From contig CBDCOW010000003.1 in assembly GCA_965219875.1 (NCBI GenBank), positions 1,165,892-1,229,891 on the forward strand: a stretch of 64,000 bases of DNA, in the 5' to 3' direction. Below, one piece after another: positions 1 through 64,000 of this stretch. The notes under the pieces are model-generated. The model was not told the origin of the DNA. It did no database searches and worked only from the letters and a program-made list of their open reading frames with translations. The stretch is from Dehalococcoidia bacterium (GTDB lineage Bacteria; Chloroflexota; Dehalococcoidia; SHYB01). Position 1 is the first letter of the stretch; each line of letters starts with the position of its first letter. Position numbers and translations under genes: made by a program.

Positions 1-1
1 A

Positions 2-1309
2 CTAGCCGCGGTTGCCGTCCGGTATAGCGACAATGAGGTCGTATTGCACGGTGCAGCCGGGCACCAGTAGCGGCCCATCTACCCGAATCACGGTCGTCGG
101 TGGTAGCCGGCTTCCCAGGGCCTCGGCCCACACTTCTTCGGCGAAGGGGAAATCGGCGAGGTTCGTGTGCATCGCCCGGCGGCGGACCAAGTTGCTCATT
201 GACGTGTTTGCCTCTCGGCAGATCCCTTGGATGTTGCGGAGCATATACTCGACCTGTCGCTGAATCCCTGAGGAGTGGAAGGGGAAGCGAGCGTCAACCT
301 GGGCTTCGGGAGGGATGCCTCCCCGGTAGTCAGTGGCCAGTTGAGTGGACAGAAAGAGCAACGGCCCGGCCTTGATTGCTTGGACTTCGGCTCCTAGGGG
401 CTGCGTGACGTCGGGCGCCAGCACGACCTCCTTCTGATAGAGGCCCTGGGGGTCGACCGCGATTAGTTCGATCTCGACGCGCCCCGGTATGACTGCCAGC
501 CCCACGGGAGCGACGAGTCGCGCCGGTGGGTCCTTCGGAAAGAACCGATGCCATACTTCGTCCATTGCGCTGAAGTCGCTCATGTGGTTCAGGTATACCT
601 CCGCTTTCACCACGGAATCGAGCGACGCACCTTGACCTTCCAGGACGGCTTTAAAGTACGTCAGGATAAACTCGGTCTGGAATTTCACCGGATTCCCACG
701 ATATGGGAAATCCGGATGCTCGAATACTTCGTCGATAGCGCCTTCCGCCCGCGTCGGGCTCTTGCCCTGCGTGAATATGAACCCTCCACCCCTGACGGCT
801 TGGACGTAGATCGGGTGCCCGTAAATCTGGTCCTGAGGTGGAAGGGGCGTCTCCTCCGAGGAGTAGTGGATCACCTCCCGATCGAGCCCCGTGTCGCTCG
901 CAAGGGCGATGACATCGTTGGTTACCGTGGTGCCACGGACCGCTGTTTCAGGAACGATGACTAGGGTGCTCGGCGGGGGGCTTTCCTCCCCGAAGTAGTC
1001 CTTCCTGACCCGAAGCGCGCTGTCAATCTCCTCGTACCTTGTCTGGTACGTGTTGATCTTCATGACCCGTCGAATGTCGGACCCGGCGGACTTCAGAGTC
1101 CTCGACATGTGGTCGTAGATGTATCGTAGCTGCCGGTCGATCCCCGAGCCGTGATGCGGATACCCTTTTTTGGCCTTGGTCTCCTGCGGGATACCTTCAA
1201 AGGGGTGGGCCGCAATCCCGCCAGCGTAGAAGACGAAGTCCCCGATGCGCGCGGCCAAGGGCCTCGCGTCCATGGGTACTTCCGTCTGACCAAAATACTG
1301 GGGTTGCAT
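2..1309 (-). CDS. RidA/YjgF (endoribonuclease L-PSP) family protein with three tandem Rid domains
   Basis: Three repeats of the Rid fold pattern (FVFYAGG/FIFTQG/LFLSTQ...Q....L..AG.S...V.K). The middle domain has PPAR and VEIELIA. Confidence 0.8.
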   Translation of the reverse strand: MQPQYFGQTEVPMDARPLAARIGDFVFYAGGIAAHPFEGIPQETKAKKGYPHHGSGIDRQLRYIYDHMSRTLKSAGSDIRRVMKINTYQTRYEEIDSALRVRKDYFGEESPPPSTLVIVPETAVRGTTVTNDVIALASDTGLDREVIHYSSEETPLPPQDQIYGHPIYVQAVRGGGFIFTQGKSPTRAEGAIDEVFEHPDFPYRGNPVKFQTEFILTYFKAVLEGQGASLDSVVKAEVYLNHMSDFSAMDEVWHRFFPKDPPARLVAPVGLAVIPGRVEIELIAVDPQGLYQKEVVLAPDVTQPLGAEVQAIKAGPLLFLSTQLATDYRGGIPPEAQVDARFPFHSSGIQRQVEYMLRNIQGICREANTSMSNLVRRRAMHTNLADFPFAEEVWAEALGSRLPPTTVIRVDGPLLVPGCTVQYDLIVAIPDGNRG

Positions 1310-1414
1310 TGACTCTTCTCACGATTGAGCGGCGCCAACTGATGTTACGACGTAGTATAATCGGCGACGGCAACTCGGGGCGCATCTGAGGTTTTGACTC
1401 AGGAGAGTCGCGGT

Positions 1415-2359
1415 ATGAAGCATCATGATTACTTCGTCGTCGATTGTCATCTGCACGGCATCTTTCGGAGCCCCGCTGAAGGTTGGAAAGCGCGCGCGAC
1501 GGAGATCGGTTTCGACAACCTCGGCGGCACCGTTGACGAGATCATTCGCTACATGGACGAACTCGGCATCGCGCAATGTTGGTGTTTACCGGCATTTCCA
1601 AGCTACGGGCTGAAGCTCCGCGCCGAATCAAGGCTGGCGGCAGACCTGACAGAGAACCAGCGTGTGCAAGCGGCGGAGGAGATCAAGGAGGATGTAAAAG
1701 GGAAGCTGGAGCGGTTCAATGAGGCGAACTGCGCGCAGGCCAATGCTTTCCCAGATCGTCTAGCTCCCCTAGTCAGTCTGGACGCCTGGTTCGGTAGCGA
1801 TTGGATGGTCGGTGAGATCGAGAAAAGGGTGAGTCAGGGGGCACGGGGGGTCAAGCTCCTTCCCGATTGGTGCCGCTTCTTCCCCAACGATCGCGTCATG
1901 TGGCCAGCGTACGAGAAGATCCAGGAATTGGGGATAGTGTTGTTGTGCCACTCTGGCTGGACCGGAGGGACTCTCGCCGATAGAGGCGACACTGAGACCA
2001 AGGGCTACACCTGGCCTCTCAACTATGCGGACATACTTGTCGACTTCCCTGACATCAAGCTCGTACTTGCGCACCTGGGAGAGCGGAACTGGAAGGCGCC
2101 GGGGTGGGGTCTTCCTGAAGCCCACCTGGAGATCGCTAAAAGATTCCCGAACGTCTGGTTCGACATCAGCGGCGCTCAGGAGATCGAGGTGAACGTACCT
2201 TTCTTACGTGAGGTGGGGGTCGAGCGGATACTCTGGGGATCGGACTGGAGTGCGCACCGACACAGCATGGCGCTCGTGTCCATGATTCGCTCCGCCTTCA
2301 CCGAAGACGAGAAGCGTAAGATTCTTGGAGAGAACGCCCGCAAGCTGATCGACCTGTAG
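1415..2359 (+). CDS. Amidohydrolase_2 family metallo-hydrolase/decarboxylase
   Basis: DCHLH metal motif, HSG, LAHLG, ILWGSDW, KILGENA. ATG at 1415 follows AGGAG. Confidence 0.9.
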   Translation: MKHHDYFVVDCHLHGIFRSPAEGWKARATEIGFDNLGGTVDEIIRYMDELGIAQCWCLPAFPSYGLKLRAESRLAADLTENQRVQAAEEIKEDVKGKLERFNEANCAQANAFPDRLAPLVSLDAWFGSDWMVGEIEKRVSQGARGVKLLPDWCRFFPNDRVMWPAYEKIQELGIVLLCHSGWTGGTLADRGDTETKGYTWPLNYADILVDFPDIKLVLAHLGERNWKAPGWGLPEAHLEIAKRFPNVWFDISGAQEIEVNVPFLREVGVERILWGSDWSAHRHSMALVSMIRSAFTEDEKRKILGENARKLIDL

Positions 2360-2391
2360 CCCCAACCGATCGAATCGACGATATATGGGAG

Positions 2392-2859
2392 ATGGCGATG
2401 AGCACCAAGCTGACGGCTACTGAGCTCCACGACGCGGTGGTCAAGTATCTGGCCACGGAGCGGTTCTCTCCCCCCGACGGCCAATTCTACCCGGGCGGCT
2501 TTTCCCCGAGTTGGAGGACGTACGCCAATTCCCCCGTCCACCAGATGCCAGTCCCCCATCGGATCCTCGGCGACATCCATCCAGACGTCGTGGTTGTGGA
2601 CAGCGAACGTGGGAATCTTCCGATGGTTATGATCGAGGTCGAAACTGAAGACAGTCTCAATCCCGAGACCGTGTGTGACAAGTGGCTCTACGACATCGAG
2701 TGCAGCAACATGCTCTACCTCTATGTCCCAGAAGGTACCGCGCTGAAGGCGGCGGAGCTGTGTCTGGAGTCCAACAAGATGCACATGATCCTCGTTCCCA
2801 AAGGGATTCGGACTTACGGCCGAAACGACGATGGGACGATCCGGATCACGGCTGCGTAG
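2392..2859 (+). CDS. Hypothetical protein with PD-(D/E)xK-like motif pattern
   Basis: HD helix, HPDVVVVD, MIEVET. RBS GGGAGA, co-oriented within the operon. Confidence 0.7.
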   Translation: MAMSTKLTATELHDAVVKYLATERFSPPDGQFYPGGFSPSWRTYANSPVHQMPVPHRILGDIHPDVVVVDSERGNLPMVMIEVETEDSLNPETVCDKWLYDIECSNMLYLYVPEGTALKAAELCLESNKMHMILVPKGIRTYGRNDDGTIRITAA

Positions 2860-2871
2860 CCTGCGACACTG

Positions 2872-3651
2872 ATGGGCCCCTCGGAGACCTTCGTCAAGCT
2901 GAGTTCCGGTTGGCTGTTCTACAAGCAGCGAGGCAACGGCTCTCCCCTGTGCCTCGTACCCGCCGCCGGCAGCTCGTCTTGGGTATGGACGAAGGTGCTC
3001 GACCGGCTGGCGGAACGCTTTACGGTCTACGCAGTGGATCTGCCCGGATACGACAGGTCGGAAACCCCAGAGCGGGTCTACGGCGTTGAGGACTATGCCG
3101 ACACGGTGAGGGAGTTTCTGGATCACCTTGCCATTCAGCGATCTTTGTTCGTGGGGAGCCAGACCGGTGCGATGGTGTCGCTTCATCTCGCTGCCCATGC
3201 TCCGAACCTCGTTGCGAAGTTGGTCCTGGTGTCCTGTCCTGGTTGGACGGCGACGGAAGGAAGGAAGGTGTACGACCGCTCGATACTCCCGTCATGTGAT
3301 GCCGGGGGCGTCCCGCTACAGCGGAGCGCCGAAGAGATACGAGAGAGTGTGGTCGGGGCCGATCCTGACTTGATAGCGTTCATGAACAGCATGCTTGCGA
3401 GGAGCGGCTCGTGGAATACGTTCGTCCACGAGCGGGTCACGAGCTATGATGTCCCAGAGCAGCTCCCCAGGATCCATTGCCCCACGCTCCTCGTCTATGG
3501 AGAGCACGATGTACAGCTTCGCCGGCAGGACCGCATGAGGCAGGGAATCGATGGGTCTCGGACGGCGATCGTCCCTGGGGCCTCTTCAATCAGCTTCTAC
3601 GAACAGCCAGACGCATTCCTGAACCAGGTCATGCCGTTCCTGGAAGCATAA
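2872..3651 (+). CDS. Alpha/beta hydrolase-fold protein with non-canonical active site
   Basis: VDLPGYD, PTLLVYGEHD, YEQPDAF. The nucleophile elbow reads GSQTG. Confidence 0.85.
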   Translation: MGPSETFVKLSSGWLFYKQRGNGSPLCLVPAAGSSSWVWTKVLDRLAERFTVYAVDLPGYDRSETPERVYGVEDYADTVREFLDHLAIQRSLFVGSQTGAMVSLHLAAHAPNLVAKLVLVSCPGWTATEGRKVYDRSILPSCDAGGVPLQRSAEEIRESVVGADPDLIAFMNSMLARSGSWNTFVHERVTSYDVPEQLPRIHCPTLLVYGEHDVQLRRQDRMRQGIDGSRTAIVPGASSISFYEQPDAFLNQVMPFLEA

Positions 3652-3664
3652 GGCGGGGTTAGAG

Positions 3665-4861
3665 ATGTCCGCGTCACCCATCAGTGACGAAGGGATTGCA
3701 CTCCTAAGGGAAGCCATCGGCTTCAAGGTCAAGATCAGGCCTACCCAGGAGGTGGCGTCCCAGGATGCCATCATCCGGGTTGCGTACGGCAACGGCGATG
3801 ATAACCCCTTGTGGACCGATCCTTCCTACGCAGCGAAGACGAAGTACGACGGCCTTGTCGCACCGCCGTACTACCTCGTCAGCTGCATGTCAGGGCCCTA
3901 CTGGCCCGAGCTGGGGGAATACGCTTTACCGGCCGATGCCCCCCGAAGCGGCGTCCGCGTTGGTACAGGGCTTGGCAGGACCCCGAACTGGTACGTCGGC
4001 GACGAATGGGAATGGTTTCAGCCGGTGAGGACAGGGGACCGTATAGAGACCACCGGTGGTCTCTACAGCGTCGAGGAGTTGGCGACGGACCCGGCCAGAC
4101 AAGACGTTGGCAGGACTATTGAGGTTGTCTGGGAGGTGCTCTTCAAGAACCAGGACGACGTCCTCGTGGGGAGGATGCTCTATAAGCAGTGGAAGCGATT
4201 CCAGCTCCAGAGCAAAAAAAAGCGCCGAGGGTATTTCTCGCAGCCAGACCCCCACTACACCGACGCTGATCTTGAAGCGATCCACAAGGCGTATGAGAAC
4301 GAAGAAATCCGTGGTGAAGTGCCTCGGTATTGGGACGATGTGGAGATCGGAGAACAGATAGGCCCCGTCGTCAAAGGCCCCATGCTCGTAGAGGACATGG
4401 TCGTGTGGCTTATGGGAAATGGCTCGCCGGTATTGATGGCTCATAAGCTGCGACACCAGTGGTCGACGAGGCATGCGACGGTGAAACGAAAGAACAAGTA
4501 TGGAGCCGTCGAGGGACTGTCGGCGGCGCACTGGGACTTCGAAGCCTCGGAAACCTGGGGCCTTCCACGCCCTTCGGACTTCGGACCACAGCGAGTCGGC
4601 TTCCTCTGCCATCCCGTGACGAACTGGATGGGCGACGACGGATTCATGAAGAGCCTTCGGAGTGAGGTCAGGGGACCGTGCATGGTAGGTGACACCACAT
4701 GGTGCCTTGGCACGGTGACGGCCAAGAGGCAAGAAGCCCAAGAGCATGTCGTCGACATCGAGCTTCGGTGTGAAAACCAGCGTGGCGAGGTCCATACCAA
4801 GGGATGGGCGACAGTTGCTCTTCCGAGCCGCCCTGTCTCTCCAAAGTCCGATCGCGGTTAG
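3665..4861 (+). CDS. Double hot-dog (FAS1-like N-terminal + MaoC) acyl-CoA dehydratase
   Basis: GDDNPLWTD...APP, WEWFQPVRTGD, AAHWD, WMGDDG, VGDT. Paralog of 9979-11211. Confidence 0.85.
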   Translation: MSASPISDEGIALLREAIGFKVKIRPTQEVASQDAIIRVAYGNGDDNPLWTDPSYAAKTKYDGLVAPPYYLVSCMSGPYWPELGEYALPADAPRSGVRVGTGLGRTPNWYVGDEWEWFQPVRTGDRIETTGGLYSVEELATDPARQDVGRTIEVVWEVLFKNQDDVLVGRMLYKQWKRFQLQSKKKRRGYFSQPDPHYTDADLEAIHKAYENEEIRGEVPRYWDDVEIGEQIGPVVKGPMLVEDMVVWLMGNGSPVLMAHKLRHQWSTRHATVKRKNKYGAVEGLSAAHWDFEASETWGLPRPSDFGPQRVGFLCHPVTNWMGDDGFMKSLRSEVRGPCMVGDTTWCLGTVTAKRQEAQEHVVDIELRCENQRGEVHTKGWATVALPSRPVSPKSDRG

Positions 4862-4878
4862 CCGAACCGGAGGCTATA

Positions 4879-6093
4879 TTGAACGGCGCGCTGACGGGAT
4901 TGAAGGTGGTCGACTGGAGTGCCTGGCTCCAGGGGCCGGTGGCATCCATGATGCTGGGTGACCTCGGAGCCGACATCGTAAAGGTGGAAGACCCCAGAGG
5001 GGGTGATCCGTCGCGGGGATTGGTGACGGTTGGAGGGGTCAGCACCGGCAAGCTGAGCCGCAATTTCTTCTTCGCCGCCTGCAACCGGAACAAACGCTCC
5101 CTCGCGGTCGATCTCAAAGAATCGCTGGGCATCCAGATCGTTCACGAGCTGGTGAAGCAGTCCGACGTATTCCTACACAACTTCAGCGACGATGCCGCCG
5201 AAAGGCTTGGCCTCGGCTACGAGACCCTGTCGAAGTTGAATCCCGGCATCATCTATGCGGTGGGGTCAGGCTACGGCCCTTTGGGATCGGATTCGGGCAA
5301 ACCCTCCCTCGATCCCACCATCCATGCCCGGTCGGGCGTCATGGACTTCTTCGCACCCGAGGGTCAGCCGCCGCACTATATTCCCGGCGGCATGGCGGAC
5401 CAGATGGCAGGAGTCATACTAGCCTACGGGGTTCTCGCTGCGTTGGCGGCCCGTCATCGCGAGGGAGTGGGTCAACGTGTGGACGGCTCGCTGCTCGGCA
5501 GCATGCTCTGGCTTCAATCGGTACCCGTCAATTTCCGGTTGTTTCTCGAGCGCGAACATCCGAAGTTCACTCGAGAAGGAACGGCCAATCCGCTATACAA
5601 CTACTATCGCTGCCGAGACGGATCCTGGATCTTCATCGCCCTTGTCCAGTCCGATCGGTTCTGGGCACCTCTCTGCCAGGCCTTGTCTCTAAACGATTTG
5701 GTCTCCGACCCTCGGTTCCTCGATAGCGTTCAGCGGCGACGGAACAAGCGCGTCCTCATCCAGCTTCTGTCCGAGACCTTCCAACTGAAGGACTATAGTG
5801 AGTGGGCATCGGTCTTCGATCGCATTCCCGGGTTTGTTTACGAGAAGGTTCAGAGTATGGACGACGTTGTACATGATGCTCAGGCGGTGCAAAACCAATA
5901 CATTGTCGAGATGACCGATCCGGAATGGGGCGAGGTGCGAACTGTGGGATGCCCCGTGGGATTCACCAATACGCCGCCGGACATAACTAGACCGGCGCCG
6001 GAGCTCGGCCAGCACACGGCTGAGATCCTGATGGATCTCGGCTACTCCTCCGATGACCTGGCACAACTCTATATCGACCAGGTGATAGCGTGA
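4879..6093 (+). CDS. Class III CoA-transferase (CaiB/BaiF family)
   Basis: LKVVDW...GPVASMMLGDLGADIVKVE, NRNKRS, catalytic Asp in GMADQ, PAPELGQHT. TTG start after GGAGG. Confidence 0.92.
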   Translation: MNGALTGLKVVDWSAWLQGPVASMMLGDLGADIVKVEDPRGGDPSRGLVTVGGVSTGKLSRNFFFAACNRNKRSLAVDLKESLGIQIVHELVKQSDVFLHNFSDDAAERLGLGYETLSKLNPGIIYAVGSGYGPLGSDSGKPSLDPTIHARSGVMDFFAPEGQPPHYIPGGMADQMAGVILAYGVLAALAARHREGVGQRVDGSLLGSMLWLQSVPVNFRLFLEREHPKFTREGTANPLYNYYRCRDGSWIFIALVQSDRFWAPLCQALSLNDLVSDPRFLDSVQRRRNKRVLIQLLSETFQLKDYSEWASVFDRIPGFVYEKVQSMDDVVHDAQAVQNQYIVEMTDPEWGEVRTVGCPVGFTNTPPDITRPAPELGQHTAEILMDLGYSSDDLAQLYIDQVIA

Positions 6094-6160
6094 CCCATGC
6101 GGATCGGACGGTGTATGAGCGGCGGTATCGCTTGGTCGATCAGCCGCAGGAGGGCCTTGC

Positions 6161-7417
6161 ATGGTAGGCGCGGTTCTAGACGGAGTCCGGGTGGTCGAGT
6201 GGTCCACCTACCAAGCCGGCCCAGCGGCGGGCGCGATGCTGGCGGATCTGGGAGCAGAGGTGCTCAAGATAGAGGAGCCAGCACGAGGGGATGGACTTCG
6301 TTCCTTTCGCACGAGCGCGGGCGGTATTCCCGTACACCTGGCCAATGGGTGCAACGTCCTCTTCGAGGAAAACAACCGGAACAAGAAGAGCTTTGCCTGC
6401 GATCTGAAGCATCCCGAGGGCCTCCAGGCGGTGTACCAGCTCATCGAGCACTCAGACGTGTTCTTGACGAATTTCCGGCCCCATGTCGTGCAGCGCATCG
6501 GCCTGGACTACGATACTCTGCGGGTCTCGAACCCGCGCCTGGTGTTCGCGTCGGCTGCCGGCCTCGGTCACCGCGGACCCGATGCCGGCATAGGCACGAT
6601 AGATTACGTGGCGCAGGCCCGCAGCGGCGTGATGGTCTCTGCCGAATCACTGTCGGGCACCATGGAACCGGTGATCCTGCCCCCGGGGATCGGCGACCGG
6701 ATCACGGCGACCTATCTGGCCTACGGAGTCGTGTGCGCCCTGTTGGCCCGCGAGCGATTCGGGGCTGGGCAAGAAGTCAGAACGAATCAACTCTCGAGCT
6801 ACGTGTCGGCCGCAGCCTTTAGCGTGATGCTCGCGATCTCTCAGCACCGCGCCTTTGGCCGTGACCGTAAGACCGCTCCGAATCCTCTAGTCAACTTCTA
6901 CCGGTGTCGGGATGACACCTGGATCATGCTCGGGTGCCAGGAGGATTTCTATTGGGACCGGTTTTGTCTTGCCATCGAGGCAACGTTCCTCCTGACGGAT
7001 CCCCGGTTTGCTAGCGCCGAGGCAAGAGCGAGAAACAGCCCGGATCTCGTCAAGATACTGGATGACATCTTCGAGACGCGACCCTTTGACGAGTGGGCCG
7101 GCGTCCTCAGGAGTTGGGACTGCCGTTACAGTAGGGTGAACTCGTTCATGGAACTCCCACAAGACGAGCAGGCCGTCGCCAACGGCGCCATCGTCGACTG
7201 GGACAACCCCAAATGGGGTCCCATGAAGTTCGTGGGCTTTCCGGTCGAGTTCGACGACACACCGCTCCAGTTGAAGACTCCAGCGCCGGAGCTGGGAGAG
7301 CACACGGAAGAGATCCTCCGGCAGGTCTGTGGATATGCCCCGGGCGACGTCGAGAGGTTGAAGCGGTCCGGAATCATTCGCTGCGCGGAACCCGTTCCTG
7401 GATCACAGGCCGAGTGA
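6161..7417 (+). CDS. Class III CoA-transferase (CaiB/BaiF family)
   Basis: GPAAGAMLADLGAEV, NRNKKS, GIGDR, APELGEHT. Confidence 0.92.
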   Translation: MVGAVLDGVRVVEWSTYQAGPAAGAMLADLGAEVLKIEEPARGDGLRSFRTSAGGIPVHLANGCNVLFEENNRNKKSFACDLKHPEGLQAVYQLIEHSDVFLTNFRPHVVQRIGLDYDTLRVSNPRLVFASAAGLGHRGPDAGIGTIDYVAQARSGVMVSAESLSGTMEPVILPPGIGDRITATYLAYGVVCALLARERFGAGQEVRTNQLSSYVSAAAFSVMLAISQHRAFGRDRKTAPNPLVNFYRCRDDTWIMLGCQEDFYWDRFCLAIEATFLLTDPRFASAEARARNSPDLVKILDDIFETRPFDEWAGVLRSWDCRYSRVNSFMELPQDEQAVANGAIVDWDNPKWGPMKFVGFPVEFDDTPLQLKTPAPELGEHTEEILRQVCGYAPGDVERLKRSGIIRCAEPVPGSQAE

Positions 7418-7427
7418 GGAGATTGCC

Positions 7428-8189
7428 ATGGCTGTCCTCCGTTACGAGAAGTCGGACCACATAGCCCACATCACCTTTACTCGGCCCGGCGCCCTCAACG
7501 CTTTCAATGACGAGTTGAACGATGAGCTGGGTCGAGCGCTCGTCGATTTCAGGGATGATCCGGAATCGTTCGTCGCGATCGTGGCAGGCGAGGGGCGAGC
7601 ATTCTCGGTGGGTGCCGACGTCAAAGAGATGAGTTCTAGGGACCAAGCGGCTGGCGAGCACACGACACTCAATTCACCGCTAGCGGTCGGTCTCTGGAAA
7701 CCCCTCATTGCCGCAATCGATGGGTATGCTCTGGGGGGCGGCCTGAAGTTCGCGATGGAGTGCGACCTTCGAGTCGCCACCGAGCGCTCTCGGCTGGGTA
7801 TCGTTGAGACTCGCACCGGCAACCTGGGCTCCCACTATTTCTTGACCTTGGCCCGGCTCATGCCCGCTAGCGATGTCCTTCATCTCCTTGTCACTGGCTC
7901 CCACATAGGCGCCGAGCAAGCCCACCGGGCCCATCTAGTGCATCAGGTCGTGCCTGATCGCCAGGCGTTGATGAAGAGGTCCTTGGAGCTCGCGGAGGAG
8001 ATCAAGCTGTGCGCCCCGCTTGCGATCCAAGCCGCGAAGCAAGTGTTGCACGCGAGCTTTGAACAGCCCCCGGCGGAAGCGATCCGATTGTTCGAGGAGC
8101 TGCGCAGGGCGTTGACGGAGACCGAGGACGCCAAGGAGGGAATCCGGGCCCTGGCCGAAAAGCGGAAGCCGGTCTGGCGCATACGATGA
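7428..8189 (+). CDS. Enoyl-CoA hydratase/isomerase (crotonase) family
   Basis: ITFTRPGALNAF, AFSVGADV, AAIDGYALGGG, AEKRKPVW. Confidence 0.9.
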   Translation: MAVLRYEKSDHIAHITFTRPGALNAFNDELNDELGRALVDFRDDPESFVAIVAGEGRAFSVGADVKEMSSRDQAAGEHTTLNSPLAVGLWKPLIAAIDGYALGGGLKFAMECDLRVATERSRLGIVETRTGNLGSHYFLTLARLMPASDVLHLLVTGSHIGAEQAHRAHLVHQVVPDRQALMKRSLELAEEIKLCAPLAIQAAKQVLHASFEQPPAEAIRLFEELRRALTETEDAKEGIRALAEKRKPVWRIR

Positions 8190-8202
8190 ACAGGAAGGCC
8201 CC

Positions 8203-8751
8203 ATGATCCGATCGCTTGGTGGCAAGTCGCCGAAGATTCATCCAACGGCGTTCATCAGCGAAGCCGCATATCTAGTCGGCGATATTGAGGTCGGTGCCTA
8301 TGCGAACATTTGGCCCGGAGTGGTGGTCAGGTGCGAAGGCGGCCGGGCCGTCATCGGCAAGAACGTGTGCGTTCAGGACAACACGGTCATCCACGCTGTG
8401 GGAGACATCTTCATCGGAGACAATGTTGCCTTCGGGCACGGCGTGATTTGCCATGCCGAGCGGATAGAAGGCAATGTCTTAATCAGCAATGGGGCTATTA
8501 TCAACGGATGGGTGCACATTGGGGAGTTCACTCTGATTGCGGCTGGCGCCGTCGTCCCGGAACGAGCTCGAATCCCGGCCTATTCCATCCTGATGGGAGT
8601 GCCCGCTCAGGTAAAGGGCCAAGTCGTCGACCGGCACTTGGAGATGATGCGGGGAGTGTGGGAGCCCTATGTCAAGCTGGGACAGCGCTACAAAGCTGAG
8701 GGTCATCTCGAAGGCCAAGCCGCAACTGACCCCGACGTCTCCGCAGACTAG
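8203..8751 (+). CDS. Gamma-carbonic-anhydrase-like hexapeptide protein (CaiE/PaaY/YrdA family)
   Basis: PKIHPTAFI, QDNTVIH, GHGVICH (three His ligands), GVPAQV. Confidence 0.9.
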   Translation: MIRSLGGKSPKIHPTAFISEAAYLVGDIEVGAYANIWPGVVVRCEGGRAVIGKNVCVQDNTVIHAVGDIFIGDNVAFGHGVICHAERIEGNVLISNGAIINGWVHIGEFTLIAAGAVVPERARIPAYSILMGVPAQVKGQVVDRHLEMMRGVWEPYVKLGQRYKAEGHLEGQAATDPDVSAD

Positions 8752-9977
8752 ATGACTTTCCGGTCCCGGAGGGCCCCGATCTCCGTGCTGCTGTAACCGC
8801 AGATCTCCGATAGGACTTGGTCAGTATGCTGACCGTGCTCCGCTGAATCCGCCCGCGTCGAGCTTGGCGTAGCCCCGAGTTTCACGGGAAGTCCGAGGAT
8901 CTGGGCGCGCCCCTTTTGTGCATCCCCGATATCCACAATGTATTCATTCTCAAGCACCTGTGGGTCTGTGGCGAGCTCGGCCATCGAACGAACCCTCTCG
9001 AACACGAGGTCCGGTTGGCCGGCCAAGATCATCGACCAATCGCTGCTGTCCTTCGTGGCGAAGATGCTATCGAGTATGCCGACGAGCGTCTCCCGGTTCG
9101 CCTCCCGCGCCTCGGCGGTGACGAAGCGTTCCTCCGTCGCCAGATCGGGTCTACCGAGCGCTTCACAGAATCCAAACCAGTGGCGATCCGACTGGAGGTT
9201 GGCGAAGAAGATCCACTCTCCGTCCCGGCATCGGTAAGAGTTGTATAGCGGGTTGCCAGCCTGGCTTCTTGACGATTGCGGATACTCACGCTCAAACCAT
9301 AGTTGGTAAGACACCGGAACTGCATGCAACCACAACATGCTTCCCAAAAGCGACGAGTCCACTCGTTGGCCAATACCCCATCGCTCGCGAGCCATCAGGG
9401 CGGCCATCACCCCGCACGTGAGCCAAACCGCTGCGACCTGATCCCCCATACCACCAGGAATGTAATGGGGTGGCATCCCCGGAGGCGTCGAGAACTTGAG
9501 CACACCGGTCCGGGCTTGCACCGTGGGGTCTAGAGCCGGCCTTTTGCTTTCAGGTCCGTTCAACCCGTACCCCGTGCCCTCCGCATAGACCAGGCGGGGA
9601 TTGACTGCCGACATGGTCCCGTAGTCGATGCCGAGTTTCTCAGCCGCTCCGACCCGCAAGTTGTGGACAAGAACGTCGGATTTCTTGACCAGACGTAGCA
9701 TGACTTCCTTGGCTTCCGGGTGTTTGAGGTTCAGCGTGAGGGACTTCTTGTTCCGATTGTTCACCATGTAGAAGAAGTCACTGCCAGATGTCCAGTCACC
9801 GATCCCCCCAATGGAAACGAGCCCGCGGCTGGGGTCGCCGACGCCAGGCTCCTCAATCTTGATTACTTCGGCCCCCAAGTCCGCCAAGATCATGGTGGCA
9901 ACTGGTCCCTGTACCCAAGCGGTGCAGTCCAGTACTCGAATCCCGTCAAGGGGCGGAGGTCGGTGGGCGGTGTTCAT
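8748..9977 (-). CDS. Class III CoA-transferase (CaiB/BaiF family)
   Basis: GPVATMILADLGAEV, NRNKKS, GMGDQ. Close paralog of 4879-6093 (shared PHYIPGGM.DQ). Confidence 0.92.
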   Translation of the reverse strand: MNTAHRPPPLDGIRVLDCTAWVQGPVATMILADLGAEVIKIEEPGVGDPSRGLVSIGGIGDWTSGSDFFYMVNNRNKKSLTLNLKHPEAKEVMLRLVKKSDVLVHNLRVGAAEKLGIDYGTMSAVNPRLVYAEGTGYGLNGPESKRPALDPTVQARTGVLKFSTPPGMPPHYIPGGMGDQVAAVWLTCGVMAALMARERWGIGQRVDSSLLGSMLWLHAVPVSYQLWFEREYPQSSRSQAGNPLYNSYRCRDGEWIFFANLQSDRHWFGFCEALGRPDLATEERFVTAEAREANRETLVGILDSIFATKDSSDWSMILAGQPDLVFERVRSMAELATDPQVLENEYIVDIGDAQKGRAQILGLPVKLGATPSSTRADSAEHGQHTDQVLSEICGYSSTEIGALRDRKVI

Positions 9978-9978
9978 C

Positions 9979-11211
9979 TTACGAGGAGGCTGCGGCGCTC
10001 GATGGCAACCGGACCGTCGCTTCTCCCCGGGTGTTGATCTCACCCGATTGCGTCTCGATCCACAATCGCAGGTCGACCACGTGCTCGCCCTCTTCGACTC
10101 GCTTGTCGACGACCTCGCCTCGGCACCATCCGGTATCGCCTACGAGCCACGGGCGCCGGACCTCGGTCGTCAGCCTCCGCAAGAAGCCGTCATCTCCGCA
10201 CCAGTTTGTACACAGTTGGGTGAAGTATCCCATGCGCTGCGGCCCGATGTCGTAGGGTCGGGGCAAGCCAAGAGACTGGACAAGCTCATAGTCCCAGTGA
10301 GTTGCCTCGATGCCGTCGTAGGTGCCGAATTGGTTCCTGTGGAGCGCCGTATGGTAGGTGTCGAACTCCTCTTTGTGGGAAACCATCACGTTTTGCCATT
10401 GATATCGAAACTTGTGCGCCGAGAAGATTCGCCAGCCGTTGTACATCAACCAGGTAACGACATCGGTGATGGAAAGAGGCCCTTTCACTACCGGGGCTAG
10501 CTTCTCGCCGACCTGGACGTCTTCCCAAAAGCGGGGTAGAGATCTGCGAATCTCCTCCCGCTCACAATCCTGCTCAATCCTTCGCAAGTCGGCGTCGGTA
10601 TAGTGCGGGACCGGCGCTTCGAACAACTGCCTTTGTTTTTCCGGACTCTGCGGGAGTTCCCTTTTCCATTGCTTGTATAAGTACCTACCGACCCGTTCCC
10701 CCCGCTGGTTGGTGAAGATCGTTTCCCACACCACCTCCACAGCCCTACCGGGATCCTTTGCCTTGTCCCGCCTAGGGAGTTCCGTGACGCTGTAGAGGCC
10801 GCCCAGCGCCTTTATGGCATCGCCAGGGCGCACGAGGCGCCACCACTCCCACTCGTCGCCAACGTACCAATTCGGCACACCTGGCAGCCCCGATGCCAAC
10901 TGCACCCCTTCCTTGGGCATGTCGTCGGGGATGGTGTATTCACGCAGACGGGGCCACAGGGGTCCCGATATGCAGGAGAGAAGGTAGCTGGGGGAGGCCA
11001 CCAGACCGCCGTACTTGCTCGTTGCCGCGTAGTCCGGGTCGGTCCACAAAGGATTGTCGTCGCCGTTGGCGTAGGCCACTCGCATGATCGCTTCCGGCGT
11101 GGCGATGTCATAGTTGGGCCGGATCGGGACCTTGTATCCAAGCGACCGTTTCAGGAGTGCAAGCGACTCATCTGTAATGACCGGCTCGTATGCTGACTTG
11201 GTCTCCGACAT
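9979..11211 (-). CDS. Double hot-dog (FAS1-like + MaoC) acyl-CoA dehydratase
   Basis: GDDNPLWTDP, PNWYVGDEWEW, ATHWD, WCGDDG. ATG 11211 after AAGGAG. Confidence 0.85.
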   Translation of the reverse strand: MSETKSAYEPVITDESLALLKRSLGYKVPIRPNYDIATPEAIMRVAYANGDDNPLWTDPDYAATSKYGGLVASPSYLLSCISGPLWPRLREYTIPDDMPKEGVQLASGLPGVPNWYVGDEWEWWRLVRPGDAIKALGGLYSVTELPRRDKAKDPGRAVEVVWETIFTNQRGERVGRYLYKQWKRELPQSPEKQRQLFEAPVPHYTDADLRRIEQDCEREEIRRSLPRFWEDVQVGEKLAPVVKGPLSITDVVTWLMYNGWRIFSAHKFRYQWQNVMVSHKEEFDTYHTALHRNQFGTYDGIEATHWDYELVQSLGLPRPYDIGPQRMGYFTQLCTNWCGDDGFLRRLTTEVRRPWLVGDTGWCRGEVVDKRVEEGEHVVDLRLWIETQSGEINTRGEATVRLPSSAAASS

Positions 11212-11246
11212 CCGGTTCTCCTTCACGGACGGCTGGCGAGCTCTGC

Positions 11247-12134
11247 CTACACCGTATTGCGTAGCCTCGGGTCCATCTCATCCCGAAGCCAGTCGCCCAG
11301 GATATTGACTGAGAGAACGAAAAGCATAATCGCCACCCCAGGCAATGTCGACACCCACCAAGCGGTCGCCAAATAGGCCCGACCGTCCGAAATCATACTC
11401 CCCCATGACGGCGTATTGGACGGCACCCCCAGGCCGAGGAAGCTCAACGACGCCTCGTAGAGAACGAGCCGAGCTAGCTGGAACGTCGCAACCACGATCA
11501 GCGGCGCGAGACTGTTGGTCAGAATGTGGCGTATCAAGATTCTGGCCTGACTCGCTCCGATGGCGCGAGCAGCCTCGACGAAGTCGGCCTCCTTTACCGC
11601 GAGGACTGATCCCCGTATCACCCGCGCGTAGATGACCCACTGGGTGATGGCAAGCACGATGATCATGTTACGCAACCCGGGGCCGAAGATCGTGACCAAA
11701 GCGATAGCCAATAGAATGAACGGAATCGTCAACTGTACGTTCATGATCCAGTTGCCCACGTCATCCAACTTCCCCCCGTAATAACCGCTAATAGCGCCGA
11801 TCAAGACGCCGAAGATGCCGGAGGAAAGAACACCCAGAACGCCTACGATAAGAGAGACTCGAGCGCCGTAGATGATCCTGCTTAGAATGTCGCGCCCAAG
11901 ATTGTCGGTCCCAAGTAGGTTACCGAACTCCCCGGGAGAGACCAGACGGCGAGCGACGTCGGTCTCGTTTGGGTCTTGCGGGGCCAGAAAAGGAGCGAAC
12001 AGCGCAGCCGTGACGATCGCAAGGAGCACCGCGAGTCCGACGGGCACCGCCTTGTTCTTCGTCAAATCTCTAATGACGCCTCGGAGCCAGCGCTTCAATT
12101 CCAGAGAAGTGTGGCTAGGAACTTCGGCGGTCAT
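11247..12134 (-). CDS. Peptide/nickel ABC transporter permease (DppC/OppC-like)
   Basis: LLGTDNLGRDILSRIIYGARVSL, EAARAIGAS..RI..RHIL, EASLSFLGLG. Confidence 0.93.
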   Translation of the reverse strand: MTAEVPSHTSLELKRWLRGVIRDLTKNKAVPVGLAVLLAIVTAALFAPFLAPQDPNETDVARRLVSPGEFGNLLGTDNLGRDILSRIIYGARVSLIVGVLGVLSSGIFGVLIGAISGYYGGKLDDVGNWIMNVQLTIPFILLAIALVTIFGPGLRNMIIVLAITQWVIYARVIRGSVLAVKEADFVEAARAIGASQARILIRHILTNSLAPLIVVATFQLARLVLYEASLSFLGLGVPSNTPSWGSMISDGRAYLATAWWVSTLPGVAIMLFVLSVNILGDWLRDEMDPRLRNTV

Positions 12135-12142
12135 GTGTAACC

Positions 12143-13069
12143 TCAGGCCAAGGAGCCATAGCGGATCCTGGGATCGAGAAAGCCATATGAAATGTCCACG
12201 ACGAGATTCACCAAGACATAGCCCGTAGCTGAGAGCAGCACGACAGCCTGCACGATCGGGTAATCCCTGGAGCTGATGGCGGAGACGGCCAATTGGCCGA
12301 TGCCCGGCCATCCGAAAACGGTCTCGGTGATGACGGCTCCCGCCAGCAACGCTCCAAGGTCCAGTCCCAGCACCGTCACGACGGGGATCATGGCGTTGGG
12401 CAACGCGTGCCGGACGAGGACGGTCCTTTCGTGGAGGCCTTTAGACCTGGCGGTACGAATGTAGTCGGTACCCAGCACTTCGAGCATTGTGGAGCGGGTC
12501 AATCGGGCTAGCTGTGCCATCACCTGAGCCCCCAGCACGACGGCTGGAAGGACGAGGTGCTTTCCAAACCCATAGCCTCCCACCGGGAATATCTCAAACT
12601 GGACCGATAGGAGCAGGATGAGCATGATCCCGAGCCAGAAGCTTGGAAGGCTCTGCCCTGTTACGGCAAGCAGCATACTGAAGGAATCAAAAATGGTGTT
12701 GCGCCGGATCGCGGCGAGGATGCCGAGGGGGATGGCGACAGCAATGGCGATTCCCATTCCGGCACCAGCCAGCATGAGTGTCGCGGGGAGGCGGTCTAGC
12801 GCAAGGCCGAAAGCCGATTCCCCCGTCCTGATTGAATGTCCCAGATCGCCCTGGAACACGTTGGCGAAGAAACGCCACAGCTGGATGTGGAGCGGTTGGT
12901 CTAAGCCAAGGGAGTGGCGGAGCTCCTCGACTTGTTGTTGAGTGGCTTCCGTCCCGAGTAACAGTATCGCTGGGTCGCCGCTAACATGCTGGAGGAGAAA
13001 GACGACCGTCGCCGCGCCGAGCCAGATCGGCGCGGACAGGAGGACTCGCCGGATGATGTAAGCTCTCAA
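12143..13069 (-). CDS. Peptide/nickel ABC transporter permease (DppB/OppB-like)
   Basis: GLDQPLHIQ, DYIRTARSKGL, RHALPNA, RDYPIVQ, DPRIR. TTG start. Confidence 0.93.
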   Translation of the reverse strand: MRAYIIRRVLLSAPIWLGAATVVFLLQHVSGDPAILLLGTEATQQQVEELRHSLGLDQPLHIQLWRFFANVFQGDLGHSIRTGESAFGLALDRLPATLMLAGAGMGIAIAVAIPLGILAAIRRNTIFDSFSMLLAVTGQSLPSFWLGIMLILLLSVQFEIFPVGGYGFGKHLVLPAVVLGAQVMAQLARLTRSTMLEVLGTDYIRTARSKGLHERTVLVRHALPNAMIPVVTVLGLDLGALLAGAVITETVFGWPGIGQLAVSAISSRDYPIVQAVVLLSATGYVLVNLVVDISYGFLDPRIRYGSLA

Positions 13070-13213
13070 GCCGTCTGCCTCGCGACCTCCAACTGGCGAG
13101 CCGCCGGCTCACCTGTGGACAGATGAGACATTCCAGGAGCTTGCGTGGGAGATACCTCTTGGCAACGCACTATCCGCTAGGTACCAGACCACCTAGGCGC
13201 ATAGGGCTTACTG

Positions 13214-13245
13214 CTGCGGGAGTCCGCCTAGGCGGACTCCCGCAG
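13214..13245. repeat. Perfect 32-bp palindrome between the SBP and permease genes (mRNA-stabilising/attenuating stem-loop)
   Basis: CTGCGGGAGTCCGCCTAGGCGGACTCCCGCAG is its own reverse complement. Confidence 0.85.
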
Positions 13246-13299
13246 TCCAAGAGGAGCTGTATCGTGCATGGGCCGCTTCTGACTCCGTGGCGCCCTTGG

Positions 13300-14994
13300 T
13301 CACTGATATCGTGCCGAGGCGAACCACAAGCGTTCGTCGGGCCAAGGGTCGAAATCAGTCAAGCGGCTATCGACGGCGTACACGTTCACAACTTGCCACA
13401 AGTCGATCCTCGGAGACTCTTCGCGCATGATGGTAAAGGCCTGGTGATAGAGGTCTGTTCGAACTTCTACATCGCTTTCGGTGGCCGCGCTAGCTACCAG
13501 GCTCTCGAAAGCGGGGTCGTCCCAGTAATTGAAGTACCCGCCCTCTAGGAATGGGCTCAACATGAAGTGGACGTCCCCCGGCACGTTTTGACCGTGGGCG
13601 ATGAGCCCTGGCTCGATATTGACGATGTACCCGAGCCAGGCGCGGAACTCCAGCGACTGCACGGTAGCCGTTACGCCAATCTTGCCAAGCTCACCAGCGA
13701 TGATCTCGGTCAACTCTTTTCCTTTGATGTAGTAACCCGCTGGGAACACCATCGGGATATCAAAGCCATCCGGGTATCCGGCCTCCGCCAGGAGCTGTTT
13801 GGCTTTGTCCGGATCGTACGGATAGGGCTCTAGGGTCGGGTCATGACCGAAGTACAGTGGCGAGGCGGGTTGTCCCCTCAGAGGAATGCCATTCCCTTTG
13901 AGTACTTCTTCTATCAAAAGCTCCCTGTTGATCGCGTAGTTGAGTGCCTGCCGAACCCGCCTGTCCGTGAGGGGCGTGGGAGCAGTGGTATTGATGATGT
14001 ACCCGAAAGTCGTAAGCGATGGCTTCTTGATGATCGTGATGTCGGACTCCGCGTCGAGCCGTTCGACATCGTCGTACGGGATGTTGACCGCTACTTGAAC
14101 GGCACCGGTCTGTATCGCAGCCACCCGGATGGCATCCTCCAGAATGGGGCGGAAGACCAGTGTGAAAATGGAAGGCTCGTCACCCCAATACTCAGGCGCC
14201 ACCTCGTATCGGATCTCAACGCCCTTCTGCCACTCCAAGAAGCGATAAGGTCCCGTGCCAATTGGATTGGTCTGGGCATTAGCCTCGCCTACCGCTTGAA
14301 CGTAGCCCTTGGGTGAGATCCCCGCCCGGGCTGCGGTCTGAAGCAGAGTCGGTATCGGCCTTTCGGACGTGAGCTGGATCGTCGTCGCGTCGATGATGTT
14401 CGGCGCTCCCATCCCAGCGGTCGAGGATCTCCAGTTGGACCTGATGTCCGGGTTGGAAATCCTCTCGAAGACGAACCCAACGTCGTCGGCCGTCATCACG
14501 GTGCCGTCATGGAACTTGACATTCTCCCGCAGGTTGAACTCCCAGGTCAGCGGGTCCACCAGCGACCAGGAGACGGCGAGACTCGGCACCGTCGGGTCCA
14601 GATCGGATGTCACGGTGGTCAACCCTTCCATGTTGTTGACGATGGCAAGCAGGTCGCCCCTGGAGTTTGTGAGCGCGCTGTCAAGGGTCTTGGGTTCGAC
14701 GCCGGTGCCGACGATGACTTCTCGAGGCGCCGGGGGCCCTTGCGTTGGTGTGGCCGGCGGAACTGGCGTCGGCGTTGGGACTGGCGCACTAGTGGCGGTA
14801 GGCTGAGCCCTTTGCGGAGGAGTCGTCGCAGCCGGCGCACTGGTTGGGGCTGGCGCACTGGTGGCGGTAGGCGCACTGGTGGCGGTAGGCTGAGCCCTTT
14901 GCGGAGTCGCCGTCGGCTCCCCGCCGCCACATGAGGCCGCGATGAGAGCAATCAAGAGCGCCGAGATCGTGAGCCATAGCACTTTCCTAGACAT
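13300..14994 (-). CDS. Family 5 ABC solute-binding lipoprotein with Pro/Thr/Ala-rich linker
   Basis: Lipobox AASC, duplicated PQRAQPTATSAP, PSLAVSW, LRENVKFHDG, PIGTGPY. Confidence 0.93.
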   Translation of the reverse strand: MSRKVLWLTISALLIALIAASCGGGEPTATPQRAQPTATSAPTATSAPAPTSAPAATTPPQRAQPTATSAPVPTPTPVPPATPTQGPPAPREVIVGTGVEPKTLDSALTNSRGDLLAIVNNMEGLTTVTSDLDPTVPSLAVSWSLVDPLTWEFNLRENVKFHDGTVMTADDVGFVFERISNPDIRSNWRSSTAGMGAPNIIDATTIQLTSERPIPTLLQTAARAGISPKGYVQAVGEANAQTNPIGTGPYRFLEWQKGVEIRYEVAPEYWGDEPSIFTLVFRPILEDAIRVAAIQTGAVQVAVNIPYDDVERLDAESDITIIKKPSLTTFGYIINTTAPTPLTDRRVRQALNYAINRELLIEEVLKGNGIPLRGQPASPLYFGHDPTLEPYPYDPDKAKQLLAEAGYPDGFDIPMVFPAGYYIKGKELTEIIAGELGKIGVTATVQSLEFRAWLGYIVNIEPGLIAHGQNVPGDVHFMLSPFLEGGYFNYWDDPAFESLVASAATESDVEVRTDLYHQAFTIMREESPRIDLWQVVNVYAVDSRLTDFDPWPDERLWFASARYQ

Positions 14995-15099
14995 TAAGTC
15001 CTCCCCGCGGGTGGGACACCCGCTCTAGGTTCACCGTACGTACCCTTCACTGGACGGAATTCATAGGAGTCCAGCTGCTGCCGCCTCCATCACTACGGC

Positions 15100-15543
15100 T
15101 TAATCTTTCTGGTCTCGCACCGGCAGCGTCACACGGCATTTGGCTGTGATACACGCTTCATCGAGCCGGATGTCATGCACTTGCACCTCGCATTCCACCT
15201 CCCCTTCCCCGGAATGGATGCTCGTATTCGAGACGACACCCTGCAAGCGGAAGGTATCTCCCACGAGGGCCATGCGACGCATGCGCATGTCAAGCTCTTT
15301 CAGGACAGCTCGACTCCCGGCCCATTCGAGTAGCCATCGCGCCAGATGGCCCCACATGAACGGACCCATGATTATCGGTCCATCCAGGCCCCGCTCCTTC
15401 GCGACGTCGATGTCATGATGAATGGGAGCGAAGTCGCCCGTAGCACCGGAGAATTTGACGATGGTGGTCTGCGAGACAGGGCCGACTGTCTCGGCCGGCA
15501 ATTCCATGCCCGCCACGATGTCCTCGAATCTAACGCCATCCAC
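15100..15543 (-). CDS. MaoC-family dehydratase (single hot-dog)
   Basis: FSGATGDFAPIHHD...IIMGP...VGDT. Confidence 0.85.
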   Translation of the reverse strand: MDGVRFEDIVAGMELPAETVGPVSQTTIVKFSGATGDFAPIHHDIDVAKERGLDGPIIMGPFMWGHLARWLLEWAGSRAVLKELDMRMRRMALVGDTFRLQGVVSNTSIHSGEGEVECEVQVHDIRLDEACITAKCRVTLPVRDQKD

Positions 15544-15596
15544 CGCAGCCTCCAGGTCGCTAACCCGTCCTCTGATCGGACCTCATACGGCGGGAA

Positions 15597-16106
15597 TCAA
15601 TAGAAGAACAGCTTATTGTGTACCTTGCAAACGGCCTTCTCAACCTGATTCGTGTATACATCCTCTAACGTACACAGGAGCGCCTGACCGAGGCTCATTC
15701 GCTTCTCTTCTATGTCCATGATGGTGGTGCGCCTCGTGAGTACGTCGCCGGGGTAGACCGGCGCTAAGAAGAAGGCCCGGTATCCCGTGTCCATTGCGGC
15801 GCCGCAGTTCAGTTTTGTGCGCATCTCTTGGATCACGCCGACGTCGCTGCCTTGATCCGCTGGAGCAAAGTCGCCGGGGAGATGTCCAAACGGGACCATG
15901 TGGAAGAATGGAGGAGTGGTGCGTCCCTTGTAGCCGAGACCTCGGGCATACTCGTCATCGTGGTACAGAGGGCTCTTCTCCTCAACTATTTCACAGTAGT
16001 AACGCACGTCGCTCTCGGGAATCGGTAGAGAGGTCACCACCTCCAACTCCGTGCCGATGAGCGCTGAGATCTCCGGCGTAAGCAGAGGCCCAGTCCTGCC
16101 TGACAT
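15597..16106 (-). CDS. FAS1-like/MaoC N-terminal-half hot-dog protein
   Basis: SPLYHDDEYA...TPP, PVYPGDVLT. Partner of 15100-15543. Confidence 0.8.
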   Translation of the reverse strand: MSGRTGPLLTPEISALIGTELEVVTSLPIPESDVRYYCEIVEEKSPLYHDDEYARGLGYKGRTTPPFFHMVPFGHLPGDFAPADQGSDVGVIQEMRTKLNCGAAMDTGYRAFFLAPVYPGDVLTRRTTIMDIEEKRMSLGQALLCTLEDVYTNQVEKAVCKVHNKLFFY

Positions 16107-16172
16107 CGATCACCCAACTCCACCACGAGGATTGGGAATGCCCCTCATCCTCCAACCCCACTAGAGGGGGGG

Positions 16173-16202
16173 ATGATAGTTCACAGGGAACAAGACTGTC
16201 AA
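16173..16202 (-). promoter_or_regulatory. Sigma70-type promoter for the leftward operon
   Basis: TTGACA-N18-TATCAT on the minus strand, ~70 bp upstream of ATG 16106. Confidence 0.55.
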
Positions 16203-16213
16203 CGATAGTCTCG

Positions 16214-16503
16214 GTGACCGTAGACAGAGGCGGCCGGGCGGCGATCTATGCCCGCGTCTCGGATAAGAGCCAGGCCGAGGAGGACAAGACCTCCATCTCC
16301 GAGCAGATCAGCGAGATGGAGGCCTACTGCGAGCGCACGGGACTGACCATCGTCGCGTGCTACCAGGAGGTGGCCGGGGCTGGTCGAAGAAGCGCTCGGA
16401 GTTCCAGCGGATGCTGGCCGATGCCAGGCAAGGACGCTTCGACGCCATCGTCTGCTGGAAGTCCGACCGGCTGAGCCGGGGGATGTACCCCGCCGCCGCG
16501 CTT
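16214..16503 (+). pseudogene. 5' fragment of a large serine recombinase (frameshifted, truncated)
   Basis: RAAIYARVSDKSQ...CWKSDRLSRGMYPAAAL, near-identical to the N-terminus of 17075-18664. One-base deletion near 16372-16380. Confidence 0.85.
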
Positions 16504-16593
16504 AGTCTTTTGTGGCCAAGGGTGATCCCACTGCGCGGCGCAGAGGGCGTCAAGCCCCTTGCTGAACATCAACGTAGTGGAAGGGAACCGAAC

Positions 16594-16896
16594 ATGAAGG
16601 CGAAGGACGGCGTGCTCGACTACCTCAATCTTCAACGGCTAGGGCGCGTGGAGGTAGGCGAGACCGTGGAGGAGGACCTGCGGCTGAACTTGCAGCAGGG
16701 AGTCGCTTCTGTTGAGACGCTCCAGGCGGCGGTCGCGCACTGCGGCCTGGCGCAGGACTTCGCCACCGGCGGCATCCTTGAAGGGATGACGGTCCACCAA
16801 GCCGAGGACATCGATTGGCTCGAGACGCAACTCGATACCATCCGCCAGATCGGCTCAAAGAGTATCTGGGGCACCAGATCAAAGAAAGAGGAGTAG
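16594..16896 (+). pseudogene. bfr: Bacterioferritin remnant with large internal deletion and 3' frameshift
   Basis: MKAKDGVLDYLN is joined directly to LQRLGRVEVGETVEEDL...IDWLETQLDTIRQIG. The central helices (about 55-60 aa) are missing. Confidence 0.8.
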
Positions 16897-16904
16897 GCGC
16901 CTCA

Positions 16905-16924
16905 GCCCGGGCGCGAGCCCGGGC
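16905..16924. terminator. GC hairpin with GNRA loop between the convergent bfr and bfd relics
   Basis: GCCCGGGC-GCGA-GCCCGGGC. Confidence 0.45.
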
Positions 16925-16927
16925 GTA

Positions 16928-17066
16928 CTAGCGGATCAGCGCGGCCAACCGGTCAGACTCGCCCGCGCAGAGGCCGCAGCAGTCGCTGTCCTCTAGGCCA
17001 AGGGCACGGACGAGGTCTTGGCCGGTTCTCGCGCCGTCGCGCACTGATCGCGTATTGCTAGTGCAG
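16928..17066 (-). pseudogene. Bacterioferritin-associated ferredoxin (BFD-like) remnant
   Basis: Minus frame reads SVRDGARTGQDLVRALGLEDSDCCGLCA...stop, with the BFD C-terminal CGxC. The N-terminal CxC is degenerate. Adjacent to bfr. Confidence 0.5.
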
Positions 17067-17069
17067 AAC

Positions 17070-17119
17070 GAACCTCAACGTGAAGGTTCTAAAGTTTGTA
17101 CGTTCTTCAAAGTTTGTAC
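17070..17119. other. Candidate att site at the 3' end of the intact recombinase
   Basis: GAACCT-N8-AGGTTC inverted repeat (17070-17089), followed by two copies of AAAGTTTGTAC (17091, 17109). Confidence 0.45.
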
Positions 17120-18664
17120 AGAAACTGACTCTTCCGTAGTGGGCTTACTATCAATGGGTATCGCAAGGGTGATGTTCACGTTGTCGTTCCCGTCGATGAT
17201 GACCTCTTCCACGACCATCTGGAAGAACTGCTTTCGCTGTTCGGGGGTCAAATCGTCCAGGCTCTGTCCGACATCCTCCGCCCATGCAAAGACAGCCTCT
17301 ATTAACCGTGATCTCTCAGCGTCGCTCGCCGCCCAGGCACGGTAATCCTCAAGCTTCGCCCGGACGTTCTCAAGTCGCTCGGTGATGAACTTGCGCTGAT
17401 TGTCGAGCTGGTCCTCGGTGATCTTCCCAGACACGAACAGCGTGATGGCACGTTCCTCTCTCGTTTGGGTGGTCCGCAGGTCTCGCTCAGCCAGGGCAAT
17501 CTGCTCTTCCAACCCGCCGGTCTCCTGAGAATCGAGGGGGACCATACCGGCGACGATCAGGTGGGGGTTCTGGATCACCCGCTTCACCTCGCTCCATATT
17601 GGTTCCTCCAGCCTCTCGGCCCGGATGTAGGTCCGCTCCCGGCAGCGCAGGCGGAGACTCTGCATCCCGTTGCACATGTAGTAGCGGCGGGGAGTGGCCA
17701 GGTCGTAGCGGTACTTCTTGCCGTTGCGAACGCTGGTGGTTGTCCACGTGGACCTTGCATGGAAGTTGCGTCCGCACTCGCCGCATCTCAGCAGGTGCTG
17801 CAATAGGTATACCACCTTCGTATTCCTCTTGGCCCTGCTGCTACGCTTCTTCTTCACCTTCTGCGCTCGTTCCCAGGTCTCACCGTCAATCAGCTGGGGG
17901 ATCGGGATCTCAATCCAGGTGTCCCTCGGCTGGTCGTAGACCTTCATGCCGTCCTCAGTGGACATGTGGCGGGACTTGCCGTAGACCCAGGTACCCGTGT
18001 AGGTGGCATTTCCCAGAACGTGATGTACATAGGACTGACGCCACATCGGCTTGCCGGTCTGTGTGGGGATTCCCTCATCGGTCAGCCGCGCGGCAATGGA
18101 GCGAGTCCCCAAGCCGTCATGAACGTACATGCGAAAGATGCGGCGCACAACTCCAGCCTGCTCTTCTACGACCTGGGGCATGCCGACGTCCCCGATGCGG
18201 TAACCGTAGGGGAGGCTGCCCGTAGGCACTCGCCCTTGCTTGGCTGTCCCACGCTTGCCCATGGTGGACCGTTCCCGGAAGTTGTCCAGTTCGATCTTGG
18301 CGATGGCCGCCATCAGGCCGAAGGTCTTCATGTCTATGGCGTCCATGACGGCTTCGAGGCGAATCTGGTGTGCCTCGACGACCTCCATCAGGGCAGCGGC
18401 GGGGTACATGCCCCTGCTGAGGCGGTCGGACTTCCAGCAGACGATGGTGTCGAAGAGTCCCTTTCTGGCGTCGGTCAGCATCCTCTGGAATTCGGGGCGC
18501 TTCTTCGACCAACCTCTCCCCACCTCCTGGTAGCGGGCGGTGATGGTGAGGCCCTTGCCCTGGCAGTAGGCTTCCATGTCGCCCATTTGCTCGGCGATGG
18601 AGGTCTTATCCTCCCCGTCCTGGCTCTTGTCCGAGACGCGGGCGTAGATGGCTGCCCGGTTCAC
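17075..18664 (-). CDS. Large serine recombinase/integrase (resolvase + recombinase + Zn-ribbon/coiled coil)
   Basis: YARVS catalytic Ser, SDRLSR, PYGY, LLRCGECG, YYMC. GTG start at 18664 (the ORF-track extension to 18910 is unlikely). Confidence 0.95.
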   Translation of the reverse strand: MNRAAIYARVSDKSQDGEDKTSIAEQMGDMEAYCQGKGLTITARYQEVGRGWSKKRPEFQRMLTDARKGLFDTIVCWKSDRLSRGMYPAAALMEVVEAHQIRLEAVMDAIDMKTFGLMAAIAKIELDNFRERSTMGKRGTAKQGRVPTGSLPYGYRIGDVGMPQVVEEQAGVVRRIFRMYVHDGLGTRSIAARLTDEGIPTQTGKPMWRQSYVHHVLGNATYTGTWVYGKSRHMSTEDGMKVYDQPRDTWIEIPIPQLIDGETWERAQKVKKKRSSRAKRNTKVVYLLQHLLRCGECGRNFHARSTWTTTSVRNGKKYRYDLATPRRYYMCNGMQSLRLRCRERTYIRAERLEEPIWSEVKRVIQNPHLIVAGMVPLDSQETGGLEEQIALAERDLRTTQTREERAITLFVSGKITEDQLDNQRKFITERLENVRAKLEDYRAWAASDAERSRLIEAVFAWAEDVGQSLDDLTPEQRKQFFQMVVEEVIIDGNDNVNITLAIPIDSKPTTEESVSVQTLKNVQTLEPSR

Positions 18665-18903
18665 CTGTGCTTTCTCTTGGGTGGTTCTTCCAGGCACTAC
18701 TGAGTCCACCAATGGCAGGCCCGGAGCCGGATAGGTCGTCGTTTTCCTGGGCGAAAGTTCATGAACGGCGAGGGAGGGTCCACCTTCTACGAGTACCCAG
18801 CGGTACGGGGTGGTCCCACTATCGAAAGGGCCTCTTCTTCTCAGTGATCCGCTACGACCAGAGTAGCTTGTACATGCCGACGAGTCTGTGCATATGGCGT
18901 TTT

Positions 18904-18933
18904 TTGACACTGTGAAGCTGGAATGTTCATACT
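18904..18933 (+). promoter_or_regulatory. Promoter giving a probably leaderless mRNA for the XRE-membrane gene
   Basis: TTGACA-N18-CATACT. The predicted start site coincides with ATG 18940, and no SD sequence is present. Confidence 0.5.
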
Positions 18934-18939
18934 GAATTT

Positions 18940-20268
18940 ATGAGGGGGCGCGATGTACAGAGGGCCAGAGCGGCCCAGGTGGGCCTGCTGATGAGGTCCT
19001 ACCGCGAGTCTTTTTCCCTGGGAGGCGGTCGGAGGGGGCTGACGCAGGAAGCGCTGCTGGAGCGGATGGGGGCGGTGGACGGTGACTACGCGGAGCGGTA
19101 CAGCCACGCCACAGTCTCGCGATGGGAATCCGGCGGCACCCGCCCTACGCTTCAGCGGCTGAGGGTATTTGGCAAAGCCCTCGCCCTGTCGCGGACAGAG
19201 GTAGCCGGTCTCATATTGCTGGCAGGGCTGGCGACTGACTTCCGGGCGGCGTTGGGTCAGGTCACCGGGAGCGATAGTGACGGGGCCATTGGCCACGCTG
19301 CAACGCCGGATCCGAGATCTGATCCCTACGTTGCGGCTGGCACCGAAGCTACGAAGATCGAAAGCACGACGTCAATCCTCAGGACTGCAATCCTCTTCTG
19401 GTTCTTGAGGGTCCTGCCGCTCGGGATGTGCATAGTGGGCGGGTATGTGCTGTCGTTCTACGGCTGGAACAACTCATGGATGCCCACGGCGTACGTCGCT
19501 TTCGCAATTGGAATCGTACTGGTGCAGGGGTTCTTGCTGCCGGAACGTAGCGCTCCCTTCAGAGAATTCTTCTGGGTTTCGCTGTTCTTCCTGTTGACCA
19601 CGCCCCTGCTGCAGTTCGCCTCGACACGCGTGGACCACTACAACTTTCACACGATTGGGAATCTTGCCGGCACCCAGATGCCCTACATGCTGGCGCTTCT
19701 CCTGAACCTGGTGATCGCAGCTGCAGCTGGGCTGATGTTCCAGCTGCTATGGAAACGGCAGTACTCAGGCGGCAGCGATGGGAGCAGCGCCCTCCGACGG
19801 GCGGCCGGCGTGGCATTGCCGCCGGTGATCTCCGTGTACGCTGTTGTCGTTGTCATCACCAACATCTCGGTATCGATACAATTGGCGGTCCTAATGCCGC
19901 TGTTGGGTGCTGTCTTCGCCACATTGCTGGTATTGCGCGACCCTGCTTTCAACCCCAGGGAGCGCGACCGGATGTTCCTGCTCTCGACAGCGTCGGTGTT
20001 GACGATGATCTCGGCGACATTGTGGATAGTTGCCATGATGGCGATCTACCTGTCGCCGGACCTGCCGAGAGTCTTGCCGGACCACAACCTGTTGCGTTCC
20101 TGGGAAATAGATTTCGCCGAGTTGGGCCTCAGCCGGGAAGAGGCGCTGGACGGGTTGAACTTGGGATACATGTGGCACGCGATCTGGGTCTTCGCCTTCA
20201 TGTTCTTTGTTGTCGGCGGCAGACTGATTGTGTCCATCTACCGGATTGACGGCGGCCAACGACGATGA
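18940..20268 (+). CDS. XRE-type HTH regulator fused to a multi-pass membrane domain
   Basis: LTQEALLERM...TVSRWESGGTRP HTH at the N-terminus, followed by about 7-8 hydrophobic segments. Confidence 0.8.
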   Translation: MRGRDVQRARAAQVGLLMRSYRESFSLGGGRRGLTQEALLERMGAVDGDYAERYSHATVSRWESGGTRPTLQRLRVFGKALALSRTEVAGLILLAGLATDFRAALGQVTGSDSDGAIGHAATPDPRSDPYVAAGTEATKIESTTSILRTAILFWFLRVLPLGMCIVGGYVLSFYGWNNSWMPTAYVAFAIGIVLVQGFLLPERSAPFREFFWVSLFFLLTTPLLQFASTRVDHYNFHTIGNLAGTQMPYMLALLLNLVIAAAAGLMFQLLWKRQYSGGSDGSSALRRAAGVALPPVISVYAVVVVITNISVSIQLAVLMPLLGAVFATLLVLRDPAFNPRERDRMFLLSTASVLTMISATLWIVAMMAIYLSPDLPRVLPDHNLLRSWEIDFAELGLSREEALDGLNLGYMWHAIWVFAFMFFVVGGRLIVSIYRIDGGQRR

Positions 20269-20428
20269 GGGCCCAGGGGCAGAGGCAGAGAAGCCCACCA
20301 ACGTAGCTGCGCGAGGCTCTACGGCTTCGTAGACTGCATTCTGGCCGTCCGAGTCCAGAGTGCCTTCACGCCCTAGCTCTACGAGCAGTTTCCCTTGGAA
20401 GAGCTCCTCACTGAGCCTCACTGAGCGC

Positions 20429-20457
20429 TTGACGCCATATGGCGCACTGGCTACAGT
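20429..20457 (+). promoter_or_regulatory. Sigma70 promoter, copy 1
   Basis: TTGACG-N17-TACAGT. The hexamers are identical in copy 2 while the spacer diverges. Confidence 0.75.
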
Positions 20458-20460
20458 ATA

Positions 20461-20526
20461 GCTACCACCCCTATCGCTTCGCCGGTAGGGTCGAGACCGC
20501 CCTCCGAGGCGGTCTCTGTCTTTGTT
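20461..20526 (+). ncRNA. Candidate small RNA or attenuator leader (two hairpins + U-rich tail), copy 1
   Basis: CCCTATCG/CGGTAGGG stem, then a perfect GAGACCGCC/GGCGGTCTC stem and TGTCTTTGTT. Confidence 0.55.
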
Positions 20527-20737
20527 AGGGAGTAACGACTCAACGTCATAACAGACGGCGTCAGTCTCTACTACGGCTCCCTAAAGGATGCGTATAGCCA
20601 AGACCACGGAGCACCTGAGCTGACCGCCTCAGCCTTCCGTTTGCATTTCCAGGGCCAGCACCCCACGGCGGGAATCTACAGACGCGAGTTCGAATCCCCA
20701 CAGGCCGCCTCTGGCGACGGCGGAGTCCAAGCAGCGA

Positions 20738-20914
20738 ATGCTGAGGTTGGAGATTGCGATCATCGAGCAACACGAGTTGACCTTGCCCCCGGCGTCTTAC
20801 CACTGGGACCAGTTCGACAGGAGGGATCATGCTCGGCGCCGAAGGCTGTCTCTGGGCGATGCCCGCGTGGAGCGCAACCGGGCGCTGATGCGTCGGTCGC
20901 TGTGGCGGAACTAG
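20738..20914 (+). pseudogene. Small ORF / 3' remnant of an unknown gene
   Basis: MLRLEIAIIEQHELTLPPASYHWDQFDRR...; the upstream in-frame peptide STDASSNPHRP is homologous to STDADWNSHRP in repeat copy 2. Confidence 0.3.
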
Positions 20915-20959
20915 GTCCATCGGGGGTTTGGCCGGGTAGTAGTGACCCGTCCACATTCA

Positions 20960-21823
20960 TTAGACAAGTCCCAATAGCTCGACAGCGATGTCGTCAACGC
21001 TCTTCAGCGACGTATTCAAAGCGACTTTATCTGCAAGCGTCGGACTGTATCGTGCAACCTCGTCGAGAGAAACCTTGTGCCATATGGGAAGAATCCTGCT
21101 ACGCCCCTGAATTTCGAGAGTAACAAGCCCATCTAGTTCTCTTTGTGGCCACTCCTTCTTGAAAAAAGCCTCTGAGAGAACCACCACTCCGAATTGTGAG
21201 TTCGCCAAGCCACGGTCGATCTCTCTGCGCAGGCTATCGCCGACGCTGAGCGTGAATTCGTCGTACCAGACACTGGCTCCTTTGGCTTCGAGAGTCTCCG
21301 CCAGATGACGAACTAAAGACTCCTTATCTTCGCTGGCATGACAGATAAAGAAGTCATAGTCTTCATGGGTGGGTGGCTCGATCATGGGCAACCGAGATAC
21401 CTGAGCACGCTGCGATACTTCCCTCGTAACCCGACGCTCATGTTCCTCACGTTCTCGAATCAGGCGTTTCTGTTCCTGAGCGCTCTTCCTGCTTTGGCGG
21501 TCCGTCTCAGTAGCAAGCTTCTTCCGCTCCCGTTCACTCTCGCGCGCTTGGCGCTCTTCATAGGAGTGCAATCTTCTTGACTTGTCGGCTATCTGCCTCC
21601 CCAGATTCGCCAACCTCTTCTCCACTGAGGCGAGGTCTCTATAAGCGTTCTCAACCTCTCTGGTCTTTGACTTGAGCGTTGAGGAGCTTTTCGTTCTTGA
21701 AGCAGCATCGTTGGCTCGGTTGATCCTCCCGACTAGGTCAGCTTGTCTCTGCCGCTCTCGCGCCTCGCGCTCCCTAAGTGAGGCGATATCTCTGTTGAGG
21801 TTGTCAATCTGGCTGGTAGTCAT
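20960..21823 (-). CDS. Coiled-coil + TIR domain protein (TcpB/TirS/AbTir-like, putative NADase)
   Basis: YDFFICHASEDK...VWYDEF...GDSLRREIDRGL...WPQRELDGL with the catalytic Glu, and an N-terminal heptad-rich helix. ATG 21823 after AGGTGG. Confidence 0.93.
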   Translation of the reverse strand: MTTSQIDNLNRDIASLREREARERQRQADLVGRINRANDAASRTKSSSTLKSKTREVENAYRDLASVEKRLANLGRQIADKSRRLHSYEERQARESERERKKLATETDRQSRKSAQEQKRLIREREEHERRVTREVSQRAQVSRLPMIEPPTHEDYDFFICHASEDKESLVRHLAETLEAKGASVWYDEFTLSVGDSLRREIDRGLANSQFGVVVLSEAFFKKEWPQRELDGLVTLEIQGRSRILPIWHKVSLDEVARYSPTLADKVALNTSLKSVDDIAVELLGLV

Positions 21824-22088
21824 ACAGGCAATACCACCTGATAGCACACGACTCCCAGGTCTTCTTCGGTTATTGGCTCCGGCGCTTGGGGTGCTTCCAC
21901 CGGGCGCAAACAGTGTTCCATCTGGCATAGGGCCAGGCCATGTCCGCTCTTCATCCCGATGATCCATGAACCAGCGGGAGGGCGGACTGGTGGCGACTTG
22001 GAAGCTGTCCTATGGACTTATTGACGTCGAGCATTTAGCCTTGCCTCACTTATGTGTTGCAGCTTACCGCACCCTAAGTGTCGTCTAA

Positions 22089-25000
22089 CTACGACCCCAG
22101 CGAGCGGTATGCCCATCCCTGGCGCCGCAGCAGGTTGAAAGTATCCAGTGTGCGTATCTCTCCCTGTGTGCAAGTTAACTTTGCCTGTGCCAGCAATCCG
22201 GATGGCTTCGCTAAATCCCAGAGAGGATGGGCTATGATGACCTGCTTGCCGCCAACCTCGAAACCCGGCAGCGGGCCGAAATCCCGGGGAGTAGTGGTGT
22301 TGAATGAACTGCAGAAGGAATCTCTCAACCTGGCTGCTAGATCAAGCCAGCCCTCCAAATCCGGCAGAGAGAAATCGCCATCAAGCCCGCAAGTGAACGC
22401 CGGGGAATGAAGGGTCCTCAAGAAAGAAATGCCAAGCCGCCAGTCGAGCAGGCCATGAAAGGCCATATTTCTGTAGTTCCTCAGGCAATCATATCCAGAA
22501 GAGTCGCATGCTCTTCTATGGTCGTCTGATATGAGTGCGCCGATGATGCTGTTCCTTGGCTCTGTCAAGCTCGTCGTCGTCGCCAGAATACGTGCCCAGT
22601 TACCTTCGAGCCATGCCGTAAAGCCAGCTCCATTCGCCAGGTGATCATTGATGATAATCTCCCCAGCCTTCGTTCCACCTGCCAGTTCGACTTGCCTTAC
22701 GTTGCTAATGTCGAGTTCGTCGGGGTCCACGTCTAGTTCTTCCGCGGCAACGAATCTGAGGATGAATGCAGCCGAATAGTATGCTGCCTTTATGCCGGCT
22801 GAAGCCAGAGGGTCAAGTAGGAGGCCCGGGGATGCGGTAGCTGGCCTGATTCGAAGCACATCCGTGGTCTTGGGAGATACTATGGCAAGAGATTCCGGTT
22901 CCGCTTGCGGAGTGAAACCCATTTCGTCGTCAGACTGGAATCTCCGGTCTATCCACTGGTTCTCGAGCCTTAGTCCCCTAAGTGTGGTTGTCCCCAACGC
23001 GCCCGAGAACAGCTGGCCGCGCCGGTTATTGACCCTGTAGATCCTTCCTGCTGCGGAGTATGCAATCGCGCTGTTGGTGTGCGGAACAGGTTGACACGGC
23101 AGTGGATCTGACTCGGCAACCGTGGAAACACCTGTAGCGAGAAGCTCCCCCTCTTCGATGGCGTCTCTGCCCTTGCTCAAGGTAGTCCGGAATGCGAGCG
23201 GCACAGCGAACTGGAACAAGCGGAACGCTGGCTCATCGCTAGTCGCACACCCACATGCTGGACACCGGTCATCTTGAGGCTGGGCTTCAGAAGTGTTTGT
23301 GTAGTGACAACGTTCGCAGCGTGACATCCAACGCCGGGCGGGCAATGGGTCGTCTGTACTTGGATGCCACCGAGCCCCGCGGCCCTGCAAAGGAGCCGTA
23401 AACCCGATCGCCCGGTGCACGCGCTTGTCCTTGGTTCTCTGGGAACCCGGAGCGAATTCGGTGATGGCCAGGTCTAGGTCCCGGTCGATTTCCGAGGACC
23501 CCCGCCCTGAGAGCTCGTGATAAAGCACGCGCACTCTCGACGGCATACCATACATCGGAAGAATCGCAGCCTCCGCGAGACGCTCGGCCAGCCCATCACC
23601 TGTGAGTTCAGGGTTTGTACACGCTAGCTGGATCCTGTCGAACAACTGCTGTCTGGCGTAGAGCACAAGGTCGCCTGGGGAAACGCCTCCTGGCGAGCCG
23701 TCACATAGAGATGACGCTATGTGATCTATGTCCTGGGCATTCTGTAGCCAGTCCCTGATCGCGTCTCTCCTAGCAGCATCATCCAGCCAGTTCGCCACTA
23801 ACCCCAATTCACCGTGACTGTCCGGTGGACTAGGGCTCTCCCACCAGCGAACTCCAGCGTTCAAGAAGGCCAGGCGGAGGGACTCCTTTACCATCAACCG
23901 CTGGGCAATTTCCGGACGGGATGTGGAGAGAAACGGCACGGGGGCTGGGTCACCTGTAATTCGCTCCGGGTACCGGTAGTAGAACTCGTCGTGACTACGG
24001 CCCCGGCAAACGGTAAGCACTGTTGCGAATGCCTGCCCTCGTCTCCCCGCCCGGCCTGCCCGCTGCTGGTAGTTGAAGCGCATGGGAGGCATGTTCCCCA
24101 GGACAACGCCCTGGAGACTCCCGATGTCTATGCCAACCTCCATCGTCGTGGTCACACTCAGCATGTCAATCTCATCAACCACCGGCACGATCGGGTGAGT
24201 TTCCCTTCTACTCAGATCTACAGTGATGTTGCGGAACAATCTCTGCCGTTCTGGCTGGTCGTCGGTCTGCGCGGAGAGTTCCTCGGAATGCAGACGCAAG
24301 GGTGGACGGAGCTCCACCGCTTCCTTTGCGTAGTAGTTGCGCTGGTGCAAATCGTCACAGGTTGCGTCAGGAGCGTTGTCAAGCTCCGCTTGGCAAAACA
24401 GGCTAGTGCAGACCCTTGGATTGTAGAGGTGTGGTCTTCTACACGACGGGCAAGTCCAGACAGGGTCGGTAGGGATAGCAATGCGGACGAGGAGGCGCCG
24501 GGGGTTGATGATCAGGTTTGAGTGCCCCCCGGCTCCGCAGATAGCCTTCCACACAACCTCAAGTAGCCTGTTTTCTCCAATCCCATGAACGCCTGCGCAG
24601 TTCTTCACATAGTTCCGGAGTCCTGCTCGCGCGGATTCCCAATCCGGCCAGCTAAGAACTGGAGGCGCATCTGGGTCCTCCTGCGGGAATCGATACAAAT
24701 CGCCCATCACCCGGAGCGTACCGTTCAGGATGCTCTTGAAGTCCTGAGGCGACAGCCCACACTCACCCCCCAGCCGTTCGACATCTTCGCCTGCTAGATC
24801 GACCATCGCATAGCCGAGCCCCGCGGTCTCGAATCCGAAGTACAGCCGTGCGAAGAGGACAGAGCAAATCTCACTCATCACCTTGGAACGCAACCGTTCG
24901 CGTCCAAATTGAAGACCCTTCGGCGAGAGATCAGACCGCCACCCACCTTCTTCGTCAAGAAAATCAAACAGAGATGTCCATCTTCGCCATTCGCTGTCGT

Positions 25001-27836
25001 ACAGGAACTCCTGGTAGAGGATGTCCTGGCCACCAGGATTGACTCCAAGTGCCTTGAACCTGCGGATGAGCAGGCCCGGTCCCTCTCCATCTCCATCCTC
25101 GAAGAGTGCACGGAGGGGGACTGTCCGGGTTGTGCCCCGTGTAGATATCTCATCTAGTTCAAGCTTGGCATCAGACACGTACTTCTCCAAGTTCGAACGC
25201 ATACCGGGGTCCGGGACGTCAGGAATGGTCAACTGTGCCCGCTGCAACAGGCCCATGAAACGCTCAACAAGCCCGGGATTATCCCCGGCCAACTCTCTGG
25301 CCTCCAGGCTGGACGGATCCTCCTTGGCCTGCAATTCAGAGAGGAGCAACGGCTCCCTGATTGCCACCTTGCTTAACTCGTTGTACATGGCCTCTCGCAC
25401 CATGTCGAGATAGTGAGACCGTTCAATGCCATTGGCGAGTTCGGCGGCATCCTGCCGGCTGTCGGAGAAGATGACTAGTTTCTTGGATCCCTCAGGTAGG
25501 AAGTAGAACATCTCCTTGGACAGAAGCTGGCTCACCTTCGTGAAACCAGTACGGAACCCGCGAACCGGCGATTTCCGGATCCTGCGTCTCGTATAGTCTG
25601 CCCCGCACAAGGGACACATTGAAGGCAAAGCTCCGATCTTGTCCTCGTCGCTGGGATTTGGTATGACGAATGCGTATCCTGGAACCAGGCTCGATGCACC
25701 ACCCGCTAATCCTTGACGGACCCGTCCGGTTGCCGGGTCTAGCGTGGCTGGCATCCACCGGGCGTCCTCCCTGTTCTCCTCGAGACCCGGCTGGCGCCAT
25801 TTCTGCGAGTCAGCGTTCAGACTAGCTCCACCAGAGGGCCAGAACACAGCGAACTCCCTGTAGTTTCGTCTTTCGACAAAACGGGCCGCGTGACGATCAG
25901 GGATACCCTCTATGTCTGCGTCGGCCGTCAGGAGCTCCCACCCTTGATTGGCGGGCAATCTAAACCGGCTTCCCCCGAACATGGTTGTGCCGCATACCTC
26001 GCAGTACAGCATTTCTAGGACTCTATGCGGGTTGACCTGGTCATTGCAGAGGATTCGAGAGTCCCGGAACAGTTCCCCCGTTGTGCGGTTAGCCACCATG
26101 TCTTCAGGAGCACAGTTGCATCCCGGGCTAGTGCACGCCCAGAGCCCCTCAATGTTCCTGAAGAACCAGTGCAGCCTGAACGAAGGGAGGCGTGAGTTCT
26201 GCCCGCACAAGTCGCGGGTCATGAGAAGACCACGAGTTGCATCTGTTGCGGTCTGCTCGTCACAGCCGTTGCCGAATAGCCGACGTGAGAATTCGGAGAG
26301 ACGGGTAGCCCTCGTGATTTCGCCGTCGTAGCAGGCGGAGAGCATCCTCGCTCCAACATCCAGGTTTTCCGGCCCGAGCGCCTCTTCAAGGCTCACATCT
26401 GCAGCGGTGGAGGCCGAGTCCCCTGGTTGGAGTAGTGTCGCTACTAGGGTAGCCGGATCGCTGGTCCCTTGACTCACAAGATCGGCCACAGCGGCAAAAG
26501 GTCCTGCTGGCAGTGTGATGCCCGGGTCGAAGGCAGGGGTTTCAGCCGGGTATCCAGGGACGATCTGGGAGCTATCCCATCCGCGTCCAAAGAAGCCTGA
26601 CAAGAACTCTAGGCTCTGTGGATCGTCTTGTTCTAGCGAAGCACTGGAACCCAGGATCCTCAGCTTGGGGCTATCCGGGGACAGTCCCAGCCTGAGCAGC
26701 AGCAGTTTCAACAGATACGCTACTTCGGTCCCGGCCGTTCCCCTGTAAAGGTGAATCTCATCAACGACCAGATGAAAGACACTCCCCTCCTTTTCTAGCC
26801 ACTTCCTGGTTTTCTCGAAAATGCCGTTGTCGGCGTCGCGCATCAACATGATGCTAAGCATGCTGAAGTTGGTGATCAGAATGTCGGGAGGGGCATCCTG
26901 CATATCCCATCTGGAGCGCATTTCCTCGCCATCTAGGCGAGGAAAGAAGTAGCGCACGTCTTCATCGCCGCTCTGTTGCGCGTACTCTTCAACTGCTTCT
27001 GCCGCAGCTCCAGTTTCCTTGAGCTTCGCCGCAAGTTCTTCAATTCGCCGCCGGTCAGGAGTTTGCTTGCCTGTGCTAGTGGGCCGGCCGAATTCATGAC
27101 CTGGCACTGGCGTTATCCCGTTATACCGGCCAAAGTAGATCTTGTTCCCCTCACGATAATCGTCAAACCACTGGCGGGCTTCTGCGGAGTCAAGGCTGCG
27201 GCGAAGGCGGCTAAGCTGGTCTTCAACCAGGGCATTCATTGGATAGAGGATCAGGCCTCGCACGGCAGCATCACGTGTTTCGTGGGCCCGCTGCGAAACT
27301 CTCAACGACCTTACGATTCTCCGAGAACTACCGCGCAGGGGAATACACTCATTGCGCCAATCCTCATCCGCCCACCAATCGTCCTGGTGGGATAACCGCT
27401 TCCCAGGCTGGCTCCAGCCTGCCGACTCCCGGACCAGGTAGGCTATGAGGGGTAGCAGGAAAGACTCCGTTTTCCCCGAGCCAGTTCCTGCTGTGACTAC
27501 AGCGCTGGTACCCTTGAGCGCCTTCTCTAGCATCTCAACCTGGTGCTGGTAGAGCTGGAAGTTCCCAACGAGACCGCAAGCGGCTAGCCTTTTGAAATCA
27601 GTTAACGCGCCAGCATCTAATCCCGGGACGTCTGAACCGGCGAGATCCCAGATGGTTTTGCCAGATGACCGGTACCGGGGCAGCGGCTCGATCCACGGCT
27701 CCTGGCAAATCGCTCCAGGCCGCCTAAGCATCCGCTCGCGCTCGGCTTCAAGGCCAGGGTACTGGGTGCCGAAGGCGGTCTTGACGTAGTTGATGTAGCT
27801 TTCCTTGACCTTTTCGAAGGCAGCTATGACGTCCAT
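22089..27836 (-). CDS. druE: Large SF2 DEAD/DEAH helicase with C-terminal DUF1998 (Druantia DruE-like)
   Basis: [57 protein letters not shown]...DCLRNYRN. 1915 aa and intact. Confidence 0.88.
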
Positions 27837-28832
27837 TTATGCTCCTAGTCCAAGATCATGTTGCCCGGCTTTAAGCGCGACCATACGGAAAATACTCGGG
27901 GGCACGTCCTTGAAGACCTCACAGGGGATGCGAATGCCTGGACCGGCTTCCACGCTACGCTGGCCGGCGCGAGGCGCATAGCCTGAGCAGAGGCCAAGTG
28001 CCCTAGCAAGCAAGGCTGGAAGTGGCGTTGCTAGCGGAACAAGTACTTCCCTCTTCGCGGGATCGTAGTGCAGGTTTCGTATTGAACATGCAGACAAGAT
28101 TGCGTACCTGGCCCAGTCGGGCTCCAGCTCTGCAAATTGGCCGTCGCGCCAGAGGCGATACCTCCAGATAGTGGTGGCGGGATCCTGGTATCTGCTTAGC
28201 CTCGTCCCGGGAGGCGTTTCCCCATCTGCCTGGAACCTGAGGCTCCGGACATTGAAGTCCTCGCGTTGCCAGTTCAGGTCTTCATCTTCAGACCAGGAGA
28301 GGTCCTGGCAGTATTCGTCCAGCGATACGGAGACGTGTGCCATGATTCTTGCAGGCGGCTGGTGCAGGTAAGGTATCCCCATCCTCTTTGCGGTGGCGCG
28401 GAGGCGCTCATCGCTATCCGCCTTGACCTCGACGCGTGCTGGCGCGTAGGGACTCAAGGAGATCTGTGGTTGCGCAGCGGTCGCTACACCCTCTGCTCTT
28501 GCCGCTTTTCGCAAGTTGACTACGGTGCTGGGAGATCTAGCCCCACAAAGCACGGCCCTGCGTATCCCGAAACCAGGAAGAACTGCCAACGCTGGCGGCG
28601 CTACGGAGATGTTGATCCCCTGGGCTTCGAATCTCACATCAACGTGACCTAGGGAACTCAGCAGGCGAAGCGCTCGCCACCGGTAGTAGAATGCAGCTTC
28701 CTGCTCCTCTCGATTCGACATGACAACATGCCTGCGATGAACTTCATCGAAGCACCTCTTGAAGGTTGCCCAGCTGGTCTCCCTCCATGCGGAAAGCGAG
28801 TAGAGAAGGATGTCGCCACCGTCAAACGCCAC
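27837..28832 (-). CDS. druG: Hypothetical protein in Druantia II position (DruG-like)
   Basis: GTG 28832 after GGGAGG overlaps the upstream stop, and its stop abuts the druE ATG. The symbol rests on size and position. Confidence 0.6.
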   Translation of the reverse strand: MAFDGGDILLYSLSAWRETSWATFKRCFDEVHRRHVVMSNREEQEAAFYYRWRALRLLSSLGHVDVRFEAQGINISVAPPALAVLPGFGIRRAVLCGARSPSTVVNLRKAARAEGVATAAQPQISLSPYAPARVEVKADSDERLRATAKRMGIPYLHQPPARIMAHVSVSLDEYCQDLSWSEDEDLNWQREDFNVRSLRFQADGETPPGTRLSRYQDPATTIWRYRLWRDGQFAELEPDWARYAILSACSIRNLHYDPAKREVLVPLATPLPALLARALGLCSGYAPRAGQRSVEAGPGIRIPCEVFKDVPPSIFRMVALKAGQHDLGLGA

Positions 28833-37475: not shown

Positions 37476-37958
37476 TTAGAACAGCCTCAGCGTCTCGGGT
37501 TGCTGCTGGTCTGTCCCTCCCTCGGCGGTTGAGGCTTGAGCCGACCCCTGCTGACGCCGGTTCCGACGCCTGGCCGGGGGAGCGGGTCTCTCGTGGGCCG
37601 GATACTTGGGCTCGTCCTCCCACTTGGCCCTCGCCCTTTCGATTACCAGCAGGACCTCCTGCGTCAGCCCGGACAGGTCCCGGTCGTCGAACGACTCGAT
37701 GTGCGGGTCCGCCGGGGGCCGCTGCACCCCGATGGTGGCCCTGCCTCCCTTGATGGACACGACGACTTTCAGGTCCGCCGTTGGGCCTACCTGCTCCTCG
37801 GCGTCATCGGCACCCTGTCCGTCCTGTGCGGTCTCGGTCTTGGAGTCTTCCCCTTCGACGACCGCGGCAGCCTTGTCGTCCGCCGCATCGTCGAAGAGAC
37901 TGTCGTCGGCGCTCGGGGCATCCGAGCGGGATGTTTCTGTTCCAGTTTCGTCAGGCAT
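37476..37958 (-). CDS. Hypothetical protein (acidic N-terminus) of the ICE cargo operon
   Basis: SD GGAGA. LKVVVSIKGGRATIGVQRP..DPHIESF...ERARAKWE..PKYP. Same operon as the ThiF/JAB genes. Confidence 0.65.
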   Translation of the reverse strand: MPDETGTETSRSDAPSADDSLFDDAADDKAAAVVEGEDSKTETAQDGQGADDAEEQVGPTADLKVVVSIKGGRATIGVQRPPADPHIESFDDRDLSGLTQEVLLVIERARAKWEDEPKYPAHERPAPPARRRNRRQQGSAQASTAEGGTDQQQPETLRLF

Positions 37959-38001
37959 GGTGTCTCCTTATCTTGTTTCTTCTCTGACTGTGTTCACGTC
38001 A

Positions 38002-38397
38002 CTAGGCTGCTATCCCCGATGACTGTCTCCTGATCTCGCCGAGGGTCATCGGCTCCCAGTAGAGGTCGCGCTCCACGGCGGGGACGCTGCCGAACACGGT
38101 CTCCTCCGCCAGCTCGGTGAGATCGAAGTACCCCAGCTCGGTCTCGAACCCTTCGACGAGGCCGAAGCACAGTCCGGTCTCGGCGTCCCATTCGGTGATG
38201 TACCAGCACCAGCCGTTGTAGGGGCTGAACAGCTTGGCCGGGGCGAGGACGTCGTCGTAGTCCTCGACGTTCTCGTTGGCTCCGATCGCTGGGATCCTGT
38301 CTCCCAGCTCCTTCGTCATGAGCTTGTGCCTGCGGTACCCGCTGTGGTTGTCCTGCCAGGTCGCGGCCGTCGTGGTGTTTCCCTTTTGGTCAAGCAT
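38002..38397 (-). CDS. DUF2958-family protein
   Basis: AKLFSPYNGWCWYITEWD...FGLVEGFETELGYFDLTEL...VERDLYW. Confidence 0.75.
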   Translation of the reverse strand: MLDQKGNTTTAATWQDNHSGYRRHKLMTKELGDRIPAIGANENVEDYDDVLAPAKLFSPYNGWCWYITEWDAETGLCFGLVEGFETELGYFDLTELAEETVFGSVPAVERDLYWEPMTLGEIRRQSSGIAA

Positions 38398-38445
38398 TGA
38401 TTTCTCCTCTCTTGTCTCTTCTCTGACTGTGTGTATGAGCGTTCG

Positions 38446-39261
38446 CTAGGCCGCTATCGCCTGCTCGGAGCCGGACCGCACCACCCTCTCCACCGCCTCC
38501 GGGGTGGCGTAGGTCGGGGCGACCGTGCCCTGCTCCATATCGAGGTAGAGGCCCATGAAGGGGCAGGTGCCAGCCACCATGCGGCGGACCACCTGTAGCA
38601 CCAGAGACGCCATCATCTGGTTGATGGTGGGATCCTGGTCGGTAAGGTCGAGGGCGGCAGCGCAGTCCACGTCCGGCGGCGCGGTCGGCACGGCCGTCAA
38701 GAGGTCGGGGCGCTAGAGCGTGGGCGCGGGCAGCAGGTGGCAGGTCTCGCCGGTGAAGGCGGCCTCGTCCCACGTCACCTCGTCGGCGACGTTGCCCACC
38801 AGTACCTGTCCCCAGTTGGTGTCGTTGCCCGCGTCGATGAGCCACCGGCGCGGGTCTCCCGGCAGGCACTCCGCCATCGCCCTGCGTGCGGCGGCGTTGT
38901 CGGCGCAGCCGATGAGCAGGCCCGCGCCGTGGGTCGGGAGGCCGGGATAGCGGTGTCCGTAGGGGCTGGAGTCCTCCTCCCGAAAGGGGTAGACCGAGTA
39001 GCCGACGGGACGCCGGTAAGCCCTGGCCAGCCGGTCGGCGAGGGCCTGGCTCTTGAACTTGCCCACGTCCTCCGAGTAGAAGTTCTGCCGCAGCAGGTTG
39101 TGGGGCTCCACCCGGTCATGATCAACCAGGACGATGGTGGCCTCCCCGTCCCTGGAAGAGGCGGCAGAGGCCCTCGGCCACGAAGCCGCCGGTGCCGCCG
39201 CATCCGACCACGGTGATCCACGGGCCGTCCAGCAGGAATGCGTTTCCAGGTAGTAGGGCAT
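38446..39261 (-). pseudogene. ThiF/E1-like adenylyltransferase (PRTRC-type), disrupted
   Basis: After correcting two homopolymer indels: ITVVGCGGTGG...VDHDRVEPHNLLRQNF...KSQAL. In-frame TAG at 38713-38715 (likely CAG), after which the frame continues with DCAAAL...INQMMA. Confidence 0.85.
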
Positions 39262-39267
39262 TGGTAG

Positions 39268-39864
39268 TTACCTCTTTGTTGTCGTTTCGGGCTCTTCGCC
39301 CATCAGCCGGACGCCGGGGTCTGGGCCGCAGAACACCTGGGACCAGTCCACCGGGGCGAAGTGGCCGTAGACGCCGACCCGGAGACTCAGCTCGGGCCGG
39401 AGTTCGTCGAGGCGTCCAACGACGCCGTAGATGCGGAAGCCCTGCTCGTCCCGGTTGTCGGTGTCCGAGAAGAAGGCGCGGGAGCTTCCGTGAGAGTGGA
39501 ACTCGGCGACCACGCCGGCAGGCGGTTCGTAGGCGAGGGACGACGCGGTCCCAACCTGTGGAGGAACCACAAGCCGGTAGGCATGGCCGTCCCAGCGGAC
39601 TGCGAAGAGCCGCTCGGTGTTCGTGTCGTCCTGGAACCAGCGCAGCCCCAGCTCGAAGAGGCGTGCCGGGATGGGGCCGTGGGACAGCGCCACCTTCTCG
39701 GCGACGGGAGCGAGCCCGCGCACCGAGCCAGGGGCGACCGGTATTCGAGCCACCAGGTGTGCGCTCCGGGACTGGACGTAGACTCCTCCCGATCCCAGCA
39801 CGTAGTCGTAGCCTATTCCCTGGATGCCGGAGAGCCCGGCGGGGTGGTTGACCAGGTAGCCCAC
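39268..39864 (-). CDS. Prokaryotic JAB/MPN metalloprotease (PRTRC protein A-like)
   Basis: EFHSHG..RAFFS.TDNRDE JAB motif, RIYGVVGRL. GTG 39864 is the probable start. Confidence 0.85.
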   Translation of the reverse strand: MGYLVNHPAGLSGIQGIGYDYVLGSGGVYVQSRSAHLVARIPVAPGSVRGLAPVAEKVALSHGPIPARLFELGLRWFQDDTNTERLFAVRWDGHAYRLVVPPQVGTASSLAYEPPAGVVAEFHSHGSSRAFFSDTDNRDEQGFRIYGVVGRLDELRPELSLRVGVYGHFAPVDWSQVFCGPDPGVRLMGEEPETTTKR

Positions 39865-39880
39865 CGGCCCCGGTGCGTTG

Positions 39881-40153
39881 CTAGCGGTAGCCCCGTCTCC
39901 CCTCGGAGACCGCCATGGCGTGGGCCACCGTACACTGGGGAACCAGGTCCTCAAACGGGTATTCGGTCTTTCCATCGAGCTCCTCCCATAGCGCTTGCAG
40001 GTTGTCGGGGTGCTTATTCGAGCGGTCCCGCGAATCGCCGGTAAGCGAGAAGAAGGACTCCGGTATCAGCCCCACCTCCTCGGGGAACCGGTGGCTTCCG
40101 GGACAGACTCTCCCGTCCCTGAAGACGTTGAAGCCGGGGGCCCGGAAGAGCCG
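39881..40153 (-). pseudogene. C-terminal fragment of a prokaryotic E2 family D protein (PRTRC protein B-like)
   Basis: LFRAPGFNVFRDGRVCPG...SFF...LWEELDGK..YPFEDLV. The 5' part is missing. Confidence 0.65.
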
Positions 40154-40158
40154 TCCAC

Positions 40159-40542
40159 CCCGACGCCTTCGGCGTCCTGCGCGGAGGCCCCGTCACGTGG
40201 CCCTTCTTCCTGGAGTGGGAGCGCCGCGCCGTGCGGCCCGCGACGATGACGGAGCGGCTCGCGCCCTATCTTCGATACTACTCGTCACACCGGCCCACCG
40301 ACGACCACGGCGTCCGGACCGCCGTACTGGTCGTCTTCGACGACGACCAGGCGGCCACTCACTTCCTGCGCCTGGCGATGGAGGAGATGGACAGGGCCAG
40401 GGTCGAAGTGCCCCTGTGGGTCTCCCACAGGGGCGCCATCGACGCGCTGGGGCCGCTGGGACGGGCGTGGCGCGCCCCAGGCGACCGGGAGCCCGCACAC
40501 GTCCTCTTCAGCCCGCCCCGCACTCGATACGGGGGCCGCTGA
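40159..40542 (+). pseudogene. C-terminal fragment of a replication-relaxation (Replic_Relax) family protein
   Basis: PDAFGVLR...FFLEWERRA...RLAPYLRYY...VLVVF. It begins abruptly back-to-back with the E2 fragment. Confidence 0.6.
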
Positions 40543-40609
40543 AACGCGGTGCGGAACGGGAGTGGAGCGGCGGCTCCCGCTCCGCCCTGAAAGGAGGTTT
40601 TCAGAAGCT

Positions 40610-40891
40610 ATGGAAACGGATCGCATCGGCGAATCGAGAGGCCACCGGAGACCCCGGCGACGCACCGTCGTCCGGCTCGACCGAGAGGCGCTCTGGAAGC
40701 GGCTGGCGGTGCTGAACCGCTCCCAGAACTGGTTGGCGGGGAAGGCCGGGATCAGCCCCGGATACCTCTCCATGCTGGTCAACGAAGAGCGCGCGCCTTC
40801 GGGACGCATCCGAAGACGGATGCAGCAGGCCCTCGGAATAGAGGACTTCCACCAGCTCTTCAGATTGGAGGACGACAGTGAAAACCCCTAG
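40610..40891 (+). CDS. XRE-family HTH regulator
   Basis: SQNWLAGKAGISPGYLSMLVNEERAPS. SD AAGGAGG. Confidence 0.8.
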   Translation: METDRIGESRGHRRPRRRTVVRLDREALWKRLAVLNRSQNWLAGKAGISPGYLSMLVNEERAPSGRIRRRMQQALGIEDFHQLFRLEDDSENP

Positions 40892-41156
40892 AACTCCCAG
40901 GCACAACACCGGCGAGGAGGTCGGAATCAACATCGACGGCCGCCCCGTGCCCTACCAGAGCGGCGTCCTGCCGAAGGACTTCGCCAAGCGGCTCAAGAGG
41001 CTGAAGAAGGCCAGCGGCCTCACCTGGAACGCCTTCGCCGACGCCCTCGGCGTGGACAAGAAGAGCGTGCAAAGGTGGTCCAACGGGACCGAGCCCTGCG
41101 GCGGCGCCTACCACTCCCTCATGAGCCTCGCGCCCATGATTCCCGGAGGCGTCGAC
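40878..41156 (+). pseudogene. XRE-family HTH regulator truncated by fusion to a recombinase fragment
   Basis: FAKRLKRLKKASGLTWNAFADALGVD...RWSNG.EP. The sequence switches to recombinase DNA near 41157. Confidence 0.7.
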
Positions 41157-41872
41157 ATGCAAGGTGCACCGGGACAACCACCAACGTTCGCAACGGCAAG
41201 AAGTACCGCTACGACCTTCCCACTCCCCGCCGCTACTACATGTGCAACGGGATGCAGAGTCTCCGTCTGCGCTGCCGGGAGCGTCCCTACATCCGGGCCG
41301 AGTGGTTGGAGGAACCGATATGGACCGAGGTGAAGCGGGTAATCCAGAACCCCGATCTGATCGTCGCCGGTATCGACACTCTCGATATTCAGGGGAGCGG
41401 CAGTTTGGAGGAGGAGATCGCCCAGGCTGAGCGAGACCTGCGGAGCATCCAGATGGAAGAGGCCCGCGCCATCAGGCTGTTCGTGTCGGGGAAGATCACC
41501 GAAGCCCAACTCGACCTTCAGCGCAGGTTCATCACCGAGCGACTTGAGAGCGCCAGGGCGAAGCTGGACGATTACCGGACTCGGGAGGCGAGCGGGGCTG
41601 AGAAGCGGCAGCTGATGAAGACAATCCTCGCCTGGGCGAGGAACGTCGGCCAGGGCATTGACGAGCTGACCGATAAGGAGCGCAAGGAGATTCTCCAGAT
41701 GGTTTTGGAGCAGGTCGTCATCGACAGGGACAACAACGTGGACATCACCCTGGCTATACCCATCGACGATGAGTCCCCTAACCCTGAGCCTGAGTCGCCT
41801 GAGCCGGCGTCCCCTGAGCCTGAGTCCGTCGCAATTGCGTCTAAAGAACCTTTGAGTTTAGGTTCTCCTTAG
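41157..41872 (+). pseudogene. 3' fragment of a large serine recombinase
   Basis: RNGKKYRYDL.TPRRYYMCNGMQSLRLRCRER, near-identical to the C-terminal half of 17075-18664. It ends in ESPEP repeats. Confidence 0.88.
41845..41866. other. Candidate att site at the right island boundary
   Basis: AGAACCT-N8-AGGTTCT, at the same position relative to the recombinase stop as the left-hand motif. Confidence 0.45.
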
Positions 41873-42114
41873 CGTCCTAGGCCTCCGAGCAGACGCATGC
41901 GCCTTATGTAAGCGACTACCGACGAAGAGCGGCCGTTTCTTCTCCGATGAGGCATCTTGGACGGGGAGATCGAGGGAGTCAGTCTTCCCTAAAACACGGC
42001 ATCTTCTCCACACACGACGGGGGCCGGCGCGTATGGAGAATCAGAACTTTGAGACCATCTCTAGCAGGTGCCTCCTCGGCCACGGACCAGGTTCGGGGGC
42101 CTTCTACACTTCCG

Positions 42115-42143
42115 TTGACAAAGGTGGGTGGCAGCGTTAGACT
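42115..42143 (+). promoter_or_regulatory. Sigma70 promoter overlapped by an inverted repeat
   Basis: TTGACA-N17-TAGACT. GGTGGGTGG...CCGCCCACC dyad across the -10 box. Confidence 0.7.
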
Positions 42144-42157
42144 CCGCCCACCAAACC

Positions 42158-42682
42158 ATGCCCAGCCGGATATCAAAGGCGAGCTCTGTGTCCAATCTCT
42201 ACACGTCGATTACAGCGGAGCTCCTCAAGGGGTTTCAGACCCAGGTCACGATCCGGCGCAGCGAAGGCGGCCAGGGCGACGGCCCGTGGTCCATAATCGT
42301 CGACGAAGGCCCGGCCGTCGGCGGGACGGGCACAGGACCCTCACCGGGCCCCCTGGCGCTAGCCGGGCTTGCCGCCTGAACCGTGGCCACGTTAGCGGGC
42401 GTGACCCGTCGACGGAACATGGGAATCGAAGGCCTGCGAGTGGAGATGGAGCTTCACCGCATCTTCTCGGGCAAAGAGGAAGCCGAGGAGGCTGCCGCCA
42501 AAGGCACGGATCTCGACAAGAGGAGGCCGGTTATCAAGCGCGTCTACGTGAAACCGAGCCGAAGCCTCAGCGAGCGTGACGTGCAGGTGCTGAGGAATAC
42601 GATGAAGCATTGTCCCGTAGGTAGAATGTTCTCAGGGGGCGATATAGAGTTTCAAGAAGAGCTCATTATCGAGGGGTCTTAG
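42158..42682 (+). CDS. OsmC/Ohr-like protein with in-frame UGA at the first catalytic Cys (candidate selenoprotein)
   Basis: VDEG..VGGTGTGPSPG.LALAGLAA-TGA(42377)-TVATL...KHCPV. Both ORF-track halves are in the same frame. Confidence 0.8.
42390..42414 (+). promoter_or_regulatory. Candidate bacterial SECIS hairpin
   Basis: CGTTAGCGGG-CGTGA-CCCGTCGACG. The stem starts 11 nt after the UGA, and there is a G in the first two loop positions. Confidence 0.55.
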
Positions 42683-42694
42683 GAAGGTCTCATC

Positions 42695-43648
42695 ATGGCC
42701 GTCGATGCACATGTCCATCTTTGGGCTAACGAGAATCTGCCGGAAGGTAATCGGCTGGTCTACGCTCGTTGGGCTGCTTTCGCCCGGCTACCGTACCGTG
42801 ATCCTTACGACATCCTACCGAGAGTAGGCCCAATAGCTTGGGACCCCGAGGGTGTCGACTTGATGAAGTACATGGACACCATGGGAATCGACAGGGTCGT
42901 GAACATGGTCGTCGATTGGGGCCTTGCCTGGGGCATGGAGCCGGAATGGGACGTCTACCAGGTGAACCAGCATGCCAGCTCCCTCATGCAGAAGTATCCC
43001 GGCAGATACTTCTACTGCGCGGGGGTGGATGCCCGGCGTGAGAACGCTGCCGACGTGCTGGAAAAGGCGGTCAAAGAATGGGGCGCCGTCGGGGTCAAGC
43101 TCCTGGTGGCCAACGGCTTCTCCCCTGACGACCGCATATGCTACCCGCTTTATGAGCTCGCCCGGGACCTGGACTTCCCCGTTGTCATTCACACCGGCGA
43201 AGGCGACGTGGCCTCGTATCCCAAGGAGGCGCACCCCTTCAACATGGCGGCGCCCGCCAGAGACTTTCCTACCGTCAAGTTCGTCGCCGCCCATACCGGC
43301 GGAGGACTGGACGGGGTGTGGCAAGAATGCCGGCAGATAGGTCTGCTTCACAACATCTACTTCGACCTCTCGGAGTGGCAGTTCGGCGTGGCGCCAACTG
43401 CCAGGTCACCGCACCGGGAAGAAGAGCTGTTCCGGGTGCTGCACTCGTTCCGCGACTGGTGGGGAGCGCACCGCATTATGTGGTGCACCGACTATATGAA
43501 GGGCCACTCCCTCGAGATCGACCGGTACTGGGTGGAGTTGTTCAAGGACCTGCCGGCGAGAGGCAAGAAGTACGGATATACCTTCACTCAGGAAGAAGCC
43601 GATCTCATGTTCGGCGGGGCTGCCGACCTGCTGTACGGCCTCGAGTAA
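42695..43648 (+). CDS. Amidohydrolase_2 family protein
   Basis: VDAHVH, VIHTGE, VAAHTGG, IMWCTDY. Confidence 0.9.
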   Translation: MAVDAHVHLWANENLPEGNRLVYARWAAFARLPYRDPYDILPRVGPIAWDPEGVDLMKYMDTMGIDRVVNMVVDWGLAWGMEPEWDVYQVNQHASSLMQKYPGRYFYCAGVDARRENAADVLEKAVKEWGAVGVKLLVANGFSPDDRICYPLYELARDLDFPVVIHTGEGDVASYPKEAHPFNMAAPARDFPTVKFVAAHTGGGLDGVWQECRQIGLLHNIYFDLSEWQFGVAPTARSPHREEELFRVLHSFRDWWGAHRIMWCTDYMKGHSLEIDRYWVELFKDLPARGKKYGYTFTQEEADLMFGGAADLLYGLE

Positions 43649-43708
43649 AAGGCCACGGTTACAGCGTAGGTAACCCCCAAGGGCCTCGCTCGGAGGCCGA
43701 CGGTGTGC

Positions 43709-44494
43709 CTACTGTTTCCGATCGGGGCTGTTCTCCCGCTGTGTGAAGGCTCGGGCGGCGTCTAGATTCTCCTGCGTCCAGCTCAGCTTCTCGTGCCACA
43801 GCTCAGCCAGGTCCCTGGCTTCCGACGGATGCGTGTACTGCGACTTCTTCACCAGAGCCTTGTAGGCCTGCACCGCCTCGGCTGAAAAGGACGTGATCTT
43901 CTCGGCCACCGCCAGAGCCTCTGGCATCAGTTGCTCTGGCTCAACCAGGCGGCTGACAAAGCCCCATTGGTAGGCCTGCTGGGCGTCGATATGGTCTCCG
44001 GTCAGGGCCAGATCGGCGGCGACGGCTTGAGGGTACAGGCGCGCCATCGTCCATACCGGACCCACGAGGTTCGCCTGGATCTCCATGTCCCCGAACAGCG
44101 CCGCTGTGCTGGCGATACGGATGTCGCAGTCCATCGCGATTCCCTGGCCTCCCCCGACGCAAAACCCGTTGATGGCGGCGATGAGCGGCTTCTCGATCTC
44201 GTGGGGCCCCGGCAAGCCCCATTTCTTCCAGTCCCGCTTGCCCAAGTAACGAGTGGGTTGGCTGCCCTGCTCCCTGTGCAACGCGCGCTCCTTCATATCG
44301 GCCCCGGCGCAGAAGCCCCGTCCGGCGCCGGTAACGACGGCCACCTGCACGGCATCGTCCTCTTTCACGTCCTCCCAGCATGCGCCCAGCTCTTCATGCA
44401 ACTGATTGTTGAGGGCGTTCAGTACCTGCGGTCGATTCATAGTGATGACTGCGACACCGTCTCGCTTTTCGTAGAGCACCGTTTCAAACGCCAC
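43709..44494 (-). CDS. Enoyl-CoA hydratase/isomerase family
   Basis: ITMNRPQVLNAL, FCAGADM, AAINGFCVGGG. GTG after AGGAGG. Confidence 0.9.
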   Translation of the reverse strand: MAFETVLYEKRDGVAVITMNRPQVLNALNNQLHEELGACWEDVKEDDAVQVAVVTGAGRGFCAGADMKERALHREQGSQPTRYLGKRDWKKWGLPGPHEIEKPLIAAINGFCVGGGQGIAMDCDIRIASTAALFGDMEIQANLVGPVWTMARLYPQAVAADLALTGDHIDAQQAYQWGFVSRLVEPEQLMPEALAVAEKITSFSAEAVQAYKALVKKSQYTHPSEARDLAELWHEKLSWTQENLDAARAFTQRENSPDRKQ

Positions 44495-44599
44495 CGCTGT
44501 CCTCCTGGTTTCCAACCTCGTTCCCCGTAAGACCGGAGCATGAGGCTTCGGCATGACTCGACCTCTCGCTGATAGCTCCGTCGAACACTGCTCAGGCCT

Positions 44600-45790
44600 T
44601 CAGACCACCCCGAGCTGGCGCAGCCGGACCAGTCCCTGGGAGCTGAACCCGAGCTCGCTCTGGAAGACCTGCCCGTTCGCCTGGCCTAGGAGCGGCGCTG
44701 GCCGGCGGACCCGCCAGGGTGTCTGCTCCATGATGAATGGCCGACCCGGTATCGTGACCCGTCCCAACACCGGATGCTCGACCTCCTCCCAGACCCCCCG
44801 CTCGTTGAAGTGGGCGTCCGCCAGGACATTCGCTGGGGTGAACATCGGACCGGAGGGGATCTTATGTTTTTGCGCCGCTTCCCAAGCCTCCTGCATGGTC
44901 CGCTCCAGGAGCCAGGGAAGAAAATACTCCGTGTTGAAGACGTATGAGTTGTCCGGCTTCGACCATTCCTCGATCTGGGAGAACCTGGGGTCGGAGAGGA
45001 GGTCCTGGCAACCCATCATTTCGAGCACCATCGGAAACCGAGCGCCCCTTCCCCAAATGTTGATGTAGCCGTCTTTGCAGGGCCAGGTCCCTGTAGCTAT
45101 TCCGGTGGCGCTAGGGGAGCGTCCGAACACCGTGCCCGTGTGTTGGTAGCCCAGGATAAAGGCGAGGCGGCGATCGATAGTCCCGGCCTGGGCCTCCAGG
45201 CGGGATACCTCCACCCAATCGCCTTCCCCCGTTCCCTCCGCCGTAGAGAAGGCAGTCAGGGCGGCCGTAGCCGCCAGCAGACCAGCCTGGTACGAAGCAA
45301 CGTCATCGCCGTACTTGAGCGGCTCCCATTCAGGGACGCCGGTGGCATGCATTGGACCGCCATGGCCAACGGCCACAATATCCTCGAGCTTCCAGTCTTC
45401 GAGGAGGCCCTCGCCGTATCCGGCTATCGAGACGACAACCAGACCCGGATTTCCCTCCCGAAGCTCCTCCCCGAGGACTCTCCCTCCGGAAGATTCGACA
45501 ACGATGTCGGTCCGCCGGGCCAGCCCCTTAAGCAGCTCGCGTCCGGTGCGGGTCTTCCAATCAAGCGTGATACCGGTCTTGTTGAAATTGAGGAAGAAGA
45601 AGGTGCCGGAGGCTTCCGGGTCGGGGTTATCGTTCGGGAACGGACCCCAGCGACGGGTGACGTCGCCGCCGGGCGGCCGTTCCACCTTCAATACGTCCGC
45701 CCCGAAGTCGCCAAGAAGGCGAGCGGCGAAGGGTCCTGGGACGCCTTCGCTCAGGTCCAGGACCAGCACTCCATCTAGGGCGGTCTCCAC
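44600..45790 (-). CDS. Class III CoA-transferase homolog lacking the catalytic Asp
   Basis: GPFAARLLGDFGADV, NFNKTG, RRPAPLLGQ. ASYQAG occupies the position of D(x)3G. Confidence 0.88.
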   Translation of the reverse strand: METALDGVLVLDLSEGVPGPFAARLLGDFGADVLKVERPPGGDVTRRWGPFPNDNPDPEASGTFFFLNFNKTGITLDWKTRTGRELLKGLARRTDIVVESSGGRVLGEELREGNPGLVVVSIAGYGEGLLEDWKLEDIVAVGHGGPMHATGVPEWEPLKYGDDVASYQAGLLAATAALTAFSTAEGTGEGDWVEVSRLEAQAGTIDRRLAFILGYQHTGTVFGRSPSATGIATGTWPCKDGYINIWGRGARFPMVLEMMGCQDLLSDPRFSQIEEWSKPDNSYVFNTEYFLPWLLERTMQEAWEAAQKHKIPSGPMFTPANVLADAHFNERGVWEEVEHPVLGRVTIPGRPFIMEQTPWRVRRPAPLLGQANGQVFQSELGFSSQGLVRLRQLGVV

Positions 45791-45799
45791 GTGCTCTCT

Positions 45800-46912
45800 C
45801 TATCGGTCGTCGGCCATCGTTGGGATGGGGAGCGGCGCGCTGGCCAGCAGGCGGCGATCTATGCTCTCAAGCGTCGGACGCCCGCTTTGGGCCATGGCCG
45901 TGTCCAGCTCATCTCGCAAGATATGCAATACGGCCCGCACGCCTGCTTCGCCGTGCACGGCCAGGCCCCATAAATACGGCCTGGCGATCGTGACCGCCCT
46001 CGCCCCCAGGGCAAGCGCTTTCAGCACATCGGTGCCTCGCCTGATGCCGCCGTCCAGGTAGACCTCGAGTTTGCCTTCGACTGCATCCACCACCTCGGGA
46101 AGGACCTCGACTGTTGAGAGGACCGAGTCCAGTTGCCTTCCCCCGTAGTTGGAGACGATCAAGCCCTTCACTCCATGCTCGAAGCATAACCGAGCATCTT
46201 CAGCGGTCATAATACCCTTTACGGTGAGTGGCAACGGTGAGTTAGCGGCCAGCCGGTCCAGGTCCGCCCAGGTTGCTGAGGCAGACTTCAGGTCCTTGAG
46301 CTGTCCTAACCCAGCATAGTTGGGAGAGGGCCGAACTGCCTTGCTGTTCCTTGAAGCCCGTTCCCGCTTTGGCGGTACCGGGACGCCCACCGACAAGCAG
46401 AGGGCGCTGTACCCGGCTTCGCTGGCCCGCTCAACGAAAGACTTCGTCAGGCCGGGGTCCCGATATGACACAAGCTCGAACCAGATCGGGCCCGTGGCCG
46501 CCTCGGCGATTTCTTCCATGGTGAAACTGGAGCTTCCACTGACAACGCCGATAGTTCCCATGGCGCCCGCCGCGCGCACCGTGGCCAACTCGCCATCGGG
46601 ATGAATCGCGCCCTGGAGTCCCGCGGGGCCCACTAAGACGGGAAAGTCCACGCTCTGTCCCAGGACCGTGGTGGAGACTCGCCGATCGGCAACGTCGACC
46701 AGAACTCGAGGGCGCAGTTGGATTGCACCGAATGCGTCACGATTCCGCCTCAGGGTGAGCTCGTCCAAGGCGCCACCGGCCACCGACTCGTATACGGCTC
46801 TAGGAAGAAGTTTTCGCGCCTCGGCTTCGAACTGAAAGAGGCTCGCCAGCGTCGCAGCGGAGCGTGTCCCTCGCTTGGGTCTCTTTTCGCCAGGTGTCAG
46901 CGGGCTCGGCAT
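45800..46912 (-). CDS. FMN-dependent alpha-hydroxy acid oxidase/dehydrogenase homolog with altered active site
   Basis: LRPRVLVDV, PLTVKG, VSNYGGRQLD, DGGIRRGTDVLKALALGA. Confidence 0.9.
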   Translation of the reverse strand: MPSPLTPGEKRPKRGTRSAATLASLFQFEAEARKLLPRAVYESVAGGALDELTLRRNRDAFGAIQLRPRVLVDVADRRVSTTVLGQSVDFPVLVGPAGLQGAIHPDGELATVRAAGAMGTIGVVSGSSSFTMEEIAEAATGPIWFELVSYRDPGLTKSFVERASEAGYSALCLSVGVPVPPKRERASRNSKAVRPSPNYAGLGQLKDLKSASATWADLDRLAANSPLPLTVKGIMTAEDARLCFEHGVKGLIVSNYGGRQLDSVLSTVEVLPEVVDAVEGKLEVYLDGGIRRGTDVLKALALGARAVTIARPYLWGLAVHGEAGVRAVLHILRDELDTAMAQSGRPTLESIDRRLLASAPLPIPTMADDR

Positions 46913-46989
46913 GAATTATCCAGCGACGGAAGGTTGTGCAGGGTACGGGCAAGGCAGAGGAGGGGCTAACAAGTGTCGAAGGGAGCAAG

Positions 46990-48039
46990 TTACATGAAGT
47001 AGGCCATGACTTGTTCACCGCACAGGCGCATCGACCTGGTAGCATGCTCCGGCGGCAGCACGCCGTAGTGGGTGAGCATAAGATTCCGCACGCCAGCCTC
47101 ACGTAACTGTGTCATCTGCTCTCTAACCCGCCCGGGCGAGCCGACGAACAGCTCTGGCGCAGCAGGATCGGGTGCCTTCCCATAGCTCGAGCGAGGCAAC
47201 ATGGCAGCCGGGCTTGCAACAGATGTTTCTGGCGAGTTCCATCGCCTCCGCGACTCCACTACGCGCTCGCGGCGCTTCTGTTCCGCGGGCAAGAACTCCT
47301 CCAGCGCTTCATCGTCTGTCTCCGCCACATAACAGTCCCGCCAGTCCCAGAGCTTGTCCAGGCTTCGCTGCACCGAGTCCTTGTCGAAGCCCGCGCCACG
47401 CATACTGTCCTCGTAGAGGCTTATCCTCTCCCGTGCATCGACCGCGGACCTACTGCGAATCAGCACCGGCCTGCCCAGTCGACCCATCTCCGCGATGGAA
47501 TCGCGCGTGAGGCAGGCTCGGTAAAGAGGGGGGTGGGGTTTCTGCCAGGGGACTGGCCGGATGCCTGGCATGGAAACGTCCCAGTAGTGACCATGGTGGT
47601 CTAGATTCTCCTGAGTCCAAGCCTTGACGAGGAGCTCCTCGGCCTCATCATTCTGGTCCGCGGCGATTTCAGACGTGGTCCCGAACCCTCGATACTCATA
47701 CTCGTTCCCGCTCGTCCCTCGGGCGAGGCCCACCATCAATCGTCCATGGCTCAGGTTGTCCAGCACTGAGGTTTGGATCGCGAGCCGGACTGGGTGATGC
47801 AACCCCGCCTGAACCACAGCAAAGCCCAGCCGCACCCGATGGGTCCGCCCGGCTACCGCCGCCGCAAAGACGATCGGGTCGGCATAGACGGTGTCGCCGT
47901 TGAAATGGTGCTCTCCGAACCACAAGGAGTCGTAGCCAAGCTCTTCTGCGAGCGTCGCTACCTGGAGCGCCTCGTCCATTCGCCGGGAATCCTGCGAGGG
48001 CTCGGGGCTGTTGTACAGAAGAAAGTAGCCGAACTTCAA
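46990..48039 (-). CDS. Luciferase-like (LLM class) flavin monooxygenase
   Basis: AEELGYDSLWFGEHHF, HPVRLA, GRLMVGLARG, PWQKPHPP. TTG after GGAGG. Confidence 0.92.
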   Translation of the reverse strand: MKFGYFLLYNSPEPSQDSRRMDEALQVATLAEELGYDSLWFGEHHFNGDTVYADPIVFAAAVAGRTHRVRLGFAVVQAGLHHPVRLAIQTSVLDNLSHGRLMVGLARGTSGNEYEYRGFGTTSEIAADQNDEAEELLVKAWTQENLDHHGHYWDVSMPGIRPVPWQKPHPPLYRACLTRDSIAEMGRLGRPVLIRSRSAVDARERISLYEDSMRGAGFDKDSVQRSLDKLWDWRDCYVAETDDEALEEFLPAEQKRRERVVESRRRWNSPETSVASPAAMLPRSSYGKAPDPAAPELFVGSPGRVREQMTQLREAGVRNLMLTHYGVLPPEHATRSMRLCGEQVMAYFM

Positions 48040-48069
48040 TGGCTCCTCCCGGTACGACAAGCGCATACT

Positions 48070-48108
48070 AGAATCAGCCCGGGCGGTTCGACCGCCCGGG
48101 CTGATTCT
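48070..48108. terminator. 18-bp perfect hairpin downstream of the SBP gene
   Basis: AGAATCAGCCCGGGCGGT-TCG-ACCGCCCGGGCTGATTCT. Confidence 0.75.
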
Positions 48109-48134
48109 TTGAGTCTGCTAGCCGCCGTTACGGA

Positions 48135-49889
48135 CTAGGCCGTCAATCTAATGTTTTCCCACTGAATGTCCGCGAGGCTTCCCGGCAACTCGAACCCTTC
48201 CACCCTCTTGGTCATCACGTAGGGCTCCGGGATGGTGATGGCGTACATGTAAGGCGGATCGCCTTCGACGCTGATCAGCTTGAGCGCCTCGCTGATCAAT
48301 TGGGCCTGCCTTTCGAAGTCGAACTCGGCCAGAATCTGGTCGCGCTTGGCGTAGTACGCCGGATTTTCGTAGGCGATGTTCGCACCGGTGCCTTCGGGAT
48401 CCATCTGGGTCAGGTAATAGACGCTATTGTTGTAGGCATCCACACCGACCTGTCCCATGATGTCGAACCACTCTTTGCCATCCCTGCGGAAGAGGTGGTC
48501 GACGAACAACGACAGGTCGATGCGCGCCGTGTCCACCTCGATGCCTACATCCTTCCACATTTTCTGGAGGGCGAAGCCGGTATCCTCAGCGGAGCCGCCA
48601 CGCCAGAACCGGTACGTCAAGCTGAAACGGGTGCCATCGCTACCTCTCGGATAGCCGGCTTCGTCGAGCAACTGATTGGCCTTGTCTACGTCAAAAGGAA
48701 TCGGCACGCTAGAGTCGTAGCCAATGCTGGTAGGCAGCGTCGGCGAGGAAACGGGCGTCGCAAAGCCTCTCCAGATAGTGCTGGCAATGGTCTCACCGTC
48801 GGCCGCATAGATGAGGGCCTGACGGACACGCACGTCATTCAGAGGTCCGCCCGACTTCTTGTGTTTTCCGATAGCTAAAAGGTGCGCCAGGGACCGGGCG
48901 TTGGGCGCCTGTACGACGAAGCCGTCGTTCTGCAGAGCTACCAGGTTCGCCGGCTCGATCTGTGTATGCGATATGTCCGCGTTGCCCGACCGAAGAGCGG
49001 CCTCCATAGTTGCCGGTTCCCTGATCACGTTCGCTTCGATCCTCTCGAGGAACGGCTTGCGGAATGCGTGCGGCTGGCCCGTTAACTCGGCAGTCCACTT
49101 CACCCTGAACTCGAACTCGGTGAAGCGATATGGTCCGCTTCCGATGGGCTTGGCCACAAACTCCTCGGCCCCTACGGACTCGAAGTAGTCTTTCGGGAGA
49201 ATCCGGAGGTGTTGACCCTTAGATGGAATCAACACATCGGGCTTTGCGGTCTTGAACTCCAGGGTGACGTCGTCCACCGCTATCGCCTCGGCCACCGTAC
49301 CGAAGTGTCGGCGGCCGGCAAGCTTCTCGGTGAGGATCCTGTTCATCGAGAAGGCAGCGTCTTCCGCGGTCAGGTCCTCTCCGTCATGGAACTTCACGCC
49401 CTCGTGGAGCTTGAAGCGCCAGGTCGTTGCATCGGGCGCTTCCCATGACACCGCCAGGCTAGGCTGGGGAATACCATCAGCGTTGAGGAGCAGGAGATTG
49501 TCATAGACCGTCCGCAGCGTGCCCATCCAGGCGACGGTGAAGTGGGGGTCGTTTGGAGGCCCTCCGAATGCAAGGTGGCGCATGACTTGCTGTACGGCGG
49601 TCGTCGGAGTCGGCGGGGGTGTCGCCGTCGGAGTCGGCGCTGCCGTCGCCGTCGGAGCCGTCGTCGCCGGCATGGCCGTGGGAGCCGGAGCCTCACCCGC
49701 CGCCGGTCCTTCAGGGCCCGCCGGCCCTTGAGCGCCCGCCGGTCCTTGAGCGCCCGCCGGTCCTTCGGGGCCCGCCGGCCCTGCTGGCCCAGGCGGTCCT
49801 TGCGTCCCGCCGCATGCCGACGCGACAAGCGCGATGACTATGCCTACGGCGAATACTGCCATCAATTTGCGGGAAATAAAGAGAGCCAT
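48135..49889 (-). CDS. Family 5 ABC solute-binding lipoprotein with collagen-like Gly-X-Y and PT-rich linkers
   Basis: Lipobox ASAC, GPPGPAGPAGPEGPAGAQGPAGAQGPAGPEGP, VKFHDG, PIGSGPY. ATG 49889 after AGGAGG. Confidence 0.9.
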   Translation of the reverse strand: MALFISRKLMAVFAVGIVIALVASACGGTQGPPGPAGPAGPEGPAGAQGPAGAQGPAGPEGPAAGEAPAPTAMPATTAPTATAAPTPTATPPPTPTTAVQQVMRHLAFGGPPNDPHFTVAWMGTLRTVYDNLLLLNADGIPQPSLAVSWEAPDATTWRFKLHEGVKFHDGEDLTAEDAAFSMNRILTEKLAGRRHFGTVAEAIAVDDVTLEFKTAKPDVLIPSKGQHLRILPKDYFESVGAEEFVAKPIGSGPYRFTEFEFRVKWTAELTGQPHAFRKPFLERIEANVIREPATMEAALRSGNADISHTQIEPANLVALQNDGFVVQAPNARSLAHLLAIGKHKKSGGPLNDVRVRQALIYAADGETIASTIWRGFATPVSSPTLPTSIGYDSSVPIPFDVDKANQLLDEAGYPRGSDGTRFSLTYRFWRGGSAEDTGFALQKMWKDVGIEVDTARIDLSLFVDHLFRRDGKEWFDIMGQVGVDAYNNSVYYLTQMDPEGTGANIAYENPAYYAKRDQILAEFDFERQAQLISEALKLISVEGDPPYMYAITIPEPYVMTKRVEGFELPGSLADIQWENIRLTA

Positions 49890-50154
49890 CTTCCGGCCTC
49901 CTGAGTGCGGGCGCGCAGCGCGCGTCGTCCCCGAATCTGAGCCCCACGCGATAGATTCATCCGAGGTTGGGGCAACCTTGCTCGCATCTAGTAACATAGC
50001 CCAGAACCCTTGTCAAGTGAAGCGACAATCGACAGCACATCCCGAAACGGGTATCTTGTGGGTTGACTAGGGAGGCGGACGCTCTTGGAAGCCTCAACCG
50101 GTGTCGATGCCCTGGTTGCGGAGCGTCGCCGGGGCCACGGAGGGCACGGGAATC

Positions 50155-51294
50155 ATGAAGCGCAACCGGGAGAGAATTCTTACCACGCACACCGGCAGTC
50201 TTCCCCGTTCCACCACGATGATCGCCTTACTGCGGGAGCAGGAGGAGGGTCGGCTTCAGAGTGCGGATGTCTTCGACGCAGAGGCCCGTTCGGCTGTCGC
50301 AGAAGCGCTGCGCCGGCAGTATGAAGTGGGGCTGGACATCGTCAACGATGGCGAGCAAGCGAAGGTCGACTACACCACCTACGTCAAGCACCGCCTCAAT
50401 GGCTTTGAAGGGCAGAGCGAATCCCTCACCGATCCCGATACTGTCGAGTTTCCCGAATGGGCCGCCATGCAACAGATGTTCGGCGCGCCGTTTCGCAGAC
50501 GCCCAGCTTGCGTCGGGCCTATCTCTTGGAAAGATTGGGATGCGGTGGAGAGGGATATTCAAGTCCTCAAAGAGGCGTCGGCAGGACAACAGGATCGCCA
50601 GGTCTTCATGACCTCGGCCTCCCCTGGTCAGATCGCTCGATTCCTCCAGAACCGTCATTATCCTGACGACGAGTCTTATCTCTACGCGTTGGCCGACGTT
50701 ATGAAACGCGAATACCAGGCCATCGCCGACGCCGGGTTCGTGCTCCAACTCGACTGTCCCGACCTGGCTTTGGGCAGACATACGCAGTTCAGTCATCTGA
50801 CCCTGGAGGAGTTCAGGAAGGTCGCCGAACTCCACGTGGAGGTCCTCAACTATGCTGTGGCAGACATCCCGCCGGAGAGGATGCGGATGCATGCATGTTG
50901 GGGCAGCGGCGGTGGCCCCCATCATCGGGATGTCCCACTCAAAGGCATCGTGGACGTGGTGCTCAAGGCGCGACCTTCAGGCTTTGCGTTCGTGGGCGCT
51001 AACGGGCGCCATGAGCACGAGTGGAAGGTTTGGAAAGAGGTGACGTTACCAGAGGGAAAGGTGATTATTCCGGGCGTGATCGACAACACGACGAACATCA
51101 TAGAACACCCCGAAACGGTCGCGGAGCGGATTCTGCGCTACGCCGGCGTTGTTGGGCCGGAGAACGTCATCGCCGGCGTCGATTGCGGCTTCGGCACCTT
51201 CGCAGACCGGGTCCAGGTGGACTCTCAGATCGTTTGGCTCAAGCTCCGCTCGTTGGTCAAAGGGGCGGAGATCGCATCAGCGGAGCTCCAGTGA
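50155..51294 (+). CDS. Cobalamin-independent methionine synthase-like / epoxyalkane:CoM-transferase-like Zn enzyme (catalytic domain only)
   Basis: TTHTGSLPR, NDGE, LQLDCPD, HACWG, PGVID, DCGF. Confidence 0.88.
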   Translation: MKRNRERILTTHTGSLPRSTTMIALLREQEEGRLQSADVFDAEARSAVAEALRRQYEVGLDIVNDGEQAKVDYTTYVKHRLNGFEGQSESLTDPDTVEFPEWAAMQQMFGAPFRRRPACVGPISWKDWDAVERDIQVLKEASAGQQDRQVFMTSASPGQIARFLQNRHYPDDESYLYALADVMKREYQAIADAGFVLQLDCPDLALGRHTQFSHLTLEEFRKVAELHVEVLNYAVADIPPERMRMHACWGSGGGPHHRDVPLKGIVDVVLKARPSGFAFVGANGRHEHEWKVWKEVTLPEGKVIIPGVIDNTTNIIEHPETVAERILRYAGVVGPENVIAGVDCGFGTFADRVQVDSQIVWLKLRSLVKGAEIASAELQ

Positions 51295-51334
51295 GACCCC
51301 AACCGTCATCGCGCGGAGAGAAGGCCAGGATCGG

Positions 51335-52138
51335 ATGAAGAGCGGCTATCTCGACGTGCCGGACGGGCGGATTCATTATCGAGCAACCGGGTCCGGGGAC
51401 CCCCTCTTGCTGCTCCACCCGAACGCTTCGTCGTCAGAGGCGTTCTCGAAGGTCATGGCTTTGCTCGCCGGTCGATGCTACGCCGTGGCCCTCGATTTCC
51501 CGGGTTATGGGGGCTCGCCTCCGCCAGCCGAGCCCTACCGCGACATCGTCGACTACGCTCTGAGTGCATTTCATGTGCTCGACGCTCTCGGGATCCAGAG
51601 AGCCAGCGTGATCGGTGACCATACCGGAGCCACCGTAGCGGTCGAGATGGCGGCGTCGAGCCCGGGCCGGGTGGACAGGCTCGTGCTCTTTGGATGTCCC
51701 TACTGGAAGGACGAAGCGGCTCGGTTGAAGGCGCAACAGGGGCCCCTGTTCAGGCCTACCGAGGTCCAGGGAGACGGGTCTCACATCGCAAACGTCTGGG
51801 CGCACTACGAGCGCCAACTCCAGGGAGCCCCCCCTGAAGACATCCAGCGCGCCGTCGTCGACGCTCTCTTGTCTCAACTGTCGCCGTGCCGAGGCCAGGA
51901 GGCCCATTACGCTCTCCTCCGTTACGATACCCCGGCCCGCCTCCCGATGGTCCAGTCCCCAACCCTTGTGCTTACTGCTCCGGGGGACGGGTTCTTTCGA
52001 TGGGCCGGCGAGGTCGAGGAGCGACTTCCCAGGGCCAAGGTGCAGGTGATTCCAGATACCAATGGGCACGCGAGCCGCTTGCGGCCCCGCGAGTTCGCTG
52101 ACGCAGTCGTCGAGTTTCTCAACGACCCCGGCGTTTGA
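51335..52138 (+). CDS. Alpha/beta hydrolase-fold protein (GDHTG elbow)
   Basis: LLLLHPN, ALDFPGYGGS, VIGDHTGA, VDRLVL. Confidence 0.85.
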   Translation: MKSGYLDVPDGRIHYRATGSGDPLLLLHPNASSSEAFSKVMALLAGRCYAVALDFPGYGGSPPPAEPYRDIVDYALSAFHVLDALGIQRASVIGDHTGATVAVEMAASSPGRVDRLVLFGCPYWKDEAARLKAQQGPLFRPTEVQGDGSHIANVWAHYERQLQGAPPEDIQRAVVDALLSQLSPCRGQEAHYALLRYDTPARLPMVQSPTLVLTAPGDGFFRWAGEVEERLPRAKVQVIPDTNGHASRLRPREFADAVVEFLNDPGV

Positions 52139-53268
52139 ACAGGTGTGGGGCTGAACGCTCGGCGGAGGTATGGTCGATCAGTACGCTCAAAGTTGGAGTC
52201 GTTGGCGGAGGCGCGGGCGCAAGATGGGGCGCTCGCGTGCACCTGCCCGTGCTCGCCAGCCTGCCCGAGTTTGAAATCACCGCCGTCTGCACTGCCCATG
52301 AGGAGTCGGCCGCGGAAGCCGCCCAGCGCTTCGGCGTTCCCCATACCTTCACCGATTACCGCCAGCTGGTCGCTCACCCCGATGTCGACCTGGTGGCCAT
52401 TGCGGTGCGGGGCAGCCTCCACCACCCGGTTGCGCTGGCGGCCCTCGACGCTGGGAAGCACGTCTTCTGCGAATGGCCCTTGGCAATGGACCTCAACCAG
52501 GCGATGGAGATGCAAGGTCTCGCCCTCAAAAACGGCCTTCACCACTGTCTGGGACTACAGGCCAGGACGTCTCCGGAGGTCATGTACCTCAAGGAGCTTG
52601 TGGACGGCGGCTACATCGGCAAGCCCCTGACCTTCGCCAGCTCATTCCTCAACGGCACCGCCCTGCGCGGCCGGGATTCGTCGATGATGTATCTTCTCAA
52701 GGAGGAAGGAGGCGGTAGCGATCTGCTCATTGGGATGGGGCACACGCTCGATGTCCTGCAATACGTTCTTGGCGACATCGCCACACTCAGCGGCAAAGCG
52801 GCCACCCTGGTCCGACGCGAAGTGCTCACGGATACCGGCGAAGAGGTCGATGTCACCTCCGCGGACAACGTCGCGCTCGTCGCCGAGCTGCGCAACGGGG
52901 CCATGGGCGTCATACAGAGCAGCAGGACGGTGAGCCCCGGGGAGGGTTGGCGGCTTATCGTCTCGGGGACCGAGGGCAAGCTTGTGGCGTCGTCGCCAAG
53001 AGCGCCCCAGATGCTGCCTATCCGACTAACCGGTACGCGAAAGGGATCTAGCTCGCCGGACACGCTCGATCCGCCCGAGCGATTCAACTGGGTGAGCGAG
53101 GTTTCCCGCGACAGCGAGGGCTTTAACACAGCCCAGCTGATGAGGAGGCTCGGTCGCGCGATAGGCGAGGGCGTGGAGGTGACGCCGAACTTCGAGGATG
53201 GCGTTCGTCTCCACGGGGTTCTCGAGGCCATCTCGGCGTCGCGAGACGGTTGGGTGAGCCTGGACTAG
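52135..53268 (+). CDS. Gfo/Idh/MocA family NAD(P)-dependent oxidoreductase
   Basis: KVGVVG...AVCT, VDLVAIAV, AGKHVFCEWPLA, GHTLD. The start is uncertain (TTGA overlap). Confidence 0.9.
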   Translation: MNRCGAERSAEVWSISTLKVGVVGGGAGARWGARVHLPVLASLPEFEITAVCTAHEESAAEAAQRFGVPHTFTDYRQLVAHPDVDLVAIAVRGSLHHPVALAALDAGKHVFCEWPLAMDLNQAMEMQGLALKNGLHHCLGLQARTSPEVMYLKELVDGGYIGKPLTFASSFLNGTALRGRDSSMMYLLKEEGGGSDLLIGMGHTLDVLQYVLGDIATLSGKAATLVRREVLTDTGEEVDVTSADNVALVAELRNGAMGVIQSSRTVSPGEGWRLIVSGTEGKLVASSPRAPQMLPIRLTGTRKGSSSPDTLDPPERFNWVSEVSRDSEGFNTAQLMRRLGRAIGEGVEVTPNFEDGVRLHGVLEAISASRDGWVSLD

Positions 53269-53285
53269 TCATCGAGGAGGCCTCA

Positions 53286-54281
53286 GTGCGTAGCATCGAT
53301 ATCCATGCGCATCACTTTCCGCGGACCTACTTCAGCGCAGTCGATGCCGGCCGCGACTGGCACGGGAGCACGCTCGAGCGAGACACCGAGGGCAACGAGT
53401 TTCTTGTATCGGGGCGGGCCCGTCTGCCTATTCGTCCCGTTCATCGCTGGAGCGCGGAGGAGCGTGTCCAGGCGATGGACAAGATGGGCGTCGACATCCA
53501 TGTCCTCTCGACGGCCCCCTTTCTCTACAGGTACGATGCTCCCCTCGAGGTCTGCTGGGCGTCATGCCGGGACGCCAACGACGATGTGGCCGAGCTGGTC
53601 CGCACCCACCCGGACCGCTTCGCCGGGTTGGCCCTTCTCCCTATGCAGGACGTGAAGGCCAGCATCGATGAGCTTGAACGGGCGGTGCGCAAGCTGGGCT
53701 TGAAGGGTGCGATCATCGACGACCACGTCAACGGCCGCACCTACGACGACCCGTCGTTCCTCCCATTTTTTCAGGTAGCCGAGCGGGTTGGAGCCCTACT
53801 CTTTCTCCACCAGGGATCGGAGACGATGGTGCTGTCGCGCAACCCTCGCTATTTCCTGCCGAATACCATCGGCAACCTCGTCGAGCGGACCGTGAGCTTC
53901 GCCAGCCTGGTCTTCGGCGGCGTAATGGAGAAGTTCCCTAACTTGACGATATGTCTCGCCCACGGCGGGGGATACACCTGCTACGGAGTCGGCCGGCTGG
54001 ACCGCGGTTGGGAAATACGGCCCGATGCCCGCGTTAATGCTCCGCAACCCCCCAGTGCCTATCTTCGCCGCTTTTATTACGACTGCCTGACCCACAGCGA
54101 GGCGGCCCTGCGATTCCTCGTGGACAGCGTCGGGGCCGACCGCGTGATGCTCGGCACCGACTGGCCCGCGGACATGGGCATCGATTTGCCGGTCTCCTGG
54201 ATCATGGACCAGGCAAGCCTCACGCAAGACGAGAAAGAACTCATTCTCTGGAAGAACCAGGAGCGCCTACTTGGGCTTTAG
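53286..54281 (+). CDS. Amidohydrolase_2, ACMSD-like decarboxylase
   Basis: IDIHAH, LFLHQ, CLAHGGG, FYYD, VMLGTDWP. Confidence 0.88.
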   Translation: MRSIDIHAHHFPRTYFSAVDAGRDWHGSTLERDTEGNEFLVSGRARLPIRPVHRWSAEERVQAMDKMGVDIHVLSTAPFLYRYDAPLEVCWASCRDANDDVAELVRTHPDRFAGLALLPMQDVKASIDELERAVRKLGLKGAIIDDHVNGRTYDDPSFLPFFQVAERVGALLFLHQGSETMVLSRNPRYFLPNTIGNLVERTVSFASLVFGGVMEKFPNLTICLAHGGGYTCYGVGRLDRGWEIRPDARVNAPQPPSAYLRRFYYDCLTHSEAALRFLVDSVGADRVMLGTDWPADMGIDLPVSWIMDQASLTQDEKELILWKNQERLLGL

Positions 54282-54293
54282 GAAGGAGGCGGC

Positions 54294-55091
54294 TCAGCGG
54301 TCGCGGAAGACCGGGTCCCGCTTTTCCAAGAAGGCGCGGACGCCTTCCCGATGGTCCTCGGTGTCGTGGCAGATACCGTTGCTATAAACCTCGTACTGGC
54401 ACGCCTGCTCCAGTGTCGCGCTGAGCCCCGTGTAGGTAATTCTCTTGATGAATTCGAGGGCCACGGGCGGGCCCTTCGCAATCTCGGAGGCCAGGCTTGT
54501 GGCCTCGGCAACGACCTGGTCGTCCGGCACGACACGGCTCACGATCCCCATCCGCGCCGCCTCTTCCGCGGCAATCATCTTCCCGGTGTACATCAGCTCG
54601 AAGGCGTTCGCCACGCCGGCGATGCGAGGCAGAAGCCAGGTGCAGCCTCCGTCCGGCACCAGGCCTCGCTTGACGAAGCTCGCGGTAAACCGGGCGCTCT
54701 CAGCGGCAATTCGAGTGTCACAGGCCATCGCCAGCGAGAAGCCAGCTCCGGCGGCAACCCCGTTCACCGCAGCGATGGTCGGGGTCTCGAAATCCTTGAG
54801 GCGCAATATCCAGGGCACTTCCGTTGGGCGGAACCGGTCGGTGACGTCGCTTTTCGAGTAGTTGTCGGACGACCCTGCTCCAGGCAGGGTTTCGACGTCG
54901 GCTCCAGAGCAAAAGCCTCGTCCCGCCCCGGTAACGACCAACGCCCTCGCCTGTTGCTCCCTCACCTCTTCCAGCGCGACAACAAACTCCTCTCGCGTCT
55001 CCTGGTTGATTGCGTTGAGACGGCCTGGTCGGTTCAGGGTCAGTACCGCCACGGGGCCATCAAATTCTAGGATCAACGTGGAATAGCTCAT
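54294..55091 (-). CDS. Enoyl-CoA hydratase/isomerase, PaaG-like
   Basis: LNRPGRLNA, FCSGAD, GAGFSLAMACD, RGLVPDGG (Asp in place of the two crotonase Glu). Confidence 0.88.
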   Translation of the reverse strand: MSYSTLILEFDGPVAVLTLNRPGRLNAINQETREEFVVALEEVREQQARALVVTGAGRGFCSGADVETLPGAGSSDNYSKSDVTDRFRPTEVPWILRLKDFETPTIAAVNGVAAGAGFSLAMACDTRIAAESARFTASFVKRGLVPDGGCTWLLPRIAGVANAFELMYTGKMIAAEEAARMGIVSRVVPDDQVVAEATSLASEIAKGPPVALEFIKRITYTGLSATLEQACQYEVYSNGICHDTEDHREGVRAFLEKRDPVFRDR

Positions 55092-55158
55092 CGACCACCT
55101 CCTGTTGGGAGTCGGATGGAACGGCCCCCTCCCCTCGCCCTCAGGGAACCGCGAACGG

Positions 55159-56493
55159 CTATGGGATGTCTGCTGGATAGTCCAGGCTGATGTGCCCAGC
55201 CTGTTCAAGTTCGGCGTATTTCTGGTCGTCGATGCCAAGAAGGTCCTTGTAAGCGTACTGATTGTGCTCTCCCAGTCTACAAGGGGGGAGACGAAGGTGA
55301 TTCGGGGTGCTCGCCATTCGCCATAGGGGGCCGCAATACAGATGGGAGCCGCTCTCGTTGTGGGTCAAAGGCTCAAAGAAGCCCCGGGCTTGCAAATGAG
55401 GGTCCCGTAGAAGATCGGCCTCGGAGGATACGGGGGCGGCGGCAACGCCTGAGGCCTGCAAGACTTCGGCCGCGTTTTTCGGCGGCCGCTCTCGGGTCCA
55501 GTCTGAGATCAGTGGGTCGAGCTGGTCCTGGTTCTCCCAGCGGGACAGGGCGTCGGCGAAGCGAGAGTCTTCGGCGAGCTTCGGCAGTCCGATCGCCTGA
55601 CAAAGCTTCCCGAACTCCTCGTCGGTGCCCACGGCAAGCACCACCCATTCGTCCGTCCCGGCACAAGGGTAGCAACCGTGAGGGGCCATCCACTCGTGAC
55701 GGTTCCCCATGGGGCTTCCGATGCGACCGTTGAGCGTGTAGTCCAACAGGGAGCCCGCCATGAACGGAAGGAAATTCTCTGCCTGCGGAATCTCGATCAG
55801 TTGGCCGCGACCGGTGCGACGGCGATGGCGGAGGGCCAGGAGTATCGACAGGGCGCCCGAGATGCCGGCAGCGGCATCGGGGACCACTGTCTCGCCCCGC
55901 AGTGAGGGGTCCGAGTCCTTATAACCCTGGCGCCACCCCAGTCCGACCACCCCTTCTATGTGGTACCCGAGCGCCCGGTACTCACGGTAGGGCCCCGATA
56001 GCCCGAAACCAGGCATGCGCAGATAGACCAGCGTGGGATTCGCCTGACGCAGGGCTTCCCAACTGACGCCCAGTTTGTCCATGGTAGCTGCCGGGTTGTT
56101 CTCGATCACCACATCCGAGATGGCAACCAGGCTGAAAAACTGTTCTTTCCCTTGTGGAAGTCGCAAGTCCACGGTCATGGAGAGCTTGTTGCGACCGTGG
56201 GAGTTGAACATCGGGGTCCGGTTCCATGGCCGGTCCCCCGGGTCCCAGTTGGGATAGGCATGGCTTACCATGGGTTGCTCTCGGATGAGCTCTCGGGACG
56301 GCCGCAAAGTACGCTCCGCCGACCGCGTCGATGGGGATGGGACCTGGCACGACTCCACCCTCAGGACCTCGGCCCCCCAGTCCGCGAGGATCATGGTGCT
56401 GTAGGGACCCGCCCAAGCGATGGTCAGGTCCAGCACCCGGATTCCATGGAGAGGAAGTTGTTTAATGGAGTTTTCCAAGCCCAGGCGACGCAT
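55159..56493 (-). CDS. Class III CoA-transferase (catalytic Asp present)
   Basis: IRVLDLTIAWAGPY, NSHGRNKLS, VPDAAAG, PCRLGEHN. The start is uncertain (56493 or 56478). Confidence 0.9.
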   Translation of the reverse strand: MRRLGLENSIKQLPLHGIRVLDLTIAWAGPYSTMILADWGAEVLRVESCQVPSPSTRSAERTLRPSRELIREQPMVSHAYPNWDPGDRPWNRTPMFNSHGRNKLSMTVDLRLPQGKEQFFSLVAISDVVIENNPAATMDKLGVSWEALRQANPTLVYLRMPGFGLSGPYREYRALGYHIEGVVGLGWRQGYKDSDPSLRGETVVPDAAAGISGALSILLALRHRRRTGRGQLIEIPQAENFLPFMAGSLLDYTLNGRIGSPMGNRHEWMAPHGCYPCAGTDEWVVLAVGTDEEFGKLCQAIGLPKLAEDSRFADALSRWENQDQLDPLISDWTRERPPKNAAEVLQASGVAAAPVSSEADLLRDPHLQARGFFEPLTHNESGSHLYCGPLWRMASTPNHLRLPPCRLGEHNQYAYKDLLGIDDQKYAELEQAGHISLDYPADIP

Positions 56494-56704
56494 CGCCTTC
56501 AACTGGGTGGGGAGAGCCCGTTGTGCGCGCACTGGCCGACGCCGACAAGCAACCGGATTATCAATCGGCTCCAGATACGTGTCAACCAGAGAAACTCCGG
56601 CCACCATTTCGCGGCCGGAGTATGATACGGCGGAGGATCGACGGCGATAGACAGGTATTCCGTCACGTGTGCCCCGAGGTGGGCGTTGAAGAGCGGAGGG
56701 GACC

Positions 56705-58072
56705 ATGTCTGTGACGCAAGCCATCGCGCAGTGGACTACGACGACCCGGTATGCGGACCTCCCGCCAGAGGCGGTGCAGGTGGTGAAACGGATGGGCCTC
56801 GATACCCTCGGAGTATCCCTCGCGGCCGTGACCGAACCGGCAGGCAGGATCATCGTCGACTACACACGGGAGGCGGCCGGCTCGCCTGAGGCGAGCGTCA
56901 TCGGTGGATGCTACAGGACCAGCACGGCCGACGCCGCCTTTGCAAACGGCGTGCTGGCGAACGCCCTCGACTTCGACGACACGTGGTTCCCCTTCGGCCA
57001 CCCGAGCTGCTGTGTATTCCCGGCGACGATGGCCCTCGGTGAGAAACTGCAGTCCTCGGGCAGAGAGTTGATCGAGGCGTACCTGGTGGGCCTGGAAATA
57101 TGGGGCAAGCTGCGGCAGGGCATCACAGACGACGGCCCCTCCGGCTTCGCCACTGTGGGCATATTCGGAGTCCTGGGAGCGGCCGTGGCAGCCTCCAAGC
57201 TTCTTCATCTCACCGCTGGAGAGACCGTGGTGGCGCTCGGCATCGCGGCCTCTCAAGCCGGTGGTCTCGGTAAGAGCACCGGCACGATGACCAAGCCCTA
57301 CCACGCGGGCAACTCCGCCGGCGGGGGCATCCGAGCGGCTCTGCTTGCCCAAGCGGGATGGACTGCCGACCCCGAGCCCTTGGAGGGCCCCATGGGGTTG
57401 CTGGAGCTGGCAATGGGCCCCGGCCGGTTCGACCCAAGCCGCACCATCGACGCTCTGGGCAACCCGTTCCATGTTCTGGAGCCCGGCATCGGGGTCAAGA
57501 AATACCCCACTTGCTATTTGAACCATCGAGCCATCGACGCGCTCCTCAAGCTCGTGAACAGGCATGACATCCGCACGCACCAGGTCGAACAGGTGACCGT
57601 CGCGGTGCCCAACGAGACCTGGATGAATGACCCGAACCCCGAAAATGGACTGAGGGCCAGGCTGAGCCTTCAGCATAATCTGGCCGAGGTCTTGTGCAGG
57701 GGGAACGTCACCATCGAGAGCTTCGACAACGACCGGGTGCATTCCAGGGAGATACGGGCGTTGATGGCTCGGGTTGTGATGAAGGTAGACTCGTCCATGG
57801 CCTCCGGATACAGGCAGGTGCGGAACCCCCTCACCTTGCGGCTGAAGGACGGCCGAGAACTCACCGAGCAGGTGGACGTCCCCCACGGAGATTGGGACGA
57901 CCCGCTGAGTGAGCAGGAGGTGCTCGCGAAATTCCGTGACAACGGACGGCGGCGGTTGTCCGGGGAAGAGTGTGAGCGCACTGCCCAACTCATGCTCCAC
58001 CTGGATGAACTGGACGACAATCTTGAGATCATGGCCATCAGCTCCGGGATCCAGGCCCAGCTGACGGTCTAG
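56705..58072 (+). CDS. MmgE/PrpD family protein
   Basis: AAFANG..ANALDFDD, GHPS, TKPYHAG, KKYPTCY, KFRD. Confidence 0.9.
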   Translation: MSVTQAIAQWTTTTRYADLPPEAVQVVKRMGLDTLGVSLAAVTEPAGRIIVDYTREAAGSPEASVIGGCYRTSTADAAFANGVLANALDFDDTWFPFGHPSCCVFPATMALGEKLQSSGRELIEAYLVGLEIWGKLRQGITDDGPSGFATVGIFGVLGAAVAASKLLHLTAGETVVALGIAASQAGGLGKSTGTMTKPYHAGNSAGGGIRAALLAQAGWTADPEPLEGPMGLLELAMGPGRFDPSRTIDALGNPFHVLEPGIGVKKYPTCYLNHRAIDALLKLVNRHDIRTHQVEQVTVAVPNETWMNDPNPENGLRARLSLQHNLAEVLCRGNVTIESFDNDRVHSREIRALMARVVMKVDSSMASGYRQVRNPLTLRLKDGRELTEQVDVPHGDWDDPLSEQEVLAKFRDNGRRRLSGEECERTAQLMLHLDELDDNLEIMAISSGIQAQLTV

Positions 58073-58100
58073 ACTGCGGTCTGGTGATGGAGGTGTCATC

Positions 58101-58604
58101 GTGTCGATTGATCGACTGAGAAGTCTAGCGTGGGAAGAGATAAGCGAGGGGGACGACGTTCCGGCGGTGATCTTCCCGCTCGATACCGTACGCCTTGTGC
58201 TGCTGGCGGCAGTGTGCCGGGACTACGACCCACAGCACTTCGATCATGGGTACGCCGAGCGCATCGGCAATCCGGCGCCCAACATGAACTCGTCATGCCA
58301 CGGAGGCATCCTGTCTCGGATGCTCACCGATTGGGCCGGACCGGCGGCCAAGGTCAGGCGCCTCAAGTTCAACGTGCTCCAGATGGCGTACCCCGGGGAC
58401 ACTCTGTGCGCCACCGGCAAAGTGACGAAGAAGTACGAGGACAACAATCAGCACATGGTCGACATCGAGGTTATGATGGTCAACAACACTCCTCACTTCT
58501 CGATGTTGCCGGTGCAATACGCCTTGCGGGGGACGGCCACTCTCATCCTTCCGACGGCCAACGAGGCCAAGGCGGCAGGGATTCGAAGCGGGGCAAACTC
58601 GTGA
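58101..58604 (+). CDS. MaoC-family dehydratase
   Basis: RDYDPQHFD..YA, LTDWAG, YPGDTL. Confidence 0.85.
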   Translation: MSIDRLRSLAWEEISEGDDVPAVIFPLDTVRLVLLAAVCRDYDPQHFDHGYAERIGNPAPNMNSSCHGGILSRMLTDWAGPAAKVRRLKFNVLQMAYPGDTLCATGKVTKKYEDNNQHMVDIEVMMVNNTPHFSMLPVQYALRGTATLILPTANEAKAAGIRSGANS

Positions 58605-59149
58605 AGCTCGGCGAAATCGATTCCGGTATTAAGGCACTCATCGGTCTCACGGCCGAATGGACTGTTCCCGACGAGGTGGAAAAGGGCGCCATTCGCCAAT
58701 GGTGCGAAGTCTTCGAGGACGGAAATCCGGTCTACACCGACGAAGCCGTTGCGAAACAGATGGGCTATCGCACGGTGATTTCTCCCACCGCGAAGATACT
58801 GGGTTGGGTCAGGCAGCCCATGTGGCCGCCCGCACCCCTGTCCTGGCCGGCCAAGGCCGGGACGCATCTCATCGAGACGGCGCCGCTGGGCACGAAGTTT
58901 GAGGCAGGGGTGGTCCAGAGCTGGGACCTGGAATGGCTTGGCCCGTTGTATCCGGGAGACCTCATCACGGAAAAGGAGACCATCACCGACATCTCGCCGC
59001 TAAAGCGGACTCGACTCGGAGTCGGGCACTTCGCCACGGTGGCGCGAGAGTTCAGGAACCAGGACGGCGATGTGGTCCAGAAGCTTACCGTCGTCTTCTT
59101 CAAGTACGTCTCCGAGGAACAGGCAAAAGCCGAGGGCGTCGAGATCTAG
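58601..59149 (+). CDS. FAS1-like/MaoC N-terminal-half hot-dog protein
   Basis: IRQWCEVFEDGNPVYTD, PLYPGD, FRNQDG. GTGA overlap with the upstream gene. Confidence 0.82.
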   Translation: MKLGEIDSGIKALIGLTAEWTVPDEVEKGAIRQWCEVFEDGNPVYTDEAVAKQMGYRTVISPTAKILGWVRQPMWPPAPLSWPAKAGTHLIETAPLGTKFEAGVVQSWDLEWLGPLYPGDLITEKETITDISPLKRTRLGVGHFATVAREFRNQDGDVVQKLTVVFFKYVSEEQAKAEGVEI

Positions 59150-59177
59150 CGCGACAACCGGGGCCAAGAGAGGGCCA

Positions 59178-60614
59178 ATGCTCGACCTAGCGATCAAGGG
59201 CGGAACGGTGGCGACGCCAGAGTCGGTCGGTGACGAGGACATCGGCGTGAAGGATGGGAAGATCGTCGTCATCGCCCAGCCGGGGACGGGAATGCCCGAC
59301 GCGGAGCATACGATCGACGCATCGGGGAAGATCGTTACGCCGGGCGGCATAGAGCCCCATGCCCACATTCTCACCCCGGTCCCGCCCACGTGGACCGGGC
59401 AAGAGGGTGTCATGACCCAGGCGCCCGAGCCCGCCACTCGCGCGGCCGTCTTTGGCGGCACTACGACAGTCATCGACTTCGCCTTCGTGCGGCCCGATCG
59501 GGAGATTCTGGGTGCGATCGAGCGCCGTACCGCCCAGTTCAGAGGACAGGCCTACTCTGACTACGCCTTTCACGCGATGATCCCTGGACCCATATCCGAC
59601 GAGACCCTTGCCCAGGTAGGGGGGGCAATCTCAGGCGGCGTTCCTTCGTTCAAGATCTTCATGACCATGGGTACGCTGAGCGGTGTCGATCCACCCACGA
59701 AGGTCGACGACGGCAACCTCTGGGCCCTCATGAAGGAGACGGCCAGACACGGCGGCATGATGGCGGTCCACGCTGAGGATGAGGAGATCGTGGTCTACAA
59801 CGAGCAAAAGCTCCAGAGGGACGGTAAGGACCAGTGGTTCAACGTGCACCTAGCACACAACAACCTGTCGGAAGAAGTCTCCTTCAACACGGTCATTCGA
59901 CTCGCAAGATCGACCGGCGCTGCCGTGAACTTGCTCCACGTGACCGCCAGGGAGGGAGTTGCAGCCATAAGGGAGGCCCGGGCCCAGGGCATGCCGGTGT
60001 ATGGAGAGGCCTTGCACCACTATCTCTGCTTCACGTCGGAGGACTACAAGGCGCAGGACGGCGGCATATACCACACCTACCCCTCGTTGAAGTTCCCTGA
60101 GGACCGGGACGCTCTATGGGACGGGCTCATCCACGGACCCATCGCCACGGTGGCCACGGACGAGTGGACCACGACCTACGCCGCGAAGACCTGGGGCAGG
60201 ACGATCACGTCAGTGTGTGGTGGCCATGCGGGGATCGAGACGAGGTCCATCATCACGTTCTCCGAGGCGTATAGGAAAGGGCGGATCAGTATCCAGCGGT
60301 TCGTCGAGGTTACCAGCACCAACGCCGCCAAGATTCTGGGGCTCTATCCGCGGAAAGGGGCCCTGGCGGTGGGTAGCGACGCCGACATCGTACTTTGGGA
60401 CCCCAACGTTCGTAAGACGATTACAATGGCGGACCTCCACCACGATGGGGACTACAGCATCTGGGACGGCTGGGACGTCGAAGGCTGGCCGGTGACGACC
60501 CTGCTGCGCGGGAAGGTCGTCGTCGACGGAGGGGAACTCCTAGGCGACCCCAGCGATGGGGAATGGCTGCCGCGAAAAATCGGCTCGGACGTGCTGGCTG
60601 GCCCCGCTTGTTGA
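59178..60614 (+). CDS. Dihydropyrimidinase/hydantoinase-like cyclic amidohydrolase
   Basis: PGGIEPHAH, GGTTTVIDF, SFKIF, VHAED, NAAKILGLYPRKG.LAVGSDADIVLWDP. Confidence 0.9.
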   Translation: MLDLAIKGGTVATPESVGDEDIGVKDGKIVVIAQPGTGMPDAEHTIDASGKIVTPGGIEPHAHILTPVPPTWTGQEGVMTQAPEPATRAAVFGGTTTVIDFAFVRPDREILGAIERRTAQFRGQAYSDYAFHAMIPGPISDETLAQVGGAISGGVPSFKIFMTMGTLSGVDPPTKVDDGNLWALMKETARHGGMMAVHAEDEEIVVYNEQKLQRDGKDQWFNVHLAHNNLSEEVSFNTVIRLARSTGAAVNLLHVTAREGVAAIREARAQGMPVYGEALHHYLCFTSEDYKAQDGGIYHTYPSLKFPEDRDALWDGLIHGPIATVATDEWTTTYAAKTWGRTITSVCGGHAGIETRSIITFSEAYRKGRISIQRFVEVTSTNAAKILGLYPRKGALAVGSDADIVLWDPNVRKTITMADLHHDGDYSIWDGWDVEGWPVTTLLRGKVVVDGGELLGDPSDGEWLPRKIGSDVLAGPAC

Positions 60615-60615
60615 G

Positions 60616-61806
60616 CTAGCCTCTCGGCAGTCCCAGCGCACGGGTAGCAATCGTGTTGCGCTGGATCTCGGAAGACCCGCCGGCGATCTGGTTGATTCGG
60701 CTATCCTTGTAAAGCCTGGCGATGAGGCCCCGAAGAGGCGCCAGTCGTTTGTTCTCCTCTCCCGCGTTGACCCACTCGAGGGTGCTGAGTGGCCCGATGA
60801 TGTCCATGGCGGCGAGGGCCAGGTGCTCGACGACCTCGCTGTTGTAGAGCTTCTGTAGCGATGCGCCGTCGGTGGCATCCTCCCCGGCCTCCTGCATGGC
60901 GATGACCCTGTAGCAGAGGAGTCGGCCGATCACGATCTCCCGGTATGTGTCCGCTAGGCGCCGGCGTACCTCCGGAAACTCGACAAGGGGCTTGCCATCG
61001 CGAATGGCCTCCTGAGTGTACGCCACCAACAGCCGCCAGAGTCGCTCCAGCATGACCGGTCGCCCCGCCATGGACCGCTCCAGGTCCATGACCGCCATCA
61101 GGTCATACCAACCCATATTTTCGCGGCCGAGCAGGGCGGTTCTCGGCACCCGGACGTCGTCCAGATGGACCGTGGTCCGCTCGAACCCGCGCAGCACGCG
61201 GAAGGTGGTCATCGACACGTTCGGCGACCTCAGGTCGACGAGGAACAGGCTGATGCCCTTGTGCTGAGGGACGTTGGGGTCGGTCCTAACGACACAGAAC
61301 ATGTGGCTCGAGATGTGACCGTTGTTGAAAGACTTGCTGCCGTTCAGAACGAACTCGTCGCCATCGGCCACCGCCCTGGTCTCCACCGCGGCCAGGTCGG
61401 AGCCGCAGCCCGGCTCCGTTAGTCCGAGGGCCAGGCGGATCTCTCCGCTCATGATATTGGGCAGGAACTCGGCCTGCTGCTCAGGGGTCCCGAGGCGGAC
61501 GACCGCCATGGCTCCGAAGTGGCAGGACCCCGAATAGACCGAGTCAACGCCATGAGGCAGCTCGGCTCTGGCTGCCTCTTCGGCGAAGATCGCCAGCTCC
61601 GTGTAGCTCCTCCCCTCCCCTCCATACTCTTTGGGGACGGCAATCTTTGTAAACCCAGCCTTGGCGAGCTCCATATACAGATCTTCATCCCACTCCGAAT
61701 AGTCCTCCTCGCACTTCTTGATGAGCTCTTCGGTGACGTGGGCTTGCATGAACTGCCGCACGCGCCTGCGCCAGGCTTCTTGCTCCTTGGTGTAGGTGAA
61801 ATCCAT
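60616..61806 (-). CDS. Acyl-CoA dehydrogenase (FadE26-like catalytic subunit)
   Basis: LGLTEPGCGSDLA, RTDP...HKGISLFLVD, IAGGSSEIQRN.IA...LGLPR. Confidence 0.92.
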   Translation of the reverse strand: MDFTYTKEQEAWRRRVRQFMQAHVTEELIKKCEEDYSEWDEDLYMELAKAGFTKIAVPKEYGGEGRSYTELAIFAEEAARAELPHGVDSVYSGSCHFGAMAVVRLGTPEQQAEFLPNIMSGEIRLALGLTEPGCGSDLAAVETRAVADGDEFVLNGSKSFNNGHISSHMFCVVRTDPNVPQHKGISLFLVDLRSPNVSMTTFRVLRGFERTTVHLDDVRVPRTALLGRENMGWYDLMAVMDLERSMAGRPVMLERLWRLLVAYTQEAIRDGKPLVEFPEVRRRLADTYREIVIGRLLCYRVIAMQEAGEDATDGASLQKLYNSEVVEHLALAAMDIIGPLSTLEWVNAGEENKRLAPLRGLIARLYKDSRINQIAGGSSEIQRNTIATRALGLPRG

Positions 61807-61821
61807 CTGAGGTCCGCCTCG

Positions 61822-62943
61822 CTACACGCCTTGTGCGACCAGCAGTTGTTCCCGCAAGCCTTCGGGAGAGCCGAGCAACAGTTGCATCGGCTTTGCCTTG
61901 CGGAAATACAGCGCTATGTCGGCCTCGTTGCTAACCCCCACGCCGCCGAAGACTTGCGTTGCCTCCGCGGTCACGAGCCTGAAGGCCTCCCCGGCCTGTA
62001 TGTGCGCCATAGCCCGCTCGGCGGCCGCTGGCTGGGCCTGGCTCGTCAGCCATACCGCGTAGTACAGGACGACTTTGGCGGCGTTGATTGCCAGGTGCAT
62101 GTTGGACATCTTGTGCTGGAGCGCCTGGAAACTTCCGATGGGACGACCGAAGGCCGTTCGCTGCTTGGCGTACTCGACGGCCAGCCCCAGGGCCTGCTCG
62201 GAGGCCCCTATCATTTCCGCGTCCAGCAACAGCTTGGCCTGGTCGAGGAGCTCGACAAAAGCCTCACCCCCTCTATTGATTGGCCCTAGGGCTTCGCCGG
62301 CGGAGGCCTGCACTCCCTCGAGCTCCACCAGCGCCATCCGCTCACCGGAGAGGGTCACCAGTGGGCTGGCCTTCAGACCTTGGCGATCCTTGGACAGGAG
62401 AAACAGTCCCTTCTCCCTTTCTCCGGTCCTCGCCAGCACAATGAGGTAGTCCGCCAGATGGCCGGCCCGCACGAAGACCTTGGTGCCAGCGATGGTGTAT
62501 CCGCTACTCGTGCTGACGGCGACGGTAGACACGGCGCCGAGGTCCGAGCGCGTCGAGGGTTCGAGGTAGGCCGTAGAGACGATCAGCTGGCCTGAGGCTA
62601 TCCTCGGTAAGAGGGCCTGTTTTTGTTCCTCCGTGCCAAGAGCCAGGATTGCCTCTGCAGACAGGACAGAGCTAATCCAGTGGGGACTTGGGAGAAGACC
62701 GCGACCCGCCTCCTCGTAGAAGATGGCCAGATCGAGCCAGTCCATCCCTGAGCCCCCGAATTCCACAGGTATCCGCGACCCAACCCACCCGAGATCGGCC
62801 ATCTGTTGGTACAGCGAAGGCGAGTAGTCGTCCCCGGAGGCTTCGATCTCCCTTACTTCGGAGAGCGGGCACTCCCGTTCCAGGAACTCACGGAACGACC
62901 GTCGCAGCAGCTTCTGCACCTCGGTAAAGCCAAAGCTGAACAT
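61822..62943 (-). CDS. Acyl-CoA dehydrogenase (FadE27-like partner subunit)
   Basis: YAKQR.AFGRPIGSFQALQH, QVFGG.G. Shorter, and lacks the TEP..GSD motif. Confidence 0.9.
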   Translation of the reverse strand: MFSFGFTEVQKLLRRSFREFLERECPLSEVREIEASGDDYSPSLYQQMADLGWVGSRIPVEFGGSGMDWLDLAIFYEEAGRGLLPSPHWISSVLSAEAILALGTEEQKQALLPRIASGQLIVSTAYLEPSTRSDLGAVSTVAVSTSSGYTIAGTKVFVRAGHLADYLIVLARTGEREKGLFLLSKDRQGLKASPLVTLSGERMALVELEGVQASAGEALGPINRGGEAFVELLDQAKLLLDAEMIGASEQALGLAVEYAKQRTAFGRPIGSFQALQHKMSNMHLAINAAKVVLYYAVWLTSQAQPAAAERAMAHIQAGEAFRLVTAEATQVFGGVGVSNEADIALYFRKAKPMQLLLGSPEGLREQLLVAQGV

Positions 62944-63019
62944 CACTGATCTCCCGGACCCCCACTGCTCCGCACAACAAGGGAGCCAACGGCCTGCGCA
63001 CGGATAGCGGCGCCATTGG

Positions 63020-63049
63020 AGTCTACGCCGCCGATTTTTCTCACGTCAA
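63020..63049 (-). promoter_or_regulatory. Sigma70-type promoter for the acyl-CoA dehydrogenase pair
   Basis: TTGACG-N18-TAGACT on the minus strand. Confidence 0.5.
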
Positions 63050-63167
63050 CTCAGGCCAGAGAAAAGAGCGATGCGGCCATCGCGGGCGGTGCGCGGCTAG
63101 GCGCAGCGAGCCTAGGGTATCATGGCCGCGTGGATGAAGTCCCTGGATTGAGGTGAAGAGGGCGCGC

Positions 63168-64000
63168 ATGTCAGGAACCGTGGAGCAAGCCCCAGCGCCG
63201 TCCAAAGCCCTGGGCGTCGTCGGCACCCGGCCCATCCGCCACGACGGGTATGACAAGGTCACCGGCCGCGCAAGGTACGGCGCCGACCTTCTCTTGGCTG
63301 ACCTCCTCCACGGCAAGGTGCTTCGCAGCCCGCACGCCCACGCGCGTATCCTCGCCGTCGATTGCCGCCGTGCTCTGGCGTTGCCGGGGGTGAAAGCGGT
63401 CGTCACCGGCGAGGACATGCCCATAAAGAAGACCCAACAGCTCAACTTCACTCCCGGCCTGGATAACCACCGGATGCAAGCTGAGAATATCCTTGCGTCG
63501 GGCAAGGTGCTCTACAAAGGGCATGCCGTGGCGGCGGTGGCCGCCGAGAGCGTCCACATCGCCGAAGAAGCGCTCGAGTTGATCAACGTCTCGTACGAGG
63601 TCCTCCCGGCGGTACTCAGCGCCCAGGAGGCGATGAGCGAGGACGCCCCTCTGCTCCACGAGGGCCTGAAGACACAATCGTTGGACCGCCGGCTGGGGAA
63701 GGGCGCCGACACCGGGATCGCTAGCAACGTGGCCAGCCACCTTCAGATTAAGCGGGGGGATGTCGGAGAGGGGTTTCGACGAGCCGCGGTGATCGCCGAA
63801 GGTGAGTTCACCACGCAGACAGTCCATCAAGGCTACATCGAGCCCCACGTGGCGACGGCGCTGTGGGACTCTGGCGATCGCGTGACCGTCTGGATGAGCA
63901 CGCAGGCGCCCTTCGGCGTACGCCAGATGGTGGCTATGATCGCCGGGAAACGGGAATCGGCGGTGAAGGTCGTCCCGCTGGAGATAGGGGGCGGGTTTGG
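63168..64000 (+). CDS. Xanthine dehydrogenase/CoxL-family molybdopterin-binding subunit (5' part, runs off the window)
   Basis: Manual translation: R.DG.DKVTGRARYGAD, VLRSPHAHARI, HQGYIEPH, STQAPF, IGGGFG. Absent from the ORF track because there is no stop in the window. Confidence 0.92.
   Translation, partial: MSGTVEQAPAPSKALGVVGTRPIRHDGYDKVTGRARYGADLLLADLLHGKVLRSPHAHARILAVDCRRALALPGVKAVVTGEDMPIKKTQQLNFTPGLDNHRMQAENILASGKVLYKGHAVAAVAAESVHIAEEALELINVSYEVLPAVLSAQEAMSEDAPLLHEGLKTQSLDRRLGKGADTGIASNVASHLQIKRGDVGEGFRRAAVIAEGEFTTQTVHQGYIEPHVATALWDSGDRVTVWMSTQAPFGVRQMVAMIAGKRESAVKVVPLEIGGGF

Follow-up and report, generated by a model that had tools for sequence, protein, structure and literature searches.

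A reading frame in DNA from a Dehalococcoidia bacterium raises the question of whether an internal TGA ends one protein or directs selenocysteine (Sec) into the middle of another. The stretch that we analysed (the window, 64,000 nucleotides) lies in contig C3 of the host assembly, a 3.76-Mb metagenome-assembled genome (MAG) of an uncultured Dehalococcoidia bacterium with 66% G+C. Translation of the forward-strand frame at 42158-42682 revealed only one internal stop, TGA 42377-42379, and under translation table 11 the region yields two open reading frames (ORFs), of 83 amino acids (42128-42379) and 99 amino acids (42383-42682). A preliminary description of this DNA had regarded the two ORFs as a single frame split at the TGA, and this is what the translation gives. 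We conclude, with a probability of roughly 0.9, that 42158-42682 is a genuine selenoprotein gene. We are equally confident that it is a single intact gene, encoding a Sec-containing OsmC-fold protein of the thiol/selenol peroxidase type in this Dehalococcoidia bacterium. Its main elements are:

42158-42682, + strand: complete gene of the proposed selenoprotein, 174 codons including UGA-Sec74, stop TAG 42680-42682
42377-42379, + strand: UGA presumed to encode selenocysteine (Sec74), in the place taken by the peroxidatic Cys in OsmC/Ohr enzymes, from column conservation and PDB alignment
42611-42613, + strand: Cys152 (TGT) in the motif K-H-C-P-V, presumed resolving cysteine; C-P-V is invariant and aligns to the CPV of OsmC structures in the PDB

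The 174-amino-acid read-through product matched the Pfam OsmC domain (PF02566) in one stretch, from residue 56 to residue 163, that includes the TGA (E = 1.5e-11; 45 bits, the cut-off being 27.5). Sec74 (U74) falls in the motif LAGLAA-U-TV. When a profile built from the window protein and six homologues was compared with PDB chains, the TGA column aligned with the first of the conserved Cys residues (9wo1_A, LaGLgaCT; 1vla_A, LtGLmgCT), in agreement with the preliminary description, which had placed the UGA exactly at the catalytic Cys motif of the OsmC family. The second Cys to which it drew attention, in KHCPV, is encoded at 42611-42613 and is invariant in all homologues, and the C-P-V aligns with that of solved OsmC chains. 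In E. coli OsmC (Cys59/Cys125) and in Ohr (Cys60-61/Cys125), the first Cys is peroxidatic and the second is resolving.

In the AlphaFold model of the window protein (pLDDT 75.5, pTM 0.71), U74 lies within a long helix (residues 63-85) and C152 between helices 139-150 and 153-158. All of the 50 best Foldseek matches in the PDB (50/50) were OsmC/Ohr or OsmC-like structures. The moderate TM scores (0.4-0.67) fit the fact that the model is a monomer and the reference fold a domain-swapped dimer. The fold of E. coli OsmC and of the two-Cys organic hydroperoxide reductases (Ohr) of Xylella, Pseudomonas and Chromobacterium was matched with a Foldseek probability of 1.00 (1lql, 3cje, 1qwi, 1zb9 and others), and in both the long helix carries the first redox position and the CPV the second. 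Unlike these enzymes, the window protein has Sec in place of the peroxidatic Cys, and its identity to them is only 10-21%. Its Pfam score, two redox residues and OsmC fold place it in the OsmC/Ohr superfamily, and by homology peroxidase chemistry is plausible.

Six-frame searches of related genomes recovered homologues that each contain exactly one in-frame TGA. The genome G009 carries an orthologue (L014, 85% identical to the window protein) and two paralogues, while the homologues in G013 and G011 are 59-61% and 43-46% identical. TGA occupies the same column in 10/10 Sec-form genes, that is, the window gene and nine homologues that are 37-85% identical to the window protein. Six of the ten come from four genomes of the same family (three being the G009 paralogues) and four from unrelated metagenomes. 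The three G009 paralogues of this clade (L014, L030 and L033, at 516539, 512773 and 97653 of its contig C2) all have TGA, and two of them are only 3.3 kb apart, on opposite strands.

Two further homologues have Cys. L074 (protein P0005), which is full-length and 45-51% identical, and L075 (P0009) both carry TGC at the Sec column, and both group with the Sec clade in the tree described below. The preliminary description had proposed looking for homologues with TGA or a Cys codon at this position. As nine homologues keep the TGA while L074 and L075 have TGC, the relatives are not all Cys forms. For the window gene and L014, a pair whose synonymous divergence is unsaturated, dN/dS was 0.09 upstream of the TGA and 0.15 downstream. 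Thus, the downstream part evolves as translated protein, which excludes a sequencing error or a recent nonsense mutation as the origin of the TGA. Since a gene of the Sec-OsmC clade is absent from six other genomes of the window's own genus, the gene may be accessory or recently acquired.

Sec forms are present in public databases only as fragments, with N-terminal pieces of 70-71 amino acids and C-terminal pieces of 82-97 amino acids, so the prediction that gene callers would mis-split the gene proved correct. An exhaustive search of representative sequences recovered N-terminal fragments of 70-71 amino acids and C-terminal fragments of 92-97 amino acids. The N-terminal fragments all finish in ...LAA or ...LAS, directly before the TGA, and on the contigs of four database fragments the two halves are joined by TGA. 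A word-indexed search with the full-length read-through protein gave no match, because the Sec forms exist there in pieces and the nearest Cys form has too few words in common with the query; with the C-terminal fragment as query, it returned three fragments only. Searching with a four-sequence alignment identified only the G009 orthologue among genome contigs, and two loci, both of the G013 type, among metagenomes.

Two independent short ENA contigs of the database fragment P0014 (L067 and L068) both end 3 nt after the TGA and yield no sequence downstream from which a hairpin could be read. That they break at the same point may reflect an assembly break at a G+C-rich hairpin, or coincidence. 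We also recovered three longer relatives (P0007, P0010 and P0012). Two are tandem double-OsmC proteins (321-337 amino acids) with Cys in the first domain and, in the corresponding place of the second, Ser (LAGLAASTAATL), and one, of 259 amino acids, has Ser (ALVASTLSQ) at the Sec/Cys column. The Ser-bearing relatives may be non-redox or "dead" copies.

The RNA that follows the UGA contains a hairpin, which the preliminary description had likened to the SECIS elements of bacterial selenoprotein genes. Counting RNA positions from the U of the UGA, we distinguish two parts:

42393-42411, + strand: conserved core of the candidate SECIS, from RNAalifold on 10 sequences; 8-bp stem, RNA positions 17-24 paired with 28-35
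42381-42422, + strand: extended lower stem around the core, specific to the window; RNAfold minimum free energy -21 to -21.9 kcal/mol

An imperfect 10-bp hairpin with the loop CGUGA had originally been placed at 42390-42414. RNAfold does give a hairpin there, with nine pairs and one mismatch, inside the longer stem at 42381-42422, but the conserved core lies slightly further in, at 42393-42411. The conserved stem begins 13 nt after the UGA and the loop G-U 21 nt after it. The loop of the family consensus is G25-U26-N27 (42401-42403), with G25-U26 invariant in 10/10 Sec genes. In the window copy, G28 is replaced by A (Ala to Thr), leaving a stem of 42395-42399 paired with 42405-42409 and the loop CGUGA at 42400-42404. 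Because this change disrupts the closing pair and enlarges the loop to 5 nt, the window hairpin is the weakest of the ten (-7.1 kcal/mol, with Sec forms down to -15.2 kcal/mol). We found no conservation of the lower stem (42381-42422) among homologues, and it is therefore probably inessential.

Folding energy does not set the hairpin apart from shuffled sequence (z of -0.74 to -1.57, not significant in this 66% G+C DNA), and a search of Rfam gave no meaningful match, with no bacterial SECIS family matched. Comparison among the Sec genes gave a much stronger signal than folding energy. The pair between positions 19 and 33 is G-U in four genes, G-C in three and A-U in three, and is never A-C and never broken (RNAalifold, n = 10); no strict compensatory change on both sides, relative to the commonest pair, was counted in these 10 sequences. 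The stem sits inside the codons for (A/E/V/M/T)-G-V-A-R, and conservation of the protein could in principle explain it. However, among the 148 ungapped columns, only codons +6, +7 and +9 have a third position that never varies across the ten genes, and these third positions are exactly the ones paired in the SECIS stem. The probability that three random sites all fall within one 4-codon stretch is ~8e-6 if the stretch is fixed in advance and ~1e-3 if it may lie anywhere in the gene. Since these synonymous sites are frozen, protein conservation does not account for the stem.

The codon alignment of 11 sequences joined the ten Sec forms with the Cys form L074, which encodes the same peptide, LAGVARRR, via GCT GGA GTG GCG AGG and has lost the hairpin. 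Its 19-nt segment folds at -2.9 kcal/mol, compared with -7.1 to -15.2 kcal/mol in the Sec forms; Cys forms are represented in this control by two sequences only. On the comparative evidence, rather than on folding energy, we take the hairpin to be more than chance and under selection. The description of it as SECIS-like therefore holds up, as it is conserved in 10/10 Sec genes beyond what the protein sequence needs.

In E. coli fdhF, the minimal SECIS element lies 11 nt after the UGA and has G23-U24 in its loop. The fdhF and window elements are both hairpins within the ORF, just 3′ of the UGA, whose small apical loop presents G-U at a set distance from it. Compared with fdhF, the conserved stem here starts at 13 nt instead of 11 nt after the UGA, and its loop G-U is at positions 25-26 instead of 23-24; the fdhF-like spacing initially proposed is thus close, but 2 nt longer here. 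Other differences are that the consensus loop of the clade has 3 nt (5 nt in the window) and that no bulged U is evident.

A Sec codon in this gene would imply Sec machinery in the host, as the preliminary description had pointed out, and selA, selB, selD and a tRNA-Sec(UCA) are all present. The matches to selA (444 bits), selB (330 bits) and selD (367 bits) exceed the curated cut-offs. Since the SelB match spans positions 2-580 of the 581-position model, it includes the SECIS-binding C-terminal part. The tRNA-Sec is 99 nt long, with a UCA anticodon and a long extra arm. The selD gene, which lies ~20 kb past the end of the window in the host genome (G000 C3:1249996-1250919), has one in-frame TGA of its own in a 364-codon open frame, and the host SelD is probably itself a selenoprotein. 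We also considered a reassigned genetic code and ruled it out: TGA terminates 1386 of the 3805 long stop-to-stop frames in the host genome (36%), and is thus an ordinary stop.

Flanking the gene are two features that bear on its expression:

42115-42143, + strand: putative sigma-70-like promoter, TTGACA-17 nt-TAGACT, from a consensus scan (10/12 positions)
42695-43648, + strand: amidohydrolase gene (PF04909, Pfam E = 1.9e-23), 12 nt after the OsmC stop

The strong promoter previously reported directly upstream corresponds to the promoter-like consensus match at 42115-42143, which would be expected to act as a promoter. The consensus scan found 2 sites where 0.6 were expected, and the same hexamers with the same spacing occur upstream of the orthologue L014. 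Transcription would be expected to start ~7 nt downstream of this site, leaving a leader of only ~8 nt before ATG 42158, which has no Shine-Dalgarno (SD) sequence. The alternative start, GTG 42188 (164 codons), is the sole in-frame start common to the window gene and L014; L014 has no ATG at the position of 42158, and its first in-frame start is the GTG equivalent to 42188. Hence, in the numbering used here, the protein begins at residue 1 or at residue 11. Residues 1-11 are unconserved and are modelled by AlphaFold with low confidence.

The amidohydrolase gene also follows L014 in G009, and we detected no terminator-like site on the + strand between the OsmC and amidohydrolase genes. From the 12-nt gap and the same gene order in G009, the two genes are probably co-transcribed; the pairing is absent at the loci of the other homologues. 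A 161-amino-acid ORF upstream of both L072 and L074 was evaluated as a conserved neighbour and rejected, as the two ORFs are unrelated (one is glyoxalase-like and the other is a 2-hydroxyacid dehydrogenase fragment).

Just upstream of the gene, 38000-41872 consists of multi-copy mobile-element remnants. Within it, 38021-40153 recurs elsewhere in contig C3 as a copy at 83%, 40153-41777 has many matches at 70-82% in its own genome and in genomes of the same genus, and the ORF at 41075-41872 retains no more of a large serine recombinase than its zinc-ribbon part. Positions 35945-37156 encode an IS110-family transposase. On the other side, 43709-49997 carries a run of catabolic genes on the minus strand, among them genes for an enoyl-CoA hydratase, a family III CoA-transferase, an FMN-dependent alpha-hydroxy-acid dehydrogenase, a luciferase-like monooxygenase and a solute-binding protein (SBP_bac_5) that has a collagen-like repeat close to the N-terminus. 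A DNA search of the region 38000-47000 against six same-genus genomes matched only mobile-element pieces present in many copies and short motifs of paralogues; none of the six has an orthologous locus.

These data also allow us to weigh other readings of the TGA. An OsmC gene of the Cys type could have acquired it recently by nonsense mutation, or one of its bases could have been miscalled. The split of the frame under table 11, the lack of the gene in six same-genus genomes and its position beside mobile-element remnants would all be compatible with such a pseudogene or assembly error. However, nine other genes from independent assemblies, down to 37% identity, share this TGA, the downstream frame is under purifying selection (dN/dS 0.15), and the synonymous sites of the hairpin are frozen only in genes that bear the TGA. 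Conservation thus effectively refutes this explanation, to which we assign a negligible probability.

Alternatively, the UGA could mainly be a real stop, yielding a 73-amino-acid N-terminal peptide and perhaps a separate C-terminal peptide that starts at GTG 42383 or ATG 42419, possibly as a split OsmC. Gene callers output exactly such fragments, in-frame starts lie just past the TGA, and Sec insertion in bacteria competes with termination. Yet a split would remove the catalytic residue itself, and no SD-like sequence precedes the downstream starts, which are unconserved, with fragments beginning at different Met residues. Nor would a stop explain why the triplet is TGA in every case, with TAA and TAG never seen, why relatives have Cys instead, or why selection on synonymous sites maintains a hairpin with a G-U loop; we consider this reading very improbable, although it has slightly more in its favour than the others. 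Nearly the same low probability, a shade smaller, applies to read-through with insertion of a different residue, either Cys or Trp by near-cognate decoding or whatever a reassigned code would dictate. The frame is clearly translated past the TGA, and the identity of the inserted residue is here a prediction from sequence. But the use of TGA to end 36% of long frames speaks against reassignment, and the complete Sec pathway with its tRNA-Sec(UCA), the Cys in the aligned column of relatives (a classic Sec/Cys pair) and the SECIS-type hairpin under selection all favour Sec over another amino acid.

A model that accommodates the intact gene, the conserved UGA, the Sec/Cys pairing, the selected hairpin and the Sec machinery of the host is that UGA 42377-42379 is decoded as Sec and not as a stop, as would be expected from the known mechanism of the family. 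In this model, the hairpin core at 42393-42411, with G-U exposed in its apical loop, would act as a bacterial SECIS, and the loop would recruit SelB-GTP-Sec-tRNA(Sec) to the ribosome to deliver Sec at the UGA. Homology with OsmC/Ohr suggests that Sec74, located in the long central helix, would then attack a hydroperoxide to form a selenenic acid, which Cys152 of the CPV motif would resolve to a selenenyl-sulfide. The selenenyl-sulfide could subsequently be reduced by a thiol reductant, such as a lipoylated protein or a thioredoxin-type partner.

OsmC-like selenoproteins have been known since 2005. They were among the 15 new selenoprotein families of the Sargasso Sea study of Zhang, Fomenko and Gladyshev, with three sequences assigned to COG1765 and a UxxT motif (PMC1088965); the preliminary description had mentioned Sec-containing OsmC-like proteins from marine metagenomes. 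They are also listed in catalogues of 2022 and 2026 (PMC9312934, PMC13188914). Some of the richest entries of BSepDB are MAGs of Dehalococcoidia, with 46-49 selenoproteins (PMC13326102). The kind of protein, its mechanism and the Sec richness of the taxon are thus already in the literature.

How closely the window protein is related to the family of 2005 (COG1765/YhfA, PF02566) can be judged from several comparisons. They share the OsmC fold, a Sec in place of the first Cys, the existence of Cys homologues and a SECIS within the ORF directly after the UGA. The local motif of the window protein, U-T-V-A-T (Thr at +1, Ala at +3, Thr at +4), may differ from the UxxT of the 2005 family, a published motif whose register is uncertain. 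Compared with the 2005/NF041052 family, it also has an N-terminal extension and a helical insert of ~20 residues (~101-125). Among NCBIfam models it scores highest against NF041052, "OsmC-related (seleno)protein" (E = 7.6e-12), at 45.4 bits, well below the curated cut-off of 95, and all seven aligned members of the clade match this model only at E = 3e-13 or weaker, none near the cut-off. In a maximum-likelihood tree, the ten Sec and two Cys forms made up one branch, apart from canonical YhfA-like OsmC proteins, with a branch length of 0.63 and support of 86/88. This placement, drawn from sequence comparison, is suggestive rather than decisive of a clade separate from canonical YhfA-like OsmC.

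Canonical Sec-OsmC proteins also occur in Dehalococcoidia. L017, a YhfA-like Sec-OsmC gene of the genome G008, has TGA at the same column as the window gene. Proteins of this type are 35-36% identical to the window protein, shorter (149 amino acids) and on a different branch of the tree, and the SECIS of L017 (CCAUCACCCUU...AAGGGAUGG) is unrelated in sequence to that of the window. Canonical short (~150 amino acids) YhfA-like OsmC genes with TGA were present in at least 10 other Dehalococcoidia genomes (at loci including L040, L041, L043, L045 and L063), the TGA column being confirmed for L017 only, and many other genomes have the Cys form of canonical YhfA-like OsmC.

Together, these comparisons suggest that the window protein represents a divergent, mostly Sec-using branch of the known OsmC-like selenoproteins. 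We regard it as possible, if rather doubtful, that it belongs to a separate and not-yet-catalogued subfamily of OsmC-fold selenoproteins, distinct from the 2005/NF041052 "OsmC-like" family. If so, the markers of the subfamily would be G-P-W-S-x-x-V-D-E, LAA-U-T-V and G-V-A-R-R, together with the N-terminal extension and the helical insert. Sec would be its prevailing state, with 10 Sec and 2 Cys forms among the members found, and the SECIS within the ORF would have frozen the peptide G-V-A-R. Given that an amidohydrolase gene accompanies it at both of the only two loci with shared gene order, the substrate of such a subfamily might not be a simple hydroperoxide.

The gene provides a sound annotation correction and a demonstration of how a SECIS acts on codon usage, and it opens no new question. 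At present, it and its Sec relatives are held in databases as two meaningless fragments. A profile with U/C at the catalytic column, combined with the 19-nt SECIS, would recover fragmented Sec-OsmC genes. The family is also a natural example of a SECIS constraining codon choice, as the Sec genes and the Cys gene encode one and the same peptide, the former with the hairpin and the latter without it. For the Dehalococcoidia, whose genomes are already rich in selenoproteins, the gene adds one more selenoprotein of the thiol-peroxidase type.

Follow-up and report, generated by a model that had tools for sequence, protein, structure and literature searches.

An FMN-dependent alpha-hydroxy-acid oxidase homologue with a rewired active site on a catabolic island shared by two Dehalococcoidia genera

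We analysed a 64,000-nucleotide stretch of DNA from a soil Dehalococcoidia bacterium (the window), in which a gene for an FMN_dh family protein, here called P0001, lies within a co-directional gene string (Table 1). The string runs from a solute-binding protein (SBP) through a luciferase-like monooxygenase (LLM), P0001 and a CoA-transferase to an enoyl-CoA hydratase (ECH), and this context is kept in both genomes that carry it, the second locus being L001. The initial annotation had placed P0001 between an LLM gene and a CoA-transferase gene and described its reading frame as intact, and both points hold: translation of the reverse strand gives 370 residues with no interruption. The SBP displays a collagen-like Gly-Pro-Ala linker at its N-terminus, the LLM has a 90% identical orthologue at the same position in L001, and the best solved relatives of the CoA-transferase are succinate-hydroxymethylglutarate and formyl-CoA transferases. 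About 80 other FMN_dh loci were examined, and in no case did two or more of the genes for LLM, CoA-transferase and ECH lie within 10 kb; the contexts of the canonical homologues P0003 and P0025 are unrelated to this string. Naming the pathway from its neighbours was attempted and rejected, the PDB and NCBIfam matches being at family level only; the best structural match of the LLM, 7BIP, appears only in papers on the rishirilide polyketide pathway and a poly(acrylic acid) monooxygenase and was uninformative.

Table 1. Features of the P0001 locus, with positions in the window and residue numbers of P0001 (glycolate oxidase numbering where a residue is replaced or equated).
Feature	Position	Strand	Basis or remark
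Accessory catabolic island, runs off the window	42695..64000		nucleotide comparison with G009:C2 and G006
Amidohydro_2 metal hydrolase/hydratase, convergent	42695..43648	+	PF04909, 84 bits
Enoyl-CoA hydratase/isomerase, last gene of string	43709..44554	-	PF00378, 154 bits
Family III CoA-transferase, 9 bp downstream of FMN_dh	44600..45790	-	PF02515, 247 bits
FMN_dh gene with rewired site (P0001)	45800..46912	-	PF01070; intact ORF, 370 aa
Arg259, retained (= Arg257)	46136..46138	-	alignment to 1GOX
Tyr256 codon TAC, replaces catalytic His254	46145..46147	-	canonical CAC (His), one transition away
Lys232, retained (= Lys230)	46217..46219	-	alignment to 1GOX
Gly203/Gln204 junction, site of loop-4 lid deletion (14–22 residues)	46301..46306	-	alignments
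Arg183 codon CGG, retained (= Arg164)	46364..46366	-	alignment to 1GOX; orthologue AGG
Gly176 codon GGC, replaces Asp157	46385..46387	-	canonical relatives GAC/GAT
Glu146-Leu147-Val148, replaces Gln127-x-Tyr129	46469..46477	-	alignment to 1GOX
Ser43 codon TCG, replaces Tyr24 (Phe in nearest canonical subfamily)	46784..46786	-	orthologue TCA, synonymous
Luciferase-like monooxygenase, upstream of FMN_dh	46990..48066	-	PF00296, 176 bits; 77-bp gap
Family 5 ABC solute-binding protein, first gene of string	48135..49997	-	PF00496, 219 bits; syntenic in L001

The string belongs to an accessory region of at least 21 kb. Across 42.7–64 kb the window is 84–85% identical at the nucleotide level to G009:C2, which comes from a different genus, while the same-genus genome G006 is 97% identical over positions 1–16225 and has no such island. 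The leftmost island gene with an identified L001 orthologue is the Amidohydro_2 gene (96% identical). We take the region to be a mobile, horizontally moving catabolic island common to two Dehalococcoidia genera. Two CoA-transferase/ECH/Amidohydro_2 triads occur in the island; a recent duplication was considered for them and rejected, the triads being only 20–33% identical.

P0001 matches positions 1–348 of the 350 in the PF01070 profile with 387 bits (cut-off 24.9). An AF2 model (pLDDT 91.2, pTM 0.89) predicts a (beta/alpha)8 barrel with an N-terminal helical cap that superposes on glycolate oxidase; the best Foldseek match is the spinach enzyme 1GOX (E 1.5e-41, TM 0.87/0.92). P0001 is a full FMN_dh protein with a confidently predicted glycolate-oxidase fold. 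It scores far below every NCBIfam equivalog or exception cut-off tried, those of LldD, L-lactate oxidase and MftD among them (250.7 vs 376, 224.6 vs 550, 198.8 vs 645.5 and, for the second-best match, the pre-mycofactocin synthase MftD, TIGR03966, 247.6 vs 470.85 bits). The profile of type 2 isopentenyl-diphosphate isomerase (TIGR02151), which likewise falls under PF01070, matched only the C-terminal part with 49.1 bits against a cut-off of 281.3, and nitronate monooxygenase (PF03060) gave a local match to residues 232–314 only, at 24.7 bits against 28.

In glycolate oxidase, Asp157 is the partner of the catalytic His254, with which it forms a proton relay; Tyr129 is a ligand of the substrate hydroxyl and stabilises the transition state; Tyr24 is the second substrate tyrosine; Gln127 and Lys230 are ligands of the flavin N3/O2 and N1/O2 positions, respectively, and Arg164 and Arg257 are the arginines that bind the substrate carboxylate. 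Residue equivalences were taken from a HMMER alignment of P0001 to 1GOX. Three of the seven catalytic and substrate residues are kept (Arg164 as Arg183, Lys230 as Lys232 and Arg257 as Arg259) and the other four are lost, with Tyr24 replaced by Ser43, Tyr129 by Val148, Asp157 by Gly176 and His254 by Tyr256. Further replacements are Trp108 to Ser127, Gln127 to Glu146 and Thr155 to Ser174. The family's active-site signature, which we take to be the PROSITE-type motif S-N-H-G-[AG]-R-Q, reads SNYGGRQ in P0001. With the residue at which each begins, the relevant motifs are YESVAGGA (41), WFELV (144), LSVG (173), KRER (182), VKG (231), SNYGGRQ (254), DGGIRRGTD (287) and ARP (310). The four altered motifs described in the initial annotation (SNYGGRQ, WFELV, LSVG and YES-VAGGA) are thus all present in the translation, and the set of changes is larger than it had listed, extending to GRP to ARP and a deletion in loop 4. 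This loop, the active-site lid, is 14–22 residues shorter than in the closest canonical relatives and about 17 shorter than in 1GOX. Two of the replaced positions are unremarkable: the nearest canonical subfamily commonly has Ser or Gly where glycolate oxidase has Trp108, and Phe where it has Tyr24.

The flavin site is largely intact. Of the FMN-binding residues of glycolate oxidase (Ser106, Lys230, Ser252, Asp285-Gly-Gly-x-Arg289 and Gly308-Arg309), P0001 has counterparts in S125, K232, S254, D287-G-G-I-R291 and R311, with Ala310 in place of Gly308, and FMN binding is predicted from this residue set. The earlier statement that the FMN motifs and the RER arginine remain is accurate for the VKG lysine, DGGIRRGTD and RER, but not for ARP, which departs from the FMN-phosphate motif GRP at a glycine that is invariant in 118 close homologues. 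We infer that P0001 would still bind FMN together with an anionic, probably carboxylate, substrate, that its pocket would be wider and more open, and that it would be incapable of the canonical His-mediated proton abstraction of the family.

The known proteins closest to P0001 share its scaffold. Spinach glycolate oxidase and human HAO1 (1GOX, 2NZL), both FMN-dependent (S)-2-hydroxy-acid oxidases, belong to the same Pfam family at 42–43% identity and TM 0.87–0.95 and have the same FMN phosphate and ribityl motifs, lysine and two arginines, whereas the His254, Asp157, Tyr129, Tyr24, Gln127 and Trp108 replacements set P0001 apart from both. The closest relatives, at 57–63% identity, are a canonical Chloroflexota/Dehalococcoidia subfamily (P0003–P0120) of the same phylum and length class, in which Gln-x-Tyr, Thr-x-Asp, the histidine and the full lid are kept in all but P0041; P0003 and P0041 also carry Gln at the Arg164 position, unlike P0001. 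The 4-hydroxymandelate oxidase Hmo and its Y128F and Y128C variants (5ZZP, 6A0V and others) have the same fold at 37–38% identity. According to its depositors' work, the Y128F form, which has no Tyr129-equivalent hydroxyl, reportedly shifts the outcome towards oxidative decarboxylation; the equivalent tyrosine is naturally absent from P0001, but the Hmo variants still use the catalytic histidine, while P0001 has also dispensed with the His-Asp pair. MftD is an FMN_dh family member that performs oxidative deamination rather than 2-hydroxy-acid oxidation, and so the scaffold can be retargeted, although no mycofactocin genes lie near P0001.

The rewired pattern is private to one tiny clade, as far as our searches indicate. 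One other lineage carries it: P0002, from a Dehalococcoidia MAG of another genus, is 85% identical to P0001 and has the same lid deletion, with Lys232, Arg183, Arg259, DGGIRRG and S125 retained in both. About 370 other homologues, relatives of about 60% identity included, keep His/Asp/Tyr/Gln. Of 150 proteins that each represent a cluster at 50% identity, 147 have His254 and about 145 have Asp157, which places the rewired pattern far from chance, and SNHG followed by [GAS][RHK] occurs in 355 of the 374 proteins fetched. Further SNYGG-type members were found neither in a whole-protein search of 5.8 G proteins, nor by HMMER over 1.84 G cluster representatives, nor when GTDB genomes and JGI metagenomes were scanned with back-translated patterns, nor by a word search with residues 236–280 (479 candidates scored), which divergent carriers could escape. 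A degenerate DNA pattern run against 401 Chloroflexota genomes gave six matches outside the window's own genome, all out-of-frame chance matches; all searches together returned only P0002 and near-identical copies of P0001. Nor was a natural His-to-Tyr member of the family described in the literature searched. The initial annotation had proposed asking whether the changes co-occur in SNYGG homologues: they do so identically in P0001 and P0002, but our searches gave no further carriers, and being private to a small clade they are not markers of a widespread subfamily. A search for an evolutionary intermediate was negative, no canonical homologue having more than nine of the 64 clade-derived residues. 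P0003 has Ser43, Val44 and Gln100 in common with the clade and retains the catalytic set, while P0041, a singleton on a transposase-rich contig, has lost both arginines as well and, on its sequence, is what undirected loss looks like, in contrast to P0001.

Several measures indicate that the gene is under purifying selection. Between P0001 and its orthologue in L001 dN/dS is 0.153 at dS 0.53, inside the range of the neighbouring genes (0.05–0.23), and the reading frame is intact in two genera and 23 contigs. The rewired residues are all identical in both independent lineages and codons 43, 174 and 183 (Ser43, Ser174 and Arg183) differ synonymously, although with only two lineages such site-wise conservation has little statistical power. 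Differences between the lineages avoid columns conserved in canonical relatives (13/165 vs 48/205, p=6e-5), and the catalytic face, which we defined from the secondary structure of the AF2 model, varies no more than the remaining residues (15/117 vs 46/253). The stem branch of the clade (support 100/100) is 0.65 substitutions per site long, against 0.05 and 0.15 for the tips. Changes on the stem affect 33 of the 165 columns that are at least 95% conserved in canonical relatives, with 22 of the 33 falling on the catalytic face (OR 4.4, p=3e-4); together with the branch lengths this points to a burst of change on the stem followed by stasis. All key changes but Tyr to Val can be reached from the canonical codon by one nucleotide substitution, and a 'coordinated rewiring' therefore needs few events. 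Changes private to the clade together with a dN/dS near 1 had been named in advance as evidence against a new function; the first is what we found and the second is not. The proposal of a different reaction or a non-enzyme as opposed to random decay is accordingly borne out in its second half only.

With the flavin site kept, the proton-abstracting residues replaced and the lid shortened, the reaction of P0001 is probably not ordinary 2-hydroxy-acid oxidation. Our leading interpretation, to which we give a probability of roughly 45%, is that P0001 is a neofunctionalised FMN oxidoreductase of the glycolate-oxidase TIM-barrel fold acting on an anionic intermediate of a pathway. Most likely, hydride would pass between N5 of the FMN and a bulkier carboxylate, an intermediate in the pathway of the gene string, in which the SBP would serve uptake and the LLM oxygenation, followed by CoA activation and hydration. 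Tyr256, whose placement relative to N5 is assumed from homology, might act as proton acceptor or donor with its pKa lowered by Arg259 and Lys232, the Asp-to-Gly change at Gly176 making space for the larger ring; alternatively, no base would be required, as in flavin amine oxidation. Tyr256 could also simply be a poor replacement for the histidine, leaving an enzyme with lowered activity. The variant may have arisen in a single event, probably from a canonical Chloroflexota paralogue, and then spread between the two genera on the island.

An ordinary L-2-hydroxy-acid oxidase or dehydrogenase, in which Tyr256 serves as general base in the manner of the tyrosine of short-chain dehydrogenases and the other changes shift the preferred substrate size, would be in keeping with the retention of the FMN site, of Lys232 and of the two arginines for the carboxylate, with nearest relatives that are canonical enzymes at about 60% identity and with the variability of the Tyr24 and Trp108 positions in active subfamilies. 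We think it unlikely in view of the near-universal retention of the His-Asp pair across the family, the absence of both the transition-state tyrosine and the lid, and the wide shortfall against all the equivalog cut-offs. The roles of the seven conserved residues (Tyr24, Tyr129, Asp157, Arg164, Lys230, His254 and Arg257) have been set out, and eight of ten homologues without oxidase activity in an experimental survey missed at least one of them (PMC8491902). Such losses, combined with purifying selection and an intact fold, might describe a catalytically inactive flavin- or ligand-binding protein that serves the pathway structurally, as a sensor or as a scaffold. That reading is rather improbable, given the strong conservation of the remodelled catalytic face between the lineages, the retained lysine and arginines and the position of the gene inside a string of enzyme genes; we know of no pseudoenzyme in the FMN_dh family. 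Outright decay, with neutral active-site losses in an incipient pseudogene, is disfavoured and very improbable: the private changes, the mostly single-nucleotide steps and the location on a mobile accessory island would suit it, but the low dN/dS, the frame intact across genera, the synonymous-only differences at key codons and the avoidance of conserved columns by crown substitutions all speak against it.

It had also been suggested that P0001 supplies or recycles flavin for the adjacent LLM, with NAD(P)H or a second flavin reaching the bound FMN through an open active site that has no base, and reduced flavin being delivered to the monooxygenase. In both genomes the gene directly follows that of the LLM and reads in the same direction, and none of the island genes within the window was found to encode a flavin reductase. 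No base is needed for NAD(P)H to donate hydride, the shortened lid fits this role, and the redox potential should fall with a Gln-to-Glu change beside the pyrimidine ring of the flavin. P0001 itself has no Pfam match to the known flavin-reductase families (PF01613 Flavin_Reduct and relatives), which does not exclude a reductase-like activity. Yet with 92 LLM genes in the genome, a position next to one of them is weak evidence, and two conventional PF01613 flavin reductases are encoded elsewhere in it. The pairing of LLM and FMN_dh is seen only within one shared island and hence gives no independent co-occurrence, no nucleotide-binding motif is evident in P0001, and the two carboxylate arginines would be left without explanation. 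The suggestion found no specific support and we consider a partnership of this kind quite unlikely.

A neofunctionalised oxidoreductase would be of interest beyond this locus. The FMN-dependent 2-hydroxy-acid oxidases are a textbook case in the debate over hydride and carbanion mechanisms, in which the catalytic histidine is treated as indispensable. A selected member with Tyr and Gly in place of His and Asp would amount to a natural experiment on the scaffold without its base, of which Val for the transition-state tyrosine and the cut-down lid are further parts. A bolder reading, possible but in our judgement doubtful, is that P0001 is the first member of the glycolate-oxidase/lactate-oxidase fold found in nature to work without the His-Asp relay, with a type of reaction new to the scaffold, gained through a recent active-site burst on a mobile catabolic island. 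Candidate reactions would be hydride transfer without a base, the donor being an amine or a C-H group, ene or desaturase chemistry on a carboxylate with the help of Tyr and, as a third, NAD(P)H-driven flavin reduction feeding the adjoining LLM. The locus may provide a dated case of neofunctionalisation in an enzyme, with a burst and then stasis, on a horizontally moving island in the poorly understood, paralogue-rich soil Dehalococcoidia, its weight being limited because only two lineages carry the variant. It also carries a warning for annotation, in that homology-based labels for such proteins read '4-hydroxymandelate oxidase' or 'alpha-hydroxy acid oxidase'; the JGI label of the P0003–P0120 subfamily is '4-hydroxymandelate oxidase'.

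The FMN_dh gene of the window is an uninterrupted ORF encoding a 370-residue protein (P0001) which matches the Pfam profile PF01070 (FMN_dh) from end to end with a score of 387 bits. It lies far below all of the NCBIfam equivalog cut-offs (score/cut-off: LldD, 251/376 and 225/550; L-lactate oxidase, 199/645; MftD, 248/470; IDI-2, 49/281). An AlphaFold2 model, obtained with 73 homologues as input, is confident (pLDDT 91.2, pTM 0.89), and the structures that it matches best are those of spinach glycolate oxidase and human HAO1 (TM 0.87–0.95, 42–43% identity). By both fold and profile, P0001 belongs to the PF01070 family. Judged by its defining catalytic residues and signature, it is not a canonical 2-hydroxy-acid oxidase or dehydrogenase, and annotation as such should be avoided. 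No description of a natural His-to-Tyr member of this family was found in the searchable literature.

Residue equivalences with spinach glycolate oxidase (1GOX) were set by HMMER alignment. Tyr24, Trp108, Gln127, Tyr129, Thr155, Asp157 and His254 of 1GOX correspond to Ser43, Ser127, Glu146, Val148, Ser174, Gly176 and Tyr256 of P0001, respectively. Retained are Arg164 (Arg183 in P0001), Lys230 (Lys232) and Arg257 (Arg259), and likewise Ser125, Ser254, Asp287-Gly-Gly-Ile-Arg291 and Arg311. All of the motifs quoted in the initial annotation are present in the translation. Four of the seven catalytic or substrate-binding residues that an experimental survey found to be conserved family-wide are replaced; in that survey, at least one of the seven was missing from 8 of 10 inactive homologues (PMC8491902). 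Absent from the initial annotation were the shortening of loop 4, the active-site lid, by 14–22 residues relative to the closest canonical relatives, and the replacement by Ala of the otherwise invariant Gly in the GRP phosphate motif. The changes at the Trp108 and Tyr24 positions fall outside the novelty because the nearest canonical relatives already have Ser at the former and a non-Tyr residue at the latter.

A search of 5.8 billion proteins recovered P0001 on 23 contigs, together with two near-identical cluster members; the only next match was an 85%-identical orthologue (P0002), followed by a gap down to ~62% identity. The Gln, Tyr/Phe, Thr, Asp and His are retained in 117 of the 118 proteins at 57–63% identity, the exception being an aberrant singleton, P0041. 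In an exhaustive HMMER scan, His254 was kept in 147/150 and Asp157 in ~145/150 representatives of 50%-identity clusters. No further carriers of the rewired site emerged from a word search confined to residues 236–280, from pattern scans of GTDB genomes and JGI metagenomes, or from a degenerate DNA pattern applied to 401 Chloroflexota genomes. P0002 derives from a Dehalococcoidia MAG (G009) that shares its family, though not its genus, with the window's genome. Since only P0001 and P0002 carry the rewiring, and six same-genus genomes are without the gene, it is, on these searches, private to one very small clade. The closest canonical relative, P0003 (L002:8001-9110; 62% identity), is another specificity variant from the same metagenome: Gln occupies the site of the carboxylate ligand Arg164 and Ser that of Tyr24, although the His, the Asp and Tyr129 are retained.

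The rewired gene stands in a string of co-directional, closely spaced genes with no convincing intrinsic terminators between them, beyond which lies a convergent Amidohydro_2 gene.

Genes of the string containing the rewired FMN_dh gene (window coordinates)
Gene	Coordinates	Strand	Position
Family 5 solute-binding protein (SBP)	48135-49997		first of five
Luciferase-like monooxygenase (LLM)	46990-48066		second of five
FMN_dh (P0001)	45800-46912	-	third of five
Family III CoA-transferase	44600-45790		fourth of five; 9-bp gap to FMN_dh gene
Enoyl-CoA hydratase	43709-44554		fifth of five

At none of ~80 other FMN_dh loci were at least two of the LLM, CoA-transferase and hydratase found within 10 kb, and the neighbourhoods of the two canonical relatives with retrieved context (P0003 and P0025) are unrelated, so that the rewired gene has the appearance of a recruited paralogue. 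Elsewhere in the window's genome there is a single further full FMN_dh (G000:C1:741940-743148; L003:1429-2637), a canonical long-loop, LldD/MftD-like protein with SNHGGRQ, LTVD and WFQIY. At the N-terminus of the SBP (window ~49600-50020, minus strand) there are a signal/anchor segment and a Gly-Pro-Ala collagen-like linker with a weak Pfam Collagen match; DNA of this N-terminal segment turns up, at 70–85% identity, in dozens of places in this genome and in related ones, which suggests a leader/linker module common to many SBP paralogues.

To the right of the string are genes for a MetE-like protein, an alpha/beta hydrolase, a GFO/IDH/MocA oxidoreductase, a second Amidohydro_2, a second hydratase, a second CoA-transferase, a PrpD/MmgE protein, MaoC/hot-dog proteins, an Amidohydro_1 and two acyl-CoA dehydrogenases, and gene order is the same in G009. 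At the DNA level, window 42695-64000 (42.7 kb to the window end) is 84–85% identical to G009:C2:517068-538447, and the similarity continues past the window end, placing the right-hand boundary outside. No similarity on that scale links G009 to the backbone at window 1-16 kb, and a same-genus relative (G006) is 97% identical over window 1-16225 and lacks the island. On this basis the catabolic cluster is an accessory island, apparently exchanged between genera, which points to inter-genus horizontal transfer. Left of it are a large helicase, a C5 methylase, an IS110 transposase, HTH genes and a recombinase fragment. The fragment, which has only a weak zinc beta-ribbon match and lacks a catalytic domain, lies together with a pair of small HTH genes (window 41075-41872 and 40562-41333) ~0.8 kb from the left end; these genes and the fragment may be remnants of the delivering element.

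That the gene is decaying is very improbable. Between P0001 and P0002, dN/dS is 0.153 (dN 0.081, dS 0.533; Nei-Gojobori), within the 0.05–0.23 range of six neighbouring genes. The two lineages are identical in every rewired residue and in the lid deletion, and codons for Ser43 (TCG/TCA), Ser174 (TCG/TCC) and Arg183 (CGG/AGG) differ only synonymously. Differences avoid columns conserved at ≥95% in canonical relatives (13/165 vs 48/205; Fisher p=6e-5), and the remodelled catalytic face, which we defined on the predicted model as the C-terminal ends of the strands plus the beta-alpha loops, shows no greater variability than the remainder (15/117 vs 46/253). Maximum-likelihood analysis places the two together in a clade (100/100) nested in a Chloroflexota subfamily, with a stem of 0.65 substitutions per site and tips of 0.05 and 0.15 (terminal branches of other close members, ~0.01–0.4). 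On this stem, changes common to P0001 and P0002 occurred at 33 of the 165 conserved columns, and 22 of the 33 are on the catalytic face (odds ratio 4.4, p=3e-4). Every key change except Tyr to Val is a single nucleotide step from the canonical codon, so few events were needed. Drawn from two lineages, these tests indicate that the active site changed in a burst and then came under purifying selection, and not that the gene is dying. The initial annotation had judged the substitutions not to be random decay, and the low ratio, synonymous-only codon changes and sparing of conserved columns bear this out; of the contrary outcome that it named, private changes with dN/dS near 1, the first part holds but the second does not. 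The remodelling is clean and under selection, yet confined to two MAG lineages. By contrast, P0041 (L113:9001-10197), likewise an aberrant protein of the same subfamily, presents a picture of undirected loss: it reads SNRADTQ, with Asp157 changed to Asn, Arg164 to Gln and Arg257 also lost. It is a singleton in a transposase-rich, low-coverage (4x) contig, and is probably a decaying copy or bears sequencing errors.

P0001 keeps, under constraint, its flavin-binding scaffold, the lysine at N1 and the two arginines for the carboxylate; it has lost the His-Asp relay, the two substrate tyrosines, the glutamine at N3 and some of the lid. Given what these residues are known to do in glycolate oxidase and flavocytochrome b2, P0001 would still bind FMN, its pocket, larger and more open, would accept an anionic substrate, and canonical His-mediated proton abstraction would be impossible. 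We tentatively favour (probability roughly 0.45) an FMN oxidoreductase whose substrate would be a bulkier carboxylate intermediate from the pathway of the island. The proton would be accepted or donated by Tyr256, which has Arg259 and Lys232 on its flanks, or the reaction would be base-free; Gly176 would leave space for the Tyr ring, and Glu146 would retune the flavin. An ordinary 2-hydroxy-acid oxidase in which the Tyr is a substitute base seems unlikely, and a non-catalytic binder under selection slightly more so. Equally doubtful is a reductase feeding the adjacent LLM: the 3.76-Mb genome holds 92 LLM paralogues (PF00296 matches) against only two conventional flavin reductases (PF01613), and there is no independent co-occurrence. 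Reactions beyond those listed have a similarly small chance. The LLM complement itself is a SAR202-style paralogue expansion, here in a soil Dehalococcoidia lineage.

Two CoA-transferase/enoyl-CoA hydratase/Amidohydro_2 triads with the same arrangement occur in the island (window 42695-45790 and 53250-56853); as they share only 20–33% identity, a recent duplication was rejected in favour of paralogous modules of old origin. For the second CoA-transferase (window 55159-56853, minus strand) the longest ORF is 564 aa; its true start is probably internal, since the Pfam match runs from residue 135 on and in G009 the orthologue is annotated with 370 aa.
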